From Synergistaceae bacterium (GTDB lineage: Bacteria; Synergistota; Synergistia; Synergistales; Synergistaceae): a stretch of DNA of 64,000 nucleotides. Shown here one piece after another: positions 1-64,000 of the stretch (position 1 is its first letter; each line of letters begins with the position of its first letter). The DNA is taken from NCBI GenBank assembly GCA_045617925.1, contig JAZLJR010000053.1:11206-75205 (forward strand), read 5' to 3'. The position numbers and the translations under genes are program-made. The notes beneath the pieces were generated by a model. It worked only from the letters and a program-made list of their open reading frames with translations. It did no database searches and was not told the origin of the DNA.

Positions 1-687
1 GCAAAAGCAGAAGCACCAATAAAAAACACACCAGCACAAGTTGCGCAACAACCAATTATTCCTAATCTAAATCAAAATGCAACTGATGTGCAGTCTGAAC
101 AGAAAAAAGTTTCTGCTCCTGTTACAGCAAGCTCATTTAATGAGCCAAGCATTAAAGCTACCTCTCCTTTTGACGAAAGGGTGGATGCCTTTACCTCTAC
201 TAAATCTGAACAAATTGACACAAGCAACTTTATAAAGTCATTTGGTGAAAATGATTTTTCAAAGATAGTTGCCTCTGTTTCACAAGACAACTATGAATTT
301 GCTGCTGCACTTCTAAATGCAAAAATTTTGCAGGATGGCGAGGAAATCATTTTTGAAACAGAAAATGACTCATTATCTAACGCATTTTTGAATATTCCTT
401 TCAACAAAGAAGTTGCTAGTGTGGCAGTGAAGAAAGCCTTTGGCTTGATTAAGGAAACACAAGCTGAAGAGAAAAATGAGGCACAGCCGAGAATAGTTGA
501 TGCACTACAAAATCCTGTCAATCAAAATTCTGCGGGAGCATCAATGCAGAAAATGAAACAAGGTGCAACAGGCGGTGAGACACAGGCTATTTCTGCAAAT
601 GCAGACAAGATATTAAAACTTGCAGGAGCAGAACTTCTCTATGTTGAAAAGGATGTTATAGAATTAGAGGAAGAAAATGATGGATAA
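1..687 (+). CDS. 3' part of an ORF entering from upstream of the window; possibly the C-terminal region of DNA polymerase III tau/gamma (DnaX)
   Basis: Frame 1 is open from base 1 to the TAA at 685-687. A Q/P/N-rich linker is followed by segments (FAAALLNAKILQDGEEIIFETENDSLSNAFLNIPFNKEVASVAVKKAFG and ADKILKLAGAELLYVE) that resemble the tau C-terminal region as I remember it. The stop overlaps the dnaE start. The family call is tentative. Confidence 0.4.
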   Translation, partial: AKAEAPIKNTPAQVAQQPIIPNLNQNATDVQSEQKKVSAPVTASSFNEPSIKATSPFDERVDAFTSTKSEQIDTSNFIKSFGENDFSKIVASVSQDNYEFAAALLNAKILQDGEEIIFETENDSLSNAFLNIPFNKEVASVAVKKAFGLIKETQAEEKNEAQPRIVDALQNPVNQNSAGASMQKMKQGATGGETQAISANADKILKLAGAELLYVEKDVIELEEENDG

Positions 688-3600
688 ACCGTTTGTTCAT
701 CTTCATGTGCACACTGAATATAGCTTGCTAGATGGTGCTAACACCTGTGCTTCTCTTGCAAAAACGACCAAAGAAATGGGGATGAATTCTTGCGCAATAA
801 CAGACCATGGTGTCATGTTTGGTTGTGTGGAATTCTATAACAAGTGTAATGATGCAGGTGTAAAGCCTATTCTTGGCTGCGAAGTCTATGTTGATGAACG
901 CGGTTACAGGTGCCGTGATGGAAAAAATCAAAATCACTTAATCCTTTTGGCAGAAAATGACGAAGGCTACGCCAATCTCGTAAAGCTGGTATCAATAGCA
1001 AATACAGATGGATTTTATTATAAACCGCGTATTGACCATGAGCTTTTAGCCAGTTATTCAAAGGGGCTCATTTGTGCTTCTGCTTGTCTTGGAGGAGAAA
1101 TTCCACAGCTTATTATGGCAGGAGACTTGGAAGGTGCAAAGAAACGTGCCAGTTTATACAATGACATAATGGGAACTGGTAATTTCTTTCTAGAAGTTCA
1201 AGCTAATTCTTTGTCAGAGCAAGCCATCGTAAATAAAAATCTGATAGCTATGTCAAAGGAAATGAATATTCCGCTCATTGCTACAAATGACGCACATTAT
1301 TTGAAAAAAGAAGATGCTGCATGGCATGATGTCCTCCTTTGTATTCAGACTGGGGCGCTTGTAACAGATCCACAACGTTATCGTTTTACTGGAGACGATT
1401 ATTATTTCAGAAGCCCTGAAGAAATGTGGGCAATCTTTGGTAACGAGTTGCCGGAAAGTTTGACTAATACACAACTGATAGCTGATAGATGTAATGTCAA
1501 ATTAAAGACTGGAAAGTATTATCTTCCTGTGTTCCCATTGCCAGAAGGGGAAACGCTTTCAACGCACCTTACAAAGTTGGCACATGAAGGTTTACGCAGA
1601 AGACTAAAGACAGAAAATCCACCGGAAGAATATCTTAAACGGCTTGAATATGAGTTAGGAATTATTATTCAGATGGACTTTCCTGGTTATTTCTGCATAG
1701 TATCAGACATTATAATGGCTTGCAAAAATCAAGGAATTCCAATTGGACCTGGCAGAGGTTCCGCTGCTGGTTCACTTGTTGCCTATTCTCTTGGCATTAC
1801 AGAACTCGACCCCTTGAAATACAATTTACTTTTTGAAAGATTTTTGAATCCAGAACGCATAAGCATGCCTGATATTGATACTGACGTTTCGGACAAGGGA
1901 CGCGATAAGTTAATAGCCTATATCGTTCAAAAATACGGAATTGACCATGTGTCACAAATTATTACCTTTGGACGTATGAAGAGCCGTGGAGCAATAAAGG
2001 ACGTAGCTCGCGCCTTGGATATTCCAATTCCCGAAGCAAATGCAATAGCCAAGTTAATTCCAGCTATGCCAACGCCAGAAATTCCAAACATCAAGGGCGC
2101 TCTTGAGCATGTTCCGGAGCTAAAAGATGCCTATGAAAATAAGCCTCATATAAAAAAATTGATAGATATTGCTGTTAATATTGAGGGGCTTGCTCGTCAT
2201 TGCTCACAGCATGCTGCCGGAGTTGTTATAACTCCTAAACCAACAAGTGAGATGGTTCCTGTCAGAAAATTTGCTGAAGGACAGGTCGCCACACAATACC
2301 CGATGGAGCCTATTGAAAAATTAGGTTTGGTAAAAATGGATTTCCTCGGGCTTCGCACCTTGTCAGTTTTAGAAGGTGCTTTGAAAAATATTGAGCAGAA
2401 TGGCAAAAAGCCCGTGTCACTTAATGACATTCCACTAGACGATAAGAAAACCTATGAAATGCTTATTTCAGGTGATACGCTTGGTGTGTTTCAACTTGAA
2501 TCCTCTGGAATGACTGCCTTAATAAAGAGGCTTCGTCCAGACTGTTTTGAGGACATAATAGCACTTGTTGCTATGTATCGTCCTGGACCGTTAGAAAGTG
2601 GAATGGTTGACACCTACGTTAGGTGCAAGCATGGCGAAGAAGATGTGCATTATCTTCACCCATTGCTTGAGCCATACATGAAAGATACCTATGGAGTTAT
2701 CCTTTACCAAGAGCAGGTTATGCAGAGCGCTCAAGCACTTGCAGGCTACACTCTTGGTGAAGCAGATTTGTTACGTCGTGCTATGGGAAAGAAGAAAAAA
2801 GATGTCATGGCACAAGAACGAAACAAATTTGTTGATGGTGCGTTGAAGAATAACATTGACGGAGCAAAGGCAGGAGAAATATTTGATATTATAGAAAAAT
2901 TTGCTGGTTATGGATTTAATAAATCCCACAGTGCTGCTTATGGTTTAGTATCTTATTGGACTGCATATTTGCGTTGTCATTATGGGGCTGAATATCTTGC
3001 GTCTTATCTTTCAAGCTTAATAGGTGGAACAAGAAAAGAAGTTTTTGGTGCATACATCAGAGCTGTGCGTGATGCAGGGTTTGAAGTTTTGTCGCCTGAT
3101 ATAAATATTTCTCGTCAAGATTTCACAGTTGATGGTGATGTCATTCGCCTTGGCTTATCTGCCATTGCACATGTTGGTGATGCTGCCGTTGCAACAATTC
3201 TTGAGCAAAGGGAAAAATCTCCATTTACGTCATTGTGGGATTTCTTAACTAGGATTGACACGCAAAAAGCAAATAAGGCTGTAATTGAAAATTTGATTAA
3301 GGCTGGAGCTTTTGACAGTATTGATTCAAACCGTGCAAAACTTCTTAAAAACTTACCTGATATGATAGACAAGGTAGGCAAAAAAGACAAAAATAAAAAT
3401 CAGGCTTCACTTTTTGGAGATGATGAGTTATTAGAAGAACCCAAAATAATTGAATGTCCTGATTTTACTGATAGAGAAAAATTAGAAAATGAACGTGATA
3501 GTCTTGGACTTTACATTTCTGGTCACCCATTTGATCAATACGAAGAAGATGCAAGACGTTATGCAACATGCCCAATAGCTTCACTTGCTCAATGGACTTC

Positions 3601-4093
3601 CAAGGCTAAGCCTATTGTTGCGGGGGTACTTTCTTCAGTAACAGAAAAGTTTAGCAAAAAAACGGGAGATCCTTATGGTGTTGCCGTTTTAGAAGATAAT
3701 GTGGCAACTGTTGAAGTTATGCTTTTCCGAGATAGATGGGCAGCGTTAAAACCTGTGTTGCAAAAAGGTGAGTTTTACTTCTTTGAGGGTAATGTTCGTC
3801 AGGATAGAGGGGTGTCATTCTTTGTTACTGATGTTTACTCAGAAAGTGAATGTAAAGAAAAACTAACACCTCATGTGACACTTGAGGTTGATACAGAAGG
3901 CAAGGAAGAAAGATTTTTTGAAGGGATTTTTAGAATTTTGTCAAGTCATAAAGGACAAGATGAAGTTTTATTAAAATTAAAGAATGAAGATGAAACATTA
4001 GTTGCAAAATTGCGCAGAAATTTGGTAAAGTTTGACGATAGTCTTATAAAAGACATAACAGATTATGGTGCTGGTGTTATAAACATATATTAA
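677..4093 (+). CDS. dnaE: DNA polymerase III alpha subunit
   Basis: 1138 aa. N-terminal PHP domain (FVHLHVHTEYSLLDG), polymerase core motifs (GPGRGSAAGSLVAYSLGIT, PDIDTD, NKSHSAAY) and a C-terminal OB-fold region. Confidence 0.95.
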   Translation: MMDKPFVHLHVHTEYSLLDGANTCASLAKTTKEMGMNSCAITDHGVMFGCVEFYNKCNDAGVKPILGCEVYVDERGYRCRDGKNQNHLILLAENDEGYANLVKLVSIANTDGFYYKPRIDHELLASYSKGLICASACLGGEIPQLIMAGDLEGAKKRASLYNDIMGTGNFFLEVQANSLSEQAIVNKNLIAMSKEMNIPLIATNDAHYLKKEDAAWHDVLLCIQTGALVTDPQRYRFTGDDYYFRSPEEMWAIFGNELPESLTNTQLIADRCNVKLKTGKYYLPVFPLPEGETLSTHLTKLAHEGLRRRLKTENPPEEYLKRLEYELGIIIQMDFPGYFCIVSDIIMACKNQGIPIGPGRGSAAGSLVAYSLGITELDPLKYNLLFERFLNPERISMPDIDTDVSDKGRDKLIAYIVQKYGIDHVSQIITFGRMKSRGAIKDVARALDIPIPEANAIAKLIPAMPTPEIPNIKGALEHVPELKDAYENKPHIKKLIDIAVNIEGLARHCSQHAAGVVITPKPTSEMVPVRKFAEGQVATQYPMEPIEKLGLVKMDFLGLRTLSVLEGALKNIEQNGKKPVSLNDIPLDDKKTYEMLISGDTLGVFQLESSGMTALIKRLRPDCFEDIIALVAMYRPGPLESGMVDTYVRCKHGEEDVHYLHPLLEPYMKDTYGVILYQEQVMQSAQALAGYTLGEADLLRRAMGKKKKDVMAQERNKFVDGALKNNIDGAKAGEIFDIIEKFAGYGFNKSHSAAYGLVSYWTAYLRCHYGAEYLASYLSSLIGGTRKEVFGAYIRAVRDAGFEVLSPDINISRQDFTVDGDVIRLGLSAIAHVGDAAVATILEQREKSPFTSLWDFLTRIDTQKANKAVIENLIKAGAFDSIDSNRAKLLKNLPDMIDKVGKKDKNKNQASLFGDDELLEEPKIIECPDFTDREKLENERDSLGLYISGHPFDQYEEDARRYATCPIASLAQWTSKAKPIVAGVLSSVTEKFSKKTGDPYGVAVLEDNVATVEVMLFRDRWAALKPVLQKGEFYFFEGNVRQDRGVSFFVTDVYSESECKEKLTPHVTLEVDTEGKEERFFEGIFRILSSHKGQDEVLLKLKNEDETLVAKLRRNLVKFDDSLIKDITDYGAGVINIY

Positions 4094-4115
4094 ATAACTT
4101 TGAGGAGGATTTATT

Positions 4116-4346
4116 ATGCAGGAAGTTTCTCGTGAAAATTTCATATTAGTAAAGGCAAAAGAAAATGGAGTAACAGTTACTGGTGTAACTAGAGGAATTG
4201 AGAATAAATTTTTACATACGGAAAAATTGGAAAGTGGAGAAGTGTGGATTTCTCAATTTACAGATAATATTTCTGCAATGAAGATACATGGAAATGCGGA
4301 GATATTAACTTCAATTGGTAATATAACTAGTGGTGATACAGAATAA
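4116..4346 (+). CDS. mtrB: TRAP-like protein (trp RNA-binding attenuation protein, MtrB family)
   Basis: 76 aa, with SD GAGGAGG at 4102-4108. It aligns without gaps to Bacillus TRAP as recalled (DFVVIKA.EDGVNVIGLTRG.DT.FHHSEKLDKGEV.IAQFTEHTSAIKVRG versus NFILVKAKENGVTVTGVTRGIENKFLHTEKLESGEVWISQFTDNISAMKIHG). Roughly half the residues are identical and the length is the same. Confidence 0.7.
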   Translation: MQEVSRENFILVKAKENGVTVTGVTRGIENKFLHTEKLESGEVWISQFTDNISAMKIHGNAEILTSIGNITSGDTE

Positions 4347-4361
4347 GGCAAGATGTAAAAA

Positions 4362-5651
4362 ATGAAAAAATTTGCTTTAGAAAATACTCTTGAAGATTGG
4401 CAAAACTATATTGCCGCTATAGGTGAAGCAAAATATCGAGCGACGCAAATTACAGAGTGGATTTGGAAGAAACATGCTACGTCTGTTGATGAAATGACAA
4501 ATTTGTCAAAAACATTGAGAGAAAAATTAGATGAGGACTTTAATTTTTCATATCCAGAAGTGCTGTTAACCAAAAAGAGCAAGGACGGAACTAAAAAATT
4601 TCTCTTAAAATTACACGACGATGAAACTATAGAAATGGTGCTGATGAAATATGGTGACCGTCTTACGCTGTGTCTTTCCACACAGGTTGGCTGTCCTTTG
4701 GGGTGCACTTTTTGTGCAACCGGTGCAAGTGGATTTGCAAGGAATTTGACGGCTGGTGAAATTGCTGCTCAATTTTTATTGGCAGAAAAAATTGCTTCTC
4801 GTGATTTGTCAAACGTTGTTTATATGGGGATGGGGGAGCCGTTCTTAAATACAGAGGCTGTATTAAAGTCTATCAGGCTTTTAAATCACGAAAAGTTACG
4901 TGGATTTGGAATTCGCCATTTTACAATTTCTACATCTGGAATTGTAAAAGGTATAGAAGCATTGCGTGATGCAGCCTTGCCAGTTCGTTTGGCTGTTTCA
5001 CTCCACGCTGCAGATAACGAATTGCGTAGCTTTTTAATGCCTGTTAATGAGACAAACACCTTGCCAGAATTACGAAAAGCACTTGTCAATTATCAAGAAA
5101 AAACAAATGATAGAATTTCCTTTGAATATGCATTGTTTGGCGAAGTGAATGACACTGTAGAGCGTGCAAGAGAGCTAGTGCATTTTCTGCGCGGTATACA
5201 TTCCTTTGTCAATCTTATTCCATATAATTCAACTGGAGGAAGATATAAAGCTCCAACTCCAGAAGCTGTCCTGCGTTTTAAATCTATTTTGGAAACAGCT
5301 GGTTTTGAAACAGAAATTCGCTCAAGTATGGGGCAGGACATTGATGCTGCTTGTGGGCAATTAAGGCGCAAAATAGCAGATGGTGAAGCAGAAAAAATAA
5401 CTGAATCCTATACAAAGACTGATACAGTTCTTCATGCAAATATGTTGCACGATGAAGCAAATATTGCACGTTATGAGAGAAAAGCCAAATTATTAGAACA
5501 AAAATTGATAGGCAAAGTAGCCAAAAAGACTACAACTGGTGGCTTTATCGATAAATTTCGCCGTAAAAAAGACACCAATAAAATGAGTAATAAAAGTAAA
5601 ATGTCTGATTCAAAAGTAAAACGGAATTTTAGAGGAGCGAGAGAAAAGTAA
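4362..5651 (+). CDS. rlmN: 23S rRNA/tRNA adenine-C2 methyltransferase RlmN (radical SAM) with a Lys-rich C-terminal extension
   Basis: CPLGCTFCATG radical-SAM cluster motif, a GMGEP motif and the C-terminal catalytic Cys (DIDAACGQL). About 85 extra basic residues follow the conserved core. Confidence 0.9.
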   Translation: MKKFALENTLEDWQNYIAAIGEAKYRATQITEWIWKKHATSVDEMTNLSKTLREKLDEDFNFSYPEVLLTKKSKDGTKKFLLKLHDDETIEMVLMKYGDRLTLCLSTQVGCPLGCTFCATGASGFARNLTAGEIAAQFLLAEKIASRDLSNVVYMGMGEPFLNTEAVLKSIRLLNHEKLRGFGIRHFTISTSGIVKGIEALRDAALPVRLAVSLHAADNELRSFLMPVNETNTLPELRKALVNYQEKTNDRISFEYALFGEVNDTVERARELVHFLRGIHSFVNLIPYNSTGGRYKAPTPEAVLRFKSILETAGFETEIRSSMGQDIDAACGQLRRKIADGEAEKITESYTKTDTVLHANMLHDEANIARYERKAKLLEQKLIGKVAKKTTTGGFIDKFRRKKDTNKMSNKSKMSDSKVKRNFRGAREK

Positions 5652-5695
5652 TATTTTCTTTTACTCGTGTTGAAATCTTTTATGAGGTATCTAAA

Positions 5696-6040
5696 TTGAA
5701 ATTTTTATTATTCTTATTGATAGGAACATTATTGTTTGGACTTCCTTTTCTGAATGTCGTTTTGTTCTTTTGTCTTTTGCCAGTTTTAATACTATTTATC
5801 TTTATCCTAATAGGTCTCATAACTGGACGTGGAACTATAATCATAAATAATGGTTTCTTTGGCAACTACAGAAGACGAAAAGACAAAAAAAAGAAAGAAA
5901 AAGCAAAGAATATTTACGATGTTCCACATGATAGAGATGAACATAAAACGCATGCACAAAATCATGCCGTTAGTGTTGCAGAAATAGAAGAATCTAGTGA
6001 AGTTGTAGAGCTTGATAGCGATGCTTTGAAGAAAGAATAA
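5696..6040 (+). CDS. hypothetical small membrane protein (two predicted TM helices, basic linker, acidic tail)
   Basis: TTG start 9 nt after GAGG. Hydrophobic N-terminal 45 aa. The ORF is followed immediately by a strong terminator. I recognise no family. Confidence 0.45.
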   Translation: MKFLLFLLIGTLLFGLPFLNVVLFFCLLPVLILFIFILIGLITGRGTIIINNGFFGNYRRRKDKKKKEKAKNIYDVPHDRDEHKTHAQNHAVSVAEIEESSEVVELDSDALKKE

Positions 6041-6080
6041 AAAAATCTTGGTGATAGCAATTATCACCAAGATTTTTTTA
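6041..6080. terminator. bidirectional intrinsic terminator between convergent genes
   Basis: Perfect 12-bp stem ATCTTGGTGATA (6045-6056) / TATCACCAAGAT (6062-6073) with a 5-nt loop, an A-run upstream and a T-run downstream. Confidence 0.8.
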
Positions 6081-7319
6081 TTCATATTTCAGAGCGTCTA
6101 TAGGATTCATTAAACTTGCTTTGCTAGCTGGATAATAACCAAACCCAATTCCAACTGCAACGGAAAAAAAGAATGAAATTAAGAGAGACGAAAAAGAAAA
6201 GATTGGACTTACTCCGACAAAAGATGCCAAGACACATCCAAGTGCGAATCCAAGTAATATGCCAATTATACCGCCAAACATAGAGAGCACTGATGACTCA
6301 ACCAAAAACTGCACCTTTATATCATCCTGTGTAGCTCCGATTGCAAGACGAATTCCAATTTCTCTTGTTCTTTCTGTAACAGATACAAGCATGATGTTCA
6401 TAATGCCAATTCCACCTACTAGCAGTGAAATGAGAGCAATAGTGTATAATAGAAACGTAAGGGTTTGGTTGGCCTGACGCCTTGCTTCCAACATTTGGCT
6501 AACATTTCTTACGGCAAAATCGTCATCTTCCCCTTTTTTAATGCGATGTTTTTCCCTTAACACCAATTCTGTTTCATGTTGAACATAATTTAAGGCATCC
6601 ATTGATACTGCTTTTATATAAATGTAATTGATGCGTCCTGGAGTTGAGAAACGGACTAGCCTTTTTTGTGCCGCAGTTAACGGAACTAAAACAAAATCGT
6701 CTTGATCACGCCCCATGGAAGAAATTCCTTTTTGCTCTAAAATGCCAACAACCTTAAAGGGAACTTTATCTATTCTAATTACCTGACCGATTGGATTGAA
6801 CCCAGAGTAGAACAATTTTTCTACTACTGTGCTTCCCAAAACAGCTACCTTAGCACTTTGTTTAACGTCAGTTTCCGTTATATTTCGTCCATAATCTATC
6901 TTGAAATCAGTAACATTAATGTGACTTGATCCTACCCCCAGCACAGCAGAACTCCAATTTGAATTCTTATATATTATATTTGCAGATAAGTCAACTACAG
7001 GAGAAATTGCTTCAATTCCACTAACATCACGTTCTATTGCCTGTGCATCACTGTAGGTTATAAAATTCATCTTATCTCTGTTTGATGAATTTCCGCCTCT
7101 ATCAGGAAAGATCATTAAGAAATTGCTACCAAAGGACGATATTTGTTCATCTATGACTTTATTGGTGCCTTCACCAACTGCAAGTGCGGCAATAACTGCT
7201 GCGACGCCAATTATTATTCCAAGTGACGTTAGTATAGAACGGGTTCTATTTGTTTTTATTGCTTTTATTGCTGTTGTAAAAATTTCATTTGCTGCAATCA
7301 TAATAGCCTCCTTACTCAC
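6078..7319 (-). CDS. MacB-type ABC transporter permease (FtsX-like, with periplasmic domain)
   Basis: 413 aa. N-terminal TM helix, large extracytoplasmic domain and a C-terminal FtsX-type 3-TM bundle. The start overlaps the stop of the upstream ATPase gene. Confidence 0.9.
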   Translation of the reverse strand: MSKEAIMIAANEIFTTAIKAIKTNRTRSILTSLGIIIGVAAVIAALAVGEGTNKVIDEQISSFGSNFLMIFPDRGGNSSNRDKMNFITYSDAQAIERDVSGIEAISPVVDLSANIIYKNSNWSSAVLGVGSSHINVTDFKIDYGRNITETDVKQSAKVAVLGSTVVEKLFYSGFNPIGQVIRIDKVPFKVVGILEQKGISSMGRDQDDFVLVPLTAAQKRLVRFSTPGRINYIYIKAVSMDALNYVQHETELVLREKHRIKKGEDDDFAVRNVSQMLEARRQANQTLTFLLYTIALISLLVGGIGIMNIMLVSVTERTREIGIRLAIGATQDDIKVQFLVESSVLSMFGGIIGILLGFALGCVLASFVGVSPIFSFSSLLISFFFSVAVGIGFGYYPASKASLMNPIDALKYE

Positions 7320-8008
7320 CGTCTGTTATTATTGATTTTATCATCTTGTATAACTCCGTCTTTGAAAAATAGGATACGTTTGGCATATGTTGCAACATCC
7401 GGCTCGTGTGTAACAAGGATAATAGTGATTCCAGTATCGTTAAGTTCTTTAAAAAGAGTCATTATCTCATCGCTAGTTTTTGAATCTAGGTTTCCTGTCG
7501 GTTCGTCTGCCATCAAGATTGGTGCACTATTTACTATGCCCCTAGCTATTGCGACTCTTTGTTGTTGTCCTCCTGAGAGTTGTGTAGGCTCGTGGTGAAT
7601 TCGATCTAACAGGCCCATCTTATCCAGTGCCTTTTTAGCTCTCTCATAACGATCTTGTTTGGAGACCCCCGCATATAATAAGGGCATAGCAACATTATCT
7701 AATGCTGACGTTTTTGAAAGCAAATTAAACCCCTGAAATACAAAGCCTATTAACTGATTTCTCATGTGAGCTAATTGATCGCTAGTTAATGTTGCTACGT
7801 TTTTGCCATCAAGAAAATATTCTCCAGATGTTTGTTGATCAAGACACCCTAATATATTCATTGTTGTGGATTTGCCAGATCCTGATGGTCCCATCATAGC
7901 AACAAACTCACCCTTTTCAACAGAAAGATTAACGCCGTGGAGTATCTCGAGATATTCATCTCCTAATTTGAAAGATTTTCTTATGTTTTTTAATTCAATT
8001 ATTGGCAT
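7316..8008 (-). CDS. MacB-type ABC transporter ATP-binding protein
   Basis: Walker A GPSGSGKST, signature LSGGQQQR, Walker B ILMADEPT. Confidence 0.9.
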   Translation of the reverse strand: MPIIELKNIRKSFKLGDEYLEILHGVNLSVEKGEFVAMMGPSGSGKSTTMNILGCLDQQTSGEYFLDGKNVATLTSDQLAHMRNQLIGFVFQGFNLLSKTSALDNVAMPLLYAGVSKQDRYERAKKALDKMGLLDRIHHEPTQLSGGQQQRVAIARGIVNSAPILMADEPTGNLDSKTSDEIMTLFKELNDTGITIILVTHEPDVATYAKRILFFKDGVIQDDKINNNRR

Positions 8009-8028
8009 CTTATACTCCCAATGGCAAT

Positions 8029-9243
8029 TTATCTCTTGTCAGGAGGTAAGTTTATTCCTGTGATAACCTGAGATCCAACTTCTAAATCGCTTATAAGTTC
8101 CGTGTTTATGCCGTCAGTTATTCCAATTTTGACTCCGTAGGCAATAGGCTTATTTTTCACCAATAGATAAACAATTGCTCCATCTTCATCTTGTTGATTC
8201 GAACTCGTCATGTTTTTACGTGGATTGCGTCCAAAACCCCCACCAAAGCCTTTTGATTTTATTTCTGTCTCTTGAGGTTTAAAACGGAAGGCAGCATTAG
8301 GAACACATTTTACATTTTTTTTCTCTTGTAAAATAATGTTTATATTGGCTGTCATCCCAGGTAATAATTTTTTATCCTTATTCTTTACCTTGATTACAAC
8401 AGTGTAAGTTACAACATTGTTGTTATTAGTTGGTGATAAACGCAGTTGTGAAACTGTTCCCTCAAATTTTAGTTCAGGGTAGGAATCAACATCAAAAACT
8501 GCCCTTTGTCCTTCTTTGATATACCCGATGTCTGCTTCGTCAATATTAGCTTCAACCTGCATATCTGTGAGATCTTTTGCAATTTTTGCTATTGAAGGAG
8601 TTTGGTAGCTAGCTGCAACTGTCTGACCTCTCTCAACATTTTTCATGGTAACGACGCCGGATACAGGGGAGTAAATTCGAGTATAATTTAGGTTAATTTC
8701 TGCTTTCTTAAGGCTTGCACGGGCTTGCGATAATCGTGATTTAGACTGAGATAAAGAGGCCATTGCCTTTTTGTAAGTTGCACGATAGCTATCTACTTCA
8801 GATTTTGCAATGAGATCTTCTTTGGCTAGTTCTAAAGCTCTTTTATAATCTAACTGTGCTTTTTCTAGTGTGACATTTGCAGTTTCAATATCAGAAATAC
8901 AAGAAGCTACCGATGCCTCAGCTTCAAGCTTATTAGCTTCGTAAGTGTCGGAATCCATTAAAGCAATAAGTTGTCCTTTTTCTACTTTACTATTATAATC
9001 AAAATATAATTCTTCTATACGTCCTGAAATTTGTGTGCCAACGTCTACTGTTTCAACTGGTTGCACTGTTCCAGTTGCTTGCACGACAGATTGTATGTCC
9101 CCAATGGTTACAGGAGCTAACACATAGCCTATTTTGTTTTTTTTGCTTCCGAAAAAGAAAAAAAGTAGTGCAATTAAAATAACAATTATTGAAGCAATTA
9201 CTGTAGGCTTTTTACCGTGTCTGAAAAATGACTTAATTTGCAT
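8029..9243 (-). CDS. periplasmic adaptor (HlyD/MacA membrane-fusion family)
   Basis: N-terminal TM anchor, coiled-coil hairpin region and beta-barrel domains. Sits between the TolC-like and MacB-like genes. Confidence 0.85.
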   Translation of the reverse strand: MQIKSFFRHGKKPTVIASIIVILIALLFFFFGSKKNKIGYVLAPVTIGDIQSVVQATGTVQPVETVDVGTQISGRIEELYFDYNSKVEKGQLIALMDSDTYEANKLEAEASVASCISDIETANVTLEKAQLDYKRALELAKEDLIAKSEVDSYRATYKKAMASLSQSKSRLSQARASLKKAEINLNYTRIYSPVSGVVTMKNVERGQTVAASYQTPSIAKIAKDLTDMQVEANIDEADIGYIKEGQRAVFDVDSYPELKFEGTVSQLRLSPTNNNNVVTYTVVIKVKNKDKKLLPGMTANINIILQEKKNVKCVPNAAFRFKPQETEIKSKGFGGGFGRNPRKNMTSSNQQDEDGAIVYLLVKNKPIAYGVKIGITDGINTELISDLEVGSQVITGINLPPDKR

Positions 9244-10510
9244 TGTATCTTTCTCCTATTGTTCTTAAATATTCTATTTGTGATGCTCTAAAGGTATATA
9301 GTGCTTTTAACGTATTATATTGTGCATTTGCCAACTTTTCTATTGCATCTGAAATTTCTAATGAATCTCCTGTTCCTGCCTTATACCTTCCATTTGCAAG
9401 TTTTAAGGTTTCTTCAGCTGCATTTTCAGCTTCTAACATTGAAAAATATGCTTCATTTGATTTATTCATGGCGGTTATTGCTACATTGACTTCGTATTTT
9501 ACAGAATTTTCAATATCCTTTAATTTTGAAGCTGCAATTTCTTTTTTTGCTTGCGCTTCTCTAATTTTGCTGTTTGTTACACCGCCATCAAATAACGGTA
9601 TTGAAGCTGATAACCTTGCATTCCATTGATCAGAATCAAAATATGTGTCACTGCCAAAATTATATCCAACACCTGCAGTAAATGATGGGGAATAGCCTTT
9701 TTTTTGCAAGGTTAAATTTTCATTAGACGCAGAAAGAAGCGCCTTTTTTGCAAGTAACTCGGGACGATTTTTTAACGCATTTTCTATTGCATTTGTTGTG
9801 TCAAATTTTGTATCTTGATATGTTAGACTTTCGTCTAACTCTTTTATATCCGAAACTTCTAAACTGAGAAGTTGTGCTAATTTTTGTTTGCTCTCTTCAA
9901 AATCTGCTTGATTTTTTACGAGCTCAGATTTTGAAGTTGCAAGCTCTGACTTTGCTCTTGTTACCTCAATTTTTGCCTTTGTTCCAACCCTATAAAAACT
10001 TTCTGCCCATTTCAGTCTGTTTTCATAATTTTGATGTTTTCTTTCTGCAATAGTTACACATTCTCTGTTTACAAGTGTTGTCCAATAAGCAAAAACAGTT
10101 TCAACAATTAGGTCATTTTCAGCTGCCTTGAAATCATATTCAGACGACAAGAAATTAAACTGTGCAGTGCGGATGTTTGCTTCTGTCTTGCCTGAATCTG
10201 AAAGTAACTGTTCAAGGCTTAACCCAGTGTTGTAAGCTCCTGTTTGGTGGCTAGCGGAAATTCCCTCTGTTCCTCTGCGCACATAAGAAGCATTTGCAGA
10301 GAGAGTTGGACTTTTTTTCTTTTCTTGCTGTGCTAGAGCTTCCTTTTGAACTTGCACTTGTTTTGACTGCATTTGCAGTGATGGATTATTCTTTAATGCT
10401 GTTTCTATTGCCTCTGACAATGTTAAAGCAGATGCCTTGTAAGGAATTTGGCAAAGATAAATTCCCAAAATCATTATCATAATTTTTAATTTATTGTTCA
10501 TAGTAATCAC
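9233..10510 (-). CDS. TolC-family outer membrane efflux protein
   Basis: 425 aa. Signal peptide and two tandem repeats of the alpha/beta outer-membrane-factor architecture. Overlaps the adaptor gene by 11 nt. Confidence 0.85.
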   Translation of the reverse strand: MITMNNKLKIMIMILGIYLCQIPYKASALTLSEAIETALKNNPSLQMQSKQVQVQKEALAQQEKKKSPTLSANASYVRRGTEGISASHQTGAYNTGLSLEQLLSDSGKTEANIRTAQFNFLSSEYDFKAAENDLIVETVFAYWTTLVNRECVTIAERKHQNYENRLKWAESFYRVGTKAKIEVTRAKSELATSKSELVKNQADFEESKQKLAQLLSLEVSDIKELDESLTYQDTKFDTTNAIENALKNRPELLAKKALLSASNENLTLQKKGYSPSFTAGVGYNFGSDTYFDSDQWNARLSASIPLFDGGVTNSKIREAQAKKEIAASKLKDIENSVKYEVNVAITAMNKSNEAYFSMLEAENAAEETLKLANGRYKAGTGDSLEISDAIEKLANAQYNTLKALYTFRASQIEYLRTIGERYNAN

Positions 10511-10534
10511 CGATTTATAATACAGTTTTTTTTA

Positions 10535-11881
10535 CTAACTCAAAGGTAGAGTAACGACAAAGGTTGTTCCCTGACCCTGTTTGCTTTTTGCAATTATTTT
10601 ACCACCGTGGGCTTCTACTACTGCCTTAACAACGGATAGACCAATTCCCATACCTCCAGATGCTCTTGTTCTTGATTTATCTGTCCTGTAAAATCGCTCA
10701 AATATGTTTGGCAAATCTTTTTCTGCAATACCAATGCCTGTATCGGAAATTGCAAGAGTTACAACATTATCTTTTGGCGATGGTGTCAAGAATATGGAAA
10801 TTGTGCCACCAGAGTCTGTATAGCGGATAGCATTTGTAAGCAGATTGTTTATGGCTTGACGTATTTTTGGAGCATCTAGTTTGCAAAATATGCCATCGTT
10901 AATGTCTGATTTTAATTCAATATTTTTTGATTTAGCTAGAGGAAAGAAGCTTGATATTGAATTTTTCAATAGGTCGCTAAAATTGCTTTGTTCAAAAGAC
11001 ATTGCGTTGTCCATTCCTTCTATTGTCATCAATCGTTCAACATCTTTTATCAAATTAGAAAGTCTGTCAACTTCTTCCACGGTCAAATGTATTCGTTCTG
11101 GTGTTGGTTGCCAAATTCCGTCCTCAATTGCTTCTAAATGTGACTTAATAATTGTTACAGGGTTGCGCAATTCATGTGTGATGTCTCCCATCATACGTTG
11201 CCGCAACTTTTCTTGCAGATCAAGCCTTTGTCCTAATGTATCAACACTATCTATCAGCTGTTGAATTTCTGTTATGTTGCTTGTCATTTCTTCTTTTTTA
11301 ACATAATCCCCTTTGGTTATGGTCTTAGCCCGTTCTGTTACTGCCATTATTGGCTTACTTATTTTATATGCAATAAATATTGCTAAGAGTGCACTGAGGA
11401 GTAGGAGGGAAGCGACAGTATGGAATAACAAAATGTTAAATTTTTTCAAAAATATTCCTTCCGGACTAGCGGAAAATGGCAGGCAAACAAAGCGAAGTGT
11501 GCCAATTGGGGTATTTTTAATAGATAGTTTATCTTCATACACCAGTAATTTTTCATTTTTCATATGGTATCTAGCCATACGCTCTTTTTTATATAATTTT
11601 ACAAGCTTGCCATCTTTATCAAGAAGCTGAACAGAGACAATAGGCCATCTATAAAAATCAAATTCTGATGTATATTTTACAGCAGTGCTCCAATCTTGAT
11701 TTTTTTTGTATAAATCTGTGAAATATTCACGAGCAGTGTTTCTATTTTCCTTAAGTTTTTCACTGGCAAATTTTTTGAAGTTCCAATCAAGTAATTGAGA
11801 AATGGAAAGTGGAATTACTAGACCGCAAATGAGCACCAACAAGAGATATTGAATAATATGCTGTGTTCGTAAGCTTCTCAT
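10535..11881 (-). CDS. sensor histidine kinase (two TM helices, HAMP, HisKA, HATPase_c)
   Basis: H-box ITHELRNP, N-box NLLTNAIRY, G-boxes DTGIGI and GGMGIGLS. Confidence 0.9.
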   Translation of the reverse strand: MRSLRTQHIIQYLLLVLICGLVIPLSISQLLDWNFKKFASEKLKENRNTAREYFTDLYKKNQDWSTAVKYTSEFDFYRWPIVSVQLLDKDGKLVKLYKKERMARYHMKNEKLLVYEDKLSIKNTPIGTLRFVCLPFSASPEGIFLKKFNILLFHTVASLLLLSALLAIFIAYKISKPIMAVTERAKTITKGDYVKKEEMTSNITEIQQLIDSVDTLGQRLDLQEKLRQRMMGDITHELRNPVTIIKSHLEAIEDGIWQPTPERIHLTVEEVDRLSNLIKDVERLMTIEGMDNAMSFEQSNFSDLLKNSISSFFPLAKSKNIELKSDINDGIFCKLDAPKIRQAINNLLTNAIRYTDSGGTISIFLTPSPKDNVVTLAISDTGIGIAEKDLPNIFERFYRTDKSRTRASGGMGIGLSVVKAVVEAHGGKIIAKSKQGQGTTFVVTLPLS

Positions 11882-12564
11882 TATTTATCTCCGTCTGTTA
11901 ATTTATAGCCGAAACCATAAACAGTTTTTATAAAATCATGCTCTGGGTCGTGTAGTTTTTTTCTGATGTTTTTTATGTAGCTATCCACAGATCTTTCAAA
12001 GCCGTCATAATCATCACCGAGAGCATAGGTGATGAGTTCATCGCGAGACCAAGTTTTTTCCGGTCTGTTTGCCATGCAGGATAAAATTAAAAACTCATTT
12101 TTGGTCATAGGAATTTCAATATCGTCTTTATAAACAGCATAGTTTTGAGGTTTAATGACTAAGTGAGGGCCGATTTTTATAACTTCAGAGCCTTCGCTAA
12201 ATTCTGCTCCTGTTTTTCTAAGGTTAGCTCGCACTCTTGCCATCAGCACCTTTGGAGAAAAGGGTTTTATGACGTAGTCATCTGCTCCAGCATCTAGTCC
12301 TGCAATGATATCGTCTTCACGGCTTTTTGCGGTTACCATTATTATAGGAGTATTTTTTTTAGAACGAATAAAACGACAGACCTCAAGGCCAGACATTCCA
12401 GGTAACATCAAATCGAGAATTACTAGGTCATAATCAAACTCTTCAAATTTTTCTATCCCAATAGCGCTATTTTCGGCAATATCGGCAGAATATCCTTCTT
12501 TTTCTATGTATGCACGTTCCACCTCTGCAATTGCTTTTTCATCTTCTATTATTAGAATTTTCAT
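11881..12564 (-). CDS. OmpR-family response regulator
   Basis: Receiver domain (DLVILDLMLPG) plus a winged-helix C-terminal domain (GFGYKL). The stop overlaps the kinase start. Confidence 0.9.
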   Translation of the reverse strand: MKILIIEDEKAIAEVERAYIEKEGYSADIAENSAIGIEKFEEFDYDLVILDLMLPGMSGLEVCRFIRSKKNTPIIMVTAKSREDDIIAGLDAGADDYVIKPFSPKVLMARVRANLRKTGAEFSEGSEVIKIGPHLVIKPQNYAVYKDDIEIPMTKNEFLILSCMANRPEKTWSRDELITYALGDDYDGFERSVDSYIKNIRKKLHDPEHDFIKTVYGFGYKLTDGDK

Positions 12565-12612
12565 AAGAGCTCCTCCAATTTCAAAATACTGTATTTTAGA
12601 ATAGAAATGTGG

Positions 12613-13095
12613 TTATTTTGTGGCAGTTCTTTTTTGTTTGAAAAATTTTTGCAGAATTTTTTTTGCGTCTTCTTCTAAAACACCGCTTGTAACTTGGCAT
12701 GTATGATAAAATCTTTCATCTTGTGGAATATTGTATAGAGAGCCACATCCGCCGCCTTTTGCATCACTTGTGCCAAACACAATTCTTTTTATGCGTGCCT
12801 GCACTAAAGCAGCAGCACACATAACGCATGGCTCAAGTGTAACATATATGGTTGCGTCGTCAAATCTCCAGTTGTCTATATATTTTGCAGCGTCGTTAAG
12901 AGCTTCAATTTCCGCATGTGCAAGTGGGGAAGAGCATTCTTTTCTTTTGTTTCTGCCACGTCCTATTATTTTATTATCTTGAACAATGACGGCACCGATT
13001 GGGATTTCGTTGTGTTCCATTGCTTCTTGTGCCATAGATAATGCTTCTTCCATAAACTTTTTATCAATGTCATCAAAGTAGTAATTTTCTATCAA
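12613..13095 (-). CDS. tadA: tRNA-specific adenosine deaminase
   Basis: HAEIEAL and PCVMCAAAL zinc-binding motifs. TTG start with a GGAGG SD. Confidence 0.9.
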   Translation of the reverse strand: MIENYYFDDIDKKFMEEALSMAQEAMEHNEIPIGAVIVQDNKIIGRGRNKRKECSSPLAHAEIEALNDAAKYIDNWRFDDATIYVTLEPCVMCAAALVQARIKRIVFGTSDAKGGGCGSLYNIPQDERFYHTCQVTSGVLEEDAKKILQKFFKQKRTATK

Positions 13096-13111
13096 GGTTT
13101 TTTACCTCCAA

Positions 13112-13140
13112 TTGAATAAAGAAATAAATTGTGATATACT
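13112..13140 (+). promoter_or_regulatory. sigma70-type promoter for tRNA-Arg(CCG), and apparently for pgsA-plsY
   Basis: TTGAAT (13112-13117), 17-nt spacer, TATACT (13135-13140), with an extended -10 TG at 13132-13133. The tRNA starts 14 nt downstream. Confidence 0.55.
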
Positions 13141-13153
13141 TCAAAAAATTAGT

Positions 13154-13230
13154 GTGTCTGTAGCTCAGCTGGATAGAGTGTATGCCTCCGGAGCATAAGG
13201 TCAGGGGTTCGAATCCCCTCAGACACGCCA
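13154..13230 (+). tRNA. tRNA-Arg (anticodon CCG), CCA encoded
   Basis: Hand-folded cloverleaf. Acceptor GTGTCTG/CAGACAC, anticodon loop CTCCGGA, T-loop GGTTCGAATCC. Confidence 0.9.
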
Positions 13231-13254
13231 TATTGTTTTTATGAGGGGAATATA

Positions 13255-13818
13255 ATGCAGAAATTGTCAAAAAACAAAATTTGGAATCTTCCGAATATTC
13301 TAACACTTCTTCGTGTTTTTCTCGTTCCTATTGTAATAGTTTTTTTAACTTTACGCACGCAATTTGGTAATTTTTGTGGTTTTCACGTCGGAGATTTAAT
13401 AGCTGTTAGCATTTTTGCTATTGCTTCTTTGACAGATGCAATAGACGGTTACCTTGCACGTAAAAATAATCAAATTACAAATTTTGGAAAATTTCTAGAC
13501 CCACTAGCAGATAAAATTTTAGTGATAGCCGTTTTAATAACTATGGTTGAGCTTGGACTTTTTCCTTCTATACCAGTTGTGATAATCATCACACGGGAAT
13601 TTATAGTTTCTGGGCTTCGTATGGTTGCAGCATCAGAAGGAGTTGTTATTGCTGCGTCAACTGGAGGAAAGCTAAAGACAATTACACAGCTTATTGGAAT
13701 TATTATGCTTATACTTGAGCTACCTTTTGCCATGACAGTTATGTGGATTTCTGTTATCCTAACTGTATGGAGTGGCATTGAATATCTAATTAACGGTTTG
13801 GATGTTATTTCTAAATAA
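13255..13818 (+). CDS. pgsA: CDP-diacylglycerol--glycerol-3-phosphate 3-phosphatidyltransferase
   Basis: CDP-alcohol phosphatidyltransferase motif DAIDGYLARK...GKFLDPLADK. Confidence 0.9.
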   Translation: MQKLSKNKIWNLPNILTLLRVFLVPIVIVFLTLRTQFGNFCGFHVGDLIAVSIFAIASLTDAIDGYLARKNNQITNFGKFLDPLADKILVIAVLITMVELGLFPSIPVVIIITREFIVSGLRMVAASEGVVIAASTGGKLKTITQLIGIIMLILELPFAMTVMWISVILTVWSGIEYLINGLDVISK

Positions 13819-13832
13819 TAGGAAAAGAGAAA

Positions 13833-14459
13833 ATGGGAGAAAAAATGAAAATTCTGCAATACGTCTTTTGGGTTTTTCTTGCATACATGGCTGGCAGTAT
13901 GCCAACTGGCTATATAGTTGCAAAAATTTTTGCAAAACGTGATATTCGTGAATTTGGCAGCAAAAACATCGGCGCAACGAATATAGGCAGGTTAATGGGC
14001 AAGCCTTGGGCAGTGTTTGTATCGCTGACAGATATGCTAAAGGGTGGCTTGCTCGTTTGGTTAGCATCATACTTCATTGATAGCAATATTCTCCTTGCTG
14101 CACTCGGTGTTGTGTCCGTTCTTGGGCATAATTATCCCCTCTGGCTTTCTTTCAAAGGGGGTAAGGGAGTATCCACGACATTTGGAGTTGTGGCTTTCTA
14201 CAATTTCTTTAATCCATTGGCAGCACTTTATGCAGGTGTCGTTTGGTTTTTAGTAATGTTTGTAAGTGGTTACGTCTCTATTGCCTCAATTATTGCAATA
14301 GCGTCTATGGCTTTTTTTGCTTGGCATTTTAATATGCCCTTGCCATATATATTGGCAATAATTTTGCTTACTCTTCTTACAATAATTCGGCATAAAGAAA
14401 ATTTGTTTAGGGTTTTGAATAAAACAGAGTTAAAAGTTAATATGAGGTTATTCAAATAA
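13833..14459 (+). CDS. plsY: glycerol-3-phosphate acyltransferase PlsY
   Basis: GSMPTGYIVAK, GSKNIGATN and FKGGKGV motifs. The true start may be the ATG at 13845. Confidence 0.9.
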   Translation: MGEKMKILQYVFWVFLAYMAGSMPTGYIVAKIFAKRDIREFGSKNIGATNIGRLMGKPWAVFVSLTDMLKGGLLVWLASYFIDSNILLAALGVVSVLGHNYPLWLSFKGGKGVSTTFGVVAFYNFFNPLAALYAGVVWFLVMFVSGYVSIASIIAIASMAFFAWHFNMPLPYILAIILLTLLTIIRHKENLFRVLNKTELKVNMRLFK

Positions 14460-14471
14460 ATACTTTATAAC

Positions 14472-14507
14472 AAAAAAGGTTGAGAATTTATTCTCAACCT
14501 TTTTTTT
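14472..14507. terminator. bidirectional intrinsic terminator
   Basis: 11-bp stem AAGGTTGAGAA (14476-14486) / TTCTCAACCTT (14491-14501), loop TTTA, flanked by A6 and T7 runs. Confidence 0.8.
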
Positions 14508-14685
14508 CGTTACATTCTTCTTTCATATGACAATGGCAATCCTTTGCAATTTCATTAGGGCAGTTTGCACAGTGACAAGTGCAATGCCTAAAGCTTCTTA
14601 TTAGGCTTCTTATTGCATAAAACAAAATGATTACAACTAACGTGCCTACAACAATGTTGCCTAAATTTTGAGTTATAAAATTCAT
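14494..14685 (-). CDS. FeoB-associated Cys-rich small membrane protein
   Basis: 63 aa. One TM helix followed by a Cys/His-rich tail (HCTCHCANCP...DCHCH). The start abuts the feoB stop. Confidence 0.7.
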   Translation of the reverse strand: MNFITQNLGNIVVGTLVVIILFYAIRSLIRSFRHCTCHCANCPNEIAKDCHCHMKEECNEKKG

Positions 14686-16790
14686 TATTTATTCCTCTCT
14701 TTTAATATGTTATAGACGAGATACCCTAGAATTATTGCAGATAGCGTTACCCCTAATGGATTTGTCCTTGCCCCTGAATAGAACTTCCCAAGTTGGAAAA
14801 TGATAAAGGAAGCACAGTAAGCAAAAATACATTGATATAAGATAGCAAAAATTGTCCATTTCCAACTGCACATTTCTTTTTTTATTGCTGCCATTGCTGC
14901 AATGCATGGAGCACAAAGTAAATTAAAAATAAGGAAAGAATATCCTGCAAGCATGGTCATTCCTTTTATATCAAGCACACCAAAAACAGCAACAATTTCT
15001 TCCTTTGCAAGCAGTCCCATTATTGTTGCGGTAACAGCTTGTATATTTCCAAAGCCTAGTGGCTTAAAGATGAAAACAAAACATGAAGCAAGATGCCCCA
15101 AGAGACTTTTTTCCAGATTCAGACTTGGTGTGTATGAGACCCCATTAGCACCATATGAAAAACTTGCTCCAATCCAAATTATGATAGATGAGATTAAAAT
15201 AACACTTCCAGCTTTTTTGATGTAAGACCATGTTCTATCTGAAACTGTCCGCCAAAGATTTGATAAATGTGGCAAGTGGTAATCTGGAAGCTCCATAACA
15301 AATGGTGCTACATCACCAGAAAAATTTTTTAAATTTTTTAATATCAATCCAGTAATTACAATTGCCAGCATTCCTGCAAAATAGGCAGAAAGTGCTACCA
15401 AAGCTGAGCCCCCAAATAGGGCAGATGAAATTAAAGCTATCATTGGCAGTTTTGCACCACAGGGGATAAAAGTTGTTGTAATTATGGTTAAGCGTCTGTT
15501 ATTCATATTTTCTATTGTTCTGCTTGCCATAATTCCAGGAACTCCACAGCCAGAAGCAACAAGAAACGAAATAAAGGACTTGCCAGACAAACCAAATTTT
15601 CTAAAAATTTTGTCTAAAATAAAGGCAATGCGAGACATATAACCACAATCTTCCAAGAATGTAATGCAGACAAAGAGTGCAAACATTTGTGGCAAGAAGC
15701 TAAGCACTGTTCCACAGCCTGCTAAAATTCCATGTATCACTAGCGAGGATAGTGGAGCAGAGACGTTATACTTTGTAAACAAGTTAGATAATAGAACAGG
15801 AAGCCCTTGCACCCAATAACTGCCAAGATACCATCCTTTGCCAAGCAAGGCGCTGTCAATCCACTCCGTTGTCCATTTTCCAACAACAGAGATGGAAATA
15901 TAGTAAACAAGAAACATTATAGCAGCAAAAATTGGCAAGGCGAAGAAACGGTTAGTGAGGAACTTATCTATTTTATTTGAAACTGTCAAATCGTAGTAAT
16001 CGGATCTCTGATATGCACCTTGCTTAATTTGCTCTATAAATTGATATCTTTCGTTTGCAATAATACCCTCGGATGAGTCATCTAACTCTTTTTCGGCTTC
16101 TCTAATATATTCTTCTATTGAATTTAGAGCATCGTTATTTATGTTGAGTTTTTCAAAAACATAGCTGTCTCGTTCAAAAATTTTAATAGAATACCATCTT
16201 TGTATATCATGAGGAACATTTTTCAAGACAGCCTCTTCTATGTGAGCAAGAGTGTGCTCAACAATTCCACAGAAGGGATGCATATTTATAGCTTGTCTTG
16301 ATTCGTGCGTTGCAAGGATAGCTGCATCTGCTACTTCATTAATGCCTTCGCCAATGAGAGCAGAAATAGGAATAACTTTACAGCCTAATCGCTCTGAAAA
16401 AAGTTCAAGGTCAATTTTATCACCACGCTGACGCACAACATCTATCATATTGACAGCAATTACCACAGGAATACCAAGTTCTAATAGTTGGGTTGTTAAA
16501 TATAAATTGCGTTCCAGATTGGTGCCATCAACAATATTCAAAATTACATCTGGATGTTCATCAATTAAAAAATTTCTTGCTATGATTTCTTCCGGAGAGT
16601 AAGGGGAAAGTGAGTAAATGCCTGGCAAATCTGTTATTGTAATGTTGTCCTTGTTACGGAGTTTGCCTTCTATTTTTTCTACTGTGACACCTGGCCAGTT
16701 CCCCACATATTGGTTTTCGCCAGTAAGAAAATTAAATAAGGTAGTTTTGCCTGAATTTGGATTACCTACAAGAGCAATTTGTAATGCCAT
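14685..16790 (-). CDS. feoB: ferrous iron transporter FeoB
   Basis: N-terminal G-domain (GNPNSGKTT, DLPG, NMID) followed by a polytopic permease domain. Confidence 0.95.
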   Translation of the reverse strand: MALQIALVGNPNSGKTTLFNFLTGENQYVGNWPGVTVEKIEGKLRNKDNITITDLPGIYSLSPYSPEEIIARNFLIDEHPDVILNIVDGTNLERNLYLTTQLLELGIPVVIAVNMIDVVRQRGDKIDLELFSERLGCKVIPISALIGEGINEVADAAILATHESRQAINMHPFCGIVEHTLAHIEEAVLKNVPHDIQRWYSIKIFERDSYVFEKLNINNDALNSIEEYIREAEKELDDSSEGIIANERYQFIEQIKQGAYQRSDYYDLTVSNKIDKFLTNRFFALPIFAAIMFLVYYISISVVGKWTTEWIDSALLGKGWYLGSYWVQGLPVLLSNLFTKYNVSAPLSSLVIHGILAGCGTVLSFLPQMFALFVCITFLEDCGYMSRIAFILDKIFRKFGLSGKSFISFLVASGCGVPGIMASRTIENMNNRRLTIITTTFIPCGAKLPMIALISSALFGGSALVALSAYFAGMLAIVITGLILKNLKNFSGDVAPFVMELPDYHLPHLSNLWRTVSDRTWSYIKKAGSVILISSIIIWIGASFSYGANGVSYTPSLNLEKSLLGHLASCFVFIFKPLGFGNIQAVTATIMGLLAKEEIVAVFGVLDIKGMTMLAGYSFLIFNLLCAPCIAAMAAIKKEMCSWKWTIFAILYQCIFAYCASFIIFQLGKFYSGARTNPLGVTLSAIILGYLVYNILKERNK

Positions 16791-16828
16791 TTTTTTTCTC
16801 CTTAAATTTTCTGTTAGTGATTGCTAAG

Positions 16829-17074
16829 TTAATGGAAGCAAACTTCTGTTTCAATTAAACTTGCGTTTTCATGCCTCAAAGTCAATTCATATCCACGTAA
16901 TGTTAGTTGCATCGGATCTCCTAGTGGTGCTAATTTTCTTACGGTAATGCACACGCCTTTTGTAATCCCCATATCCATAATGCGTCTTCGTAAGGCACCT
17001 TGCCCAAGTATTTTCTTTACTCGGACAGTTTGACCTACCTTAGCATCTGCTAATGTTGATATCAAGTTAACCAC
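16829..17074 (-). CDS. feoA: FeoA family protein
   Basis: Small SH3-like FeoA sequence (GQTVRVKKI...RRRIMDMGI...GDP). The real start may be the TTG at 17065, 5 nt after AGGTGG. Confidence 0.85.
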   Translation of the reverse strand: MVNLISTLADAKVGQTVRVKKILGQGALRRRIMDMGITKGVCITVRKLAPLGDPMQLTLRGYELTLRHENASLIETEVCFH

Positions 17075-17100
17075 CTACTTCAGTCAAATAATACATACAA

Positions 17101-17128
17101 ATTTTATCTATATACCAATCTTTGTCAA
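17101..17128 (-). promoter_or_regulatory. candidate promoter for feoAB
   Basis: On the minus strand: TTGACA (17128-17123), 16-nt spacer, TAAAAT (17106-17101). Confidence 0.45.
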
Positions 17129-17188
17129 GAAATAAAAGTGTATTGAATATAGCATAATAAATTTTGATAGCGTTATGTGAATTTTTGA

Positions 17189-17222
17189 CAAAAAAAAAGC
17201 AAGTGCCTAAAAACACTTGCGA
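17189..17222 (-). terminator. intrinsic terminator of the tRNA cluster
   Basis: On the minus strand: stem GCAAGTG/CACTTGC (17199-17205 / 17214-17220) followed by a T9 run. Confidence 0.75.
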
Positions 17223-17242
17223 CTGTGAATAAATGTATTATA

Positions 17243-17317
17243 TGGTGGGCGGTATTGGGTTTGAACCAACGACTTCCACCGTGTGAAGGTGACACTCTAC
17301 CGCTGAGTTAACCGCCC
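17243..17317 (-). tRNA. tRNA-Val (anticodon CAC), CCA encoded
   Basis: Hand-folded. Acceptor GGGCGGT/ACCGCCC, anticodon loop TTCACAC, T-loop GGTTCAAACCC. Confidence 0.9.
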
Positions 17318-17341
17318 ACGCCCGATAAAATACAAAAAAAA

Positions 17342-17417
17342 TGGTGGATCGTACAGGAATCGAACCTGTAACCCCCTGATTAAGAGTCAGATGCTCTGCC
17401 AATTGAGCTAACGATCC
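17342..17417 (-). tRNA. tRNA-Lys (anticodon CTT), CCA encoded
   Basis: Hand-folded. Acceptor GGATCGT/ACGATCC, anticodon loop CTCTTAA, T-loop GGTTCGATTCC. Confidence 0.9.
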
Positions 17418-17431
17418 ACAAAATTTAAATA

Positions 17432-17508
17432 TGGGGAGGATGAAGGGATTTGAACCCTCGACAACCGGAACCACAATCCGGGGCTCTGCCAACTGAGCTA
17501 CATCCTCC
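17432..17508 (-). tRNA. tRNA-His (anticodon GTG) with encoded G-1, CCA encoded
   Basis: Hand-folded. Anticodon loop TTGTGGT. An extra 5' G pairs with C73, as is typical of bacterial tRNA-His. Confidence 0.9.
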
Positions 17509-17526
17509 ATCTTCTTCATATATGTA

Positions 17527-17603
<77 letters not shown>

Positions 17604-17628
17604 TCCAGCCGTGCCAAGCACGCTATGC

Positions 17629-17656
17629 ATTATACACTTAAATTTTTGTTTGTCAA
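17629..17656 (-). promoter_or_regulatory. promoter of the Arg-His-Lys-Val tRNA operon, embedded in the 3' end of thiM
   Basis: On the minus strand: TTGACA (17656-17651), 16-nt spacer, TATAAT (17634-17629). The -10 overlaps the thiM stop codon, and the tRNA starts about 26 nt downstream. Confidence 0.6.
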
Positions 17657-18484
17657 TACCTTGTTTTCTAAAATTTGGCTTTCTGTAATTTTATTGATTG
17701 AATTGAGAAAGTTTGCGACAAAATCCCCGATTCCTTGAGATGCTTTAAAAGAAAGCCCACCGGCTATTTTATACAGAATTGAAGCTGAAATAGTAGCATA
17801 GAGTGGGGAAGTGACGGTTAAAAACGAAGCTATTGCACCTCCCAATGAGCACCCCATGCCAGTAATTTTTTCCATTACGTCTGAGCCACCCTGCAAATAA
17901 AAAGCATCCTGTCCGTCAGTTATGAAATCTACTTCACCAGAAACAGCCACAATGCCCTTTGTGTATTGTGCCAATAAAACCGCAGAATTTTCTGCCTCTT
18001 GAGTGGAATTTATTGCTTCTGTTCCTCTTGCTCTTTGAGTTTTATTGCTAGTTTTTCTCCATAAATTAGCAAGAGTTATAATTTCACTTGCATTGCCTCT
18101 TATTACTGATGGGAAAGCTTTTGTTTCTTGCATTTGATTAAATAATTTGTTTCGTAGCTCGCCATAACCTACTGCAACAGGATCTAACACCCACGGAAGT
18201 TTTTTATCTTTTAATGCAACAAGCATTGCAGGAATAGTTTGCTCATATATCGGAATTACTGTGCCAAGGTTTATATAAGCAGAATTTGCAATGGAAACAA
18301 ACTCTGTTGCTTCATCTGGCATATAAAACATAATTGGCGAAGCACCAAGAGCGAGCTCAACATTTGCCACCAGATTTTGGCTAACTGTATTTGTAATATT
18401 AGCAACTAAATTTTTGCTTGACTTTAAGGATGTGAGAGCTTCTATAATCTTTAATTCAATAGATTCTTTTATTTTACTAGACAT
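17630..18484 (-). CDS. thiM: hydroxyethylthiazole kinase (ThiM family)
   Basis: ANITNTV...ALGASPIM, VLDPVA, IRGNASE and TGMGCSLGG motifs, typical of ThiM. Confidence 0.8.
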   Translation of the reverse strand: MSSKIKESIELKIIEALTSLKSSKNLVANITNTVSQNLVANVELALGASPIMFYMPDEATEFVSIANSAYINLGTVIPIYEQTIPAMLVALKDKKLPWVLDPVAVGYGELRNKLFNQMQETKAFPSVIRGNASEIITLANLWRKTSNKTQRARGTEAINSTQEAENSAVLLAQYTKGIVAVSGEVDFITDGQDAFYLQGGSDVMEKITGMGCSLGGAIASFLTVTSPLYATISASILYKIAGGLSFKASQGIGDFVANFLNSINKITESQILENKVLTNKNLSV

Positions 18485-20271
18485 TTTTTGCCAACTCCAA
18501 TAAGGTCATATCTTTTGGCTTTTATTAGCGTTTTTTTCACAAGTTCTTTATTTTCTGGAATAAAATATTGCAAAAGAGCACGTTGCATTTTTCTTTCTTC
18601 CATGGATTTAGCTACATAAATTTTTTCATTTGTGAAGGGATTAATTTCTGTGTAATACATACATGTTGCGGCACTACCAGGAGTTGGGGTAAAATCTTGA
18701 ACCTGCTCTGGACGTAGTCCAGTATCGCGGATAAATTCTGCCAATTCAATGGCATCTTCAAGAGTAGCACCTGGATGCGATGAAATAAAATAAGGCACTA
18801 AAAATTGTTTTTTGCCGAGCTTATTGTTAATATTTTTATACGCCATTATAAATTTTTCAAAAATTTCTTTTTTTGGTTTTCTCATCAAGTTTAGAACCTT
18901 TAAGGATATATGTTCTGGTGCAATTTTCAACTGTCCAGATATATTGTTTTTGCAAATATATTCCAAGAATTTTGAGTTATTTTCAGCTAATATGTAATCG
19001 TAACGTAGGCCGGAGCGGATAAATATTTTTTTTATTCCCTCTATTTTTTTTGCTTTTTCCAGCAGAGAAATATAATGTTTGTGACTAGTGTCAAGATTTT
19101 CACAAGGAGTAGGGAACAGGCAGGATTTGTCACGGCATGTGCTAAATTTTACACACTTCTCGCATTGTGCGTGGGTAAAATCAGCGGTTGGTCCACCTAA
19201 GTCAGAAATATATCCCTTAAAATCTACATCGTATGTTAAAGCTTCAATTTCTTTTAGGACGCTTTCATCGCTCCGAGCTTGTATAATTCGTCCCTGGTGA
19301 TTTGCTATGGCACAGAATGCACATTCGCCAAAGCAACCTCTATGTTGTGTTACACTAAACTTTACTTCAGAGAGAGCAGGAACTCCTCCAAGTTTATCAT
19401 AATCGGGATGCCATTGCCTTGTATAGGGCAATGCGTAAACTTTGTCCATTTCAATTTGCGTAAGAGGTCTTGCAGGTTTGTTTTGCACAACAAACCAAGC
19501 TCCTTGGTCTTGTGCAATTTTTTTGCCATTATATGAATCGTTCTCTTTATATGCCAAGGCGAAAGCTTCTGCATATTTTTTTTTGTCACTAGAGACTTCG
19601 GAAAAACTAGGCAAAAGAACACAATTTAAATCATTAACATTATGTGTCTTGTAACATGTGCCACTAATGTCTGTCATATCTTTAATATTTTCGCCAGCGT
19701 CGAGTTGGGCAAGAATTTCTTTTGTTGCTAACTCTCCCATGCCGTAAACTAGTAAATCTGCCCGTGAATCCACCAAAATGCTGCGACGCACCTTGTTGCT
19801 CCAGTAATCATAATGCGCAAGACGACGCAAGCTTGCTTCAATTCCGCCGATTATGAGCGGAATATCGCCAAAATTTTCTCTTACCTTGTTGCAATAAACC
19901 ATTGTTGCTCTGTCTGGTCTTTTGCCTGCAATACCACCTGGAGTGTAGTTGTCATTTCGTCTTTTTTTCTTGTTCGCTGTGTAGTGATTTACCATACTGT
20001 CCATATTGCCGGCGGAAAGCATAACGCATAGCCTAGGACGCCCCAATTTTAGAAAATCATCATTGTTATGCCAATCAGGTTGGGCAATTATTCCAACAGA
20101 AAAGCCGAGTGACTCAACAAGCCGTGCAATAATTGCGTGACCAAAACTAGGGTGGTCAACATAAGCGTCTCCTGTGATAATAAGGACATCTAGCTGTTCT
20201 ATCCCTCTTTGCTTTAGGTCTTCTTGTGTAGTAGGTAAAAATAGTCGTCTATTTTTATTTTCTTTTTGCAT
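18469..20271 (-). CDS. ygiQ: YgiQ-family radical SAM protein (UPF0313)
   Basis: 600 aa. N-terminal YgiQ-type domain (ITGDAYVDHPSFG), radical-SAM cluster CFGECAFCAI and the conserved C-terminal domain. Confidence 0.85.
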   Translation of the reverse strand: MQKENKNRRLFLPTTQEDLKQRGIEQLDVLIITGDAYVDHPSFGHAIIARLVESLGFSVGIIAQPDWHNNDDFLKLGRPRLCVMLSAGNMDSMVNHYTANKKKRRNDNYTPGGIAGKRPDRATMVYCNKVRENFGDIPLIIGGIEASLRRLAHYDYWSNKVRRSILVDSRADLLVYGMGELATKEILAQLDAGENIKDMTDISGTCYKTHNVNDLNCVLLPSFSEVSSDKKKYAEAFALAYKENDSYNGKKIAQDQGAWFVVQNKPARPLTQIEMDKVYALPYTRQWHPDYDKLGGVPALSEVKFSVTQHRGCFGECAFCAIANHQGRIIQARSDESVLKEIEALTYDVDFKGYISDLGGPTADFTHAQCEKCVKFSTCRDKSCLFPTPCENLDTSHKHYISLLEKAKKIEGIKKIFIRSGLRYDYILAENNSKFLEYICKNNISGQLKIAPEHISLKVLNLMRKPKKEIFEKFIMAYKNINNKLGKKQFLVPYFISSHPGATLEDAIELAEFIRDTGLRPEQVQDFTPTPGSAATCMYYTEINPFTNEKIYVAKSMEERKMQRALLQYFIPENKELVKKTLIKAKRYDLIGVGKKCLVK

Positions 20272-20317
20272 ATATATTCAGTTCTTTTCTTCTAAATTTG
20301 TGGTATATTATACCATT

Positions 20318-21010
20318 ATGATTGAGCAAATAAAGGTATGTAATGAAATTTTCTATATTAAAAGAATTGCTAGCAGGACTCGATGTGCAGCTCTCATTGG
20401 AGATGATGGAGAATTTTTGTTGCATGTTCCGGCTTTTATGACAGATAAAGAAATAAAACAGAACGCTGAAAGGTTTATTCCAAACTTTATTGATGATTTG
20501 AAAAAAAGTAGAGCAGAAATAATTTCACGGTTTCATTCTTACAAAAATGGTGACGAATTTCTTTGCTATGGAGAAGTGTTGAAATTAAAAATTGATGATA
20601 CTGTCAAAGAGATTAAGCGAGAAGGACAATTTTTGAGGTCACCAAGGATAAACGGCAGAGATGAAGCAAATGCATTTTTTTTCAAGTTTTATGCAGGTCA
20701 GCTCTATGATTTGTTACAGCAACGTCTAAACTACTGGTGCAAGAAAACGCATCTTTGTCCGAATGCCGTATCTATCAAAGATGTTAAAACACGGTGGGGG
20801 AGTTGTTCACGCAACAGAAACATTACGTTTAATGTAAAAATGGCACTTCTTCCGCAACATCTTTTTGATTATGTAATAGTTCACGAATTGTGTCATATAA
20901 AAGAGATGAATCATTCAGTTGCATTTTGGCAACTTGTCAAAAAATTTATACCTAACGCAGAAGAATATAGAAAAGAGTTAAGACGAGATGAAAAAAAATA
21001 CACTTGGTAA
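20318..21010 (+). CDS. DUF45/YgjP-like metal-dependent hydrolase (M48-like HExxH)
   Basis: WGSCS...ITFN and VIVHELCHIKEMNHS motifs. I take the ATG at 20318 as the start, because the longer track ORF reads through the divergent ygiQ start region. Confidence 0.8.
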   Translation: MIEQIKVCNEIFYIKRIASRTRCAALIGDDGEFLLHVPAFMTDKEIKQNAERFIPNFIDDLKKSRAEIISRFHSYKNGDEFLCYGEVLKLKIDDTVKEIKREGQFLRSPRINGRDEANAFFFKFYAGQLYDLLQQRLNYWCKKTHLCPNAVSIKDVKTRWGSCSRNRNITFNVKMALLPQHLFDYVIVHELCHIKEMNHSVAFWQLVKKFIPNAEEYRKELRRDEKKYTW

Positions 21011-21875
21011 CAGATGTTTAAATTTTCCAGACAATTTTTTGCTATATCTAGGCACTTCCGGTGGTCGTTTTTCCATGATAAAACAACTTCGCGCCACTGG
21101 TGGTATGTGGTTTCGTTATGCTGGGTTAAATTTACTTATTGACCCGGGTCCTGGTTGTCTTGTCAAAATTTGCGAATCTTCTTTACCGTGTAAAAACGAC
21201 GAGCATGCCGTTGTGGAAGATATTGATGGTATCATCTTAACACATAGGCATATTGACCACACGGGTGATGTGAATGTTATCATTGAGGGACTTACACATG
21301 GCGGACGCAATAAGCGTGGTTTTCTCCTGACGCCGCCCGATTGTGTTTATGGTGATGATTGTGTTGTGCTGCATTATGAGCAGGGACATTTGGAAAAAAT
21401 CATTACAGCAACGGACGGTGAAATGCTATATTTGCCTAACGGAATTTCAGTCTATCCTGTAAAGCATATTCATAATGGTGTTGAGCCCTTGGGCTATATA
21501 TTCAGATGTGATGGTTACCCGTCAGTTGGTTTTATATCTGATACAAAATACCTTCCTAAATATGGTGAAACCTACAAGGGGCTTGATGTTTTGTCAATAA
21601 ATTCCACCTTTGCAATGCCACGAGAGACAAGTGAACATCTCTCATATCCCGAATCTGTAAAAATAATTGAAGTTGCACAACCAAAACTTGCTATATTGAC
21701 ACACCTATGTGCACATTTTTTCTGGGATGAATACAAAAATTTATTAAATACGACAAAGATAAATAATACAAAACTTGTTATGGCAAGTGACGGAATGGTT
21801 GTTGATTTAAGCTCAAGAAAATTTTGGCGAAATTTCACAAAGTCTAAATTTAGCAAGTCTGAGGAGAAAAAATAA
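20988..21875 (+). CDS. MBL-fold metallo-hydrolase
   Basis: HRHIDHTGD (HxHxDH) motif. Overlaps the preceding gene by 23 nt. Confidence 0.75.
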   Translation: MKKNTLGNRCLNFPDNFLLYLGTSGGRFSMIKQLRATGGMWFRYAGLNLLIDPGPGCLVKICESSLPCKNDEHAVVEDIDGIILTHRHIDHTGDVNVIIEGLTHGGRNKRGFLLTPPDCVYGDDCVVLHYEQGHLEKIITATDGEMLYLPNGISVYPVKHIHNGVEPLGYIFRCDGYPSVGFISDTKYLPKYGETYKGLDVLSINSTFAMPRETSEHLSYPESVKIIEVAQPKLAILTHLCAHFFWDEYKNLLNTTKINNTKLVMASDGMVVDLSSRKFWRNFTKSKFSKSEEKK

Positions 21876-22790
21876 ATGAAAAAGATTAGCGAACTATCTA
21901 TTATTAAACTTATAGGAAACACACCTTTATACAAATTAAATTTAGTAACTGGTGGTGCACCGATTTACATAAAGCTTGAGGGGAATAATCCCGGAGGCTC
22001 AATAAAAGACAGAGCAGCTTTTGGAATGTTAAAGCGTGCAGAAGATATAGGCTTGCTTAATGAAGATACTATAATTGTTGAGCCAACCAGTGGCAACACC
22101 GGAATAGGATTGGCACTCTTGGGAAGTGCACTAGGACTAAAAGTTATATTGACTATGCCAGAGTCTATGTCACTGGAAAGAAGAAAGGTGCTTGCAGCCT
22201 TTGGTGCGGAATTGATTTTAACTCCTGCCAATAAAGGAATGGCTGGTGCGGTGGAAGCAGCAAATGAAATTTTGAAAGAAAATCAAAACGCAATTATGCT
22301 TGATCAATTTTCAAACGAAGGCAATCCACAAATTCACGAAACAACAACTGCAGTTGAAATACTGGAGCAAATTGGAAATCCGGACAAAATTGGTGCGTTT
22401 GTTTGCTCCTTTGGAACGGGGGGAACAGTGTCTGGTATAGGAAGAGCAATAAAAAGAAAAAATAACTCTTCCAAAATTGTGGCAGTTGAACCGGCATCCA
22501 GTCCGCTAATTACAGAGGGGAAAGCAGGAGCACACAAAATTCAAGGCATTGGAGCTAATTTCATTCCAAAGTGCCTTGACAAAAATGTGATTGATGAATT
22601 TGTAACTGTAACCGATGATGAAGCAATAGAAATGACTAAATATTTATCAAGAAAAGAGGGAATATTTAGTGGTATTTCTACCGGTGCAAATGTTGTAGCA
22701 GCAATGAAAATTGCAAAAAATTTTTCCCCTGACAAGGTTGTAATTACAATACAACCCGACAGGGGAGACAAATATCTTTCTGTATTTTAA
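21876..22790 (+). CDS. cysK: cysteine synthase A (O-acetylserine sulfhydrylase)
   Basis: PLP lysine motif NPGGSIKDR, the TSGNTG loop and GTGGT. Confidence 0.9.
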   Translation: MKKISELSIIKLIGNTPLYKLNLVTGGAPIYIKLEGNNPGGSIKDRAAFGMLKRAEDIGLLNEDTIIVEPTSGNTGIGLALLGSALGLKVILTMPESMSLERRKVLAAFGAELILTPANKGMAGAVEAANEILKENQNAIMLDQFSNEGNPQIHETTTAVEILEQIGNPDKIGAFVCSFGTGGTVSGIGRAIKRKNNSSKIVAVEPASSPLITEGKAGAHKIQGIGANFIPKCLDKNVIDEFVTVTDDEAIEMTKYLSRKEGIFSGISTGANVVAAMKIAKNFSPDKVVITIQPDRGDKYLSVF

Positions 22791-22865
22791 TATATATAGC
22801 TAATGATAGCCATTCCCTTTATGTTAGCTTGGTGAAATCAAGTGCTTATAGCTAATATATTTGTG

Positions 22866-23414
22866 TTATAGCAATTTTGAGCAAAATTCTTCATTGCAGT
22901 AAAAATTTTCAAATTTTTCTTTGAACCAGTTTTCTGCTGGGTGATGTCCTAAGCCTAGCAAGGTTGCAAGTTGCAAATGTAGGCACTTTGCCGCTGTTGG
23001 GCAGACTTTTGTGTTAATTCCACCAATTCCTTTTTGCGTTAAGCTTTCTTTCAATTTGTCATCAATTTTATTCCATGTTGAGATATTTTTTTTTGCCACT
23101 TCTGTGCGAAGATTCTTGTATTCTTCGTGTAGAGTGGTAATTTCTTTTTCTTTTTGCTTGAAAATTTCCTCTATTTCCGTTACTCCTGCATCTGATTCCA
23201 GCTTGCCACATTCTTTTTCTAAATATGGGCAAACTAGCCAAAAAAGTGTGGGGCAGAGGACGCCGTTTTCAAAGATAGGACTTGTCATAACAACTTGTGG
23301 ATATCCCCATTTGCAACGATGAGCTACACACAAACTATTTTTTATATTAAATTTTCTTCCCTGCATATTTGCAGTTATTATTTTTTTGTCTAATTCTTTT
23401 AGTTTGTCCATCAA
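22866..23414 (-). CDS. DUF501 domain protein
   Basis: Conserved GYPQVV...CPTLFWLVCPYL signature of DUF501, as I recall it. Confidence 0.65.
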   Translation of the reverse strand: MMDKLKELDKKIITANMQGRKFNIKNSLCVAHRCKWGYPQVVMTSPIFENGVLCPTLFWLVCPYLEKECGKLESDAGVTEIEEIFKQKEKEITTLHEEYKNLRTEVAKKNISTWNKIDDKLKESLTQKGIGGINTKVCPTAAKCLHLQLATLLGLGHHPAENWFKEKFENFYCNEEFCSKLL

Positions 23415-24310
23415 TCTTTTACCAAATCTGGCATTGCTTTTGCATAGCCTTCTTTCATCAAATCTTGTGTTATTTTCAAGTATCTTTCTGTTGCTGCAAT
23501 GCTTTCATGACCAAGAAAATCTTGTATAAATTTTAGTGGTGCACCGTTTTCTAGCATGTGTGTGGCTGCTGAGTGTCGCAATGTGTGAGGAGAAACTTCT
23601 CTAACTCCTGCTTTCTGTGCCACCTTTGTTACAATTCTCGTAATTGTTCGGACTGTCAAAAATTTTGCACGCACTGTTTCACCCTTTAGAAATGGATCGT
23701 CCGTCTCGTGGGGGACTAAAGGCATATATATTTCTAGTAATTCTTTTAAGCGAAAACCGAAAGGAACAAGTCTTTCTTTTGAGCCTTTTCCAAAAATTCG
23801 CATAATTCTTTCGTTTAAATCTATATTCCCCCAAGTTAAGGAAGCTAACTCTGAAACACGAAGACCACAAGAATATAGTGTTTCAATAATAACCCTGTCT
23901 CTCATTGCTGTAGGGGAAGATAAATCAATCCCATTGGCTAGAATGTTTTCTACGCTTTTTTGAGACAGAGCCCTAGGCAAAACTATATTTTTCTTCGGGC
24001 TTTTGATTGGTATTGAAGGATTGTTTGTTAAATCACCATGCCTTTGTAGCCATGAGCAAAAGCCTCTTAGGGCAGACATACGCCTTGAAACTGTTGACTT
24101 TTCCTCATTTATTCCAATGATATTTGACAGAAAAATGCGAAGAGACCTAGTGTCAAGTTGCTCAAGTTCATGGATGTCTTGATTTTTGAGAAAAGTGTTC
24201 AAGTGACGCAAATCAATTTCGTAATTAGTTATTGTATGCTTTGAGTAGCCCAAGACAGAAAGATGCTCAAGATATTCATGTATCAGTTGTTCTATTTTAT
24301 TTTCTTTCAT
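23411..24310 (-). CDS. tyrosine recombinase XerC/XerD family
   Basis: 299 aa. N-terminal SAM-like domain. The catalytic region has RxxxLxxxGLR, HTLRHSAATHML and GHESIAATERY. Confidence 0.85.
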   Translation of the reverse strand: MKENKIEQLIHEYLEHLSVLGYSKHTITNYEIDLRHLNTFLKNQDIHELEQLDTRSLRIFLSNIIGINEEKSTVSRRMSALRGFCSWLQRHGDLTNNPSIPIKSPKKNIVLPRALSQKSVENILANGIDLSSPTAMRDRVIIETLYSCGLRVSELASLTWGNIDLNERIMRIFGKGSKERLVPFGFRLKELLEIYMPLVPHETDDPFLKGETVRAKFLTVRTITRIVTKVAQKAGVREVSPHTLRHSAATHMLENGAPLKFIQDFLGHESIAATERYLKITQDLMKEGYAKAMPDLVKD

Positions 24311-24333
24311 ACGACCTCGTTTCCAGCATCAAA

Positions 24334-25083
24334 CTATGTTGATTGCTTCCATTGACTTTTCATTAATGCGTGAAGGATATTACTTTTTACATCGCTATGT
24401 TTAGCTTCTAGGTATTCAATAATTTCTTGTGCTTCTTTACGTTGTGTATGTGTGCCATAGGGGCAAGAAGAAGTTAAAATTGGTAAATTTAACCGCAACG
24501 ATTCAAGCGAAATTTGTCGTTCTTCAACATAAATCAGTGGGCGTATAACGCTTATTTTACTTTTTGTCATAAAAATATTTGGCTCAAAACACTTGAAGTT
24601 TCCGGTGTGAAGAAGGTTTAGCAAAACTGTTTGAGCGACATCATCTTTATGGTGACCTAAAGCAATTTTGTTATAGCCAAATTCATTTGCAGCTGTTGCC
24701 AGCAAACCACGCCTAAAATTTGCACAGAGACTACAGGGACTTTTTTCTTTTCGCTCGGAAATTATCTGAAAAGTGGGGTGATCTTTTGTAATGAAGGGGA
24801 TATCTAATTCACGCAAAAAATTTTTTATATCTGCTAACTCTTGTGTGGAGTTAGATTGATTTATGTAACAGGCTCCAAGCTCAAATTTTATTGGGCTTCT
24901 TGTTTGCAGTATGTGTAATGCAAGAGTAAGTATAAAGCTGTCTTTTCCACCAGAGAAACCTATCAAAATTTTGTCATTTTTATTTATCATATTAAAATCA
25001 AAAACGGCTTTTCCAACGAGACGTGAAATTTTTTGTGAGAGTTTTGGAAAGTCGCTAGTTAAGTTATTCTCTGCATTACCCAT
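24334..25083 (-). CDS. PP-loop ATPase of the TtcA family (tRNA 2-thiocytidine biosynthesis)
   Basis: SGGKDS PP-loop, CSLCANFRRG and the C-terminal Cys motif SSCPYG. Confidence 0.75.
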   Translation of the reverse strand: MGNAENNLTSDFPKLSQKISRLVGKAVFDFNMINKNDKILIGFSGGKDSFILTLALHILQTRSPIKFELGACYINQSNSTQELADIKNFLRELDIPFITKDHPTFQIISERKEKSPCSLCANFRRGLLATAANEFGYNKIALGHHKDDVAQTVLLNLLHTGNFKCFEPNIFMTKSKISVIRPLIYVEERQISLESLRLNLPILTSSCPYGTHTQRKEAQEIIEYLEAKHSDVKSNILHALMKSQWKQST

Positions 25084-25163
25084 AATTGTTCAACCTTCAT
25101 TTTTATTTTATAGTGCGATTATATCATCTAAAGTAAATTTTTGCATTTCTGCAAAAATATTTC

Positions 25164-25191
25164 TTGCTAAGTAACCTAATTTTGTTATAAT
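25164..25191 (+). promoter_or_regulatory. candidate promoter for the 25217 membrane protein gene
   Basis: TTGCTA (25164-25169), 16-nt spacer, TATAAT (25186-25191), with an upstream TG. Confidence 0.5.
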
Positions 25192-25216
25192 TACTAGTTG
25201 GATTGGAGGTGTCGTC

Positions 25217-26275
25217 TTGACTGTTCGCAAGGGAATTTCTGTTTTTACATTTTTTGTTTTAATTTCTATGATAGCAATTGTTTGTTACACTGCAGATGCT
25301 AGCACATACGAGGCGTTGAAGAATGCTAATATACTGTTGCTTTTTTGTGGTTTTGGACTAGTTGTGTTAGGTTGGATGCTTGATTCATTTAAATTTATGA
25401 CGCTTTCTCTTGCAGCAGGAGAGAAATTGTCATTTAAGGATACATTGACAGTTGTGCTAGTGAATTATTTTGGTTGCGCAATTACACCTATGCAAAGTGG
25501 TGGTGGTCCTTTCCAAGTCTATATGTTATATCAGAATGGTGTTGCAGTTGGTAAATCTGTTGCAATCACGCTTGTGCGCACAATTTTTACTCTTGTTATT
25601 TTAGCACTGGTTGTCCCCTTTGCAATGACATTAGACGAAAGTGTTTTAGATAATTACAAATACCTAAGCTTATATTTATATTATATATTTGCTTTTGTTG
25701 GTGCGGCTGTGGCGCTGATTATAATTAGTATTGTTAAACCTTCCATCTTAAAACATATTGTAGAAAAGCTGTTAAAACTAATAAATAGATTTGGCTTTAT
25801 TAAAGCTCCGCGTTTGAAAAATATTTTACAAAAGGTTCACAACGAAATAGATATTTATAATGCCAATATGAAAGAGTTTGTCGGACGAGGTAAGAAATGG
25901 CTTTTTATTTCTTTTCTCGTGGCAATATGCCATATGTTTGTTTATATGTCTGTTATGCCTGTTATTATTGTGGCAACAGGTTTTAGCGTGAACTTTTTAC
26001 AATGCCTAATAGCAGAAGCACTATTTCTTTTTGTTTTATATTTTGTGCCTACTCCAGGTGCTTCTGGCATTGCTGAATGTGGAGCAGCAACAATTTGTGC
26101 AATGTTTATGCCATTAGGTGCTGCAGGCATTACAGCGATACTGTGGCGTATGATATCTGAATACACAGGAATAGCACTAGGGGCTGTTGTCATGATAAAA
26201 AGTCTCGGCTTATCCAATGCAAACGAATTACTAGCAAAAAATAAAAAAGCAAAGAAAAATTTTTCAAAGGAATAA
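25217..26275 (+). CDS. polytopic membrane protein, flippase-like / lysyl-PG-synthase TM-region family (UPF0104)
   Basis: About 8 TM helices and a conserved PTPGASG motif near the C-terminus. TTG start after GGAGG. Confidence 0.55.
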   Translation: MTVRKGISVFTFFVLISMIAIVCYTADASTYEALKNANILLLFCGFGLVVLGWMLDSFKFMTLSLAAGEKLSFKDTLTVVLVNYFGCAITPMQSGGGPFQVYMLYQNGVAVGKSVAITLVRTIFTLVILALVVPFAMTLDESVLDNYKYLSLYLYYIFAFVGAAVALIIISIVKPSILKHIVEKLLKLINRFGFIKAPRLKNILQKVHNEIDIYNANMKEFVGRGKKWLFISFLVAICHMFVYMSVMPVIIVATGFSVNFLQCLIAEALFLFVLYFVPTPGASGIAECGAATICAMFMPLGAAGITAILWRMISEYTGIALGAVVMIKSLGLSNANELLAKNKKAKKNFSKE

Positions 26276-26288
26276 AGGAGAAAATACA

Positions 26289-27383
26289 TTGTTACATTGC
26301 GGAATTATCGGTTTGCCACTAAGTGGCAAAAGCACAATATTTAATGTAATTACTAAGGCTGGAGCAGAGGTAAAACCTTATGCTGGTGGAAAAACTGATC
26401 CAAACAGAGCAGTTGTTCCTGTTCCTGATGCTCGTTTTGATAAGCTTGTGGAATTTTACAAGCCTAAAAAAGAAACTCCATCTCAAATAGAATTTGTTGA
26501 TCTTGCTGGATTATCTCGCGGAGCTGGTCAAGGTTTGGGATTGGGAAATGCCTTTTTGTCTTTTGTAAGTGACGCAGATGCACTTGTTCATGTTATCCGT
26601 TGCTTTGAAAATAGCGGGGTAGAGCATCCAGAGGGTAGCATTGATCCTGTCCGTGACTGGGATATTGTCAATAACGAGCTGATATTTAGAGACCTTGCTG
26701 TTATTGAAAATCGTCTTACAAAATTATCTGCAAAAAAGAAACTTCTGCCAGAAGAAGCAAAGGAAAAAGCACTGCTTGAAAAATGTAATGAATGCTTGAT
26801 GGAAGAAAAGCCTCTTTCTAGTATTGAAATGACTGTTGAAGAAAAAAGATCTCTTCGTGGTTTTGCCTTTGTAACATCTAAACCTCAGATAGTTGTTTTG
26901 AATTTAGACGAAACACAAGTTGAAGATGAAAAAATACCAAAATATAGTGAATTACAAAAGAAAGCTCAAGAATCTGGAGTAATTCTTGTCAAGCTATATG
27001 GCAGTATTGAAATGGATATTATTGAGTTAAGCCCAGAAGATGCAGCTTTATTTACAGAAGGATTAAAAATTACAGAGCCAGGTAGAGAACGCTTAATCAA
27101 TGAAGCCTATAAAACACTTGGGCTTATTTCCTTCTTTACATCTGGACAAGATGAAGTCCGTGCTTGGGCTTTAGCTGATGGTGGCACAGCGGTAGATGCG
27201 GCTGGCACAATACATTCAGACCTTGCAAGAGGCTTTATAAGGGCACAAGTTGTTGCTTATAAAGATTTTGAGGCACATCACAATTCTTTCGATGAGTGCA
27301 GAAAAGCAGGTGTATTGCGTCTTGAGGGAAAAGAATATAAGGTTCATGACGGAGACATGATAGAAATTCGCTTTAACATCTAG
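26289..27383 (+). CDS. ychF: redox-regulated ATPase YchF
   Basis: GLPLSGKST P-loop, DLAGL and the C-terminal TGS-like domain (RAW...GT...AAG.IHSD...GFI.A). Confidence 0.9.
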   Translation: MLHCGIIGLPLSGKSTIFNVITKAGAEVKPYAGGKTDPNRAVVPVPDARFDKLVEFYKPKKETPSQIEFVDLAGLSRGAGQGLGLGNAFLSFVSDADALVHVIRCFENSGVEHPEGSIDPVRDWDIVNNELIFRDLAVIENRLTKLSAKKKLLPEEAKEKALLEKCNECLMEEKPLSSIEMTVEEKRSLRGFAFVTSKPQIVVLNLDETQVEDEKIPKYSELQKKAQESGVILVKLYGSIEMDIIELSPEDAALFTEGLKITEPGRERLINEAYKTLGLISFFTSGQDEVRAWALADGGTAVDAAGTIHSDLARGFIRAQVVAYKDFEAHHNSFDECRKAGVLRLEGKEYKVHDGDMIEIRFNI

Positions 27384-28303
27384 TGGATATTATTATGACG
27401 TGTAAAAACAACGAAAAAAGATTAGGTATTGACATAGGTGGCCATACACTGACAATAGCAGAAGTGATAGCATCACCTAGACCACAAATTATAAATAAAA
27501 AAACAATCAGCACACCATCTCCAAGAACGCCAAAAACTCTTATTGACGCACTAGTTTCCTTAGTGCGAGAGTATGTAGATGATGGTGAGAAGTGTTGCGT
27601 AGGAATAGCTGTTCCAGGAGCACTAGACAAAACAAAAAGTTTTTGCAACCTTACAAATTTTGGTAACGTAAAATGTAATTTATCAAAATTGCTTGAAGAA
27701 GAACTTTCAAAGCATAACATTACTGCAAAGGTTAAAGCTGAGAATGATGCAAATGCTGTCGCTATTGGTGAAAAAATAGCTGGTGAAGCCAAAGACATAG
27801 AGGACTTTGTTTGTGTCACGCTTGGAACTGGAATTGGCGGAGGCATTTTTTCAAATAATAAGCTTTTAACAGGCGCACATGGTCTAGCTGGTGAACTTGG
27901 GCATATATTCCTAGAAGATAAAGAGAGAGAGTGCCCTTGTGGTGGCAAGGGGCATTTAGAGGCCTTTGTTGGTGCATATGTTGTTGAGAATGAAGCAACA
28001 AATTTAGGTATAGCAGATAATTTTAAAGAACTTTGGGAAAAACGTGACTCAGTAGAAGATGCAGGGAGAATTATTTCTCAATTTCTTGATAGAATTGCTT
28101 CAGCTTTTGCCACATACATTGCAATATTAGACCCTGAAGCAATATTTTTATATGGTGGCATTTCAAAAAGTGATGGAATTATTCCAGAAATTACAAAGAG
28201 ATTAACACCTCTTTTGTCAACTGCAGAAAAATGTAATTGTAAAATTATGGTTTCCGGTTTAGGTGAGGATGCTGCCCTTTATGGCGTTGCCTTAGAGCAA
28301 TAA
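27383..28303 (+). CDS. ROK-family glucokinase
   Basis: GIDIGGH, GTGIGGG and GELGH...CPCG..GHLE zinc motif. The start could instead be the ATG at 27395. Confidence 0.8.
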   Translation: MDIIMTCKNNEKRLGIDIGGHTLTIAEVIASPRPQIINKKTISTPSPRTPKTLIDALVSLVREYVDDGEKCCVGIAVPGALDKTKSFCNLTNFGNVKCNLSKLLEEELSKHNITAKVKAENDANAVAIGEKIAGEAKDIEDFVCVTLGTGIGGGIFSNNKLLTGAHGLAGELGHIFLEDKERECPCGGKGHLEAFVGAYVVENEATNLGIADNFKELWEKRDSVEDAGRIISQFLDRIASAFATYIAILDPEAIFLYGGISKSDGIIPEITKRLTPLLSTAEKCNCKIMVSGLGEDAALYGVALEQ

Positions 28304-28311
28304 ATTTCCTA

Positions 28312-28339
28312 TTGATTTTTTTTATTTTTGTGATACAAT
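28312..28339 (+). promoter_or_regulatory. candidate promoter of the rimP-nusA-infB operon
   Basis: TTGATT (28312-28317), 16-nt spacer, TACAAT (28334-28339), with an extended -10 TG at 28331-28332. Confidence 0.5.
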
Positions 28340-28360
28340 AACGACACTTCGTTATTATCA

Positions 28361-28389
28361 AAAGAGTGGGCTTGCCCACTCTTTTTCTT
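28361..28389 (+). terminator. intrinsic terminator-like hairpin in the rimP leader (also positioned to terminate glk)
   Basis: AAAGAGTGGGC (28361-28371) / GCCCACTCTTT (28374-28384) followed by a T-rich tract. Lies between the candidate promoter and the rimP SD. Confidence 0.6.
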
Positions 28390-28410
28390 GTTACTTTGGA
28401 GGTTTGTTTT

Positions 28411-28908
28411 ATGGATAAAAGAATATGTGATAAAATTTTTCCAGAGCTTTCCTCTCGTGCAAAATCTCATGGGTATAACTGCATAGGGCTTGAATTAGTG
28501 CATGAGGATGAGCAAAATATCCTTAGGCTATATATAGAAAATAATGCAGGGACAGATTTACTTGGATGTGAAGCTGTTAGCCGTGATATTTCACTGTATT
28601 TAGACACAGTAGAGGATATGCTCCCACCACATTACCTTTTGGAAGTTACGAGTCCAGGTTTAGAGCGCCCTCTTTTTACAGAACAAGATTTTATTGATAA
28701 TATAGGACAAATAGCAGAACTTACCTTGACAAATAAAAAAACTATAGTTGGTGACATTTCTGACGCTAATCAATCATTACTAAAGTTGAGTTTAGGTTCT
28801 GAAATTTTAGAATTTGAATACAATGAAATACAAGCTGCTCACCTAGTGTTTAGTTTAACAAAAGGGCAGAAAAAAATATTTAAGAAAAATAATAAAAAGA
28901 AAAAATAA
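28411..28908 (+). CDS. rimP: ribosome maturation factor RimP
   Basis: LEVTSPGLERPL motif. ATG at 28411, 8 nt after GGAGG. The longer track ORF starts inside the hairpin. Confidence 0.85.
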   Translation: MDKRICDKIFPELSSRAKSHGYNCIGLELVHEDEQNILRLYIENNAGTDLLGCEAVSRDISLYLDTVEDMLPPHYLLEVTSPGLERPLFTEQDFIDNIGQIAELTLTNKKTIVGDISDANQSLLKLSLGSEILEFEYNEIQAAHLVFSLTKGQKKIFKKNNKKKK

Positions 28909-28927
28909 ATGAAAGGAAGAATGAACA

Positions 28928-30082
28928 ATGCAATTAGGACATTCAAAGGACAAAAATTTAAAAGAAATTATCTCTACAATTGCACTTCAAAAGGGATTGG
29001 ACCAGTCGGTAATAATCCGCAGTATTGAGCAGGCAATACTTGCCGCATATAAGAAGTTTAGAGCTTCACAAGGTGACCCCAACTATAAATCTTCTGCTCA
29101 AAAAACAAGTGTAGAAGTTAATTTTGATCCAGATACAAACCAACTTCATGTATTTGAGGTTTATGAAATAGTTGAGACAGCTGACGATATTAAAAATCCA
29201 TACACACAATGGACATTGGAAGATGCTGAGTATGCTGGTTTGTCTGGATTATCCGTTGGTGAGTATGCAAGAGTTGAACAATCACCCGAGAATTTTGGAA
29301 GAATTGCCGCACAAACAGCAAGACAAGTTATCCTGCAAAGATTGAAGGATGCTGAAAAAGATCAATTAAGATCTCGCTTAAAAGAAAAAGAAGATAATGT
29401 TATAACTGGCATTGTTAGTAAAATTAAAGGAGATAAAACCTTTGTAATAATTGATTCAAAGGCTGAAATAGAGGCATTATTGCCAGAAAATGAAAAAATA
29501 TTTGGCGAAAATTACGAAATAGATAGCCATCACAAGTTCTATCTTTTTCTTGATAAAATTCCAGGTGGAAGATCTCGTTATGTTGTTTCGAGGAAGCATC
29601 CCAATCTTTTACGCCGACTTATGGCAATAGAAATTCCTGAAATACAGGAGGGAGTTGTTGAAATAAAATCTGTCGTTAGAGAGGCAGGAGCTAGATCAAA
29701 AGTCGCTGTTAAGTCTCTAGATCCTAATGTTGATCCAGTTGGTGCATGTATCGGAAGTGCCGAATCTAGACGTCTTGAGAATATTACAAAAGAGCTTTCT
29801 GGTGAAAGAATTGACATAGTCAGGTATGATGACGATATTGAGCAATTCATCATCAATGCACTTTCTCAAGCAAAAATAGTCCGTCTTGAAAAAGCTGAGG
29901 TTAACGGCAGAATTCAATATACAGCAATTGTTCATCCAGGTAATTTATCTCAAGCAATAGGCAAAGCTGGACAAAATGTTCGTCTTGCTGCGAGGTTGAC
30001 TGGATGCAAAATTGATATAAAACCCGATGAAGATGAAGTTATGCCTACATTTGCAGATATATTAAAAGAAAATAAAAAATAG
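28928..30082 (+). CDS. nusA: transcription termination/antitermination factor NusA
   Basis: N-terminal domain, S1 domain and two KH domains (VDPVGACIG, AIGKAGQNVRLA). Confidence 0.95.
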   Translation: MQLGHSKDKNLKEIISTIALQKGLDQSVIIRSIEQAILAAYKKFRASQGDPNYKSSAQKTSVEVNFDPDTNQLHVFEVYEIVETADDIKNPYTQWTLEDAEYAGLSGLSVGEYARVEQSPENFGRIAAQTARQVILQRLKDAEKDQLRSRLKEKEDNVITGIVSKIKGDKTFVIIDSKAEIEALLPENEKIFGENYEIDSHHKFYLFLDKIPGGRSRYVVSRKHPNLLRRLMAIEIPEIQEGVVEIKSVVREAGARSKVAVKSLDPNVDPVGACIGSAESRRLENITKELSGERIDIVRYDDDIEQFIINALSQAKIVRLEKAEVNGRIQYTAIVHPGNLSQAIGKAGQNVRLAARLTGCKIDIKPDEDEVMPTFADILKENKK

Positions 30083-30083
30083 T

Positions 30084-30368
30084 ATGTCAGTAAAAACAAA
30101 AGAAGAAAAAAAAGCTCGTATGCGTTTATGTGTTGGTTGCGATGTTTCGCATCCAAAAGGTGAAATGCTACGCATAGTTAGAAATTTAAATGGAGAAGTC
30201 ATGCTTGATATAACAGGAAATGCAGATGGTCGAGGAGTATATGTCTGCCCGAATATTATTTGTTTTGAGAAGGCAGTAAAAAAGAGTGGCTTAACTCGTT
30301 CCCTAAAGACAAACACATTATTAACACAGCTGAAGGATGAAATTATCACCGTTATTAGTGATACATAA
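30084..30368 (+). CDS. ylxR: YlxR family RNA-binding protein (DUF448)
   Basis: R.C.GC motif (RLCVGC) and GRG.Y.C motif (GRGVYVC). Canonical position after nusA. Confidence 0.85.
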   Translation: MSVKTKEEKKARMRLCVGCDVSHPKGEMLRIVRNLNGEVMLDITGNADGRGVYVCPNIICFEKAVKKSGLTRSLKTNTLLTQLKDEIITVISDT

Positions 30369-30378
30369 AAAGACAAAA

Positions 30379-30696
30379 ATGAATAATTCATTTAATTTTT
30401 TAGGACTTGCTAAGAAGGCAAATGCAATTTTAATAGGACAGGACGATGTTTTATTTGCTTTACAACATGGCATTGAAATGTTTGTATTGATAAGTAGCGA
30501 TGTTTCCACTACATTACTTCGCAAGATACAGACAAAAGCCTCGGCTACAAACTCGTCAATTGTAAAACTTGGCCTATCTCGTGGTGAAATTGGTTCTTTA
30601 CTTGGCATCCGCTCTGCAAGTGTTTTGGCAATCAAAAAAGATAATTCTTTTGCAGAGAAATTAAAACAAATTGAACTTTGTAAAAAATATAGTTAG
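30379..30696 (+). CDS. ylxQ: L7Ae-family ribosomal-protein-like protein (YlxQ)
   Basis: [14 protein letters not shown] sequence and canonical position between ylxR and infB. I prefer the ATG at 30379. Confidence 0.75.
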
Positions 30697-30698
30697 GA

Positions 30699-33002
30699 GT
30701 GAACAGTATGGCAAAAATGCGTATATCAGAATTTGCAAAAAATCACAACTCTACTAGTGCAAAAATTTTAGAAATTGCAAAAAGTTTGAATATTGCTGTA
30801 AAAACACATAGCAGTAATATAAGTGACGAAGAACAAAATATTATTATTGAATACCTTGCTAAGGAAAGTTCAACAAAAAAAGAGCATCAAACTGAACAAA
30901 AAGCTGATGTAAATTCCTTCCCAAAGGTGGCAGTAGGACTTGCTCCAACTTTACAAGAAGTTGCACAGGCTATGAAAGTTCCTTTTGGTGTTCTAGCTAA
31001 AAACCTTATGCTTGCAGGTATGATGAAGCCACCAACTTCAAAAGCAGATGATAAAACACTTGAGGTCTTATCACAGACATTTAAATTGTGCTTGGTTAGA
31101 GAAGAAATACGCAAGGATGCAACCGAAGTTTTGCAGAAAAAAGCGGAAAAAATCGAAGAGCAAAATAATGTAGAAGAAATTGAAAATATAGAAACACGTT
31201 ATGAAGATTTTATAGATGACTATATTGATGACGAGGATAAACCACGCAGCTTCAAGAAAAAAACTTCAAATAAAAAAGTTAAAGAAAATAAATCTTCTGA
31301 AACAGTTAAACAACCAGCAAAAATTTTGCAGCAGGAAAACGTTAGCACAAAAAAAGAAAAGAAAGTAAAAACACCAAAAGCTCAAAAACCTGTTCAGCCA
31401 ATAATATACAAAGAAAAGTCTGAAAAATTAAAACAAAAACATATAGAAAAATTGAATAAGAAAAATCAAGTAGAAGTAAAGAGTGAGGCAATGCCACGTC
31501 CACCAATAATTACGGTTATGGGACATGTTGACCATGGCAAAACAACTTTACTTGATTCTATTAGAAAAACTCACGTTACTGCAAGAGAAGCAGGTGGCAT
31601 TACACAGCATATTGGTGCTTCTTGTGTCGAATATAATGGACAAAAAATTGTGTTTTTAGACACACCTGGGCATGAAGCTTTTACAGAAATGAGAGCACGA
31701 GGTGCAAGTGTAACAGATATTGCGGTATTAGTTGTTGCAGCTGACGATGGAATAAAACCACAAACAGTTGAAGCGATTAACCATGCAAAAGCTGCAGAAG
31801 TGCCTATAGTCGTTGCTGTAAACAAAATTGACAAGCCAGATGCAAATCCCGATAAGGTCCGTCAGCAATTAACAGAATATGGTTTAATTTCTGAAGACTG
31901 GGGCGGAGATACAATTATGGTCAATGTTGCTGCCAAATCAGGACAGAATATTGATGAGCTTTTGGAAATGCTATTGCTTGTTGCTGAAATGCAGGAATTA
32001 AAAGCAGATCCATTAGCTGAGGCAAAAGGAACGGTAATCGAGGCCAATCTTGATAAGGGCAAGGGAGCAGTTGCAACTGTTATTGTTCAAGAAGGCACAC
32101 TTAAACGTGGAGATATTATTCAAACTGGAAGCACTTGGGGCAAGATAAGAGCAATGTATGATGATCATGGTGTACTTGTTATGCAAGCTGGACCATCTAC
32201 ACCAGTCGAAATTCTCGGCTTGGAAGGTGTTCCAACTCCTGGTGAAGAATTTACTACCATGAAAACAGAAAAAGAAGCACGTGAACTGATTGAGCAAAAT
32301 ATAATTGCTAAAAAAGAATCAGAAAGTAATGCTTCAAGAAAATTAACCTTAGAAGAGTTATACAGCAAAATGCAGACAGAAGATATGCCTATGCTTTGCC
32401 TTGTCTTAAAAACAGATGTTCAAGGTTCACTTGAAGCCCTACGCTCATCTTTAAACAAAATGAATAATGATAGCGTTGCCGTTAAGATTATTCACGAAGG
32501 TGTTGGCAGAATTTCTGAATCTGATATCACACTTGCAACTGCATCGAATGCAATAGTGCTTGGCTTTAATGTTAGACCAGATAATGGTGCTAAAAATCTT
32601 GCCGAAAGAGAAGGCGTGCAGATTAGATTATATCAGGTAATATATGATATGCTTGATGATGTAAAAGCAGCAATGGAAGGAATGCTTGCACCAGACCTCA
32701 GAGAAGAAATACTTGGAGCTGCCGAAATTAGAGAGATTTTTAGAATTCCAAAGGTTGGCAATATTGCAGGGTGCCGAGTTACAGAAGGTCTTATTAGAAG
32801 AAGTGCTAATGTTCGTCTTATAAGAGATGGAATTGTTTATTGGAACGGCACATTAGACGCATTAAAACACTTCAAGGATGATGCAAGAGAAATTAATGCT
32901 GGAAACGAATGTGGAATGTCCTTTGAACGTTTTCAGGATTTTCGTGTAGGCGATGTTGTGGAGTGCTTTGAAGTTATAGAAGAGAAAAAAGTATTAGACT
33001 AG
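30699..33002 (+). CDS. infB: translation initiation factor IF-2
   Basis: G-domain [18 protein letters not shown] and the conserved C-terminal domains. The ATG at 30708 (9 nt after AGGAG) is a plausible true start. Confidence 0.95.
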
Positions 33003-33006
33003 TGTT

Positions 33007-33396
33007 ATGATTAGCTATAGAATTCAACGAATAAATAAAGAATTTTTACGTGAAATAAACGAAATCTTATTTAATAGTATAAAAGATGAACAGGTAAAAA
33101 CTGCAATTTTGACGGGAGTCCGCACCTCGCGTGATTTATCCTATGCCCGTGTTTTTTATACCTTACTTGATTCAAGTCAAAGGGATTCTGTACAAGAAAC
33201 ACTTGACCTTGTAGCCCCCAAAGTAAGATCATTTCTTGGAAAGCGAATGCATTTACGCACTGTTCCAGAAATTCACTTTTGTTTTGATGAATCAGAGCTA
33301 AAAGCAAGAGAAATGGATTCTCTGCTAGATAAGGTCAAGGAGATAACACCACAAGAGGACATAGAAGAGGCAAATAGCGAAGAATATGAATTATAA
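33007..33396 (+). CDS. rbfA: ribosome-binding factor A
   Basis: Typical RbfA sequence (R..R.N..... VRTSRDLSYARVFY ... VPEI.F.FD). Confidence 0.9.
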   Translation: MISYRIQRINKEFLREINEILFNSIKDEQVKTAILTGVRTSRDLSYARVFYTLLDSSQRDSVQETLDLVAPKVRSFLGKRMHLRTVPEIHFCFDESELKAREMDSLLDKVKEITPQEDIEEANSEEYEL

Positions 33397-34399
33397 TTAT
33401 GATAACGTCGCTACCAATCTGCGAGCTGCAGATACTTGGTATATATTCGGACATGAAAATCCTGATGGAGATTCTATTGGAACAACTTTAGCTTTTTACT
33501 CTCTAGCGGAGAGAATTGGTAAAAAGGCAGTTCTTATTTCAAAGAATGCTCCTTCTGACACCTACTCTTTTTTACCACATTTTTCTGACATAATAGTTAG
33601 CGCAAAATGTCCTGTAATAGAAAAAAATTCAATTTTGTTGATTTGTGATACTGCCACTGTGGAAAGAAGTGTAGAAAATTTAGCTGATATACTGAAAACT
33701 ACCAAGAGTATTGCACTTGATCATCATGTTGATAATGAGCTGTTTGCTGATATAAATATAGTTAATGCATCGTCTTCTGCAACGGCTGAAATTGCTTATG
33801 AAGTTTTTGAAGCATTGGGTAATGGTATTACACAAGAAGAAGCAACTTGTCTTTATACTGCTATAGTTACAGATTGTGGTAATTTTACATATTCTTGCAC
33901 AACTTCAAGAACGCATGAAATTGCTGCTAAACTTTTGGCAGTTGGTGTAAATCCTTCACTTATAAACGAAGCGCTTAACAAAAATATGACACACAATATG
34001 TTTATTGCATGGGGGCTTGCGTTACTTCATACTGAAATAATTTGTGATGGACTTGTTGCCTTGTTTTACCTTACGGAGGATGATTTTGAACGTTCACATG
34101 TCTCTCCAAGTGAATTGGAAGGACTTGCTTCCTTTGTAATGAGATTAAAGGGGGTTGAAATGGGGCTCTTTATAACAGAAAGAGCTGACGGCATAAAACT
34201 TAGTGTGCGTTCAAGGGAACCTTATAGTTCTAGAGAAATTGCCACCTTCTTTGGTGGTGGTGGTCATGCTTGTGCGGCGGGAGCTACATTAAAGTGTGAT
34301 TTTAAAAGTGCACTCTTAAAAGTTAAGGAATCTGTAAAAAATTATGTTACTAGACGGAATACTACCGGTATACAAAGAACTGAATTTAAGAAGCACTGA
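33386..34399 (+). CDS. nrnA: DHH/DHHA1 phosphoesterase (NrnA-like oligoribonuclease/pAp phosphatase)
   Basis: H.NPDGDSIG, DHH (LDHH) and GGGH motifs. Confidence 0.8.
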   Translation: MNYNYDNVATNLRAADTWYIFGHENPDGDSIGTTLAFYSLAERIGKKAVLISKNAPSDTYSFLPHFSDIIVSAKCPVIEKNSILLICDTATVERSVENLADILKTTKSIALDHHVDNELFADINIVNASSSATAEIAYEVFEALGNGITQEEATCLYTAIVTDCGNFTYSCTTSRTHEIAAKLLAVGVNPSLINEALNKNMTHNMFIAWGLALLHTEIICDGLVALFYLTEDDFERSHVSPSELEGLASFVMRLKGVEMGLFITERADGIKLSVRSREPYSSREIATFFGGGGHACAAGATLKCDFKSALLKVKESVKNYVTRRNTTGIQRTEFKKH

Positions 34400-35273
34400 T
34401 TGCGTCTCTATGGTAAAAAAAATATTACCTAGATATGTAAAAATAGGTCATGCAGGGACACTCGATTCAACTGCTGAGGGCATACTGATTTTATTGGTTG
34501 GTAAGACTACGCGATTAGCAGATTTTATTATGAAAATGCCAAAAATTTACAAAGCAACTGTAAAATTTGGTGCTCAAACTTCTACTGATGATGCAAGTGG
34601 CAATGTAGTTGCTACACAGAATACAGATCATTTAACTAATGATTTAATTCTTGAAACGTTGCCTAAATTTTTAGGCATTAGAGCTCAAATTCCGCCAAAT
34701 ATTTCAGCTGTGCATATTGACGGTAAAAGGGCGCATGATCTAGCTCGTTCTGGTGAAAATTTTCAAATTTCACCTAAAAATATTCAAATCATACACATCA
34801 AACAAACAAAGGAATTATTCCATAATTGTGCAGAATTTCTTATAGAGTGTAAAAAAGGCACTTACATAAGAAGTTTTGCTCGCGATTTAGGAGTATCTCT
34901 TGGAACAGTTGCCCATATAGCTTCATTAAAGCGTGTTAGTGTATGGAAATTTGTTAGTTCTAGGGCTATCTCAAGCAATGCATTAAGCAATCTAAATATT
35001 AAATCATTGCAAGATTGCATTTTGCATCCGAAAATTTTAAGTGGATATTTACCAACCTATGAAGTAAATGATAGTGGAGAAGAAGCGCTAAAGAATGGCT
35101 TAGAGCTTCCAATTGCCAACACTAAATTACTGACATTAGGACAATCAGATCTAAAAAATAAATCACTTACCATAGGTAATAATCTATTATCTTTGTGCAA
35201 TTTAACACAAAAAAATGCAAAAAATTTTATTTCACCTAAATGCAATATCTGCTTTGCTTCAGAACAGCTTTAA
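34344..35273 (+). CDS. truB: tRNA pseudouridine(55) synthase
   Basis: Catalytic motif GHAGTLDSTAEG. The conserved N-terminus starts at residue 4, so the 56-nt overlap with nrnA appears genuine. Confidence 0.85.
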   Translation: MLLDGILPVYKELNLRSTDCVSMVKKILPRYVKIGHAGTLDSTAEGILILLVGKTTRLADFIMKMPKIYKATVKFGAQTSTDDASGNVVATQNTDHLTNDLILETLPKFLGIRAQIPPNISAVHIDGKRAHDLARSGENFQISPKNIQIIHIKQTKELFHNCAEFLIECKKGTYIRSFARDLGVSLGTVAHIASLKRVSVWKFVSSRAISSNALSNLNIKSLQDCILHPKILSGYLPTYEVNDSGEEALKNGLELPIANTKLLTLGQSDLKNKSLTIGNNLLSLCNLTQKNAKNFISPKCNICFASEQL

Positions 35274-35314
35274 TATTGACACTTAGAAAAAAAAATAAGA
35301 TTGGAGAGTTCTAA

Positions 35315-36250
35315 ATGATTTACTGTTTGGGGGCTTTTGATGGTTTTCATAAGGGACATCAAGAGTTACTGAAAATTGCAAATAAAATTGCAAAATATTC
35401 ACATGATAATTGGGGAATAATTACATTTACACGTAATCCAATTACTACACTTCTATATAATGATTTTAAGCAATTATTTTTTAGGGAAGAACGAAATTGT
35501 ATTGCTACTGCATTTGGCTGTAAAAATATAATAGAAATAAACTTTACACCTGAAATTGCTGCAATGTCCCCCAAAGATTTTTTTGACTATATTGTTGAGA
35601 AGTTTAATGTAACAGGTTTGGTTGTTGGTGAGGATTTTCGTTTTGGCTGCAACAAATCTGGTGATACTGATCTTTTAACCCACTTTGCAATTAAGCAAAA
35701 AATTATTTGTAATGTTGTCCCTACTATTACACAAAATGCTCAAAAAGTTTCCACCTCGATAATACGTGACTTAGTTTCTCAAGGTGCTATAAATATGGCA
35801 AATAGATTGCTAGGTTTTCCATTTTTTATAACTGGACACTCTATACATGGCGACAATAGAGGAGCACTTTTAAATCATCCTACAGCAAATCTACCTATAG
35901 AAGGAGGAAAAGTTTATCCTCCAGATGGCGTTTACGCTGCAGCGACTGTCATGCAGGGTAAAATATATGCTGTTGCATTAAATGTTGGCAATAATCCAAC
36001 ATTTGACGGATTTAGGACTCCACGCATTGAAGCACACATATTAGGAAATTTTGGCGATTTATATGGAAGAAAGTTTACTTTCTTTATCTTTAAAAAGGTT
36101 CGTAGCGAGGTGAAATTTAAAGATAAAGAAATGCTTTTGCAGCAAATGGAAATGGACGTGCAAGAAACTAGAAGACATTTCGAGCATCTTTCACAAATAC
36201 AAAATGACAAAATAAAAAAAGTATCTGCTGCTATATTTGCTATGGCATAA
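35315..36250 (+). CDS. ribF: bifunctional riboflavin kinase / FMN adenylyltransferase
   Basis: GAFDGFHKGH, and the C-terminal kinase motifs PTANL and E.H. Confidence 0.9.
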   Translation: MIYCLGAFDGFHKGHQELLKIANKIAKYSHDNWGIITFTRNPITTLLYNDFKQLFFREERNCIATAFGCKNIIEINFTPEIAAMSPKDFFDYIVEKFNVTGLVVGEDFRFGCNKSGDTDLLTHFAIKQKIICNVVPTITQNAQKVSTSIIRDLVSQGAINMANRLLGFPFFITGHSIHGDNRGALLNHPTANLPIEGGKVYPPDGVYAAATVMQGKIYAVALNVGNNPTFDGFRTPRIEAHILGNFGDLYGRKFTFFIFKKVRSEVKFKDKEMLLQQMEMDVQETRRHFEHLSQIQNDKIKKVSAAIFAMA

Positions 36251-36312
36251 TTTGAGCTCAGGCAATATTAAAGTTTATACAGCTATATGTTTGTTTATGG
36301 CTTGTTAGCCTA

Positions 36313-36341
36313 TTGACAAATACACATAATAAGTGTAAAAT
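36313..36341 (+). promoter_or_regulatory. promoter of the tRNA-Ser(GCT)/tRNA-Arg(ACG) unit
   Basis: TTGACA (36313-36318), 17-nt spacer, TAAAAT (36336-36341). The tRNA starts 13 nt downstream. Confidence 0.7.
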
Positions 36342-36353
36342 ACGCCTCGTTGT

Positions 36354-36449
36354 GGTGAGGTGGCCGAGCTAGGCTGAAGGCGCACGCCTGCTAAGTGTGT
36401 AGAGGGGCTATAACCCTTCTCCAGGGTTCGAATCCCTGCCTCACCGCCA
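36354..36449 (+). tRNA. tRNA-Ser (anticodon GCT), long variable arm, CCA encoded
   Basis: Hand-folded. Acceptor GGTGAGG/CCTCACC, anticodon loop CTGCTAA, T-loop GGTTCGAATCC. Confidence 0.9.
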
Positions 36450-36453
36450 TTGC

Positions 36454-36530
36454 GCGCCGGTAGCTCAACTGGATAGAGCACTTGACTACGGATCAAGAGG
36501 TTACGAGTTCAAATCTTGTTCGGCGCGCCA
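36454..36530 (+). tRNA. tRNA-Arg (anticodon ACG), CCA encoded
   Basis: Hand-folded. Acceptor GCGCCGG/TCGGCGC, anticodon loop CTACGGA. Confidence 0.9.
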
Positions 36531-36548
36531 TTTTTAGAAATTGAATTT

Positions 36549-36582
36549 AAGTACTGCCAGTGTTTTGGTGGTACTTTTTTTG
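36549..36582 (+). terminator. intrinsic terminator after tRNA-Arg(ACG)
   Basis: Stem AGTACtGCCA / TGGtgGTACT followed by a T7 run. Confidence 0.6.
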
Positions 36583-36614
36583 TAATAATTTGTATCTGTT
36601 GACTGAAAAACGTT

Positions 36615-36643
36615 TTGACAAAATATATTCCGTAGTGTATAAT
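36615..36643 (+). promoter_or_regulatory. consensus promoter of tRNA-Ser(GGA)
   Basis: TTGACA (36615-36620), 17-nt spacer, TATAAT (36638-36643). Confidence 0.7.
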
Positions 36644-36700
36644 TTGCGACGTCGTCTAAAGAAGCGATACTGCAGCTGTAACTTGTTCGCTTTTACTTGC

Positions 36701-36794
36701 GGAGAGATGTCCGAGTGGTCGAAGGAGCTCGCCTGGAAAGTGAGTGAGGGGACGCAAATCTTCTCCTAGGGTTCAAATCCCTATCTCTCCGCCA
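36701..36794 (+). tRNA. tRNA-Ser (anticodon GGA), long variable arm, CCA encoded
   Basis: Hand-folded. Acceptor GGAGAGA/TCTCTCC, anticodon loop CTGGAAA, T-loop GGTTCAAATCC. Confidence 0.9.
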
Positions 36795-36810
36795 TTTATT
36801 TTTTGATATG

Positions 36811-36856
36811 AAAAGAGTGAGTAGTTAATATTACATTAACTACTCACTCTTTTTAG
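36811..36856. terminator. bidirectional intrinsic terminator (tRNA-Ser / queA)
   Basis: Perfect 19-bp stem AAAAGAGTGAGTAGTTAAT (36811-36829) / ATTAACTACTCACTCTTTT (36835-36853) with a 5-nt loop. Confidence 0.85.
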
Positions 36857-36861
36857 TATAC

Positions 36862-37917
36862 TTAACTTATAAAGCAGGAATCACCAAAGGAAAAAAATCT
36901 ATATTTTTCTTTTACAGCTGTTTCGTATGATTTCATTGTAAATTCATAGCCAGCAAACGCTGAAACAAGCATCAGTAATGTACTTTCAGGTAAGTGAAAA
37001 TTTGTTATTAATTTATCCACGATTTGAAAACGAAAGCCTGGAGAAATAAAAAGGCGTGTATCAAGTATCCCTTCTTTTATTCCTCCATATACACTGGCAA
37101 AACTTTCAAGCGTTCTAACAACTGTAGTGCCTACTGCAATAACTGGTCTTCCTGCATTTTTTTGTTCGTTAATTAGTGCTGCTGTTTCTTTTGATATTTG
37201 GCACATTTCACTATGCATAATATGTTCACTAATGTTTTCTGTCTTTACAGGACGAAATGTGCCTAATCCAACTTGTAATGTAACATATGCAATTTTTACG
37301 CCTTTTTCTTTTATGCGATTTAATAAATCTTGTGTAAAATGAAGACCAGCGGTTGGAGCTGCTACAGAATTTTCCTTTAATCTATTGTTATACACTGTCT
37401 GATAGCGTTCATCAGGTGCAGTAGTTGATTTTATATAGTGGGGAAGTGGTGTATGACCAAACTTATGAATTAAGCTTATAGGGTCCTGTGTATCGTCAAA
37501 AATTATTTCTCTCAGTCCATCTTCTAAATATCCACCAACTGTAATGATATTCTGTTCATCTAGCATCAGTCTTGTTAGTGGCTTGCACTTTTTTCCAGGC
37601 TTTAACAGAACTTTCCATATCTTATGATTTTCTGTTGGTGCTAGGAAAAACACCTCTACATTTGCACCGTCACCGCTTGAATTAATTTTGGTTGCAAAAA
37701 CTCTTGCTGGTAATACTCGTGTGTCATTTAAGACAAGTAAGTCACCTGGATTTAAATAGTCTATAATGTCATAGAAATGCTTATGTTCAAGAGTCATCTT
37801 ATCTCTATGCATAACGAGCAAACGAGAATAATCCCTCGGTTCAATTGGATTTTGTGCTATTTGTTCAGGTGGTAGGTAGTAATCATATGAAGAAGTTTTT
37901 GTTAAATCTTTGTTCAT
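36862..37917 (-). CDS. queA: S-adenosylmethionine:tRNA ribosyltransferase-isomerase
   Basis: Full-length QueA-like sequence (YDYYLP...IAQ.P...R..SRLL; AAPTAGLHFT; VGTT..R.LES). Confidence 0.95.
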   Translation of the reverse strand: MNKDLTKTSSYDYYLPPEQIAQNPIEPRDYSRLLVMHRDKMTLEHKHFYDIIDYLNPGDLLVLNDTRVLPARVFATKINSSGDGANVEVFFLAPTENHKIWKVLLKPGKKCKPLTRLMLDEQNIITVGGYLEDGLREIIFDDTQDPISLIHKFGHTPLPHYIKSTTAPDERYQTVYNNRLKENSVAAPTAGLHFTQDLLNRIKEKGVKIAYVTLQVGLGTFRPVKTENISEHIMHSEMCQISKETAALINEQKNAGRPVIAVGTTVVRTLESFASVYGGIKEGILDTRLFISPGFRFQIVDKLITNFHLPESTLLMLVSAFAGYEFTMKSYETAVKEKYRFFSFGDSCFIS

Positions 37918-37951
37918 AATTAATCTCTTGTATTGTTATTAATATTATAGG

Positions 37952-38758
37952 TTATTTAAAATATGCAACTACTGCTGTATGGTCAGAAGGTCGTTCCAAT
38001 GCACGAAATTTTTTTTCAACTAATAAATTTTCAGCTCTGTTTGAAATGTTGGAAGTTGCTAAAATATGATCTATTCGCCAGCCAATATTTCTTTCCAATG
38101 AATTCTTCACTCTGTAATCCCAAAAAGTAAAATTTCCAGGTTCTGGTAAAAACTGTCTGAATAAATCAGTAAAACCCCAATTTATAACATTTTCAAAGGC
38201 GTTGCGCACATCTATATGAAAACAGACATTATCCTTTTTACCTTTAGGCTGAGCAATATCAATTTCTGTTCTTGCAACATTAATATCCCCAACCCAAATA
38301 ATATTTTGGTCAGGTGAATAGTAATCTTTAAGCATTTTTTGAATCCGTTCAAAAAAACGGATTTTATATGGATAATCGGCGTGTGTAATATCCTTACCTT
38401 GTGGAATATATGTATTCATAATGGTAATATCACCAAATGTAACTCTTATTACGCGACAAGCTTCACTCTCAGCTTTTGCTTCATCCTCAACCTCTGGTAA
38501 ACCAAGAAGTATATTATCCGCTTTTATTTTACTCAAAACTGCAACTCCATTGTAGCTTTTCATTCCCTTGAAGTATGTATTATAGCCTAAATTTTCAAAG
38601 AAAGCTTTTGGAAACTCAGAATCTTGGCACTTAGTTTCTTGTAGGCAGAGAATTGTGGGGGAGTCATTACTTTTCAACCACGGTTCAAGTATGTGTAATC
38701 TTGAACGAACTGAATTAACGTTAAAGGTTGCAACAGAAAAATTTTCTAAATTAGCCAT
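37952..38758 (-). CDS. xth: exodeoxyribonuclease III
   Basis: EEP-fold motifs (N.NS.R, LQETK, GD.N, WDYR, R.D, SDH). Confidence 0.9.
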   Translation of the reverse strand: MANLENFSVATFNVNSVRSRLHILEPWLKSNDSPTILCLQETKCQDSEFPKAFFENLGYNTYFKGMKSYNGVAVLSKIKADNILLGLPEVEDEAKAESEACRVIRVTFGDITIMNTYIPQGKDITHADYPYKIRFFERIQKMLKDYYSPDQNIIWVGDINVARTEIDIAQPKGKKDNVCFHIDVRNAFENVINWGFTDLFRQFLPEPGNFTFWDYRVKNSLERNIGWRIDHILATSNISNRAENLLVEKKFRALERPSDHTAVVAYFK

Positions 38759-38768
38759 GAATTTTACC

Positions 38769-38803
38769 TCAAAAATAGGCAGAGCATTAAAGCTCTGCCT
38801 ATT
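38769..38803 (-). terminator. intrinsic terminator after guaB
   Basis: 12-bp stem AATAGGCAGAGC (38774-38785) / GCTCTGCCTATT (38792-38803). On the minus strand it is followed by T5. Confidence 0.65.
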
Positions 38804-38812
38804 GCTTTTGTC

Positions 38813-40324
<1,512 letters not shown>

Positions 40325-41506
40325 TTATTTACATAACTTAGTCAAGGTGGCGACTGTATGGCAAATCATACATTCGCCCCTGCCAACTGAACCAGCTTCC
40401 TCTCCAGATTTAACTTTTAAGTTAAAGAATTTTGCAGATTGTTCTACATCAGATTTACTCGACATTTCATCTATTATTACGCTATTTATGTTATCTATCA
40501 TCTTTGGAATAAGGTTACCTAGACGAGGTATTTGAGTGGTCAAGACAGAATCTATCCATTCAATAGACCAACCATCACTTAACACTCGTTGTATACTGTT
40601 TCTTAATAATTCAATACTATTAACATCTTTATAAAGAGTGTCGCTTGCTGGAAAAAGAGTTCCTATATCTGGCAAGCCTGCTGCACCAAGCAATGCATCA
40701 CATACAGCATGCGTGATTAAATCAGCATCTGAGTGACCAAGTAGCCCCATATCAAAAGGAATTTCAAGCCCAGCTAAAATTAGTTTTCTTCCTTTTACTA
40801 ACCTATGTATATCATAGCCATAACCAACCCGAGAGATTTTAGTCATAGGATTTTCTGTCAATTTTTCCGCCACCTGCCAGTCAAATTTATCTGTAATTTT
40901 AAAGTTCATTTCGTCTCCAATAACATAGCCAACTGAATTCTCATTGACTAGCATTGCCTCTGCTTCATCTCTTATGGTGGGATCTTTGTCCAATAATTCT
41001 AATAACACATTTTTGTTGACTAACTGAGGTGTTTGGGTTCTATAAATTTTTGAACGATCTATTATTGTAAGTTTTTCGTTTTCAATATGTTTTAATGCGT
41101 CAGATGATGGCAACAGGGGAATTACTGTTTCGTGATTACTATTAGCATTTATCAATCTTAAAATCAAGTCTGTAGTAACAAATGGTCTTGCAGCATCATG
41201 TATTAAGGCATATTCTCCCTTGGCTGCTAAAAGACCTGCCTTGACAGATAAAGCTCGTTCAGCTCCTCCAGAAACACACTTGATGTTTAAGTTTAGCTTC
41301 TTACACTCATCTATACATGAAGTTAAATATGCCTGTGGCAATACAAGCACAACATCTAGCAGCGTATCTCCTAACAATTTGAGAGCTGTCCTGCAAGACC
41401 AAAGCCAAACAGGAGTATTTCCTAGTTTTCTAAATTGTTTAGGAATTCCACCAAGTCTCGTGCCACTTCCACCAGCAACAATTATAAAAGAATATGTTTT
41501 TTGCAT
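40325..41506 (-). CDS. ispDF: bifunctional IspD/IspF (MEP cytidylyltransferase / MEcPP synthase)
   Basis: N-terminal AGGSGTRLG cytidylyltransferase domain. C-terminal IspF motifs GYGYDIHRL and GHSDADL.THA. Confidence 0.9.
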   Translation of the reverse strand: MQKTYSFIIVAGGSGTRLGGIPKQFRKLGNTPVWLWSCRTALKLLGDTLLDVVLVLPQAYLTSCIDECKKLNLNIKCVSGGAERALSVKAGLLAAKGEYALIHDAARPFVTTDLILRLINANSNHETVIPLLPSSDALKHIENEKLTIIDRSKIYRTQTPQLVNKNVLLELLDKDPTIRDEAEAMLVNENSVGYVIGDEMNFKITDKFDWQVAEKLTENPMTKISRVGYGYDIHRLVKGRKLILAGLEIPFDMGLLGHSDADLITHAVCDALLGAAGLPDIGTLFPASDTLYKDVNSIELLRNSIQRVLSDGWSIEWIDSVLTTQIPRLGNLIPKMIDNINSVIIDEMSSKSDVEQSAKFFNLKVKSGEEAGSVGRGECMICHTVATLTKLCK

Positions 41507-41511
41507 TATAA

Positions 41512-42111
41512 TTATTCCATTTCTTGCCTTGAATCAAGTGCAATATGTAAAGTTACACGGTCCGCATAGCCGATAGAGCCCCCCACAGGAAGACCATAGG
41601 ATAATCTTGAAATTTTTACTGGAAAGTCTTTTAATGTATCACGCAATGCAAAGGCAGTTAAATCACCTTCCAAACGTGGAGAAGTGGCTATAATAACCTC
41701 TCGAATATTACTATTTGCTATACGCTTTGCAAGAGCTTCTAAACTTTTAAGAGGTATAGTTTCGTTATTTAACGGTGAATAACGACCTCCTAAAACATGA
41801 TAGAGCCCATTGTAAACTCCAGCCTGTTCTATTGCCACACAATCTTCTTCTGTTTCAACAATACAAAGAGTTTTTTTATCTCTCATGTCATCACGGCAAA
41901 TTGGACAAATATCTGCATCACTTATAGAACCACAGATTTCACAATGTTTGATATTTTCTGCTAGGGCTAATAGAGCATTAGCAAAAGTCTTTATCATATC
42001 TTTGTTTTGGCGAAGAAGGTAAAAAACCATTCTTCTTGCAGTTTTTTCACCAACACCTGGCAATTTACTCCATATAGAAATGAGACTGCCAATGCTATCT
42101 GGTAATATCAT
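41512..42111 (-). CDS. recR: recombination protein RecR
   Basis: HhH LPGVG.K.A.R, C4 zinc finger CEICGSISDADICPIC and a Toprim domain. Confidence 0.95.
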   Translation of the reverse strand: MILPDSIGSLISIWSKLPGVGEKTARRMVFYLLRQNKDMIKTFANALLALAENIKHCEICGSISDADICPICRDDMRDKKTLCIVETEEDCVAIEQAGVYNGLYHVLGGRYSPLNNETIPLKSLEALAKRIANSNIREVIIATSPRLEGDLTAFALRDTLKDFPVKISRLSYGLPVGGSIGYADRVTLHIALDSRQEME

Positions 42112-42435
42112 CTAAAATAGACCACCAAATCCACCACCGAATGCATTTAATCCACCTGAAACTGCATTCATTTTCTTTTCTGACTCAATTTTTGCTTTTT
42201 CCTGTGCGTCTTTTATAGCGACTACTAGCAAATCTTCAAGCATCTCAAGATCTTCAGCGTCAACTGCATCTTTTGTCAGCTTTATTGATATTATATCTCC
42301 AGAGCCAGTAACTGTAGCGTTTACAGCACCACCACCAGCAGTCCCTGTTATCCTTGCATTGTCTAGCTCTTGTTGCGCAAGTGTCATTTGAGCCTGCATC
42401 TTTTGTGCTTGTTTCAAAATTTTATCCATTTTCAT
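42112..42435 (-). CDS. ybaB: nucleoid-associated protein YbaB/EbfC
   Basis: 107 aa with a typical YbaB sequence (KQAQKMQ..M...QEEL; GGG.V.V...G). Immediately precedes recR. Confidence 0.9.
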   Translation of the reverse strand: MKMDKILKQAQKMQAQMTLAQQELDNARITGTAGGGAVNATVTGSGDIISIKLTKDAVDAEDLEMLEDLLVVAIKDAQEKAKIESEKKMNAVSGGLNAFGGGFGGLF

Positions 42436-42473
42436 AATTGATGCTCTCCAATCATTCTGTCATATAGACAGTT

Positions 42474-44222
42474 TTATTTATCTGTGTTGTTTTTGTATGT
42501 ATCTAGGTGTAAAAAAGTAGCAATAACAAGTAATGCAAATTTAGGTAATTTTATAATTCGTTTCCAGCGGAAAGGTTCTTGAATTACTCTATAAAGCCAT
42601 TCCAAACCTAGCTTTTGCCAAGATTTGGGGGCACGAGTCAACCTACCGCTAAGAACATCCATAGTTCCACCTATTCCCATACCAATTGTGGCTCCAGTCT
42701 TTTGTAGATTATCATAGAGCCAATACTCTTGTTTGGGCACGCCTAAACCAACAAATAATATATCTGCACCGCTTGATTTTATATCTGCGCATATCTCATC
42801 AATCTGTGCTGGAGTAAAGAAACCATTTCTAGTATAGGAAACTTGCAAGGATGGAAATTGTTCTTTCAACTTAGCTGTTGCTTCTTCTGCAACACCTTTT
42901 TGCCCACCAAGGAAAGCTAATTTTAAATCATTCTTTGATGCAAACTCTGCTAAATCAACAGTAAATTCGCAACCTGGTATTCTTTCTTGAACTGGTGTGC
43001 GTAAAAATTTTAATGCAGTTATAAGCCCCATACCATCGGGTAACACAAGAGAAGCATTTTGGACAACATTAGCATATCTTTTGTCCGTTCTGCTCAAAAG
43101 TGCAGCAAGTGCATCAGGTGTAACTATGATGTGGGGTGTATTTTTTTCTGTAGAAAACCAACTACTAACCTTGCTTAATGCGAACTTTTTTGATACATTG
43201 TCTGCCCTTATACCCCAAAGTGTAGGGTGGCGTTTATCCAGTGTCATTGTGTCTTCCTTTCTGTCAAAAAATATAAAGACTAATGATAATACAAACATTA
43301 TGAAAAAGATGTTGTGCCTAATGCGTCCAGTTCCACACAAAGAAAGCAAAATGCTTGATATTATAGAACAAAACACATATACATTAATTGCTGTTGAGTG
43401 TGTATAACCAGAAGAAAGCATAGTGGAGTATACTGCCATATGTGGTGCAAAGTTATTCTTTGAGATAAAAAATCTAAAGACATTTTCAACCCAAGTCGTT
43501 ACCAAAAGCAAAAAGAAGCCAAAGCTCATTAGCAACATTGAATAGAGAGGAATACCGCAACTTACTGTTCTGATAAATGTTCCTGCAAACAAAACACCCC
43601 ATAAGGCGGTCAAAGGTTCTGTAAGTCGCCTGTAAGTATACGTTTGGCGTCTAAAGAATGTAAAAAATATACATAAGCTTGCAAGGCAAATAAATAATAT
43701 ATCCCCCTGTATACCTGTAAAAACTAAGACATGGGCAGTAAACACTAACCATAATGATAAAATCATTGGACCAGCAAGCCCAGGTATATCATCAAGTGCA
43801 TTTAAAGCAATGGGGAACAAGCCAAAAACTAAAGCGCCAATTGCAATTGATGCAACGTAGCTAATACAATAGAATTCATTCGGGCTTATTTCAACAAAAC
43901 TTACTCTTGTGCCACCTATTGAAAAAATAATGCCAATAATAAAATAACATATTTCAAGATTTCTTACCATTTGAAACCGTTGGCAAAAGCCAAAACATGC
44001 AGCAACAACAGCGGCAGCACATGTCATTCGCAGAAGCGAATCTTCCATCCAAATTCCCATTAGGGCTATTGTGGCAATTAGTGAAATATCTTTGAAATAA
44101 AAATATTGATCACTCTCTAGGTGCTCTTTAAAAAAATACTGCAATAGCAAACAGGAAGCACACAATACAAATATAAATAAAGAATTCTGAATTAATGTTT
44201 GTGACATAAATCCTATCCTCAT
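42474..44222 (-). CDS. fusion protein: N-terminal polytopic membrane domain (about 330 aa, degenerate WecA/TagO-like motifs?) plus C-terminal WecB/TagA/CpsF (GT26) glycosyltransferase
   Basis: The C-terminal ~240 aa carry GT26 hallmarks (LVLPDGMG, FLGG, LFVGLGVPKQE, GGTMDVLSG...RAP..W...GLEW.YR). The N-terminal part has about 9-10 hydrophobic helices. Confidence 0.8.
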   Translation of the reverse strand: MRIGFMSQTLIQNSLFIFVLCASCLLLQYFFKEHLESDQYFYFKDISLIATIALMGIWMEDSLLRMTCAAAVVAACFGFCQRFQMVRNLEICYFIIGIIFSIGGTRVSFVEISPNEFYCISYVASIAIGALVFGLFPIALNALDDIPGLAGPMILSLWLVFTAHVLVFTGIQGDILFICLASLCIFFTFFRRQTYTYRRLTEPLTALWGVLFAGTFIRTVSCGIPLYSMLLMSFGFFLLLVTTWVENVFRFFISKNNFAPHMAVYSTMLSSGYTHSTAINVYVFCSIISSILLSLCGTGRIRHNIFFIMFVLSLVFIFFDRKEDTMTLDKRHPTLWGIRADNVSKKFALSKVSSWFSTEKNTPHIIVTPDALAALLSRTDKRYANVVQNASLVLPDGMGLITALKFLRTPVQERIPGCEFTVDLAEFASKNDLKLAFLGGQKGVAEEATAKLKEQFPSLQVSYTRNGFFTPAQIDEICADIKSSGADILFVGLGVPKQEYWLYDNLQKTGATIGMGIGGTMDVLSGRLTRAPKSWQKLGLEWLYRVIQEPFRWKRIIKLPKFALLVIATFLHLDTYKNNTDK

Positions 44223-44273
44223 TTTTATAAATACAATAAAGAGGCTAAGAGTTAACCAGCCTCTTTATAAGTA

Positions 44274-45590
<1,317 letters not shown>

Positions 45591-45647
45591 TCAACAGACG
45601 CATTATAACAGAAATTATTTATTTTTTCACTAAAATAAATCAGTAAT

Positions 45648-47102
45648 TTAAAAATTTTCTTCTTTGTGGAAATAATTATATATGGTTGTAGCAAGTTTTT
45701 TACCAATACCATTAACTTCTTCAAGTGCTTTAACACTAGCATTGCTAACATTTTTAGTGCTTCCAAACTTTGCAATTAAAAGCAAAGCTTTTGAATGACT
45801 TATTCCAGGAATATCCTCAAGTTTGGAATGTTGCATAAGTATATCGCGTTTATGTCTATGACTAGTGATAGCAAATCTGTGTGCTTCATCACGTATTTTT
45901 TGCAATAATTTTAATACTTCGTTATTTCTTTCTAATACTACAGGTTGAGGATCATATTCAGTGTATATTTCTTCGTTTTTTTCTGCCAAGGCAAGTAATG
46001 GCACCTTGACGTTAAGCATATTGAGTGCCTCTCTGGCAAAAGCTAGTTGCTCGTTTCCTCCATCAATTAAAATCAATTGTGGTAGGGGAGATTGTCCTTC
46101 TATAACTCTCTTGTATCTTCTGTAAACAGTTTCTTTTATAGAGCGAAAATCATCGGGCTTTTCCAGTTGAATATTAAATTTTCTGTATAGACTGGGGTTT
46201 GGATATCCCTGTTCAAATACTACGACTACACCAACAGTTCCCTTGCCTCCAGTATGTGATATATCAAAACAATCAATTCTCCAAGGAATAAGAGGCAAAT
46301 TAAAAGTTTTTTGCACAGCTAAAAGCGTTGATAAATAATTTTCTTCCTCCATTTTTGCATCTGGCGTGGAATGTTTTTGGCGCGATACTCGCCACAGTGC
46401 TCGTATAATGTCACGTATTTTTGCTGCTTCTTCAAACTGCATTGATTTAGCAGCATTGTCCATTCTTTGCCTTAAACGCTCAGTAAGCTGTAACGAATTA
46501 CCTTGCAATAATAATATTACGTCAGCAACTCTTTCTTTATATTCCTTTTCTGTGCATTTAGCAGCACAGGGTCCTAAACATCGACCAAGACTATATTTCA
46601 TGCATGGTCTTTTTGGAAAATGTTTTACAAGATCATAATTACAGGTTCTTAGTGGCATATACCTTTCAATTAAACGAAGAAGTAGCTTAACCTCACCAAC
46701 ACGAACAAATGGACCAATGTAATTTCCACCATCGTCCAAAACTACACGAGTAAATTCAAGCCGAGGAAATTTTTCGTCAGTAACTTTTATGTAACCATAC
46801 CTTTCATTCATTTTTAAATCTACATTGAAGAATGGTTGATATAATTTTATTAGACGATTTTCTAATATCAGGGCTTCAATTTCGGATTCAACGCGAATAG
46901 TGGATATGTCGTAAATTGTATCTACGAGCTTTCTCAAACGAGGACTTGCAAAGTTTTGATGTCGAAAATATGACAAGACACGCTTCTTTAAAGACTTTGC
47001 TTTTCCTATGTAGATAATATTATAATCTGCATCTCGCATGAGATATACACCAGGTCTATTAGGAAAACGCTTTACATATGCTATAAGTTCTTCTTTTATC
47101 AT
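45648..47102 (-). CDS. uvrC: excinuclease ABC subunit C
   Basis: GIY-YIG domain (PGVYLM...IIYIGKA), UvrBC domain, endonuclease V-like domain and a C-terminal HhH. I prefer the ATG at 47102, preceded by GAGGAA. Confidence 0.9.
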   Translation of the reverse strand: MIKEELIAYVKRFPNRPGVYLMRDADYNIIYIGKAKSLKKRVLSYFRHQNFASPRLRKLVDTIYDISTIRVESEIEALILENRLIKLYQPFFNVDLKMNERYGYIKVTDEKFPRLEFTRVVLDDGGNYIGPFVRVGEVKLLLRLIERYMPLRTCNYDLVKHFPKRPCMKYSLGRCLGPCAAKCTEKEYKERVADVILLLQGNSLQLTERLRQRMDNAAKSMQFEEAAKIRDIIRALWRVSRQKHSTPDAKMEEENYLSTLLAVQKTFNLPLIPWRIDCFDISHTGGKGTVGVVVVFEQGYPNPSLYRKFNIQLEKPDDFRSIKETVYRRYKRVIEGQSPLPQLILIDGGNEQLAFAREALNMLNVKVPLLALAEKNEEIYTEYDPQPVVLERNNEVLKLLQKIRDEAHRFAITSHRHKRDILMQHSKLEDIPGISHSKALLLIAKFGSTKNVSNASVKALEEVNGIGKKLATTIYNYFHKEENF

Positions 47103-47193
47103 TGAATATTCCTCTAAAAACATAACTTGCACAAGCTACGAAATTATGTATAATTACATTGTTTATTATTTTAACACATACAGGAGAAATTTG

Positions 47194-48594
47194 ATGTCAC
47201 TTTATGTTTATAATGACTTAACAAGAAAAAAAGAAGAATTTATACCAGTGGAGAAGGGGCGTGTTAAATTTTACGTCTGTGGTCCCACAGTATATGATTA
47301 CTTTCATATTGGTAACGCTAGACCTTTTGTAGTTTTTGATACTTTTAGACGTTATCTTGAATATCTTGGCTATGATGTAACCTTTGTTCAAAATTTTACC
47401 GACATTGACGATAAAATGATAAAGCGTGCCAACGAAAGAGGAATTACAGTTGCAGAGTTGGCAGAAGAATTCATAAAAGCTTACTTTGAAGATGTAGAAG
47501 CTCTCGGTGTTCACATTGCAACAGTTCATCCAAGAGCAACAAAAGAAATAGATACTATTATAGAAATTATAGGTAAGTTAATAGATACTAGGCATGCCTA
47601 TGTGTCAAACGGAGATGTTTATTTTGCAGTAGATAGTTTTAAAGAATATGGGAAGTTGTCAAAACAAAGCATAGATGATTTACAATCAGGTGCAAGAGTT
47701 GAACCAGGTGAACAGAAAAAAAATCCATTAGACTTTGCACTTTGGAAAGCAGCTAAACCAGGAGAACCAAAATGGCAGTGTCCGTGGGGAGAGGGAAGAC
47801 CCGGTTGGCATATTGAATGTTCAGCAATGTCCACAAAATATCTAGGAAAGACTATTGATATACATGGTGGTGGAAGCGATTTAATTTTTCCACATCATGA
47901 AAACGAAATCGCACAAAGCGAATGTGCAAACAATGCACAGTTTGTCAAATATTGGTTGCACAATGCGTATTTACTCATAAATTCGGAAAAAATGTCGAAG
48001 TCATTAGGTAATTTCTTGACTGTTCGTGAGATTAGAAAAAAGATTAATCCTTTAATCTTAAGATTTTTCCTATTATCTGCACATTACAGATCACCTTTGA
48101 ACTTTACAGAGGAAGCTTTAATGCAAGCAAAATCAGCACTTGAGAGAATTCATATAGCTTACAATGAATTAATTTTTGCGTTAGATAATAGAACCGATGG
48201 TGAAAAATCCGTTGAATTATCTAAGGCAGTTGATGAAGCAAAAACAAAGTTTGAAGAAGCTATGAATGATGATTTTAATACAGCAAGTGCATTTGCAGTT
48301 ATATTTGACCTAGTGAAAACATTAAATAAATATCTAAAAGATAATCTAACGGTAGATAAAGACGCATTACAGCATGCTAATGAGTTCTTCAATATAACAA
48401 ATACCATACTTGGTTATCTGCCAACAAAAGAAAATAATGACGATACATCAGAAATTGATTTATTAATCAATGAACGTAATGAGGCTAGAAAAAATAAAGA
48501 TTTTAAGAGATCTGATGAAATTCGTGATATGTTATTAAAACAGGGAATAATTATTGAAGACACAAAAGATGGCACAAGATGGCGTAAGCAATAA
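47194..48594 (+). CDS. cysS: cysteinyl-tRNA synthetase
   Basis: HIGN (HIGH-type) and KMSKS motifs. ATG at 47194 after AGGAG. The longer track ORF overlaps the uvrC start region. Confidence 0.95.
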   Translation: MSLYVYNDLTRKKEEFIPVEKGRVKFYVCGPTVYDYFHIGNARPFVVFDTFRRYLEYLGYDVTFVQNFTDIDDKMIKRANERGITVAELAEEFIKAYFEDVEALGVHIATVHPRATKEIDTIIEIIGKLIDTRHAYVSNGDVYFAVDSFKEYGKLSKQSIDDLQSGARVEPGEQKKNPLDFALWKAAKPGEPKWQCPWGEGRPGWHIECSAMSTKYLGKTIDIHGGGSDLIFPHHENEIAQSECANNAQFVKYWLHNAYLLINSEKMSKSLGNFLTVREIRKKINPLILRFFLLSAHYRSPLNFTEEALMQAKSALERIHIAYNELIFALDNRTDGEKSVELSKAVDEAKTKFEEAMNDDFNTASAFAVIFDLVKTLNKYLKDNLTVDKDALQHANEFFNITNTILGYLPTKENNDDTSEIDLLINERNEARKNKDFKRSDEIRDMLLKQGIIIEDTKDGTRWRKQ

Positions 48595-48630
48595 AATAAT
48601 TATTAAATAAACTAGAAAGTAGGTGATTGT

Positions 48631-48780
48631 ATGTTAGATTACTTTTTTTGTTTTTTGTACATATTGTGGTGTTTTGTTCCTTTCCTGTTTTTGATTTTAC
48701 TATTTAAAATATGTTGTAGAATTTATTGGAAGGAAAAAGAGAGGCATCAAAAGAATAAGATAGAGCAAGAGCAGAAGTAA
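48631..48780 (+). CDS. possible 49-aa small membrane protein (below the ORF-track length cut-off)
   Basis: ATG 4-5 nt after AGGTGA. It encodes MLDYFFCFLYILWCFVPFLFLILLFKICCRIYWKEKERHQKNKIEQEQK, i.e. one TM helix plus a basic tail. It lies between the cysS stop and the terminator. Confidence 0.35.
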   Translation: MLDYFFCFLYILWCFVPFLFLILLFKICCRIYWKEKERHQKNKIEQEQK

Positions 48781-48810
48781 GAATATTATTCTTTTCTTTT
48801 AATAAAATAA

Positions 48811-48849
48811 AATACTAGCATTGTCGTTATGACTTTGCTAGTATTTTTT
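48811..48849. terminator. bidirectional intrinsic terminator (cysS unit / bactofilin unit)
   Basis: 10-bp stem AATACTAGCA (48811-48820) / TGCTAGTATT (48836-48845) with a 15-nt loop and T-rich tracts on both strands. Confidence 0.7.
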
Positions 48850-48970
48850 ATCATTTAATAAAATGTCCTATAATTGCTCTTATGTAATATTATGTTTATA
48901 CAATTAATAGACATAATATATTCAACAGATTATGAAGTTTATTTATTCAAGCTAAACTAGGCCATGCAAG

Positions 48971-49585
48971 TTAAGAATTATTATTGTTGTTGTTAACCTC
49001 ATCTGCATCACGCTTTTTACTAGAGGTCATTTTAACAGTCCCATTTAATTTAGCTCCTTTAGTAATCTCTATGCTAGTTGATGTTATGTCACCATTTATA
49101 ACAGAATTAGCTCCTAGATAAATATCACCATGTGTCTCGATATTACCAACCATAGACCCTTTTACAGAAACTGAACCAAGCGTTTTTACATCACCCTTAA
49201 GGACGCAACCTTCATCAATTTGTATAACGTCACGTGCTTCAAGATTTCCAGTTACAGATGCATTATGGTTCAAAAAAATGCATTGTGCTGTAGTGTTGCC
49301 AAAGCACTGACTTGATATATAGACACTTCCACCATTACAATCGATGTTCCCTTTTATTTTGCCAAAAATTTCTATATCTGTATCCGCAAGATGAATATCA
49401 CCTACTATATCCATCCCTTCTGTAATTAAACTCTTTTTTCGTATAACAGGTAGATTATTAAATTCACTATCTGCTATCTTTACATCGTTCATTACTTCAA
49501 TAGAATTCTCATCTAAGGTCATTGAAAAATTACCATCTTTTAATTCATTTACTGCTTTCTTTAAATTTGCCCAAGTATTAGCCAT
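48971..49585 (-). CDS. bactofilin-family polymer-forming cytoskeletal protein with an N-terminal extension and a poly-Asn tail
   Basis: Repetitive beta-helix-type sequence (G.I.G.V....V...G.V.G.I) over about 110 aa. C-terminal KKRDADEVNNNNNNS. Confidence 0.75.
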   Translation of the reverse strand: MANTWANLKKAVNELKDGNFSMTLDENSIEVMNDVKIADSEFNNLPVIRKKSLITEGMDIVGDIHLADTDIEIFGKIKGNIDCNGGSVYISSQCFGNTTAQCIFLNHNASVTGNLEARDVIQIDEGCVLKGDVKTLGSVSVKGSMVGNIETHGDIYLGANSVINGDITSTSIEITKGAKLNGTVKMTSSKKRDADEVNNNNNNS

Positions 49586-49608
49586 TGTTGTAATACAACT
49601 CCTTTTTT

Positions 49609-50420
49609 TTATTTTCTAAATACAATTTGTGGTGTATTGTGTGCAAGTGTTGAAAAAACAAAACCTTCACGCCTTAATTTATCAATTAATGTAGGTAAAG
49701 CATCTGCTATAATTTTCTTTTTTATTGAACTGTCATGCATTAGAATGATTGCTATATTACGATTTCTTGCTGCTGAATAACAATTTGACAACACATCATT
49801 TACAGTCAGTGTAGATCTGCTACTATCAGCCGATGTAACATTCCAATCAAAATACACTAAACCACGTTTACTTAGTTCAGGTTTCAAAGAATAAAAAAGA
49901 CTTCGTTTTAGTTTGTAATAGTTACTACCACCAGGAAATCTTAATACAGTTGGAACATATCCTGTATTATTAATAATATAGGAACGTAAACTATCTATAT
50001 CTTGCAAGAAAGATTCAGCTGATGAGTAAATCAAATCATAATTGTGAGTATAACTATGCAAACCTAGTGTATGTCCTTCACTAACCATACGCCTTAATAT
50101 TGCAACTGCATTTACGTCGTTATGATGAATGACAAAAAAAGTTGCTTTAACATTTTTAGCCTTAAGAACATCTAGAATATCATTCGTGACACAAGATGGA
50201 CCATCATCAAATGTTAAATATGCTATTTTAAAAGTTTTTTTTTTAGCTGATTATTTTGTCTTGGATTTATCTGTTCATATTCTTTTATGATAGTCACAAG
50301 CTTTGATACTTTTATAGATTGAAAAAAGATAATAAACCATGGACAAATAAGTAATGCAATAAGTATCAAAAGAATTAGATGCTTAAAGAAGAGAACGCTA
50401 CCGAAATAATTTTTCCTCAT
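49609..50420 (-). pseudogene. membrane-anchored NodB-type polysaccharide deacetylase, interrupted by a frameshift in an A10 tract
   Basis: ORF 50420-50223 encodes a TM anchor and ends ...QLKKKLLK*. A second frame is open from 50250 down to 49609 and reads SAKKKTFKIAYLTFDDGP...HSYTH...RFPGG...DWN...LMHD, with all NodB motifs intact. The frames join at T10 (50235-50244 on the plus strand). Confidence 0.75.
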
Positions 50421-50441
50421 ATAACACCATTGATAAAAAGA

Positions 50442-51230
50442 TTAAATAGAGTTTCTTACTATCTGGATAAAACTATCTGATTTTACAGAAGCACCGCCAA
50501 CCAACAAACCATCAATGTCAGGTTGTGCAATTAAGTATTTTGTATTTTCAGGTTTTACGCTACCACCATAAAGAATAATAGTGTCTGCTGCTGCTTGCTC
50601 ATCATCGTAAAGACCATATATCATTTTTCTTATTGAACGGCAGACATTTTGAGCATCCTCAGGACTTGCAGTTCTTCCTGTGCCTATTGCCCAAATTGGC
50701 TCATAAGCAATAATTATTTTTTCTGCAATTTCTTTTGCTGGAATCCCTGCAAGTCCAACTTGGAATTCTTCTCTGATCATTGCTAAAGCAACTCCAGCGT
50801 CACGCTCTTCAAGTGTTTCTCCTACACAAAAAACAACCTTTAAGCCTTCTTCAAGTGCACGCTTTACTTTTCTGTTTAAGAAACTATTGGTTTCATAGAA
50901 AAGTTTTCTTCTTTCGCTATGCCCAAGTATTACATGTGTAACGCCAGCTTTTGCGAGGTGCATTGGCGAAATTTCACCAGTATAGGCACCTTCAAAATCG
51001 CTACATGCATTCTGTGCACCTATTATTATTGGTGTATCTTTGGCATTATCTAGAGCCGTTGAAAGAGAAAATGCTGTTGGGAAAATTGCAACTTCTAGTG
51101 TGTTATTTTTTATTGCATTTATTACATGTTTATCTTTTGAAAGTTCTGGGATGAATGACTCAAAGAAATCTTTAGTTTCTTGCAAGTCATTAAACATCTT
51201 CCAGTTTCCGGCAATAAATTTTCTACGCAT
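50442..51230 (-). CDS. tpiA: triosephosphate isomerase
   Basis: AGNWKM, GHSERR and AYEPIWAIGTG motifs. Confidence 0.95.
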   Translation of the reverse strand: MRRKFIAGNWKMFNDLQETKDFFESFIPELSKDKHVINAIKNNTLEVAIFPTAFSLSTALDNAKDTPIIIGAQNACSDFEGAYTGEISPMHLAKAGVTHVILGHSERRKLFYETNSFLNRKVKRALEEGLKVVFCVGETLEERDAGVALAMIREEFQVGLAGIPAKEIAEKIIIAYEPIWAIGTGRTASPEDAQNVCRSIRKMIYGLYDDEQAAADTIILYGGSVKPENTKYLIAQPDIDGLLVGGASVKSDSFIQIVRNSI

Positions 51231-51262
51231 AACTAACACCTCTAAATTTTATATTGGTGTAA

Positions 51263-52453
51263 TTATAAGATAAATGGTTCAATGCCTGGAAGCATCTTGC
51301 CTTCAAAAAATTCTAGGCTTGCTCCCCCACCAGTTGAAACATGAGAAACTTCTTTGCTAAAACCAAACTTTGCTATTGCTGCAGCGGAGTCTCCCCCACC
51401 TATAACTGTCAAAGCACCATTTTTAGTTGCCTTTGTGAGTGCAACAGCTACTGCTTTTGATCCCTCTGCAAATGATGGCATTTCAAAGACTCCCATGGGA
51501 CCATTCCACATAACAGTCTTTGCTGCTAAAATTTCTTTAGCAAAAATTTCCTGTGTTTGTGGTCCAACATCAAGCCCCATCATATCTTGTGGCATTGCAT
51601 CAACAGAAACAACGCTAGATGGAGAATCATTTGAAAATTCTTTTGCAACCACAGCATCCGTTGGAAGTATAATTTTTACACCTTTAGACTTGGCGCGCTC
51701 TAACATCTCTTTTGCAAAATTGAGTTTTTCTGTTTCACAGAGGCTTTTACCAATCTCCTTACCTTGAGCTTTCAAGAATGTGAACGCCATTCCACCACCA
51801 ATTAGCATGGTGTCAACCTTGTCAAGCATATTTTCTACAACAGCAATCTTGTCAGAAACCTTTGCACCACCAAGAATAAGAACAAATGGTTTTTTAGGAT
51901 TGTCTCTCGCTTCTGACATCATGGTAATTTCACGATCAATCAAATTACCAGAACATGAAGGAAGCAAGTCTGACAATGCTCTTGTTGTCGCATGCGCTCT
52001 GTGGCTTGCGCTAAATGCATCCATAACAAAAGCATCAAAGTTCTTTGCAATCTTTTTTGCAAACTCAATATCATTCTTTTCTTCTTCTTTGTAGAAGCGT
52101 GAATTTTCTAACAACAATATTTCGTCTTTTGCTTGATTAGCAACTACATTGTCAACAACTTCGCCAATAATATCGGGAACAAATTTAACCTTCCAACCAG
52201 TCAGTTTAGCTAGTGCTTCTGCAACTGGAGCAAGTGTATATTTTAAGTTCTTTTCCCCTTTGGGTCTTCCAAGGTGAGAACAAAGGGAAACGATAGCCCC
52301 TTGTTTTAACAAATCTTGAATTGTTGAAATATGGGCACGGATTCTTGTATCGTCAGAAACCTTACCATCAGAAGTAAGGGGGACATTGAAGTCCACCCTT
52401 ACCAATACTTTTTTGCCACTAAAATTAACTTTTAATAAGTTCTTTAATTGCAT
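51263..52453 (-). CDS. pgk: phosphoglycerate kinase
   Basis: RVDFNVP, GGAKVSDK and STGGGASLE motifs. I prefer the ATG at 52453, 4 nt after the gap stop. Confidence 0.95.
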   Translation of the reverse strand: MQLKNLLKVNFSGKKVLVRVDFNVPLTSDGKVSDDTRIRAHISTIQDLLKQGAIVSLCSHLGRPKGEKNLKYTLAPVAEALAKLTGWKVKFVPDIIGEVVDNVVANQAKDEILLLENSRFYKEEEKNDIEFAKKIAKNFDAFVMDAFSASHRAHATTRALSDLLPSCSGNLIDREITMMSEARDNPKKPFVLILGGAKVSDKIAVVENMLDKVDTMLIGGGMAFTFLKAQGKEIGKSLCETEKLNFAKEMLERAKSKGVKIILPTDAVVAKEFSNDSPSSVVSVDAMPQDMMGLDVGPQTQEIFAKEILAAKTVMWNGPMGVFEMPSFAEGSKAVAVALTKATKNGALTVIGGGDSAAAIAKFGFSKEVSHVSTGGGASLEFFEGKMLPGIEPFIL

Positions 52454-52457
52454 TTTA

Positions 52458-53480
52458 TTATAGACCTTTTGAGCAAACATAGTTTGCAAGATCAATTACC
52501 TTGTTACTGTAGCCACACTCATTGTCATACCATGAGAGGACCTTGAAGAATTTGTCGCCCATTGACAATGTGTGCATTGGTGCAAATATAGATGTATTTG
52601 TGTTGCCAACAAAGTCCATAGAAACAAGATCCTCTGGCTCATAGGCAAGAACACCCTTCAATTCGCCTTCGGCAGCTTTCTTCATTGCTGCATTGATTTC
52701 CTCAACTGTTGCAGGCTTCTGGAGCTCAACTGTAAGGTCAACAACAGAAACGTCTGGTGTTGGCACGCGTAGAGCGAAACCATTTAATTTGCCTTTGAGC
52801 ACTGGCATAACTTCAGAAATTGCCTTTGCTGCACCAGTGGATGTTGGAATGATGGAAAGAGCAGCTGCTCTACCACGTGATTTCTTCTTGTGTGGAATGT
52901 CAAGTGTTTTTTGGTCATTTGTATATGAGTGAACAGTGTTCATAAGACCTCTTTCAATACCCCAATTTTCCTCTAACACTTTACAGACAGGAGCAAGGCA
53001 GTTTGTTGTACAAGAAGCATTTGAAAGGATATGGTGCTTTGCTGGATCATACATATTCTGGTTTACACCCATAACGACAGTAAGGTCATGACCTTTTGCT
53101 GGTGCAGAAATGATAACTTTCTTTGCACCGGCTTCTATGTGTTTCTTTGCTTTTTCACCATCTGTGAAAAGACCTGTTGATTCGATAACGACATCAACGC
53201 CAAGCTCTTTCCATGGAAGATTTGCAGGATCTTTCTCTGCAAATGCCTTAATTTTTGTGCCTTTTATAATGATGTTGTTGTTGTCATCATAGGAAACATC
53301 TCCTGGGAAACGACGGAACACTGAATCATATTTAAAAAGATATGCAAGGCTCTCAACTGGTGCTAAATCGTTGATTGCCACCACTTCAAATTGATTGTCT
53401 TTGCCATTCATGAAGAATGCTCTAAGAGAAAGACGACCGATTCTACCAAAACCATTAATTGCAACTTTGTACTTTGCCAT
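52458..53480 (-). CDS. gap: glyceraldehyde-3-phosphate dehydrogenase
   Basis: NGFGRIGR and the active site SNASCTTN. Confidence 0.95.
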   Translation of the reverse strand: MAKYKVAINGFGRIGRLSLRAFFMNGKDNQFEVVAINDLAPVESLAYLFKYDSVFRRFPGDVSYDDNNNIIIKGTKIKAFAEKDPANLPWKELGVDVVIESTGLFTDGEKAKKHIEAGAKKVIISAPAKGHDLTVVMGVNQNMYDPAKHHILSNASCTTNCLAPVCKVLEENWGIERGLMNTVHSYTNDQKTLDIPHKKKSRGRAAALSIIPTSTGAAKAISEVMPVLKGKLNGFALRVPTPDVSVVDLTVELQKPATVEEINAAMKKAAEGELKGVLAYEPEDLVSMDFVGNTNTSIFAPMHTLSMGDKFFKVLSWYDNECGYSNKVIDLANYVCSKGL

Positions 53481-53643
53481 TTTTAACTCTCCTTATATAA
53501 ATATAGTTTTGTAGGTCAAAGACCTTTGTTACCTTAAAAACGTGGGTATTTTACCTCATTTTTTTGATTTTGTCTATAATTGACACCTTGATAAATTGAG
53601 CTGTGCATTTAATCAATCTCACAAACGCAGAAATATACATAAA

Positions 53644-54741
53644 TTAATCTGAAATTATTTTTATTATAGCACCTGCTAATGCCTTTGTGTTGTGACGTAT
53701 TACCTTATTGTCAACAATGTCACAATAATCACCATATATAATTGAAGCTCCTAATCCTGTTAGATATTCGTCTTCTTCTCGTGTTAAATATAATGGTTCT
53801 GCACCAATAGCACGATAATTCTCTGCTATGTTTTCCGGAATAACCTTTGAATTTACAATAATATAATCAGGAACGCGACCGAGACAACCTGCTATCCAGT
53901 CCACATGTGACACTATGTTCATACCTTCTGTTTCTTGAGGCTGTGTCATAAGATTAGCAATGTATATTATTGGAGACATTGTATCTTGACATAACTGCGA
54001 AATTTCTTTAACAAGCAAGCTCGGCATAACGCTTGTAAGTAAAGACCCTGGACCAAGCACAATAGCATTAGCTTCTTTTAACGCTTTTTTCACAGATGGT
54101 TTAACATGTTCCACCTGTGGATCTAGCCAAAGTTTTTTCAAATTTTTTCCATTTTCGGAGATGGATAATTCTCCAACAACGTGCTTGCCTTCGTCAGTTA
54201 CTCCAACGAGGCGGACACGCTCTTCTGTCATTGGCAAAACATTTCCTTTTATTGCCAACAACTTATTTAGTGACTCAACGGCTAAACCAAAATCACCAAA
54301 TATTTCAGTTGAAGCAAGCACAATCAAGTTACCAAGTGAATGACCTGCTAGAGATTCTCCCTTGTCAAAGCGATAATTCCAAATATCTGCCATATAGTTT
54401 GTGTCTTCTGCAAGTGCAACCATGCAGTTTCGCAAATCTCCAGGAGGCAATATCCCCCACTCTTTTATGATTCGTCCGCTGCTTCCACCTTCATCTGTAA
54501 CAGCGACAATTGCAGTTATGTTTGGCGTAAACAACTTTATGCCACGCAAAAGTGTAGAAAGACCAGTTCCCCCACCGATGGCAACAATTTTTGGTGATTG
54601 TGTTTGTTGTGTTTTGTTGGTGTCAGTAGGCTGTTTTTTGCTAAAAGCATTTTTTAGTGAATATATAAAATCAGGCTTAATATACACTCCAAGAAAAAAT
54701 GCGACTATAGCTATGACAGTAACTGTAATCACATTTAACAT
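53644..54741 (-). CDS. yvcK: YvcK/CofD-like gluconeogenesis factor with an N-terminal TM helix
   Basis: The core (IVAIGGGTGLSTLLRGIK, VTDEGGSSGR, GN) is typical of the YvcK family. The first ~25 aa are strongly hydrophobic and are followed by a polar linker. Confidence 0.85.
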   Translation of the reverse strand: MLNVITVTVIAIVAFFLGVYIKPDFIYSLKNAFSKKQPTDTNKTQQTQSPKIVAIGGGTGLSTLLRGIKLFTPNITAIVAVTDEGGSSGRIIKEWGILPPGDLRNCMVALAEDTNYMADIWNYRFDKGESLAGHSLGNLIVLASTEIFGDFGLAVESLNKLLAIKGNVLPMTEERVRLVGVTDEGKHVVGELSISENGKNLKKLWLDPQVEHVKPSVKKALKEANAIVLGPGSLLTSVMPSLLVKEISQLCQDTMSPIIYIANLMTQPQETEGMNIVSHVDWIAGCLGRVPDYIIVNSKVIPENIAENYRAIGAEPLYLTREEDEYLTGLGASIIYGDYCDIVDNKVIRHNTKALAGAIIKIISD

Positions 54742-55148
54742 GTCTTTGCTCCTAAATCATTTTCAATATCTTGATGAATAACTTCCACAAGATACCCCTT
54801 AGATTTTAAAGCTTGAGCAGCGTATATTGCTACAGTAACGGATCTGTGTCTGCCACCAGTGCAACCTATTGCTATTTTTATTTCGTCCTTTTCTTTTCTA
54901 GCCTTCAAATAGAAGAGGGTCGTTTCTACTATTAAATTAATAAATGGCTCAAAGTCTGCAGATTGCTTTACAAAATCTTGGACACCTTTGTCTAATCCAC
55001 TTTTTTCTTTTAGTGAAGGTTCCCAAAATGGATTTGGTAAAAATCTCGCATCAAATACACCTTCTGCAACAAAACCAGTTTCATACTTGAAGCCAAAGGA
55101 ATAAATTTTAATTTTTTTGTTAGTGTTTGTTTGAGATTCAACAGTCAT
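54735..55148 (-). CDS. RapZ (YvcJ) C-terminal domain-only protein
   Basis: SFGFKY, DARFLPNPFW and IGCTGGRHRSV motifs of the RapZ C-terminal domain. No Walker-A N-terminal domain is present. I prefer the ATG at 55148 (GAGG 9 nt upstream), because the track start at 55211 leaves only 10 nt to the divergent gene. Confidence 0.75.
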   Translation of the reverse strand: MTVESQTNTNKKIKIYSFGFKYETGFVAEGVFDARFLPNPFWEPSLKEKSGLDKGVQDFVKQSADFEPFINLIVETTLFYLKARKEKDEIKIAIGCTGGRHRSVTVAIYAAQALKSKGYLVEVIHQDIENDLGAKTC

Positions 55149-55221
55149 ATTATTTGCCTCTACTTTTATCAGCAATTTGTGATAGAATATTATATCATAA
55201 AAGTTACTCAAGGAGATTACT

Positions 55222-55530
55222 ATGTTTGAATTATTAACTGAAAATTTTGAAGAATTTAAAGAAAAAGATTACGCTTTGGTGGATTTTTGGCAGACAACCT
55301 GCCCGGAATGTATGGCACTAAAGCCACAATTGGAAGCACTGGAAAAGGAATTTGCCGATGTAATTTTTTACTCTCTTGATTGTCAAAGGGAAAGAAAACT
55401 GGCAATATCCTTAAAAGTCTTTGGTTTACCTTCTGTCATACTGTTTTCTAAAGGAAATATGTTGTGCAAGTTGCAAAAGGAAAACTGCACAATAGATAAT
55501 ATCAAGCAAGCTTTGAATGAAAAACATTAA
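55222..55530 (+). CDS. thioredoxin-fold protein with an atypical CPEC active site
   Basis: LVDFWQTTCPECMALKP and GLPSVILF (cis-Pro loop) fit the thioredoxin fold. Confidence 0.7.
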   Translation: MFELLTENFEEFKEKDYALVDFWQTTCPECMALKPQLEALEKEFADVIFYSLDCQRERKLAISLKVFGLPSVILFSKGNMLCKLQKENCTIDNIKQALNEKH

Positions 55531-55972
55531 CTTCCTTACAAAATCGGCACTAATTGCTACCTTTTATGTTTGTATAACGTTATTATTTTCGCCTATTTCA
55601 TTCGGAGTTATACAACTTAGAATTTCTGAGGCCCTTTGTATCTTAGCATTTTTCTTACCTGAAGCAATAATAGGGCTTTTTGCGGGGTGTCTCGTTTCAA
55701 ATTTTTTTGCAGGTTTAGGACTGTTTGATATAATACTTGGAAGTTTAGCTACGTTGTTATCTAGCTACTTGTCGTATAAAACAAATAACATATTTTTAGC
55801 GTCGTTTTATATCACAATTATAAATGCGATTTTAGTCGGTTTTTCTCTGGCATATATAGCAGGTTTGCCTCTTTGGTTAGGCTTTATTTCAATTTTTGCA
55901 AGTGAAGCAATAGCTACAGTTTGTTTAGGTATTCCACTCAGCAAATTTTTACATCTTGCCAAAAAAAAGTAA
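55517..55972 (+). CDS. queT: QueT-family queuosine-precursor transporter (ECF S-component-like)
   Basis: SPISFGVIQLRISEAL and GS.ATL motifs as recalled for QueT. About 5 TM helices. Overlaps the thioredoxin gene by 14 nt. Confidence 0.7.
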   Translation: MKNINFLTKSALIATFYVCITLLFSPISFGVIQLRISEALCILAFFLPEAIIGLFAGCLVSNFFAGLGLFDIILGSLATLLSSYLSYKTNNIFLASFYITIINAILVGFSLAYIAGLPLWLGFISIFASEAIATVCLGIPLSKFLHLAKKK

Positions 55973-55984
55973 ATGTGCTAGAAT
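55955..55984 (+). promoter_or_regulatory. candidate promoter of tRNA-Leu
   Basis: TTGCCA (55955-55960), 18-nt spacer, extended -10 TGcTAGAAT (55976-55984). Confidence 0.5.
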
Positions 55985-56002
55985 GCACGCCGTTGGTATT
56001 TC

Positions 56003-56089
56003 GTCGGAGTGGCGGAATTGGTAGACGCGTTAGATTCAGGTTCTAATGAGCGATAGCTCTTAGGGGTTCAAGTCCCCTCCCCGACACCA
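56003..56089 (+). tRNA. tRNA-Leu (anticodon CAG), long variable arm, CCA encoded
   Basis: Hand-folded. Anticodon loop TTCAGGT, T-loop GGTTCAAGTCC. There is one A-C mismatch in the acceptor stem. Confidence 0.85.
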
Positions 56090-56100
56090 AAAGAATGTCA

Positions 56101-56140
56101 AATAAGGTGGCTATTACTTATAGTCATCTTATTTTATTTT
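56101..56140 (+). terminator. intrinsic terminator after tRNA-Leu
   Basis: 14-bp stem AATAAGGTGGCTAT / ATAGTCATCTTATT (two G-U pairs) followed by a T-rich tract. Confidence 0.55.
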
Positions 56141-56163
56141 TATAAGAGGTCAAAAAAAAAAAA

Positions 56164-57462
56164 ATGCAGTCATTATTTTCATTGTCAATTGCAATACTTG
56201 CAGGGCTTATGATGACAAGGATTTTGAAGCCATTTCACTTGCCTGACGTAACCGCATATTTACTTGGCGGAATTCTTATCGGCCCATTTTGCCTTGGTTG
56301 GTTTAACATTCCATACTTTGCTTTTCACACATTGCAGGAAGTTCAAGCTTTATCCTTGATTTCAGATGTTGCACTAGGTTTCATTGCCTTTGCTATCGGC
56401 AGCGAGTTTAGATTGGAACAGCTAAAAAAAACTGGACGTGCAACTGTTATCATAACAATTCTGCAAGCAGGACTAGCAACAATCTGTGTTGATATAGCAC
56501 TCTACATATTTCATATATTTTTTCCAAGCATTCTCTCAACGTCGCAAGCAATTATACTTGGAGCAATAGCAACTGCACCCGCTCCGGCTGCCACCTTAAT
56601 GGTAGTCCGTCAATATAAGGCAAAGGGTGAATTGGTTGACCTCTTATTGCCCGTAGTTGCACTCGATGACGCTGTCGGGCTTATGGTCTTTGCGGTGTCA
56701 TTTGGGATAGCAAAAGCATTGGAATTTGGAAAATATGAAGTAGGCTCAATTCTTTTAACGCCAATATTAGGAATAATAGTTTCTCTTTCTCTTGGTGCAA
56801 TTTGCGGCATATTACTGACCAAACTGGAACAATTATTCCATTCAAATTCAAACAGACTTTCTATGACAATTGCTTTTATTTTTGCAACAGTTGCTTTGTC
56901 AAAACTTACCTTTACATTGGCAAAATTTGAATTAACATTTTCACCGCTTTTAGTATGTATGTCCATGGGCGTCGTATTTTGCAATATTTGTCCATTTGCT
57001 TTTGACATTATACACAGAGCAGAGTCTTGGACTGCCCCACTCTATGCTATCTTTTTTGTGGTAAGTGGCGCAGATTTAGATTTATCTGTTTTCAAAAACA
57101 AAATGAATGTTCTTGTCGGTATTTGCTATATAGTTGCACGTTGTTTAGGCAAATATTACGGGGCTTATTTAGGTTGCTCAATTGCAAAGGTCGGAGAAAA
57201 AGCGAAAAAATACCTCGGCTATACGCTTTTTCCACAGGCTGGAGTTGCCCTTGGAATGTGCATTATGGCAAGACAACTTGGAGAATCTGGAAACTTTATA
57301 AGCAATATAATTTTGTTTAGCGTTCTGGTTTACGAAATCTGTGGTCCCCTCATTACCAAACAAGCCTTGCTTGCAGCAGGAGAAATTACACCACAAAAAG
57401 TTGATTTTGATAAAATCAGACGAGAAAACTTACAGCAAACTTCAAAAAGATACGAAGAATAA
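56164..57462 (+). CDS. cation:proton antiporter (Na+/H+ exchanger family)
   Basis: 432 aa, about 12 TM helices, with sequence typical of the CPA-type exchanger family. Confidence 0.8.
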   Translation: MQSLFSLSIAILAGLMMTRILKPFHLPDVTAYLLGGILIGPFCLGWFNIPYFAFHTLQEVQALSLISDVALGFIAFAIGSEFRLEQLKKTGRATVIITILQAGLATICVDIALYIFHIFFPSILSTSQAIILGAIATAPAPAATLMVVRQYKAKGELVDLLLPVVALDDAVGLMVFAVSFGIAKALEFGKYEVGSILLTPILGIIVSLSLGAICGILLTKLEQLFHSNSNRLSMTIAFIFATVALSKLTFTLAKFELTFSPLLVCMSMGVVFCNICPFAFDIIHRAESWTAPLYAIFFVVSGADLDLSVFKNKMNVLVGICYIVARCLGKYYGAYLGCSIAKVGEKAKKYLGYTLFPQAGVALGMCIMARQLGESGNFISNIILFSVLVYEICGPLITKQALLAAGEITPQKVDFDKIRRENLQQTSKRYEE

Positions 57463-57475
57463 ACACAAACCGCAC

Positions 57476-57510
57476 AAAAAAGTGCTTGGCGTTTCGCCAA
57501 GCACTTTTTT
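57476..57510. terminator. bidirectional intrinsic terminator (antiporter / frr)
   Basis: 11-bp stem AGTGCTTGGCG (57481-57491) / CGCCAAGCACT (57495-57505), flanked by A5 and T5 runs. Confidence 0.85.
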
Positions 57511-58066
57511 AATTTTCCATAATTTCTTTTTCTTTATCAGCAAGGATTGTATCAATTTTTTTGATGTAAAAATCTGTTTTATCCTGAGCCTCTTTTTGAA
57601 ATTTCTTGCTAACATCTTCTGTTATGGTGCTGTCTTTTTCAAGCTTCTTTATAGCATCATTCGCATCACGGCGAATGTTTCTAACAGAAATACGAGCATT
57701 CTCTGCTTCTTTTGACACCAATTTCTTTAGCTCAACTCTTCTCTGTTGTGTCAACTCTGGTAAGCTTAACCTCACGCTTTGCCCATCATTCTGAGGAGTA
57801 ATGCCAAGAGGAGAAGCAAGAATTGCTTTTTCAATTGCAGCTATTGCAGATGCGTCCCATGGTGTAACGACAAGACAACGAGCCTCTGGAACCGTAACAT
57901 TGCCAAGATTTTTTATTGGTGTTAGCGTTCCATAGTAATCGACCTTTATATCGTCAATTAAACCAGGGTGAGCACGCCCAGTTCTAACGCCTTGCATATA
58001 TGTCTTCAAGACTTCAATGGACTTCTCTGCACGCTCAGATAAATTTTTTATAACTTTTTGTGGCAT
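57509..58066 (-). CDS. frr: ribosome recycling factor
   Basis: Typical Frr sequence (TGRA.P.LLD.I.V.YYG..TP). Confidence 0.95.
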   Translation of the reverse strand: MPQKVIKNLSERAEKSIEVLKTYMQGVRTGRAHPGLIDDIKVDYYGTLTPIKNLGNVTVPEARCLVVTPWDASAIAAIEKAILASPLGITPQNDGQSVRLSLPELTQQRRVELKKLVSKEAENARISVRNIRRDANDAIKKLEKDSTITEDVSKKFQKEAQDKTDFYIKKIDTILADKEKEIMEN

Positions 58067-58080
58067 AACAAAATCTCCTT

Positions 58081-58794
58081 TTAATTATTATTTGTAACAA
58101 TTGAACCAATTTCCATACCGTCAATAAGTAACTTTTTCAAATTTCCTTTTTGACGGACATCAAAAACAATTATTGGTATGTTGTTGTCTTGACAAAGTGA
58201 AAATGCTACTGTGTCCATAACTTTTAACTTTTTTGATATTGCTTCATCAAATGTTAGCGCAGGTAGTTTCACAGCATCTGCAAATTTGTTGGGGTCCTTG
58301 TCATAAACACCATCAACCTTGGTAGCTTTAATTATGCAGTCTACGCCAATTTCAGATGCACGCAGGGCTGCTGCAGTGTCTGTTGAAAAATATGGAGAGC
58401 CAATTCCAGCACCAAAAATGACAATTCGTCCCTTTTCAAGATGGCGAATAGCACGACGTCTGATGTAAGTTTCTGTCACCTGCTTCATTTCTATGGAAGA
58501 TTGAACACGAACAGGAGCGCCAAAGCTTTCAAGCACATTTTGCAAGGCGAGAGCATTTATTACCGTGCCAAGCATTCCCATGTGGTCTGCCTGCACACGC
58601 TCAAATTTCTTTGTTTGCGCCCCACGAATGATATTGCCCCCACCGACAACCATTGCAATTTGGACACCGCTTTTTGCAACTTCTGTAATTTGTGCACACA
58701 TACTAGCAATAGAATCGTAATCAAGACCAAAATGCTCATTACCAGCCAGAATCTCACCAGATAACTTCAACAAAACTCTTTTAAACTTTTTCAT
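58081..58794 (-). CDS. pyrH: UMP kinase
   Basis: [10 protein letters not shown] and VVGGGNI motifs. I prefer the ATG at 58794. Confidence 0.95.
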
Positions 58795-58853
58795 TTTATT
58801 ACCTTCGTATTTTATAAAATTGGCGAGGAAGTTATCCTCGCCAATCAAAAATC

Positions 58854-59450
58854 TTAGCCACCAATTGAGAAACGTGCAAAGCGACGAGCAACGATGTTCT
58901 CACCGATTTTTGCAATGTTTTCAATAATCAAATCTTTAATCTTAAGATCAGGATTTCTCACATATTTCTGCTCAAGCAAGCAGTTTTCCTCGTAATACTT
59001 GGCAAGCTTGCCTTCTGCAATACGCTCAAGCATTGCTTCTGGCTTGCCCTCTTCACGAGCCTGTGCCATGATAACTTCCTTCTCGTGGTCAAGCTCTGAC
59101 TGTGGAACGTCCTCTGGTCTCACATAGCTTGGATTTGCTGCTGCAATGTGCATTGCAATCTCATGACCAAGTGCATTAAAGTCATCTGTCCTTGCAACAA
59201 AGTCTGTTTCGCAGTTGAGTTCAAGCAAAACTGCCAACTTTGCGCCATTGTGAACATAGGTGAAAATTCTGCCTTCAGAGGCATTTCTTTCTGCCTTCTT
59301 TGCTGCCTTTGCAAGACCTTTTTCACGCAAAAAGTCACAAGCTTTGTCCATATCTCCAGCACAAGCAACAAGTGCTTTTTTGCAATCCATCATTCCAACT
59401 TGTGTTCTGGCACGAAGCTCAGACACCATTGATGCGGTAATTTCTGCCAT
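58854..59450 (-). CDS. tsf: elongation factor Ts (short form, 198 aa)
   Basis: V.ELR..T...MM.CKKAL N-terminal UBA-like domain and ETDFVA. Confidence 0.9.
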
Positions 59451-59474
59451 GATTATTCTCCTTGATTTATTATA

Positions 59475-60284
59475 TTATGCTTCAACTGTTTCTTTTGGTT
59501 CAGCTTCTGTGGCTTCGGCTTCGGTTGTAACCTCTGCTTCTGCCTTTGGCTCTTCTGCTTGCACTTTTGCTTCAGCAGGTTGCTCAGTTTGTGGAGCGTC
59601 AATTCCCTGCTTGCCTTCAATGAAAGCGTTTGCCATTGCAGCAACGATGAGTTCAATTGCTCTGATAGCATCGTCATTACCTGGGATTGGGAAATCAATT
59701 GGGTCTGGGTCGCAGTTTGTATCAATAATAGCAATTACAGGAATACCAAGTTTCTTTGCTTCTCTTACTGCATTCTCTTCACGATGTGGATCAATAACAA
59801 AAAGAACATCTGGAATGTTGTTCATTTCTTTGATACCGACAAGATATTTCTCAAGCTTGTCTTTCTCCTTGAGCATCGTAACGATTTCTTTCTTTGGATA
59901 CTTATTGATGCTACCGTCTTCAACTGCACGCTCAATCTCTTTCATCTTCTGCACACGTTTCTGAATGGTTGCAAAGTTTGTTAAGAGACCGCCCAACCAA
60001 CGCTGATTGATGTAGAACTGACCGCAACGTGCTGCTTCATCACGAATAGGATCCTGTGCCTGGCGCTTTGTGCCGACAAAGAGAACAGTGCCACCCTCTT
60101 TTGCAACTTCGCGAACAAAGTCATAGGCCTTTTCAAGTCCCTTGACTGTCTTCTGCAAGTCAATGATATAAATTCCGTTACGCTCTGTGAAAATGAATGG
60201 TTTCATTTTCGGGTTCCAACGTCTTGTCTGGTGACCAAAGTGCACACCAGATTCAAGAAGTTGCTTCATACTTACTACTGCCAT
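59475..60284 (-). CDS. rpsB: 30S ribosomal protein S2 with an acidic Ala/Glu-rich C-terminal tail
   Basis: [27 protein letters not shown] at 60284 after AGGAGG. Confidence 0.95.
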
Positions 60285-60396
60285 AATGTTTCCTCCTTTG
60301 TTTTTTTCCTCCGAGAATTTCAACTTCAAACTCCCCCACTCTTGTGGGAACAAAATTTAAATCCATTCTCGTGTGTTATTTATTACACGGCGAGAG

Positions 60397-60405
60397 ATTA
60401 TACCA
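60397..60405 (-). promoter_or_regulatory. extended -10 element of the candidate rpsB promoter
   Basis: The minus strand reads TGgTATAAT. It lies about 105 nt upstream of the rpsB ATG. The -35 is weak. Confidence 0.45.
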
Positions 60406-60549
60406 CAAAATTGTAATTTTTGTTGAATTTATTTGATTTTTTACGAAAATTTTATGTTTTTTGAAAACTGGCATAAAAAAAGCAAGAGGCGCTAACTCTC
60501 GTCCCTTGCTAATAGGGTTCAATAATTTTATAAAAGCTATTTTTATAAA

Positions 60550-60750
60550 TTACAGTTTCTGAACGTTCGTTGCTTGTGAGCCTTTTTCGCCATCTGTGAC
60601 GTCAAAGCTAACTTTCTGACCTTCGTCCAATGTCTTGAAACCATCGCCCTGGATTGCTGAGAAGTGAACAAAAACATCGTTACCATCTTCTGTTGTGATG
60701 AATCCGTAACCCTTTGTTGCGTTGAACCATTTTACTGTTCCGTTAGCCAT
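60550..60750 (-). CDS. cspA: cold-shock protein (CspA family)
   Basis: GTVKWFN..KGYGFI and [11 protein letters not shown] motifs. Confidence 0.9.
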
Positions 60751-60803
60751 GATAACTGGAACCTCCTTAGAAGTTATACAACTACAAATATGTAATTGTG
60801 CGA

Positions 60804-60832
60804 ATTTTAACCAGTTTATACAAATTTGTCAA
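60804..60832 (-). promoter_or_regulatory. promoter of cspA
   Basis: On the minus strand: TTGACA (60832-60827), 17-nt spacer, TAAAAT (60809-60804). Confidence 0.6.
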
Positions 60833-60910
60833 GCGAAAATTTTTGTTTAATAAATTATCAAAATATTGCTCAATTTGATATGTAACACAACAAATAAAGG
60901 CACATAAAAA

Positions 60911-60954
60911 CAGCCATAAGAACCACAAAATGTCCTTTGTATTTCTTATGGCTG
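60911..60954 (-). terminator. intrinsic terminator after argF
   Basis: 12-bp stem CAGCCATAAGAA / TTCTTATGGCTG with additional internal pairing. On the minus strand it is followed by TTTTT. Confidence 0.7.
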
Positions 60955-60978
60955 ATAATTTACCCCACAATTATTGTT

Positions 60979-61926
60979 TTAACAGAAACTTGCAACCATT
61001 ACCGCCTTGATTGTGTGCATTCTGTTTTCTGCTTCGTCAAAGACATGTGAATATTTTGATTCAAACACTTCTTCTGTAACTTCATATCCTTTTACTGCTG
61101 GCAAACAATGTAGGAAGATAACATTGTCATTGCCAGTATTTTTTATCATTTCCATATTTATTTGGTAAGGAGATAGGATTGTTTTTCTTTCCGCAAGCTT
61201 TTCTTCCTCTCCCATGGAAGCCCAAACATCTGTATAAAGCACATCTGCCCCACTAACACCTGTGACAGGATTATCTGTAAGGGTAACAGTGCCACTGCTT
61301 TGAGTCTCTTCTGCAATTTTTTCACATTCTACAACCAAATTTGCATCAGGGAAAAGCTCTTTTGGCGACACACAAACATAATGCAGCCCCATTTTAACAG
61401 CACCAATCATAAGAGAATTCGACATATTATTTCTGCCGTCGCCAACATAAACAAAGCGAATTCCTTTAAGGTGTCCAAAGATTTCTTTTATTGTGAGAAA
61501 ATCTGCCAAAACTTGCGTTGGATGGTATTCATCTGTAAGACCGTTCCAAACTGGAACGCCAGAAAATTTTGCAAGTGCTTCAACCGTCTTTTGGCTAAAT
61601 CCTCTAAACTCTATTCCGTCAAACATACGCCCAAGCACACGTGCTGTGTCTTGTATATCTTCCTTATGCCCAAGCTGAATATCGTTTTTGCCAAGATATT
61701 CCGCATTAGCCCCCTCGTCCTGTGCACCAACAGTGAAGGCACAACGTGTGCGTGTTGAAGGTTTTTCAAAAATTAGTGCAATGTTTTTGCCATCCATAAG
61801 ATGACCACGCACACCGCTCTTTTTCTTTGCCTTGAGCTCCGTAGCTAAATCCAGCAAATATTCAATTTCAGATGGTGTATGGTGCTTTAATGTTAATAGA
61901 TGTCTGCCTTTTAATGATACTTTCAT
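60979..61926 (-). CDS. argF: ornithine carbamoyltransferase
   Basis: STRTR, HPTQ, and HCLPA motifs. Confidence 0.85.
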
Positions 61927-61949
61927 TTTTTACTCCAATTTCTATTTTA

Positions 61950-62999
61950 TTATTCAAATGTTTTGAGAATAGAAAGAATTTTGTTTTCAAAATCATCCTC
62001 AGAAATTCTTTCAACAAATTTTCCTTTTTTGAAAATGATTAAGCCGTCTGGACTTCCTGCAATGCCTAGGTCTGCTCCGTTAGCTTCTTTTGGTCCATTC
62101 ACTTCGCACCCCATAACGGCAATTGTCAGTCCCTTGTATGATGTTGGAGGAAGAACAATTCTTAAACGCTTAACAAGCTCTACGACGGAAGCTTTACGCC
62201 TGCCACAGGTTGGACAGGAAATAAGTTTCCATCCACGGCTACGAAGCCCTAATGATTGCAAAATGTTGTAGCCAGTTTCTACTTCCACGCTGGGATCATC
62301 TGACAAACTAACACGTATTGTATCACCAATTCCCTGTGCTAACATTTGACTGATGCCAATTGCTCCCTGCACCACTCCACTATTGCCAGAGCCAGCCTCT
62401 GTTATGCCAATGTGAAATGGAAATGGATATTTTTGCGAAAGTAAATAATTTGCTCTAACTGTGTCTGTTATGTTGGAAGATTTTGCAGATAAAATCATAT
62501 TATCAAACTTATAGGATAAAAGCATTTCTGCTTGTCTGTCAACTGCATTAAAAAGAGCAAGAGATCTGTCTCTATTAGTCTCTGCAAGCTGTGCATTGTT
62601 TAGTGAACCACCATTTGCCCCAATTCTTATTACGACTCCTTTATCTTTTGCCGTTTCAATCACACGGGAAAGCAGATCTTTTTGAGTCATATTTCCAGGA
62701 TTTATACGAATTGACTTTAGACCAGCTTCCATTGCAGCAAGAGCAAGCTTCGGGTCAAAATGAATATCTGCCATAAGTTCTGCATGGGAATTTTTAACAA
62801 CCTCTGCAAGATTATCCTTGAGCGAAATATCCGGAAAGGCAATACGTATGATTTCACATCCTTCGCTATGTAACTTATTGGCACTTTCAATACAAGCAGA
62901 AACATCCAAAAGTCGAGTCTTTAACATACTCTCAACACGTATAGGATTTTTTCCACCTACTGCAATGTTACCTATCTTGACACTTTGTATAGAAGCCAT
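61950..62999 (-). CDS. ispG: 4-hydroxy-3-methylbut-2-en-1-yl diphosphate synthase
   Basis: TIM-barrel domain (RIN.GN) and C-terminal 4Fe-4S cysteines (SCPTCGR, GC.VNGP.E). Confidence 0.9.
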   Translation of the reverse strand: MASIQSVKIGNIAVGGKNPIRVESMLKTRLLDVSACIESANKLHSEGCEIIRIAFPDISLKDNLAEVVKNSHAELMADIHFDPKLALAAMEAGLKSIRINPGNMTQKDLLSRVIETAKDKGVVIRIGANGGSLNNAQLAETNRDRSLALFNAVDRQAEMLLSYKFDNMILSAKSSNITDTVRANYLLSQKYPFPFHIGITEAGSGNSGVVQGAIGISQMLAQGIGDTIRVSLSDDPSVEVETGYNILQSLGLRSRGWKLISCPTCGRRKASVVELVKRLRIVLPPTSYKGLTIAVMGCEVNGPKEANGADLGIAGSPDGLIIFKKGKFVERISEDDFENKILSILKTFE

Positions 63000-63012
63000 T
63001 CTCTCACCTCAT

Positions 63013-64000
63013 TTATTTAAGAAAGAGTTTGTAAATATCAAATCCCGTAACCCAAATTACAAGGAGTATAAGCAAGACAAAACCAGCGAGATTTATTGCA
63101 TTCTCATATTTTGCCGGTAATTTTTTACCCGTTAACATTTCTGGCAATACAAATAAAATTCGTCCCCCATCCAATGCAGGAAATGGCAAGAGATTAAATA
63201 TACCAAGATTAAGATTTGTCATTGCTATAAAAGCAACAAAACTCCAGAAGCCAGACGAAAAAGCATCCCCAGCCATAGTTGCAATTCCAACAGGTCCTGC
63301 CACATCAGCCTTGATTTTTCTTGTAATCATTTTGTAAATTCCTGTCAAGATTTCCTTTGTCCCCTCAAAAGCGAAGGATAACGAGGTCTTGCAGGATTTT
63401 AAGAAAGAATAACGCAAGTAACTAACAGAAATTCCTAGTAGTCTTCTTCCGCTCTTCTCTACCACTTTTACCTGTTTTGTAAAAATTTTGCCATTGTGCT
63501 CAAATGAAACTTCATAAATACTATTGCCTGGTGTGTTTTCATTCATATTTTTGTAAATATCAGACCATACATAAAGTTGCTTTCCATTTATGGATAAAAT
63601 TTTATCTCCCTTTACAATGCCTATTTCCATTGCAGGAGAACCATCCACCACATCACCAACAACAGTGCTCTTAAAATTAAATGTTCCGTGTGCAAAAAGG
63701 AAAAACGACATCAGAAGCCATGCAAGAAATATATTTACAGTTGCACCAGCTGCCAAAACACAAATTTTTTGTAGCGGTGTTTTATTTGCAAATGACCTTT
63801 CTGGTGGAACAACTACATCTTCGGTAATTTTTTCCGAATTTTCGTCGTCTTCGTCTCTATCCTCACCTTCAAGCTTTACATAGCCACCAATAGGATATGC
63901 ACGAATTGAATATTGCGTTTCTTTACCTTTTTTAGACCAGAGCAAATGCCCCATTCCAAAGGAAAACTCATGAACATAAATGTCAAAAATTTTGGCAACA
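63013..64000 (-). CDS. rseP: RIP metalloprotease RseP (N-terminus lies beyond the window end)
   Basis: The ORF stays open to base 64000 (…HEFSFGMGHLLW upstream of the track start). PDZ domain and C-terminal NLLP..LDGG motif. Confidence 0.85.
   Translation of the reverse strand, partial: VAKIFDIYVHEFSFGMGHLLWSKKGKETQYSIRAYPIGGYVKLEGEDRDEDDENSEKITEDVVVPPERSFANKTPLQKICVLAAGATVNIFLAWLLMSFFLFAHGTFNFKSTVVGDVVDGSPAMEIGIVKGDKILSINGKQLYVWSDIYKNMNENTPGNSIYEVSFEHNGKIFTKQVKVVEKSGRRLLGISVSYLRYSFLKSCKTSLSFAFEGTKEILTGIYKMITRKIKADVAGPVGIATMAGDAFSSGFWSFVAFIAMTNLNLGIFNLLPFPALDGGRILFVLPEMLTGKKLPAKYENAINLAGFVLLILLVIWVTGFDIYKLFLK

Follow-up and report, generated by a model that had tools for sequence, protein, structure and literature searches.

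TRAP (trp RNA-binding attenuation protein, MtrB) is a textbook model of ligand-gated RNA binding and ring cooperativity; to our knowledge, nearly all work on it concerns Bacillus and its near kin. In TRAP, tryptophan is held by hydrogen bonds from the side chains of T30, T49, T52 and S53 and from the main chain of T25, G27, D29 and Q47. Not all of these contacts matter equally: those of T30 and T49 are essential, T25 and Q47 make a contribution, T52 plays a limited part and S53 can be dispensed with (PMC1474065). RNA is bound principally by Glu36, Lys37, Lys56 and Arg58 (PMC1474065). The engineered B. subtilis variant T30N shows an S0.5 for tryptophan of 4.5 µM (wild type, 1.5 µM) and binds (GAGUU)11 with a Kd of 70 nM in the presence and 518 nM in the absence of tryptophan, as compared with 1 nM for the wild type. 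With Asn30 in the B. subtilis background, the tryptophan-activated affinity for RNA is thus about 70-fold lower, and its authors call the variant “partially constitutive” (PMC1474065, Payal and Gollnick 2006). In the same study, D39A does not weaken RNA binding and even slightly improves it (Kd 0.25 nM versus 1.0 nM), R58A retains the tryptophan dependence at an approximately 26-fold cost in affinity (Kd 26 nM), and T30V/R58A no longer binds RNA (PMC1474065). Outside B. subtilis, the TRAP of Alkalihalobacillus halodurans regulates the leader of a trp operon (PMC11725872).

With this background, we analysed a TRAP homolog from a Synergistaceae bacterium, encoded within a stretch of 64,000 nucleotides, which is referred to as the window. 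An initial annotation of this DNA had proposed a ring-forming, TRAP-like RNA-binding protein of altered ligand and/or triplet specificity in a non-canonical host and context. Of this proposal the TRAP family and fold are upheld, but altered specificity gains no support from either the substitutions or the context. In family and fold the protein is a TRAP; it keeps most of the ligand- and RNA-contact residues, and its gene is under purifying selection in a gene order that extends throughout the phylum.

The mtrB gene and its genomic setting

The mtrB-like gene (4116..4346, + strand) encodes a TRAP-family protein of 76 residues, MQEVSRENFILVKAKENGVTVTGVTRGIENKFLHTEKLESGEVWISQFTDNISAMKIHGNAEILTSIGNITSGDTE, and is preceded by a strong Shine-Dalgarno sequence, GAGGAGG, read from the sequence at 4102..4108 (+), 7 nt upstream of the start codon ATG. 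Against the Pfam profile TrpBP (PF02081) the protein scores 101.4 bits, compared with a cut-off of 21.3 (E 2.5e-29), with residues 6-72 lying on profile positions 2-68 of 69, and it matches the TRAP chains of the PDB at E 3e-17 to 4e-19. Its score of 99.1 bits with the NCBIfam equivalog model NF009724 lies under 117 bits, NCBI’s threshold for asserting the same function; hence, homology is not in doubt, yet the same function is not assertable from that model alone. Phmmer aligns residues 6-72 with residues 6-72 of B. subtilis TRAP (1wap), and BLASTP against a B. subtilis-type TRAP (P0076) yields 35 identities in 72 positions (49%), in both cases without gaps, in agreement with the initial annotation, which had described a gap-free, equally numbered and roughly half-identical alignment. 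The AlphaFold2 (AF2) monomer model (pLDDT 81.6) is built entirely of β-strands, and its best 41 Foldseek matches in the PDB are all TRAP structures (TM 0.66-0.84, rmsd ~2-3 Å). The named relatives in a large protein database are all MAG proteins of Synergistaceae, Synergistes or Cloacibacillus, and related proteins from Synergistaceae MAGs are listed at NCBI as “trp RNA-binding attenuation protein MtrB”. As judged from these matches, the window ORF is the Synergistaceae ortholog of TRAP (MtrB) and a genuine homolog within the family.

The gene lies between dnaE and an rlmN-like gene, with gaps of 22 and 15 nt. Upstream, dnaE (DNA polymerase III alpha subunit; 677..4093, +; Pfam PHP, DNA_pol3_alpha, DNA_pol3_finger and HHH_6) has its stop codon ending at 4093. 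It is itself preceded by the 3′ part of dnaX (DNA polymerase III tau/gamma; 1..687, +), truncated by the start of the window and the first gene of a conserved dnaX-dnaE-mtrB block. The latter assignment rests on synteny with two near-identical relatives, L001 and L002, since the corresponding window ORF (88..687) has no Pfam match of its own. The gene found there in both relatives falls into a cluster (c1) with 45 other dnaX-like proteins, and one member of this cluster carries the Pfam domains DNA_pol3_delta2 and DNAX_ATPase_lid (gene table of L081). Downstream, the rlmN-like radical SAM gene (4362..5651, +; Pfam RlmN_N and Radical_SAM) is followed by a small hydrophobic ORF of 114 residues (5696..6040, +), which has no Pfam match, is conserved in L001 and L002 (cluster c30) and is the last ORF before a bidirectional terminator-like hairpin with a 20-bp stem (6037..6081). 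A simple terminator scan detected no terminator-like site on the + strand from 2484 to 5950. Because the hairpin at 6037..6081 is the first strong terminator-like site, which agrees with the previously noted absence of a terminator around mtrB, the genes dnaX, dnaE, mtrB and rlmN together with the small ORF appear to form a single transcription unit, and the hairpin probably ends it.

The initial annotation had considered this context unusual. When 185,579 species-representative genomes were scanned with the clade alignment, 80 related loci were retrieved, mostly from Synergistaceae, Thermovirgaceae and Acetomicrobium, with smaller groups of MAGs labelled Aerophobetes, Clostridia, Halanaerobiales and Planctomycetales. 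In 61 of the 80 loci dnaE lies upstream of the TRAP gene, and it does so directly in all 60 Synergistota loci that have upstream sequence. The dnaE-mtrB arrangement is therefore the rule for Synergistota, and what had been taken for a non-canonical context is the norm of the phylum. In Synergistota the genes are usually ordered M48 peptidase, dnaX, dnaE, mtrB, pyk, AP_endonuc_2 gene, cdaA, YbbR-like and glmM-like, where the last two genes were named from sequence without a domain scan, pyk has a PEP-utilizers domain and the AP_endonuc_2 gene is endonuclease IV-like. In at least 42 loci the gene right after mtrB is pyk. Its called ORF begins before mtrB has ended in about 25 loci, with an overlap of 14 nt in at least 10 of them. 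In the window, L001 and L002, and nowhere else among these loci, mtrB is followed by rlmN instead of pyk. The single Halanaerobiales locus reads dnaE, small ORF, mtrB, accD, accA, pfkA, pyk, which is essentially the B. subtilis order, dnaE...accDA-pfkA-pyk, with mtrB inserted. The dnaE-mtrB arrangement is probably old.

The remainder of the window (G+C 36.5%) agrees with the view of the host as a non-Bacillus organism with TolC-type machinery. An OEP/TolC protein is encoded at 9233..10510, inside a MacB-type efflux operon, and Rfam detected no T-box in the entire window, including the regions upstream of serS and cysS. The other genes are housekeeping genes, among them nusA-infB-rbfA-truB, gap-pgk-tpi, serS, cysS and rpsB-tsf-pyrH-frr. 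Pfam analysis of the ~53 window ORFs revealed no trp gene, no folE and no pyk. The mtrAB pairing of Bacillus is not present, the upstream gene being dnaE and folE being absent from the window; linkage to folE (mtrA) is a feature of Bacillus and not of the TRAP family.

The closest locus, L001, stems from an uncultured Synergistaceae bacterium whose dnaE, TRAP and rlmN are 98, 97 and 96% identical to those of the window. For mtrB, dN/dS is 0.05 between the window and L001 and 0.12 between the window and L002, and for dnaE it is 0.03-0.04. These values show that mtrB is under purifying selection, and such low ratios argue for a functional gene, in which His58 has been retained over an appreciable synonymous divergence (dS 0.22).

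Ligand- and RNA-contact residues

As compared with B. subtilis TRAP, the window protein keeps G23, T25, R26, G27, F32, H34, E36, K37, Q47, T49, S53 and K56 and carries the changes D29E, T30N, D39E, T52I and R58H. The conserved and substituted residues listed initially are thus all real on the alignment, which adds T28I, H33L and H51N to the changes. Likewise, the assignment of T30 to the tryptophan pocket and of R58, K37 and K56 to the RNA contacts is confirmed by published mutagenesis, which adds Glu36 (PMC1474065). Within the tryptophan pocket T25, G27, Q47, T49 and S53 are kept, and changes affect position 29 (a main-chain contact), position 30 (codon AAT, 4203..4205, +; Asn for the Thr of Bacillus TRAP) and position 52 (codon ATT, 4269..4271, +; Ile for Thr). 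Within the RNA-contact set E36, K37 and K56 are kept and Arg58 is replaced by His (codon CAT, 4287..4289, +).

We tallied these positions over 81 sequences, namely the window protein and those of the 80 related loci. G23, T25, R26, G27, H34, E36, K37, Q47, T49, S53 and K56 are invariant in all 81. Position 29 is Glu in 80 of them and position 52 is Ile or Val in 50, which include the Aerophobetes TRAPs linked to trp operons; Asp occupies position 39 in 65 sequences and Glu in 16. Asn30 occurs in 32 sequences, those of the window and of loci L001-L031, almost all of which carry the label of Synergistaceae or of a genus within it; the remaining sequences all have Thr. On this alignment Asn30 is the normal, family-wide state of Synergistaceae. 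Position 58 is Arg in 79 sequences and His only in the window and L001. An exhaustive HMMER search of 1.84 billion representative proteins recovered only 79 TRAP-like representatives, in which position 58 is mostly Arg, with Asn, Lys, Thr, Val or Ser in a few divergent ones, and in which Asn30 recurs in one further lineage (P0055). Codon 58 is CAT in the window and L001 and CGT in L002, and a protein 91% identical to that of the window (P0002) has Arg58. Read from these codons, His58 is a single CGT-to-CAT change, recent and private to this lineage.

What do these substitutions mean for the protein? The initial annotation had taken them as signs of an altered ligand or triplet specificity. Glu29 and Ile/Val52 do not bear this out: both are common to TRAPs that stand next to trp operons with GAG leaders and, as such, are compatible with ordinary control of trp genes. 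The change at position 39 loses its weight as a sign of specificity in view of D39A, where RNA binding is not weakened. Asn30 is shared by the whole family, and B. subtilis T30N binds tryptophan almost normally and still binds RNA better when tryptophan is present, which speaks against an altered ligand. Only R58H is indeed unusual, and it is private to the lineage of the window and L001.

It is plausible that the Synergistaceae pocket, with Asn30, Ile52 and Leu33, is still fit for tryptophan and possibly has some ligand-independent activity. By analogy with B. subtilis T30N, Asn30 may give some tryptophan-independent RNA binding, and Ile52 and Leu33 may compensate for Asn30 in the natural proteins. 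His58 probably weakens the RNA contact rather than abolishing or re-targeting it.

RNA targets in Synergistota and in sister lineages

Our searches agree with the initial annotation in that the window has no folE, no trp gene and no NAG array, and they yielded no target. The 64-kb window has no chain of at least 5 GAG/UAG triplets with 2-3 nt spacers (shuffles reach at most 3-4) and no chain of at least 7 NAG triplets with the same spacers. Regular arrays of at least 6 triplets are absent from the flanks, up to 10 kb, of all 80 loci. Relaxed arrays (2-9 nt spacers) gave only five matches in 1.3 Mb, none of them at a consistent or 5′-leader position; a relaxed array in L034 (5431-5501) was discarded, as no + strand ORF lies downstream. 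Periodic arrays of any NXY core did not rise above shuffles in the window or the loci. GAG-containing purine runs around the mtrB and pyk starts of Synergistota were judged to be Shine-Dalgarno or coding sequence, not spaced repeats.

Similarly, tblastn with TrpB2, TrpE, TrpG and TrpD found nothing in the window, and when the window and all loci were searched with these enzymes and two ABC transporter components of sister loci, only Aerophobetes and Clostridia loci matched. Altogether, no Synergistota locus has a trp gene or a (G/U)AG array within 10 kb of mtrB, and folE is likewise missing from the surroundings of the gene in Synergistota. A large-database search with an Aerophobetes TrpE returned no Synergistota among the 120 matches listed, of which the named ones belong to Aerophobetes, Omnitrophota, Nitrospirae, NPL-UPA2 and unclassified bacteria. 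The anti-TRAP motif CxxCxGxG is absent from the six-frame translation of the window, which is a weak test, and a search of the literature for TRAP or mtrB in Synergistetes brought up nothing relevant. A gut-microbiome reconstruction scored tryptophan prototrophy for Synergistes sp. 3_1_syn1 and auxotrophy for Pyramidobacter piscolens (PMC9026213 Table S5). The prototrophy of the former implies that at least some Synergistaceae have trp genes for TRAP to control.

Sister TRAPs stand beside evident targets. In five Aerophobetes-type loci (L058, L059, L065, L066 and L045), mtrB is followed in order by a GAG cluster, a terminator hairpin and trp genes. The cluster reads GAG-N8-GAG-ac-GAG-ag-GAG-gt-GAG; of its five GAG triplets, the last four are spaced by 2 nt. 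In L058 a near-consensus promoter was called upstream of mtrB, a matching TTGAC..TATAAT stretch being visible in the other four loci, and the hairpin between the cluster and the trp genes was called as a terminator. The set trpB2-trpE-trpG-trpD is complete in L058 and L059, and the other contigs lack trpB2 there or end early. From this gene order, the Aerophobetes TRAP is to be read as the first gene of its own target trp operon. The Aerophobetes-type proteins are 52-58% identical to the window protein and share Glu29, Trp44, Val52 and all invariant contact residues. Two Clostridia MAG loci, L034 and L051, have a transporter gene of the ABC_sub_bind type that is preceded by a leader rich in (G/U)AG and by a hairpin with a T-run, called as a terminator in L034; in L051 this transporter gene is followed by trpB2. 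These Clostridia TRAPs share Glu29 and Ile52 with the window protein, and both groups taken together are 52-61% identical to it.

Mode of action and comparison with known TRAPs

We consider it likely that the window protein is an orthodox TRAP, whose gene is expressed constitutively as part of a housekeeping operon and which, once activated by tryptophan, acts through (G/U)AG binding on trp-related mRNAs elsewhere in the genome. In the most likely course of events, mtrB would be expressed constitutively within the unit dnaX-dnaE-mtrB-rlmN, its subunits would form the usual TRAP ring and L-tryptophan would bind between them. The tryptophan-loaded ring would then bind to (G/U)AG triplets clustered in mRNAs from other parts of the genome, and these mRNAs would probably stem from genes of tryptophan biosynthesis or uptake.

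An alternative would be a TRAP of altered specificity, in which the pocket formed by Asn30, Ile52 and Leu33 accepts another ligand and/or His58 shifts the preferred triplet, so that a different regulon is controlled. In its favour, residues 30, 33 and 52 change jointly, being N30, L33 and I52 in Synergistaceae as opposed to T30, A/S33 and T52 in Thermovirgaceae, His58 stands in for an Arg that contacts a base, neither a canonical array nor a trp gene is close by, and the NF009724 score falls short of the equivalog cut-off. However, G23, T25, R26, G27, Q47, T49, S53, E36, K37 and K56 are invariant, B. subtilis T30N binds tryptophan with near wild-type affinity, Ile/Val52 and Glu29 also occur in TRAPs beside trp operons with GAG leaders, His58 results from one nucleotide change that is private to an AT-rich lineage and does not characterise a clade, and the window has no periodic array of any other triplet. 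Altered specificity is thus favoured by nothing that we found and lacks positive support, and we regard it as unlikely. That the regulator has been weakened or is decaying appears more doubtful still: here R58H would have disabled high-affinity RNA binding, and the protein would be kept for buffering tryptophan or for a protein partner, or be on its way to being lost. Indeed, R58A costs ~26-fold in RNA affinity and T30V/R58A abolishes binding (PMC1474065). In the window protein His58 is moreover combined with Asn30, itself weakening binding in B. subtilis, and between the window and L002 TRAP has diverged further (77% identity) than dnaE (94%) and rlmN (85%). Against decay stand the dN/dS values of 0.05-0.12 and the retention of His58 in two genomes, the window and L001, across a dS of 0.22-0.38. 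Most of the residues that differ from L002 are located towards the N and C termini, and within residues 12-57 only positions 16, 28 and 31 differ, none of them an invariant contact residue. Furthermore, a histidine side chain is still able to donate hydrogen bonds.

The conserved gene order suggests yet another role, in which MtrB would act on central metabolism and, upon an aromatic amino acid signal, tune pyruvate kinase or the use of PEP, or else the dnaX-dnaE unit. The linkage supports it, with dnaE upstream in 60 of 60 Synergistota loci that have upstream sequence, pyk directly 3′ in at least 42, the pyk ORF overlapping the end of mtrB in about 25 loci (by 14 nt in at least 10) and the Halanaerobiales order dnaE-x-mtrB-accD-accA-pfkA-pyk. 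Yet the pyk start and the dnaE-mtrB spacer have no triplet repeats beyond Shine-Dalgarno-like purine runs, and pyk is gone from this position in the window lineage while mtrB has been kept under purifying selection. The linkage may be inherited synteny, given that B. subtilis also has the order dnaE...accDA-pfkA-pyk, and a constitutive unit fits a ligand-activated sensor. We thus hold such a role to be improbable. A still broader reading follows from the fixed dnaX-dnaE-mtrB-pyk operon, the pyk start that often lies inside the end of mtrB and an Asn30 that is partly tryptophan-independent in B. subtilis: the Synergistota TRAP ring might have been re-purposed as a global post-transcriptional regulator, which would make pyruvate kinase and the use of PEP, or further non-trp mRNAs, responsive to an aromatic amino acid signal or to another ligand. 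This we deem highly improbable.

Our study thus describes a conserved TRAP lineage that runs through Synergistota, with related TRAPs in MAGs labelled Aerophobetes, Halanaerobiales, Clostridia and Planctomycetales. What is new here is comparative, namely the Synergistota arrangement dnaX-dnaE-mtrB-pyk, a natural Asn30 clade and an Aerophobetes TRAP that appears to head its own trp operon. These natural variants can be compared with mutagenesis data and should be useful to TRAP specialists; the understanding of TRAP itself is unchanged.

Among the known systems, B. subtilis TRAP (1wap; RNA complex 1c9s from G. stearothermophilus) is of the same length class, numbering and fold as the window protein at 49% identity. 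It differs in that the window host is a diderm Synergistaceae bacterium, that the gene follows dnaE and not folE (mtrA), and that the 64-kb window has no trp leader of 11 (G/U)AG repeats. The best sequence match among solved structures is A. halodurans TRAP, a ring of 12 subunits (3zzl; E 4e-19, Foldseek identity 51% to 3zzl_A); the A. halodurans tandem-dimer constructs 9bds and 9be8 reach E 5e-40 and 2e-39 because both of their copies match. This protein differs from that of the window at positions 30, 52 and 58, as does B. subtilis TRAP. The B. subtilis T30N mutant has the Asn30 found in all 32 Synergistaceae-type sequences, but as an engineered single substitution in a T52/H33/R58 background, whereas the natural proteins also have Ile52 and Leu33. 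Unlike the window protein, the Aerophobetes-type TRAPs keep T30 and R58, and in their loci the trp target is evident.

Divergence of TRAP and TRAP-like stretches

Comparison of the window with L002, a locus from one of its closest relatives, shows that TRAP is the most diverged of three neighboring products, with an amino-acid identity of 77%, against 85% for rlmN and 94% for dnaE. The changes lie mostly in the N- and C-terminal tails of TRAP, and within residues 12–57 the two proteins differ at three positions only (16, 28 and 31).

Among the protein matches to the TRAP query are also four very long proteins of 628–2714 aa (P0099, P0103, P0121 and P0126), each with 5–10 short stretches whose resemblance to TRAP is confined to its middle part, the best-scoring ones falling within query residues 17–67. 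These may be unrelated beta-repeat proteins or carriers of TRAP-like repeats.

Other features of the window

A bidirectional, terminator-like hairpin with a perfect 20-bp stem (6037–6081) separates the small last ORF of the dnaE-mtrB-rlmN unit from a convergent MacB-type efflux operon (region 6078–12564, minus strand). The latter encodes a MacB-like permease and an ABC ATPase together with a membrane-fusion protein and an OEP/TolC outer-membrane protein, and it is adjoined by a histidine kinase gene and the gene for an OmpR-type response regulator. The relative L081 has the same layout.

Farther along the window, upstream of rpsB, Rfam reports a match to the cspA thermoregulator (RF01766; 60496–60800, minus strand; 86 bits versus a gathering score of 78), presumably the sign of a gene for a cold-shock protein and of its 5′ UTR. 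For the QueT transporter gene (55517–55972, plus strand), no Rfam match to a preQ1 riboswitch was obtained. A nearby 158-aa ORF (54735–55211, minus strand) matches the C-terminal domain of RapZ only.

Gene order around mtrB in related loci

In L043, a locus from a Halanaerobiales MAG, dnaE, a small membrane ORF, mtrB, accD, accA, pfkA and pyk follow one another (6005–14774). Since this Bacillus-like dnaE...pyk order encloses an inserted mtrB, it hints that the dnaE...pyk interval is an old position of the gene.

The genes mtrB and pyk overlap in at least ten Thermovirgaceae- and Acetomicrobium-type loci (L035, L037, L039, L044, L050, L053, L056, L057, L060 and L068), where the pyk start codon lies within the last mtrB codons, giving a 14-nt overlap (at about 10209–10222 in most of them; gATGAAAaGAGTTAA in L035) whose bases differ from locus to locus. 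This arrangement suggests translational coupling of mtrB and pyk. In Synergistaceae loci, the two genes are instead separated by 10–40 nt, and the gap contains its own Shine-Dalgarno sequence.

mtrB at the head of a trp operon

In Aerophobetes-type loci (L058, L059, L065, L066 and L045), mtrB leads the very operon that its product targets. The L058 region (7027–7590) reads from a promoter (TTGACG-16-TATAAT) through mtrB, five GAG triplets and a terminator hairpin (7360–7384) into trpB2-trpE-trpG-trpD. Compared with the 11 repeats in Bacillus, the binding cluster of these loci, with its five GAG triplets in L058, is far shorter.
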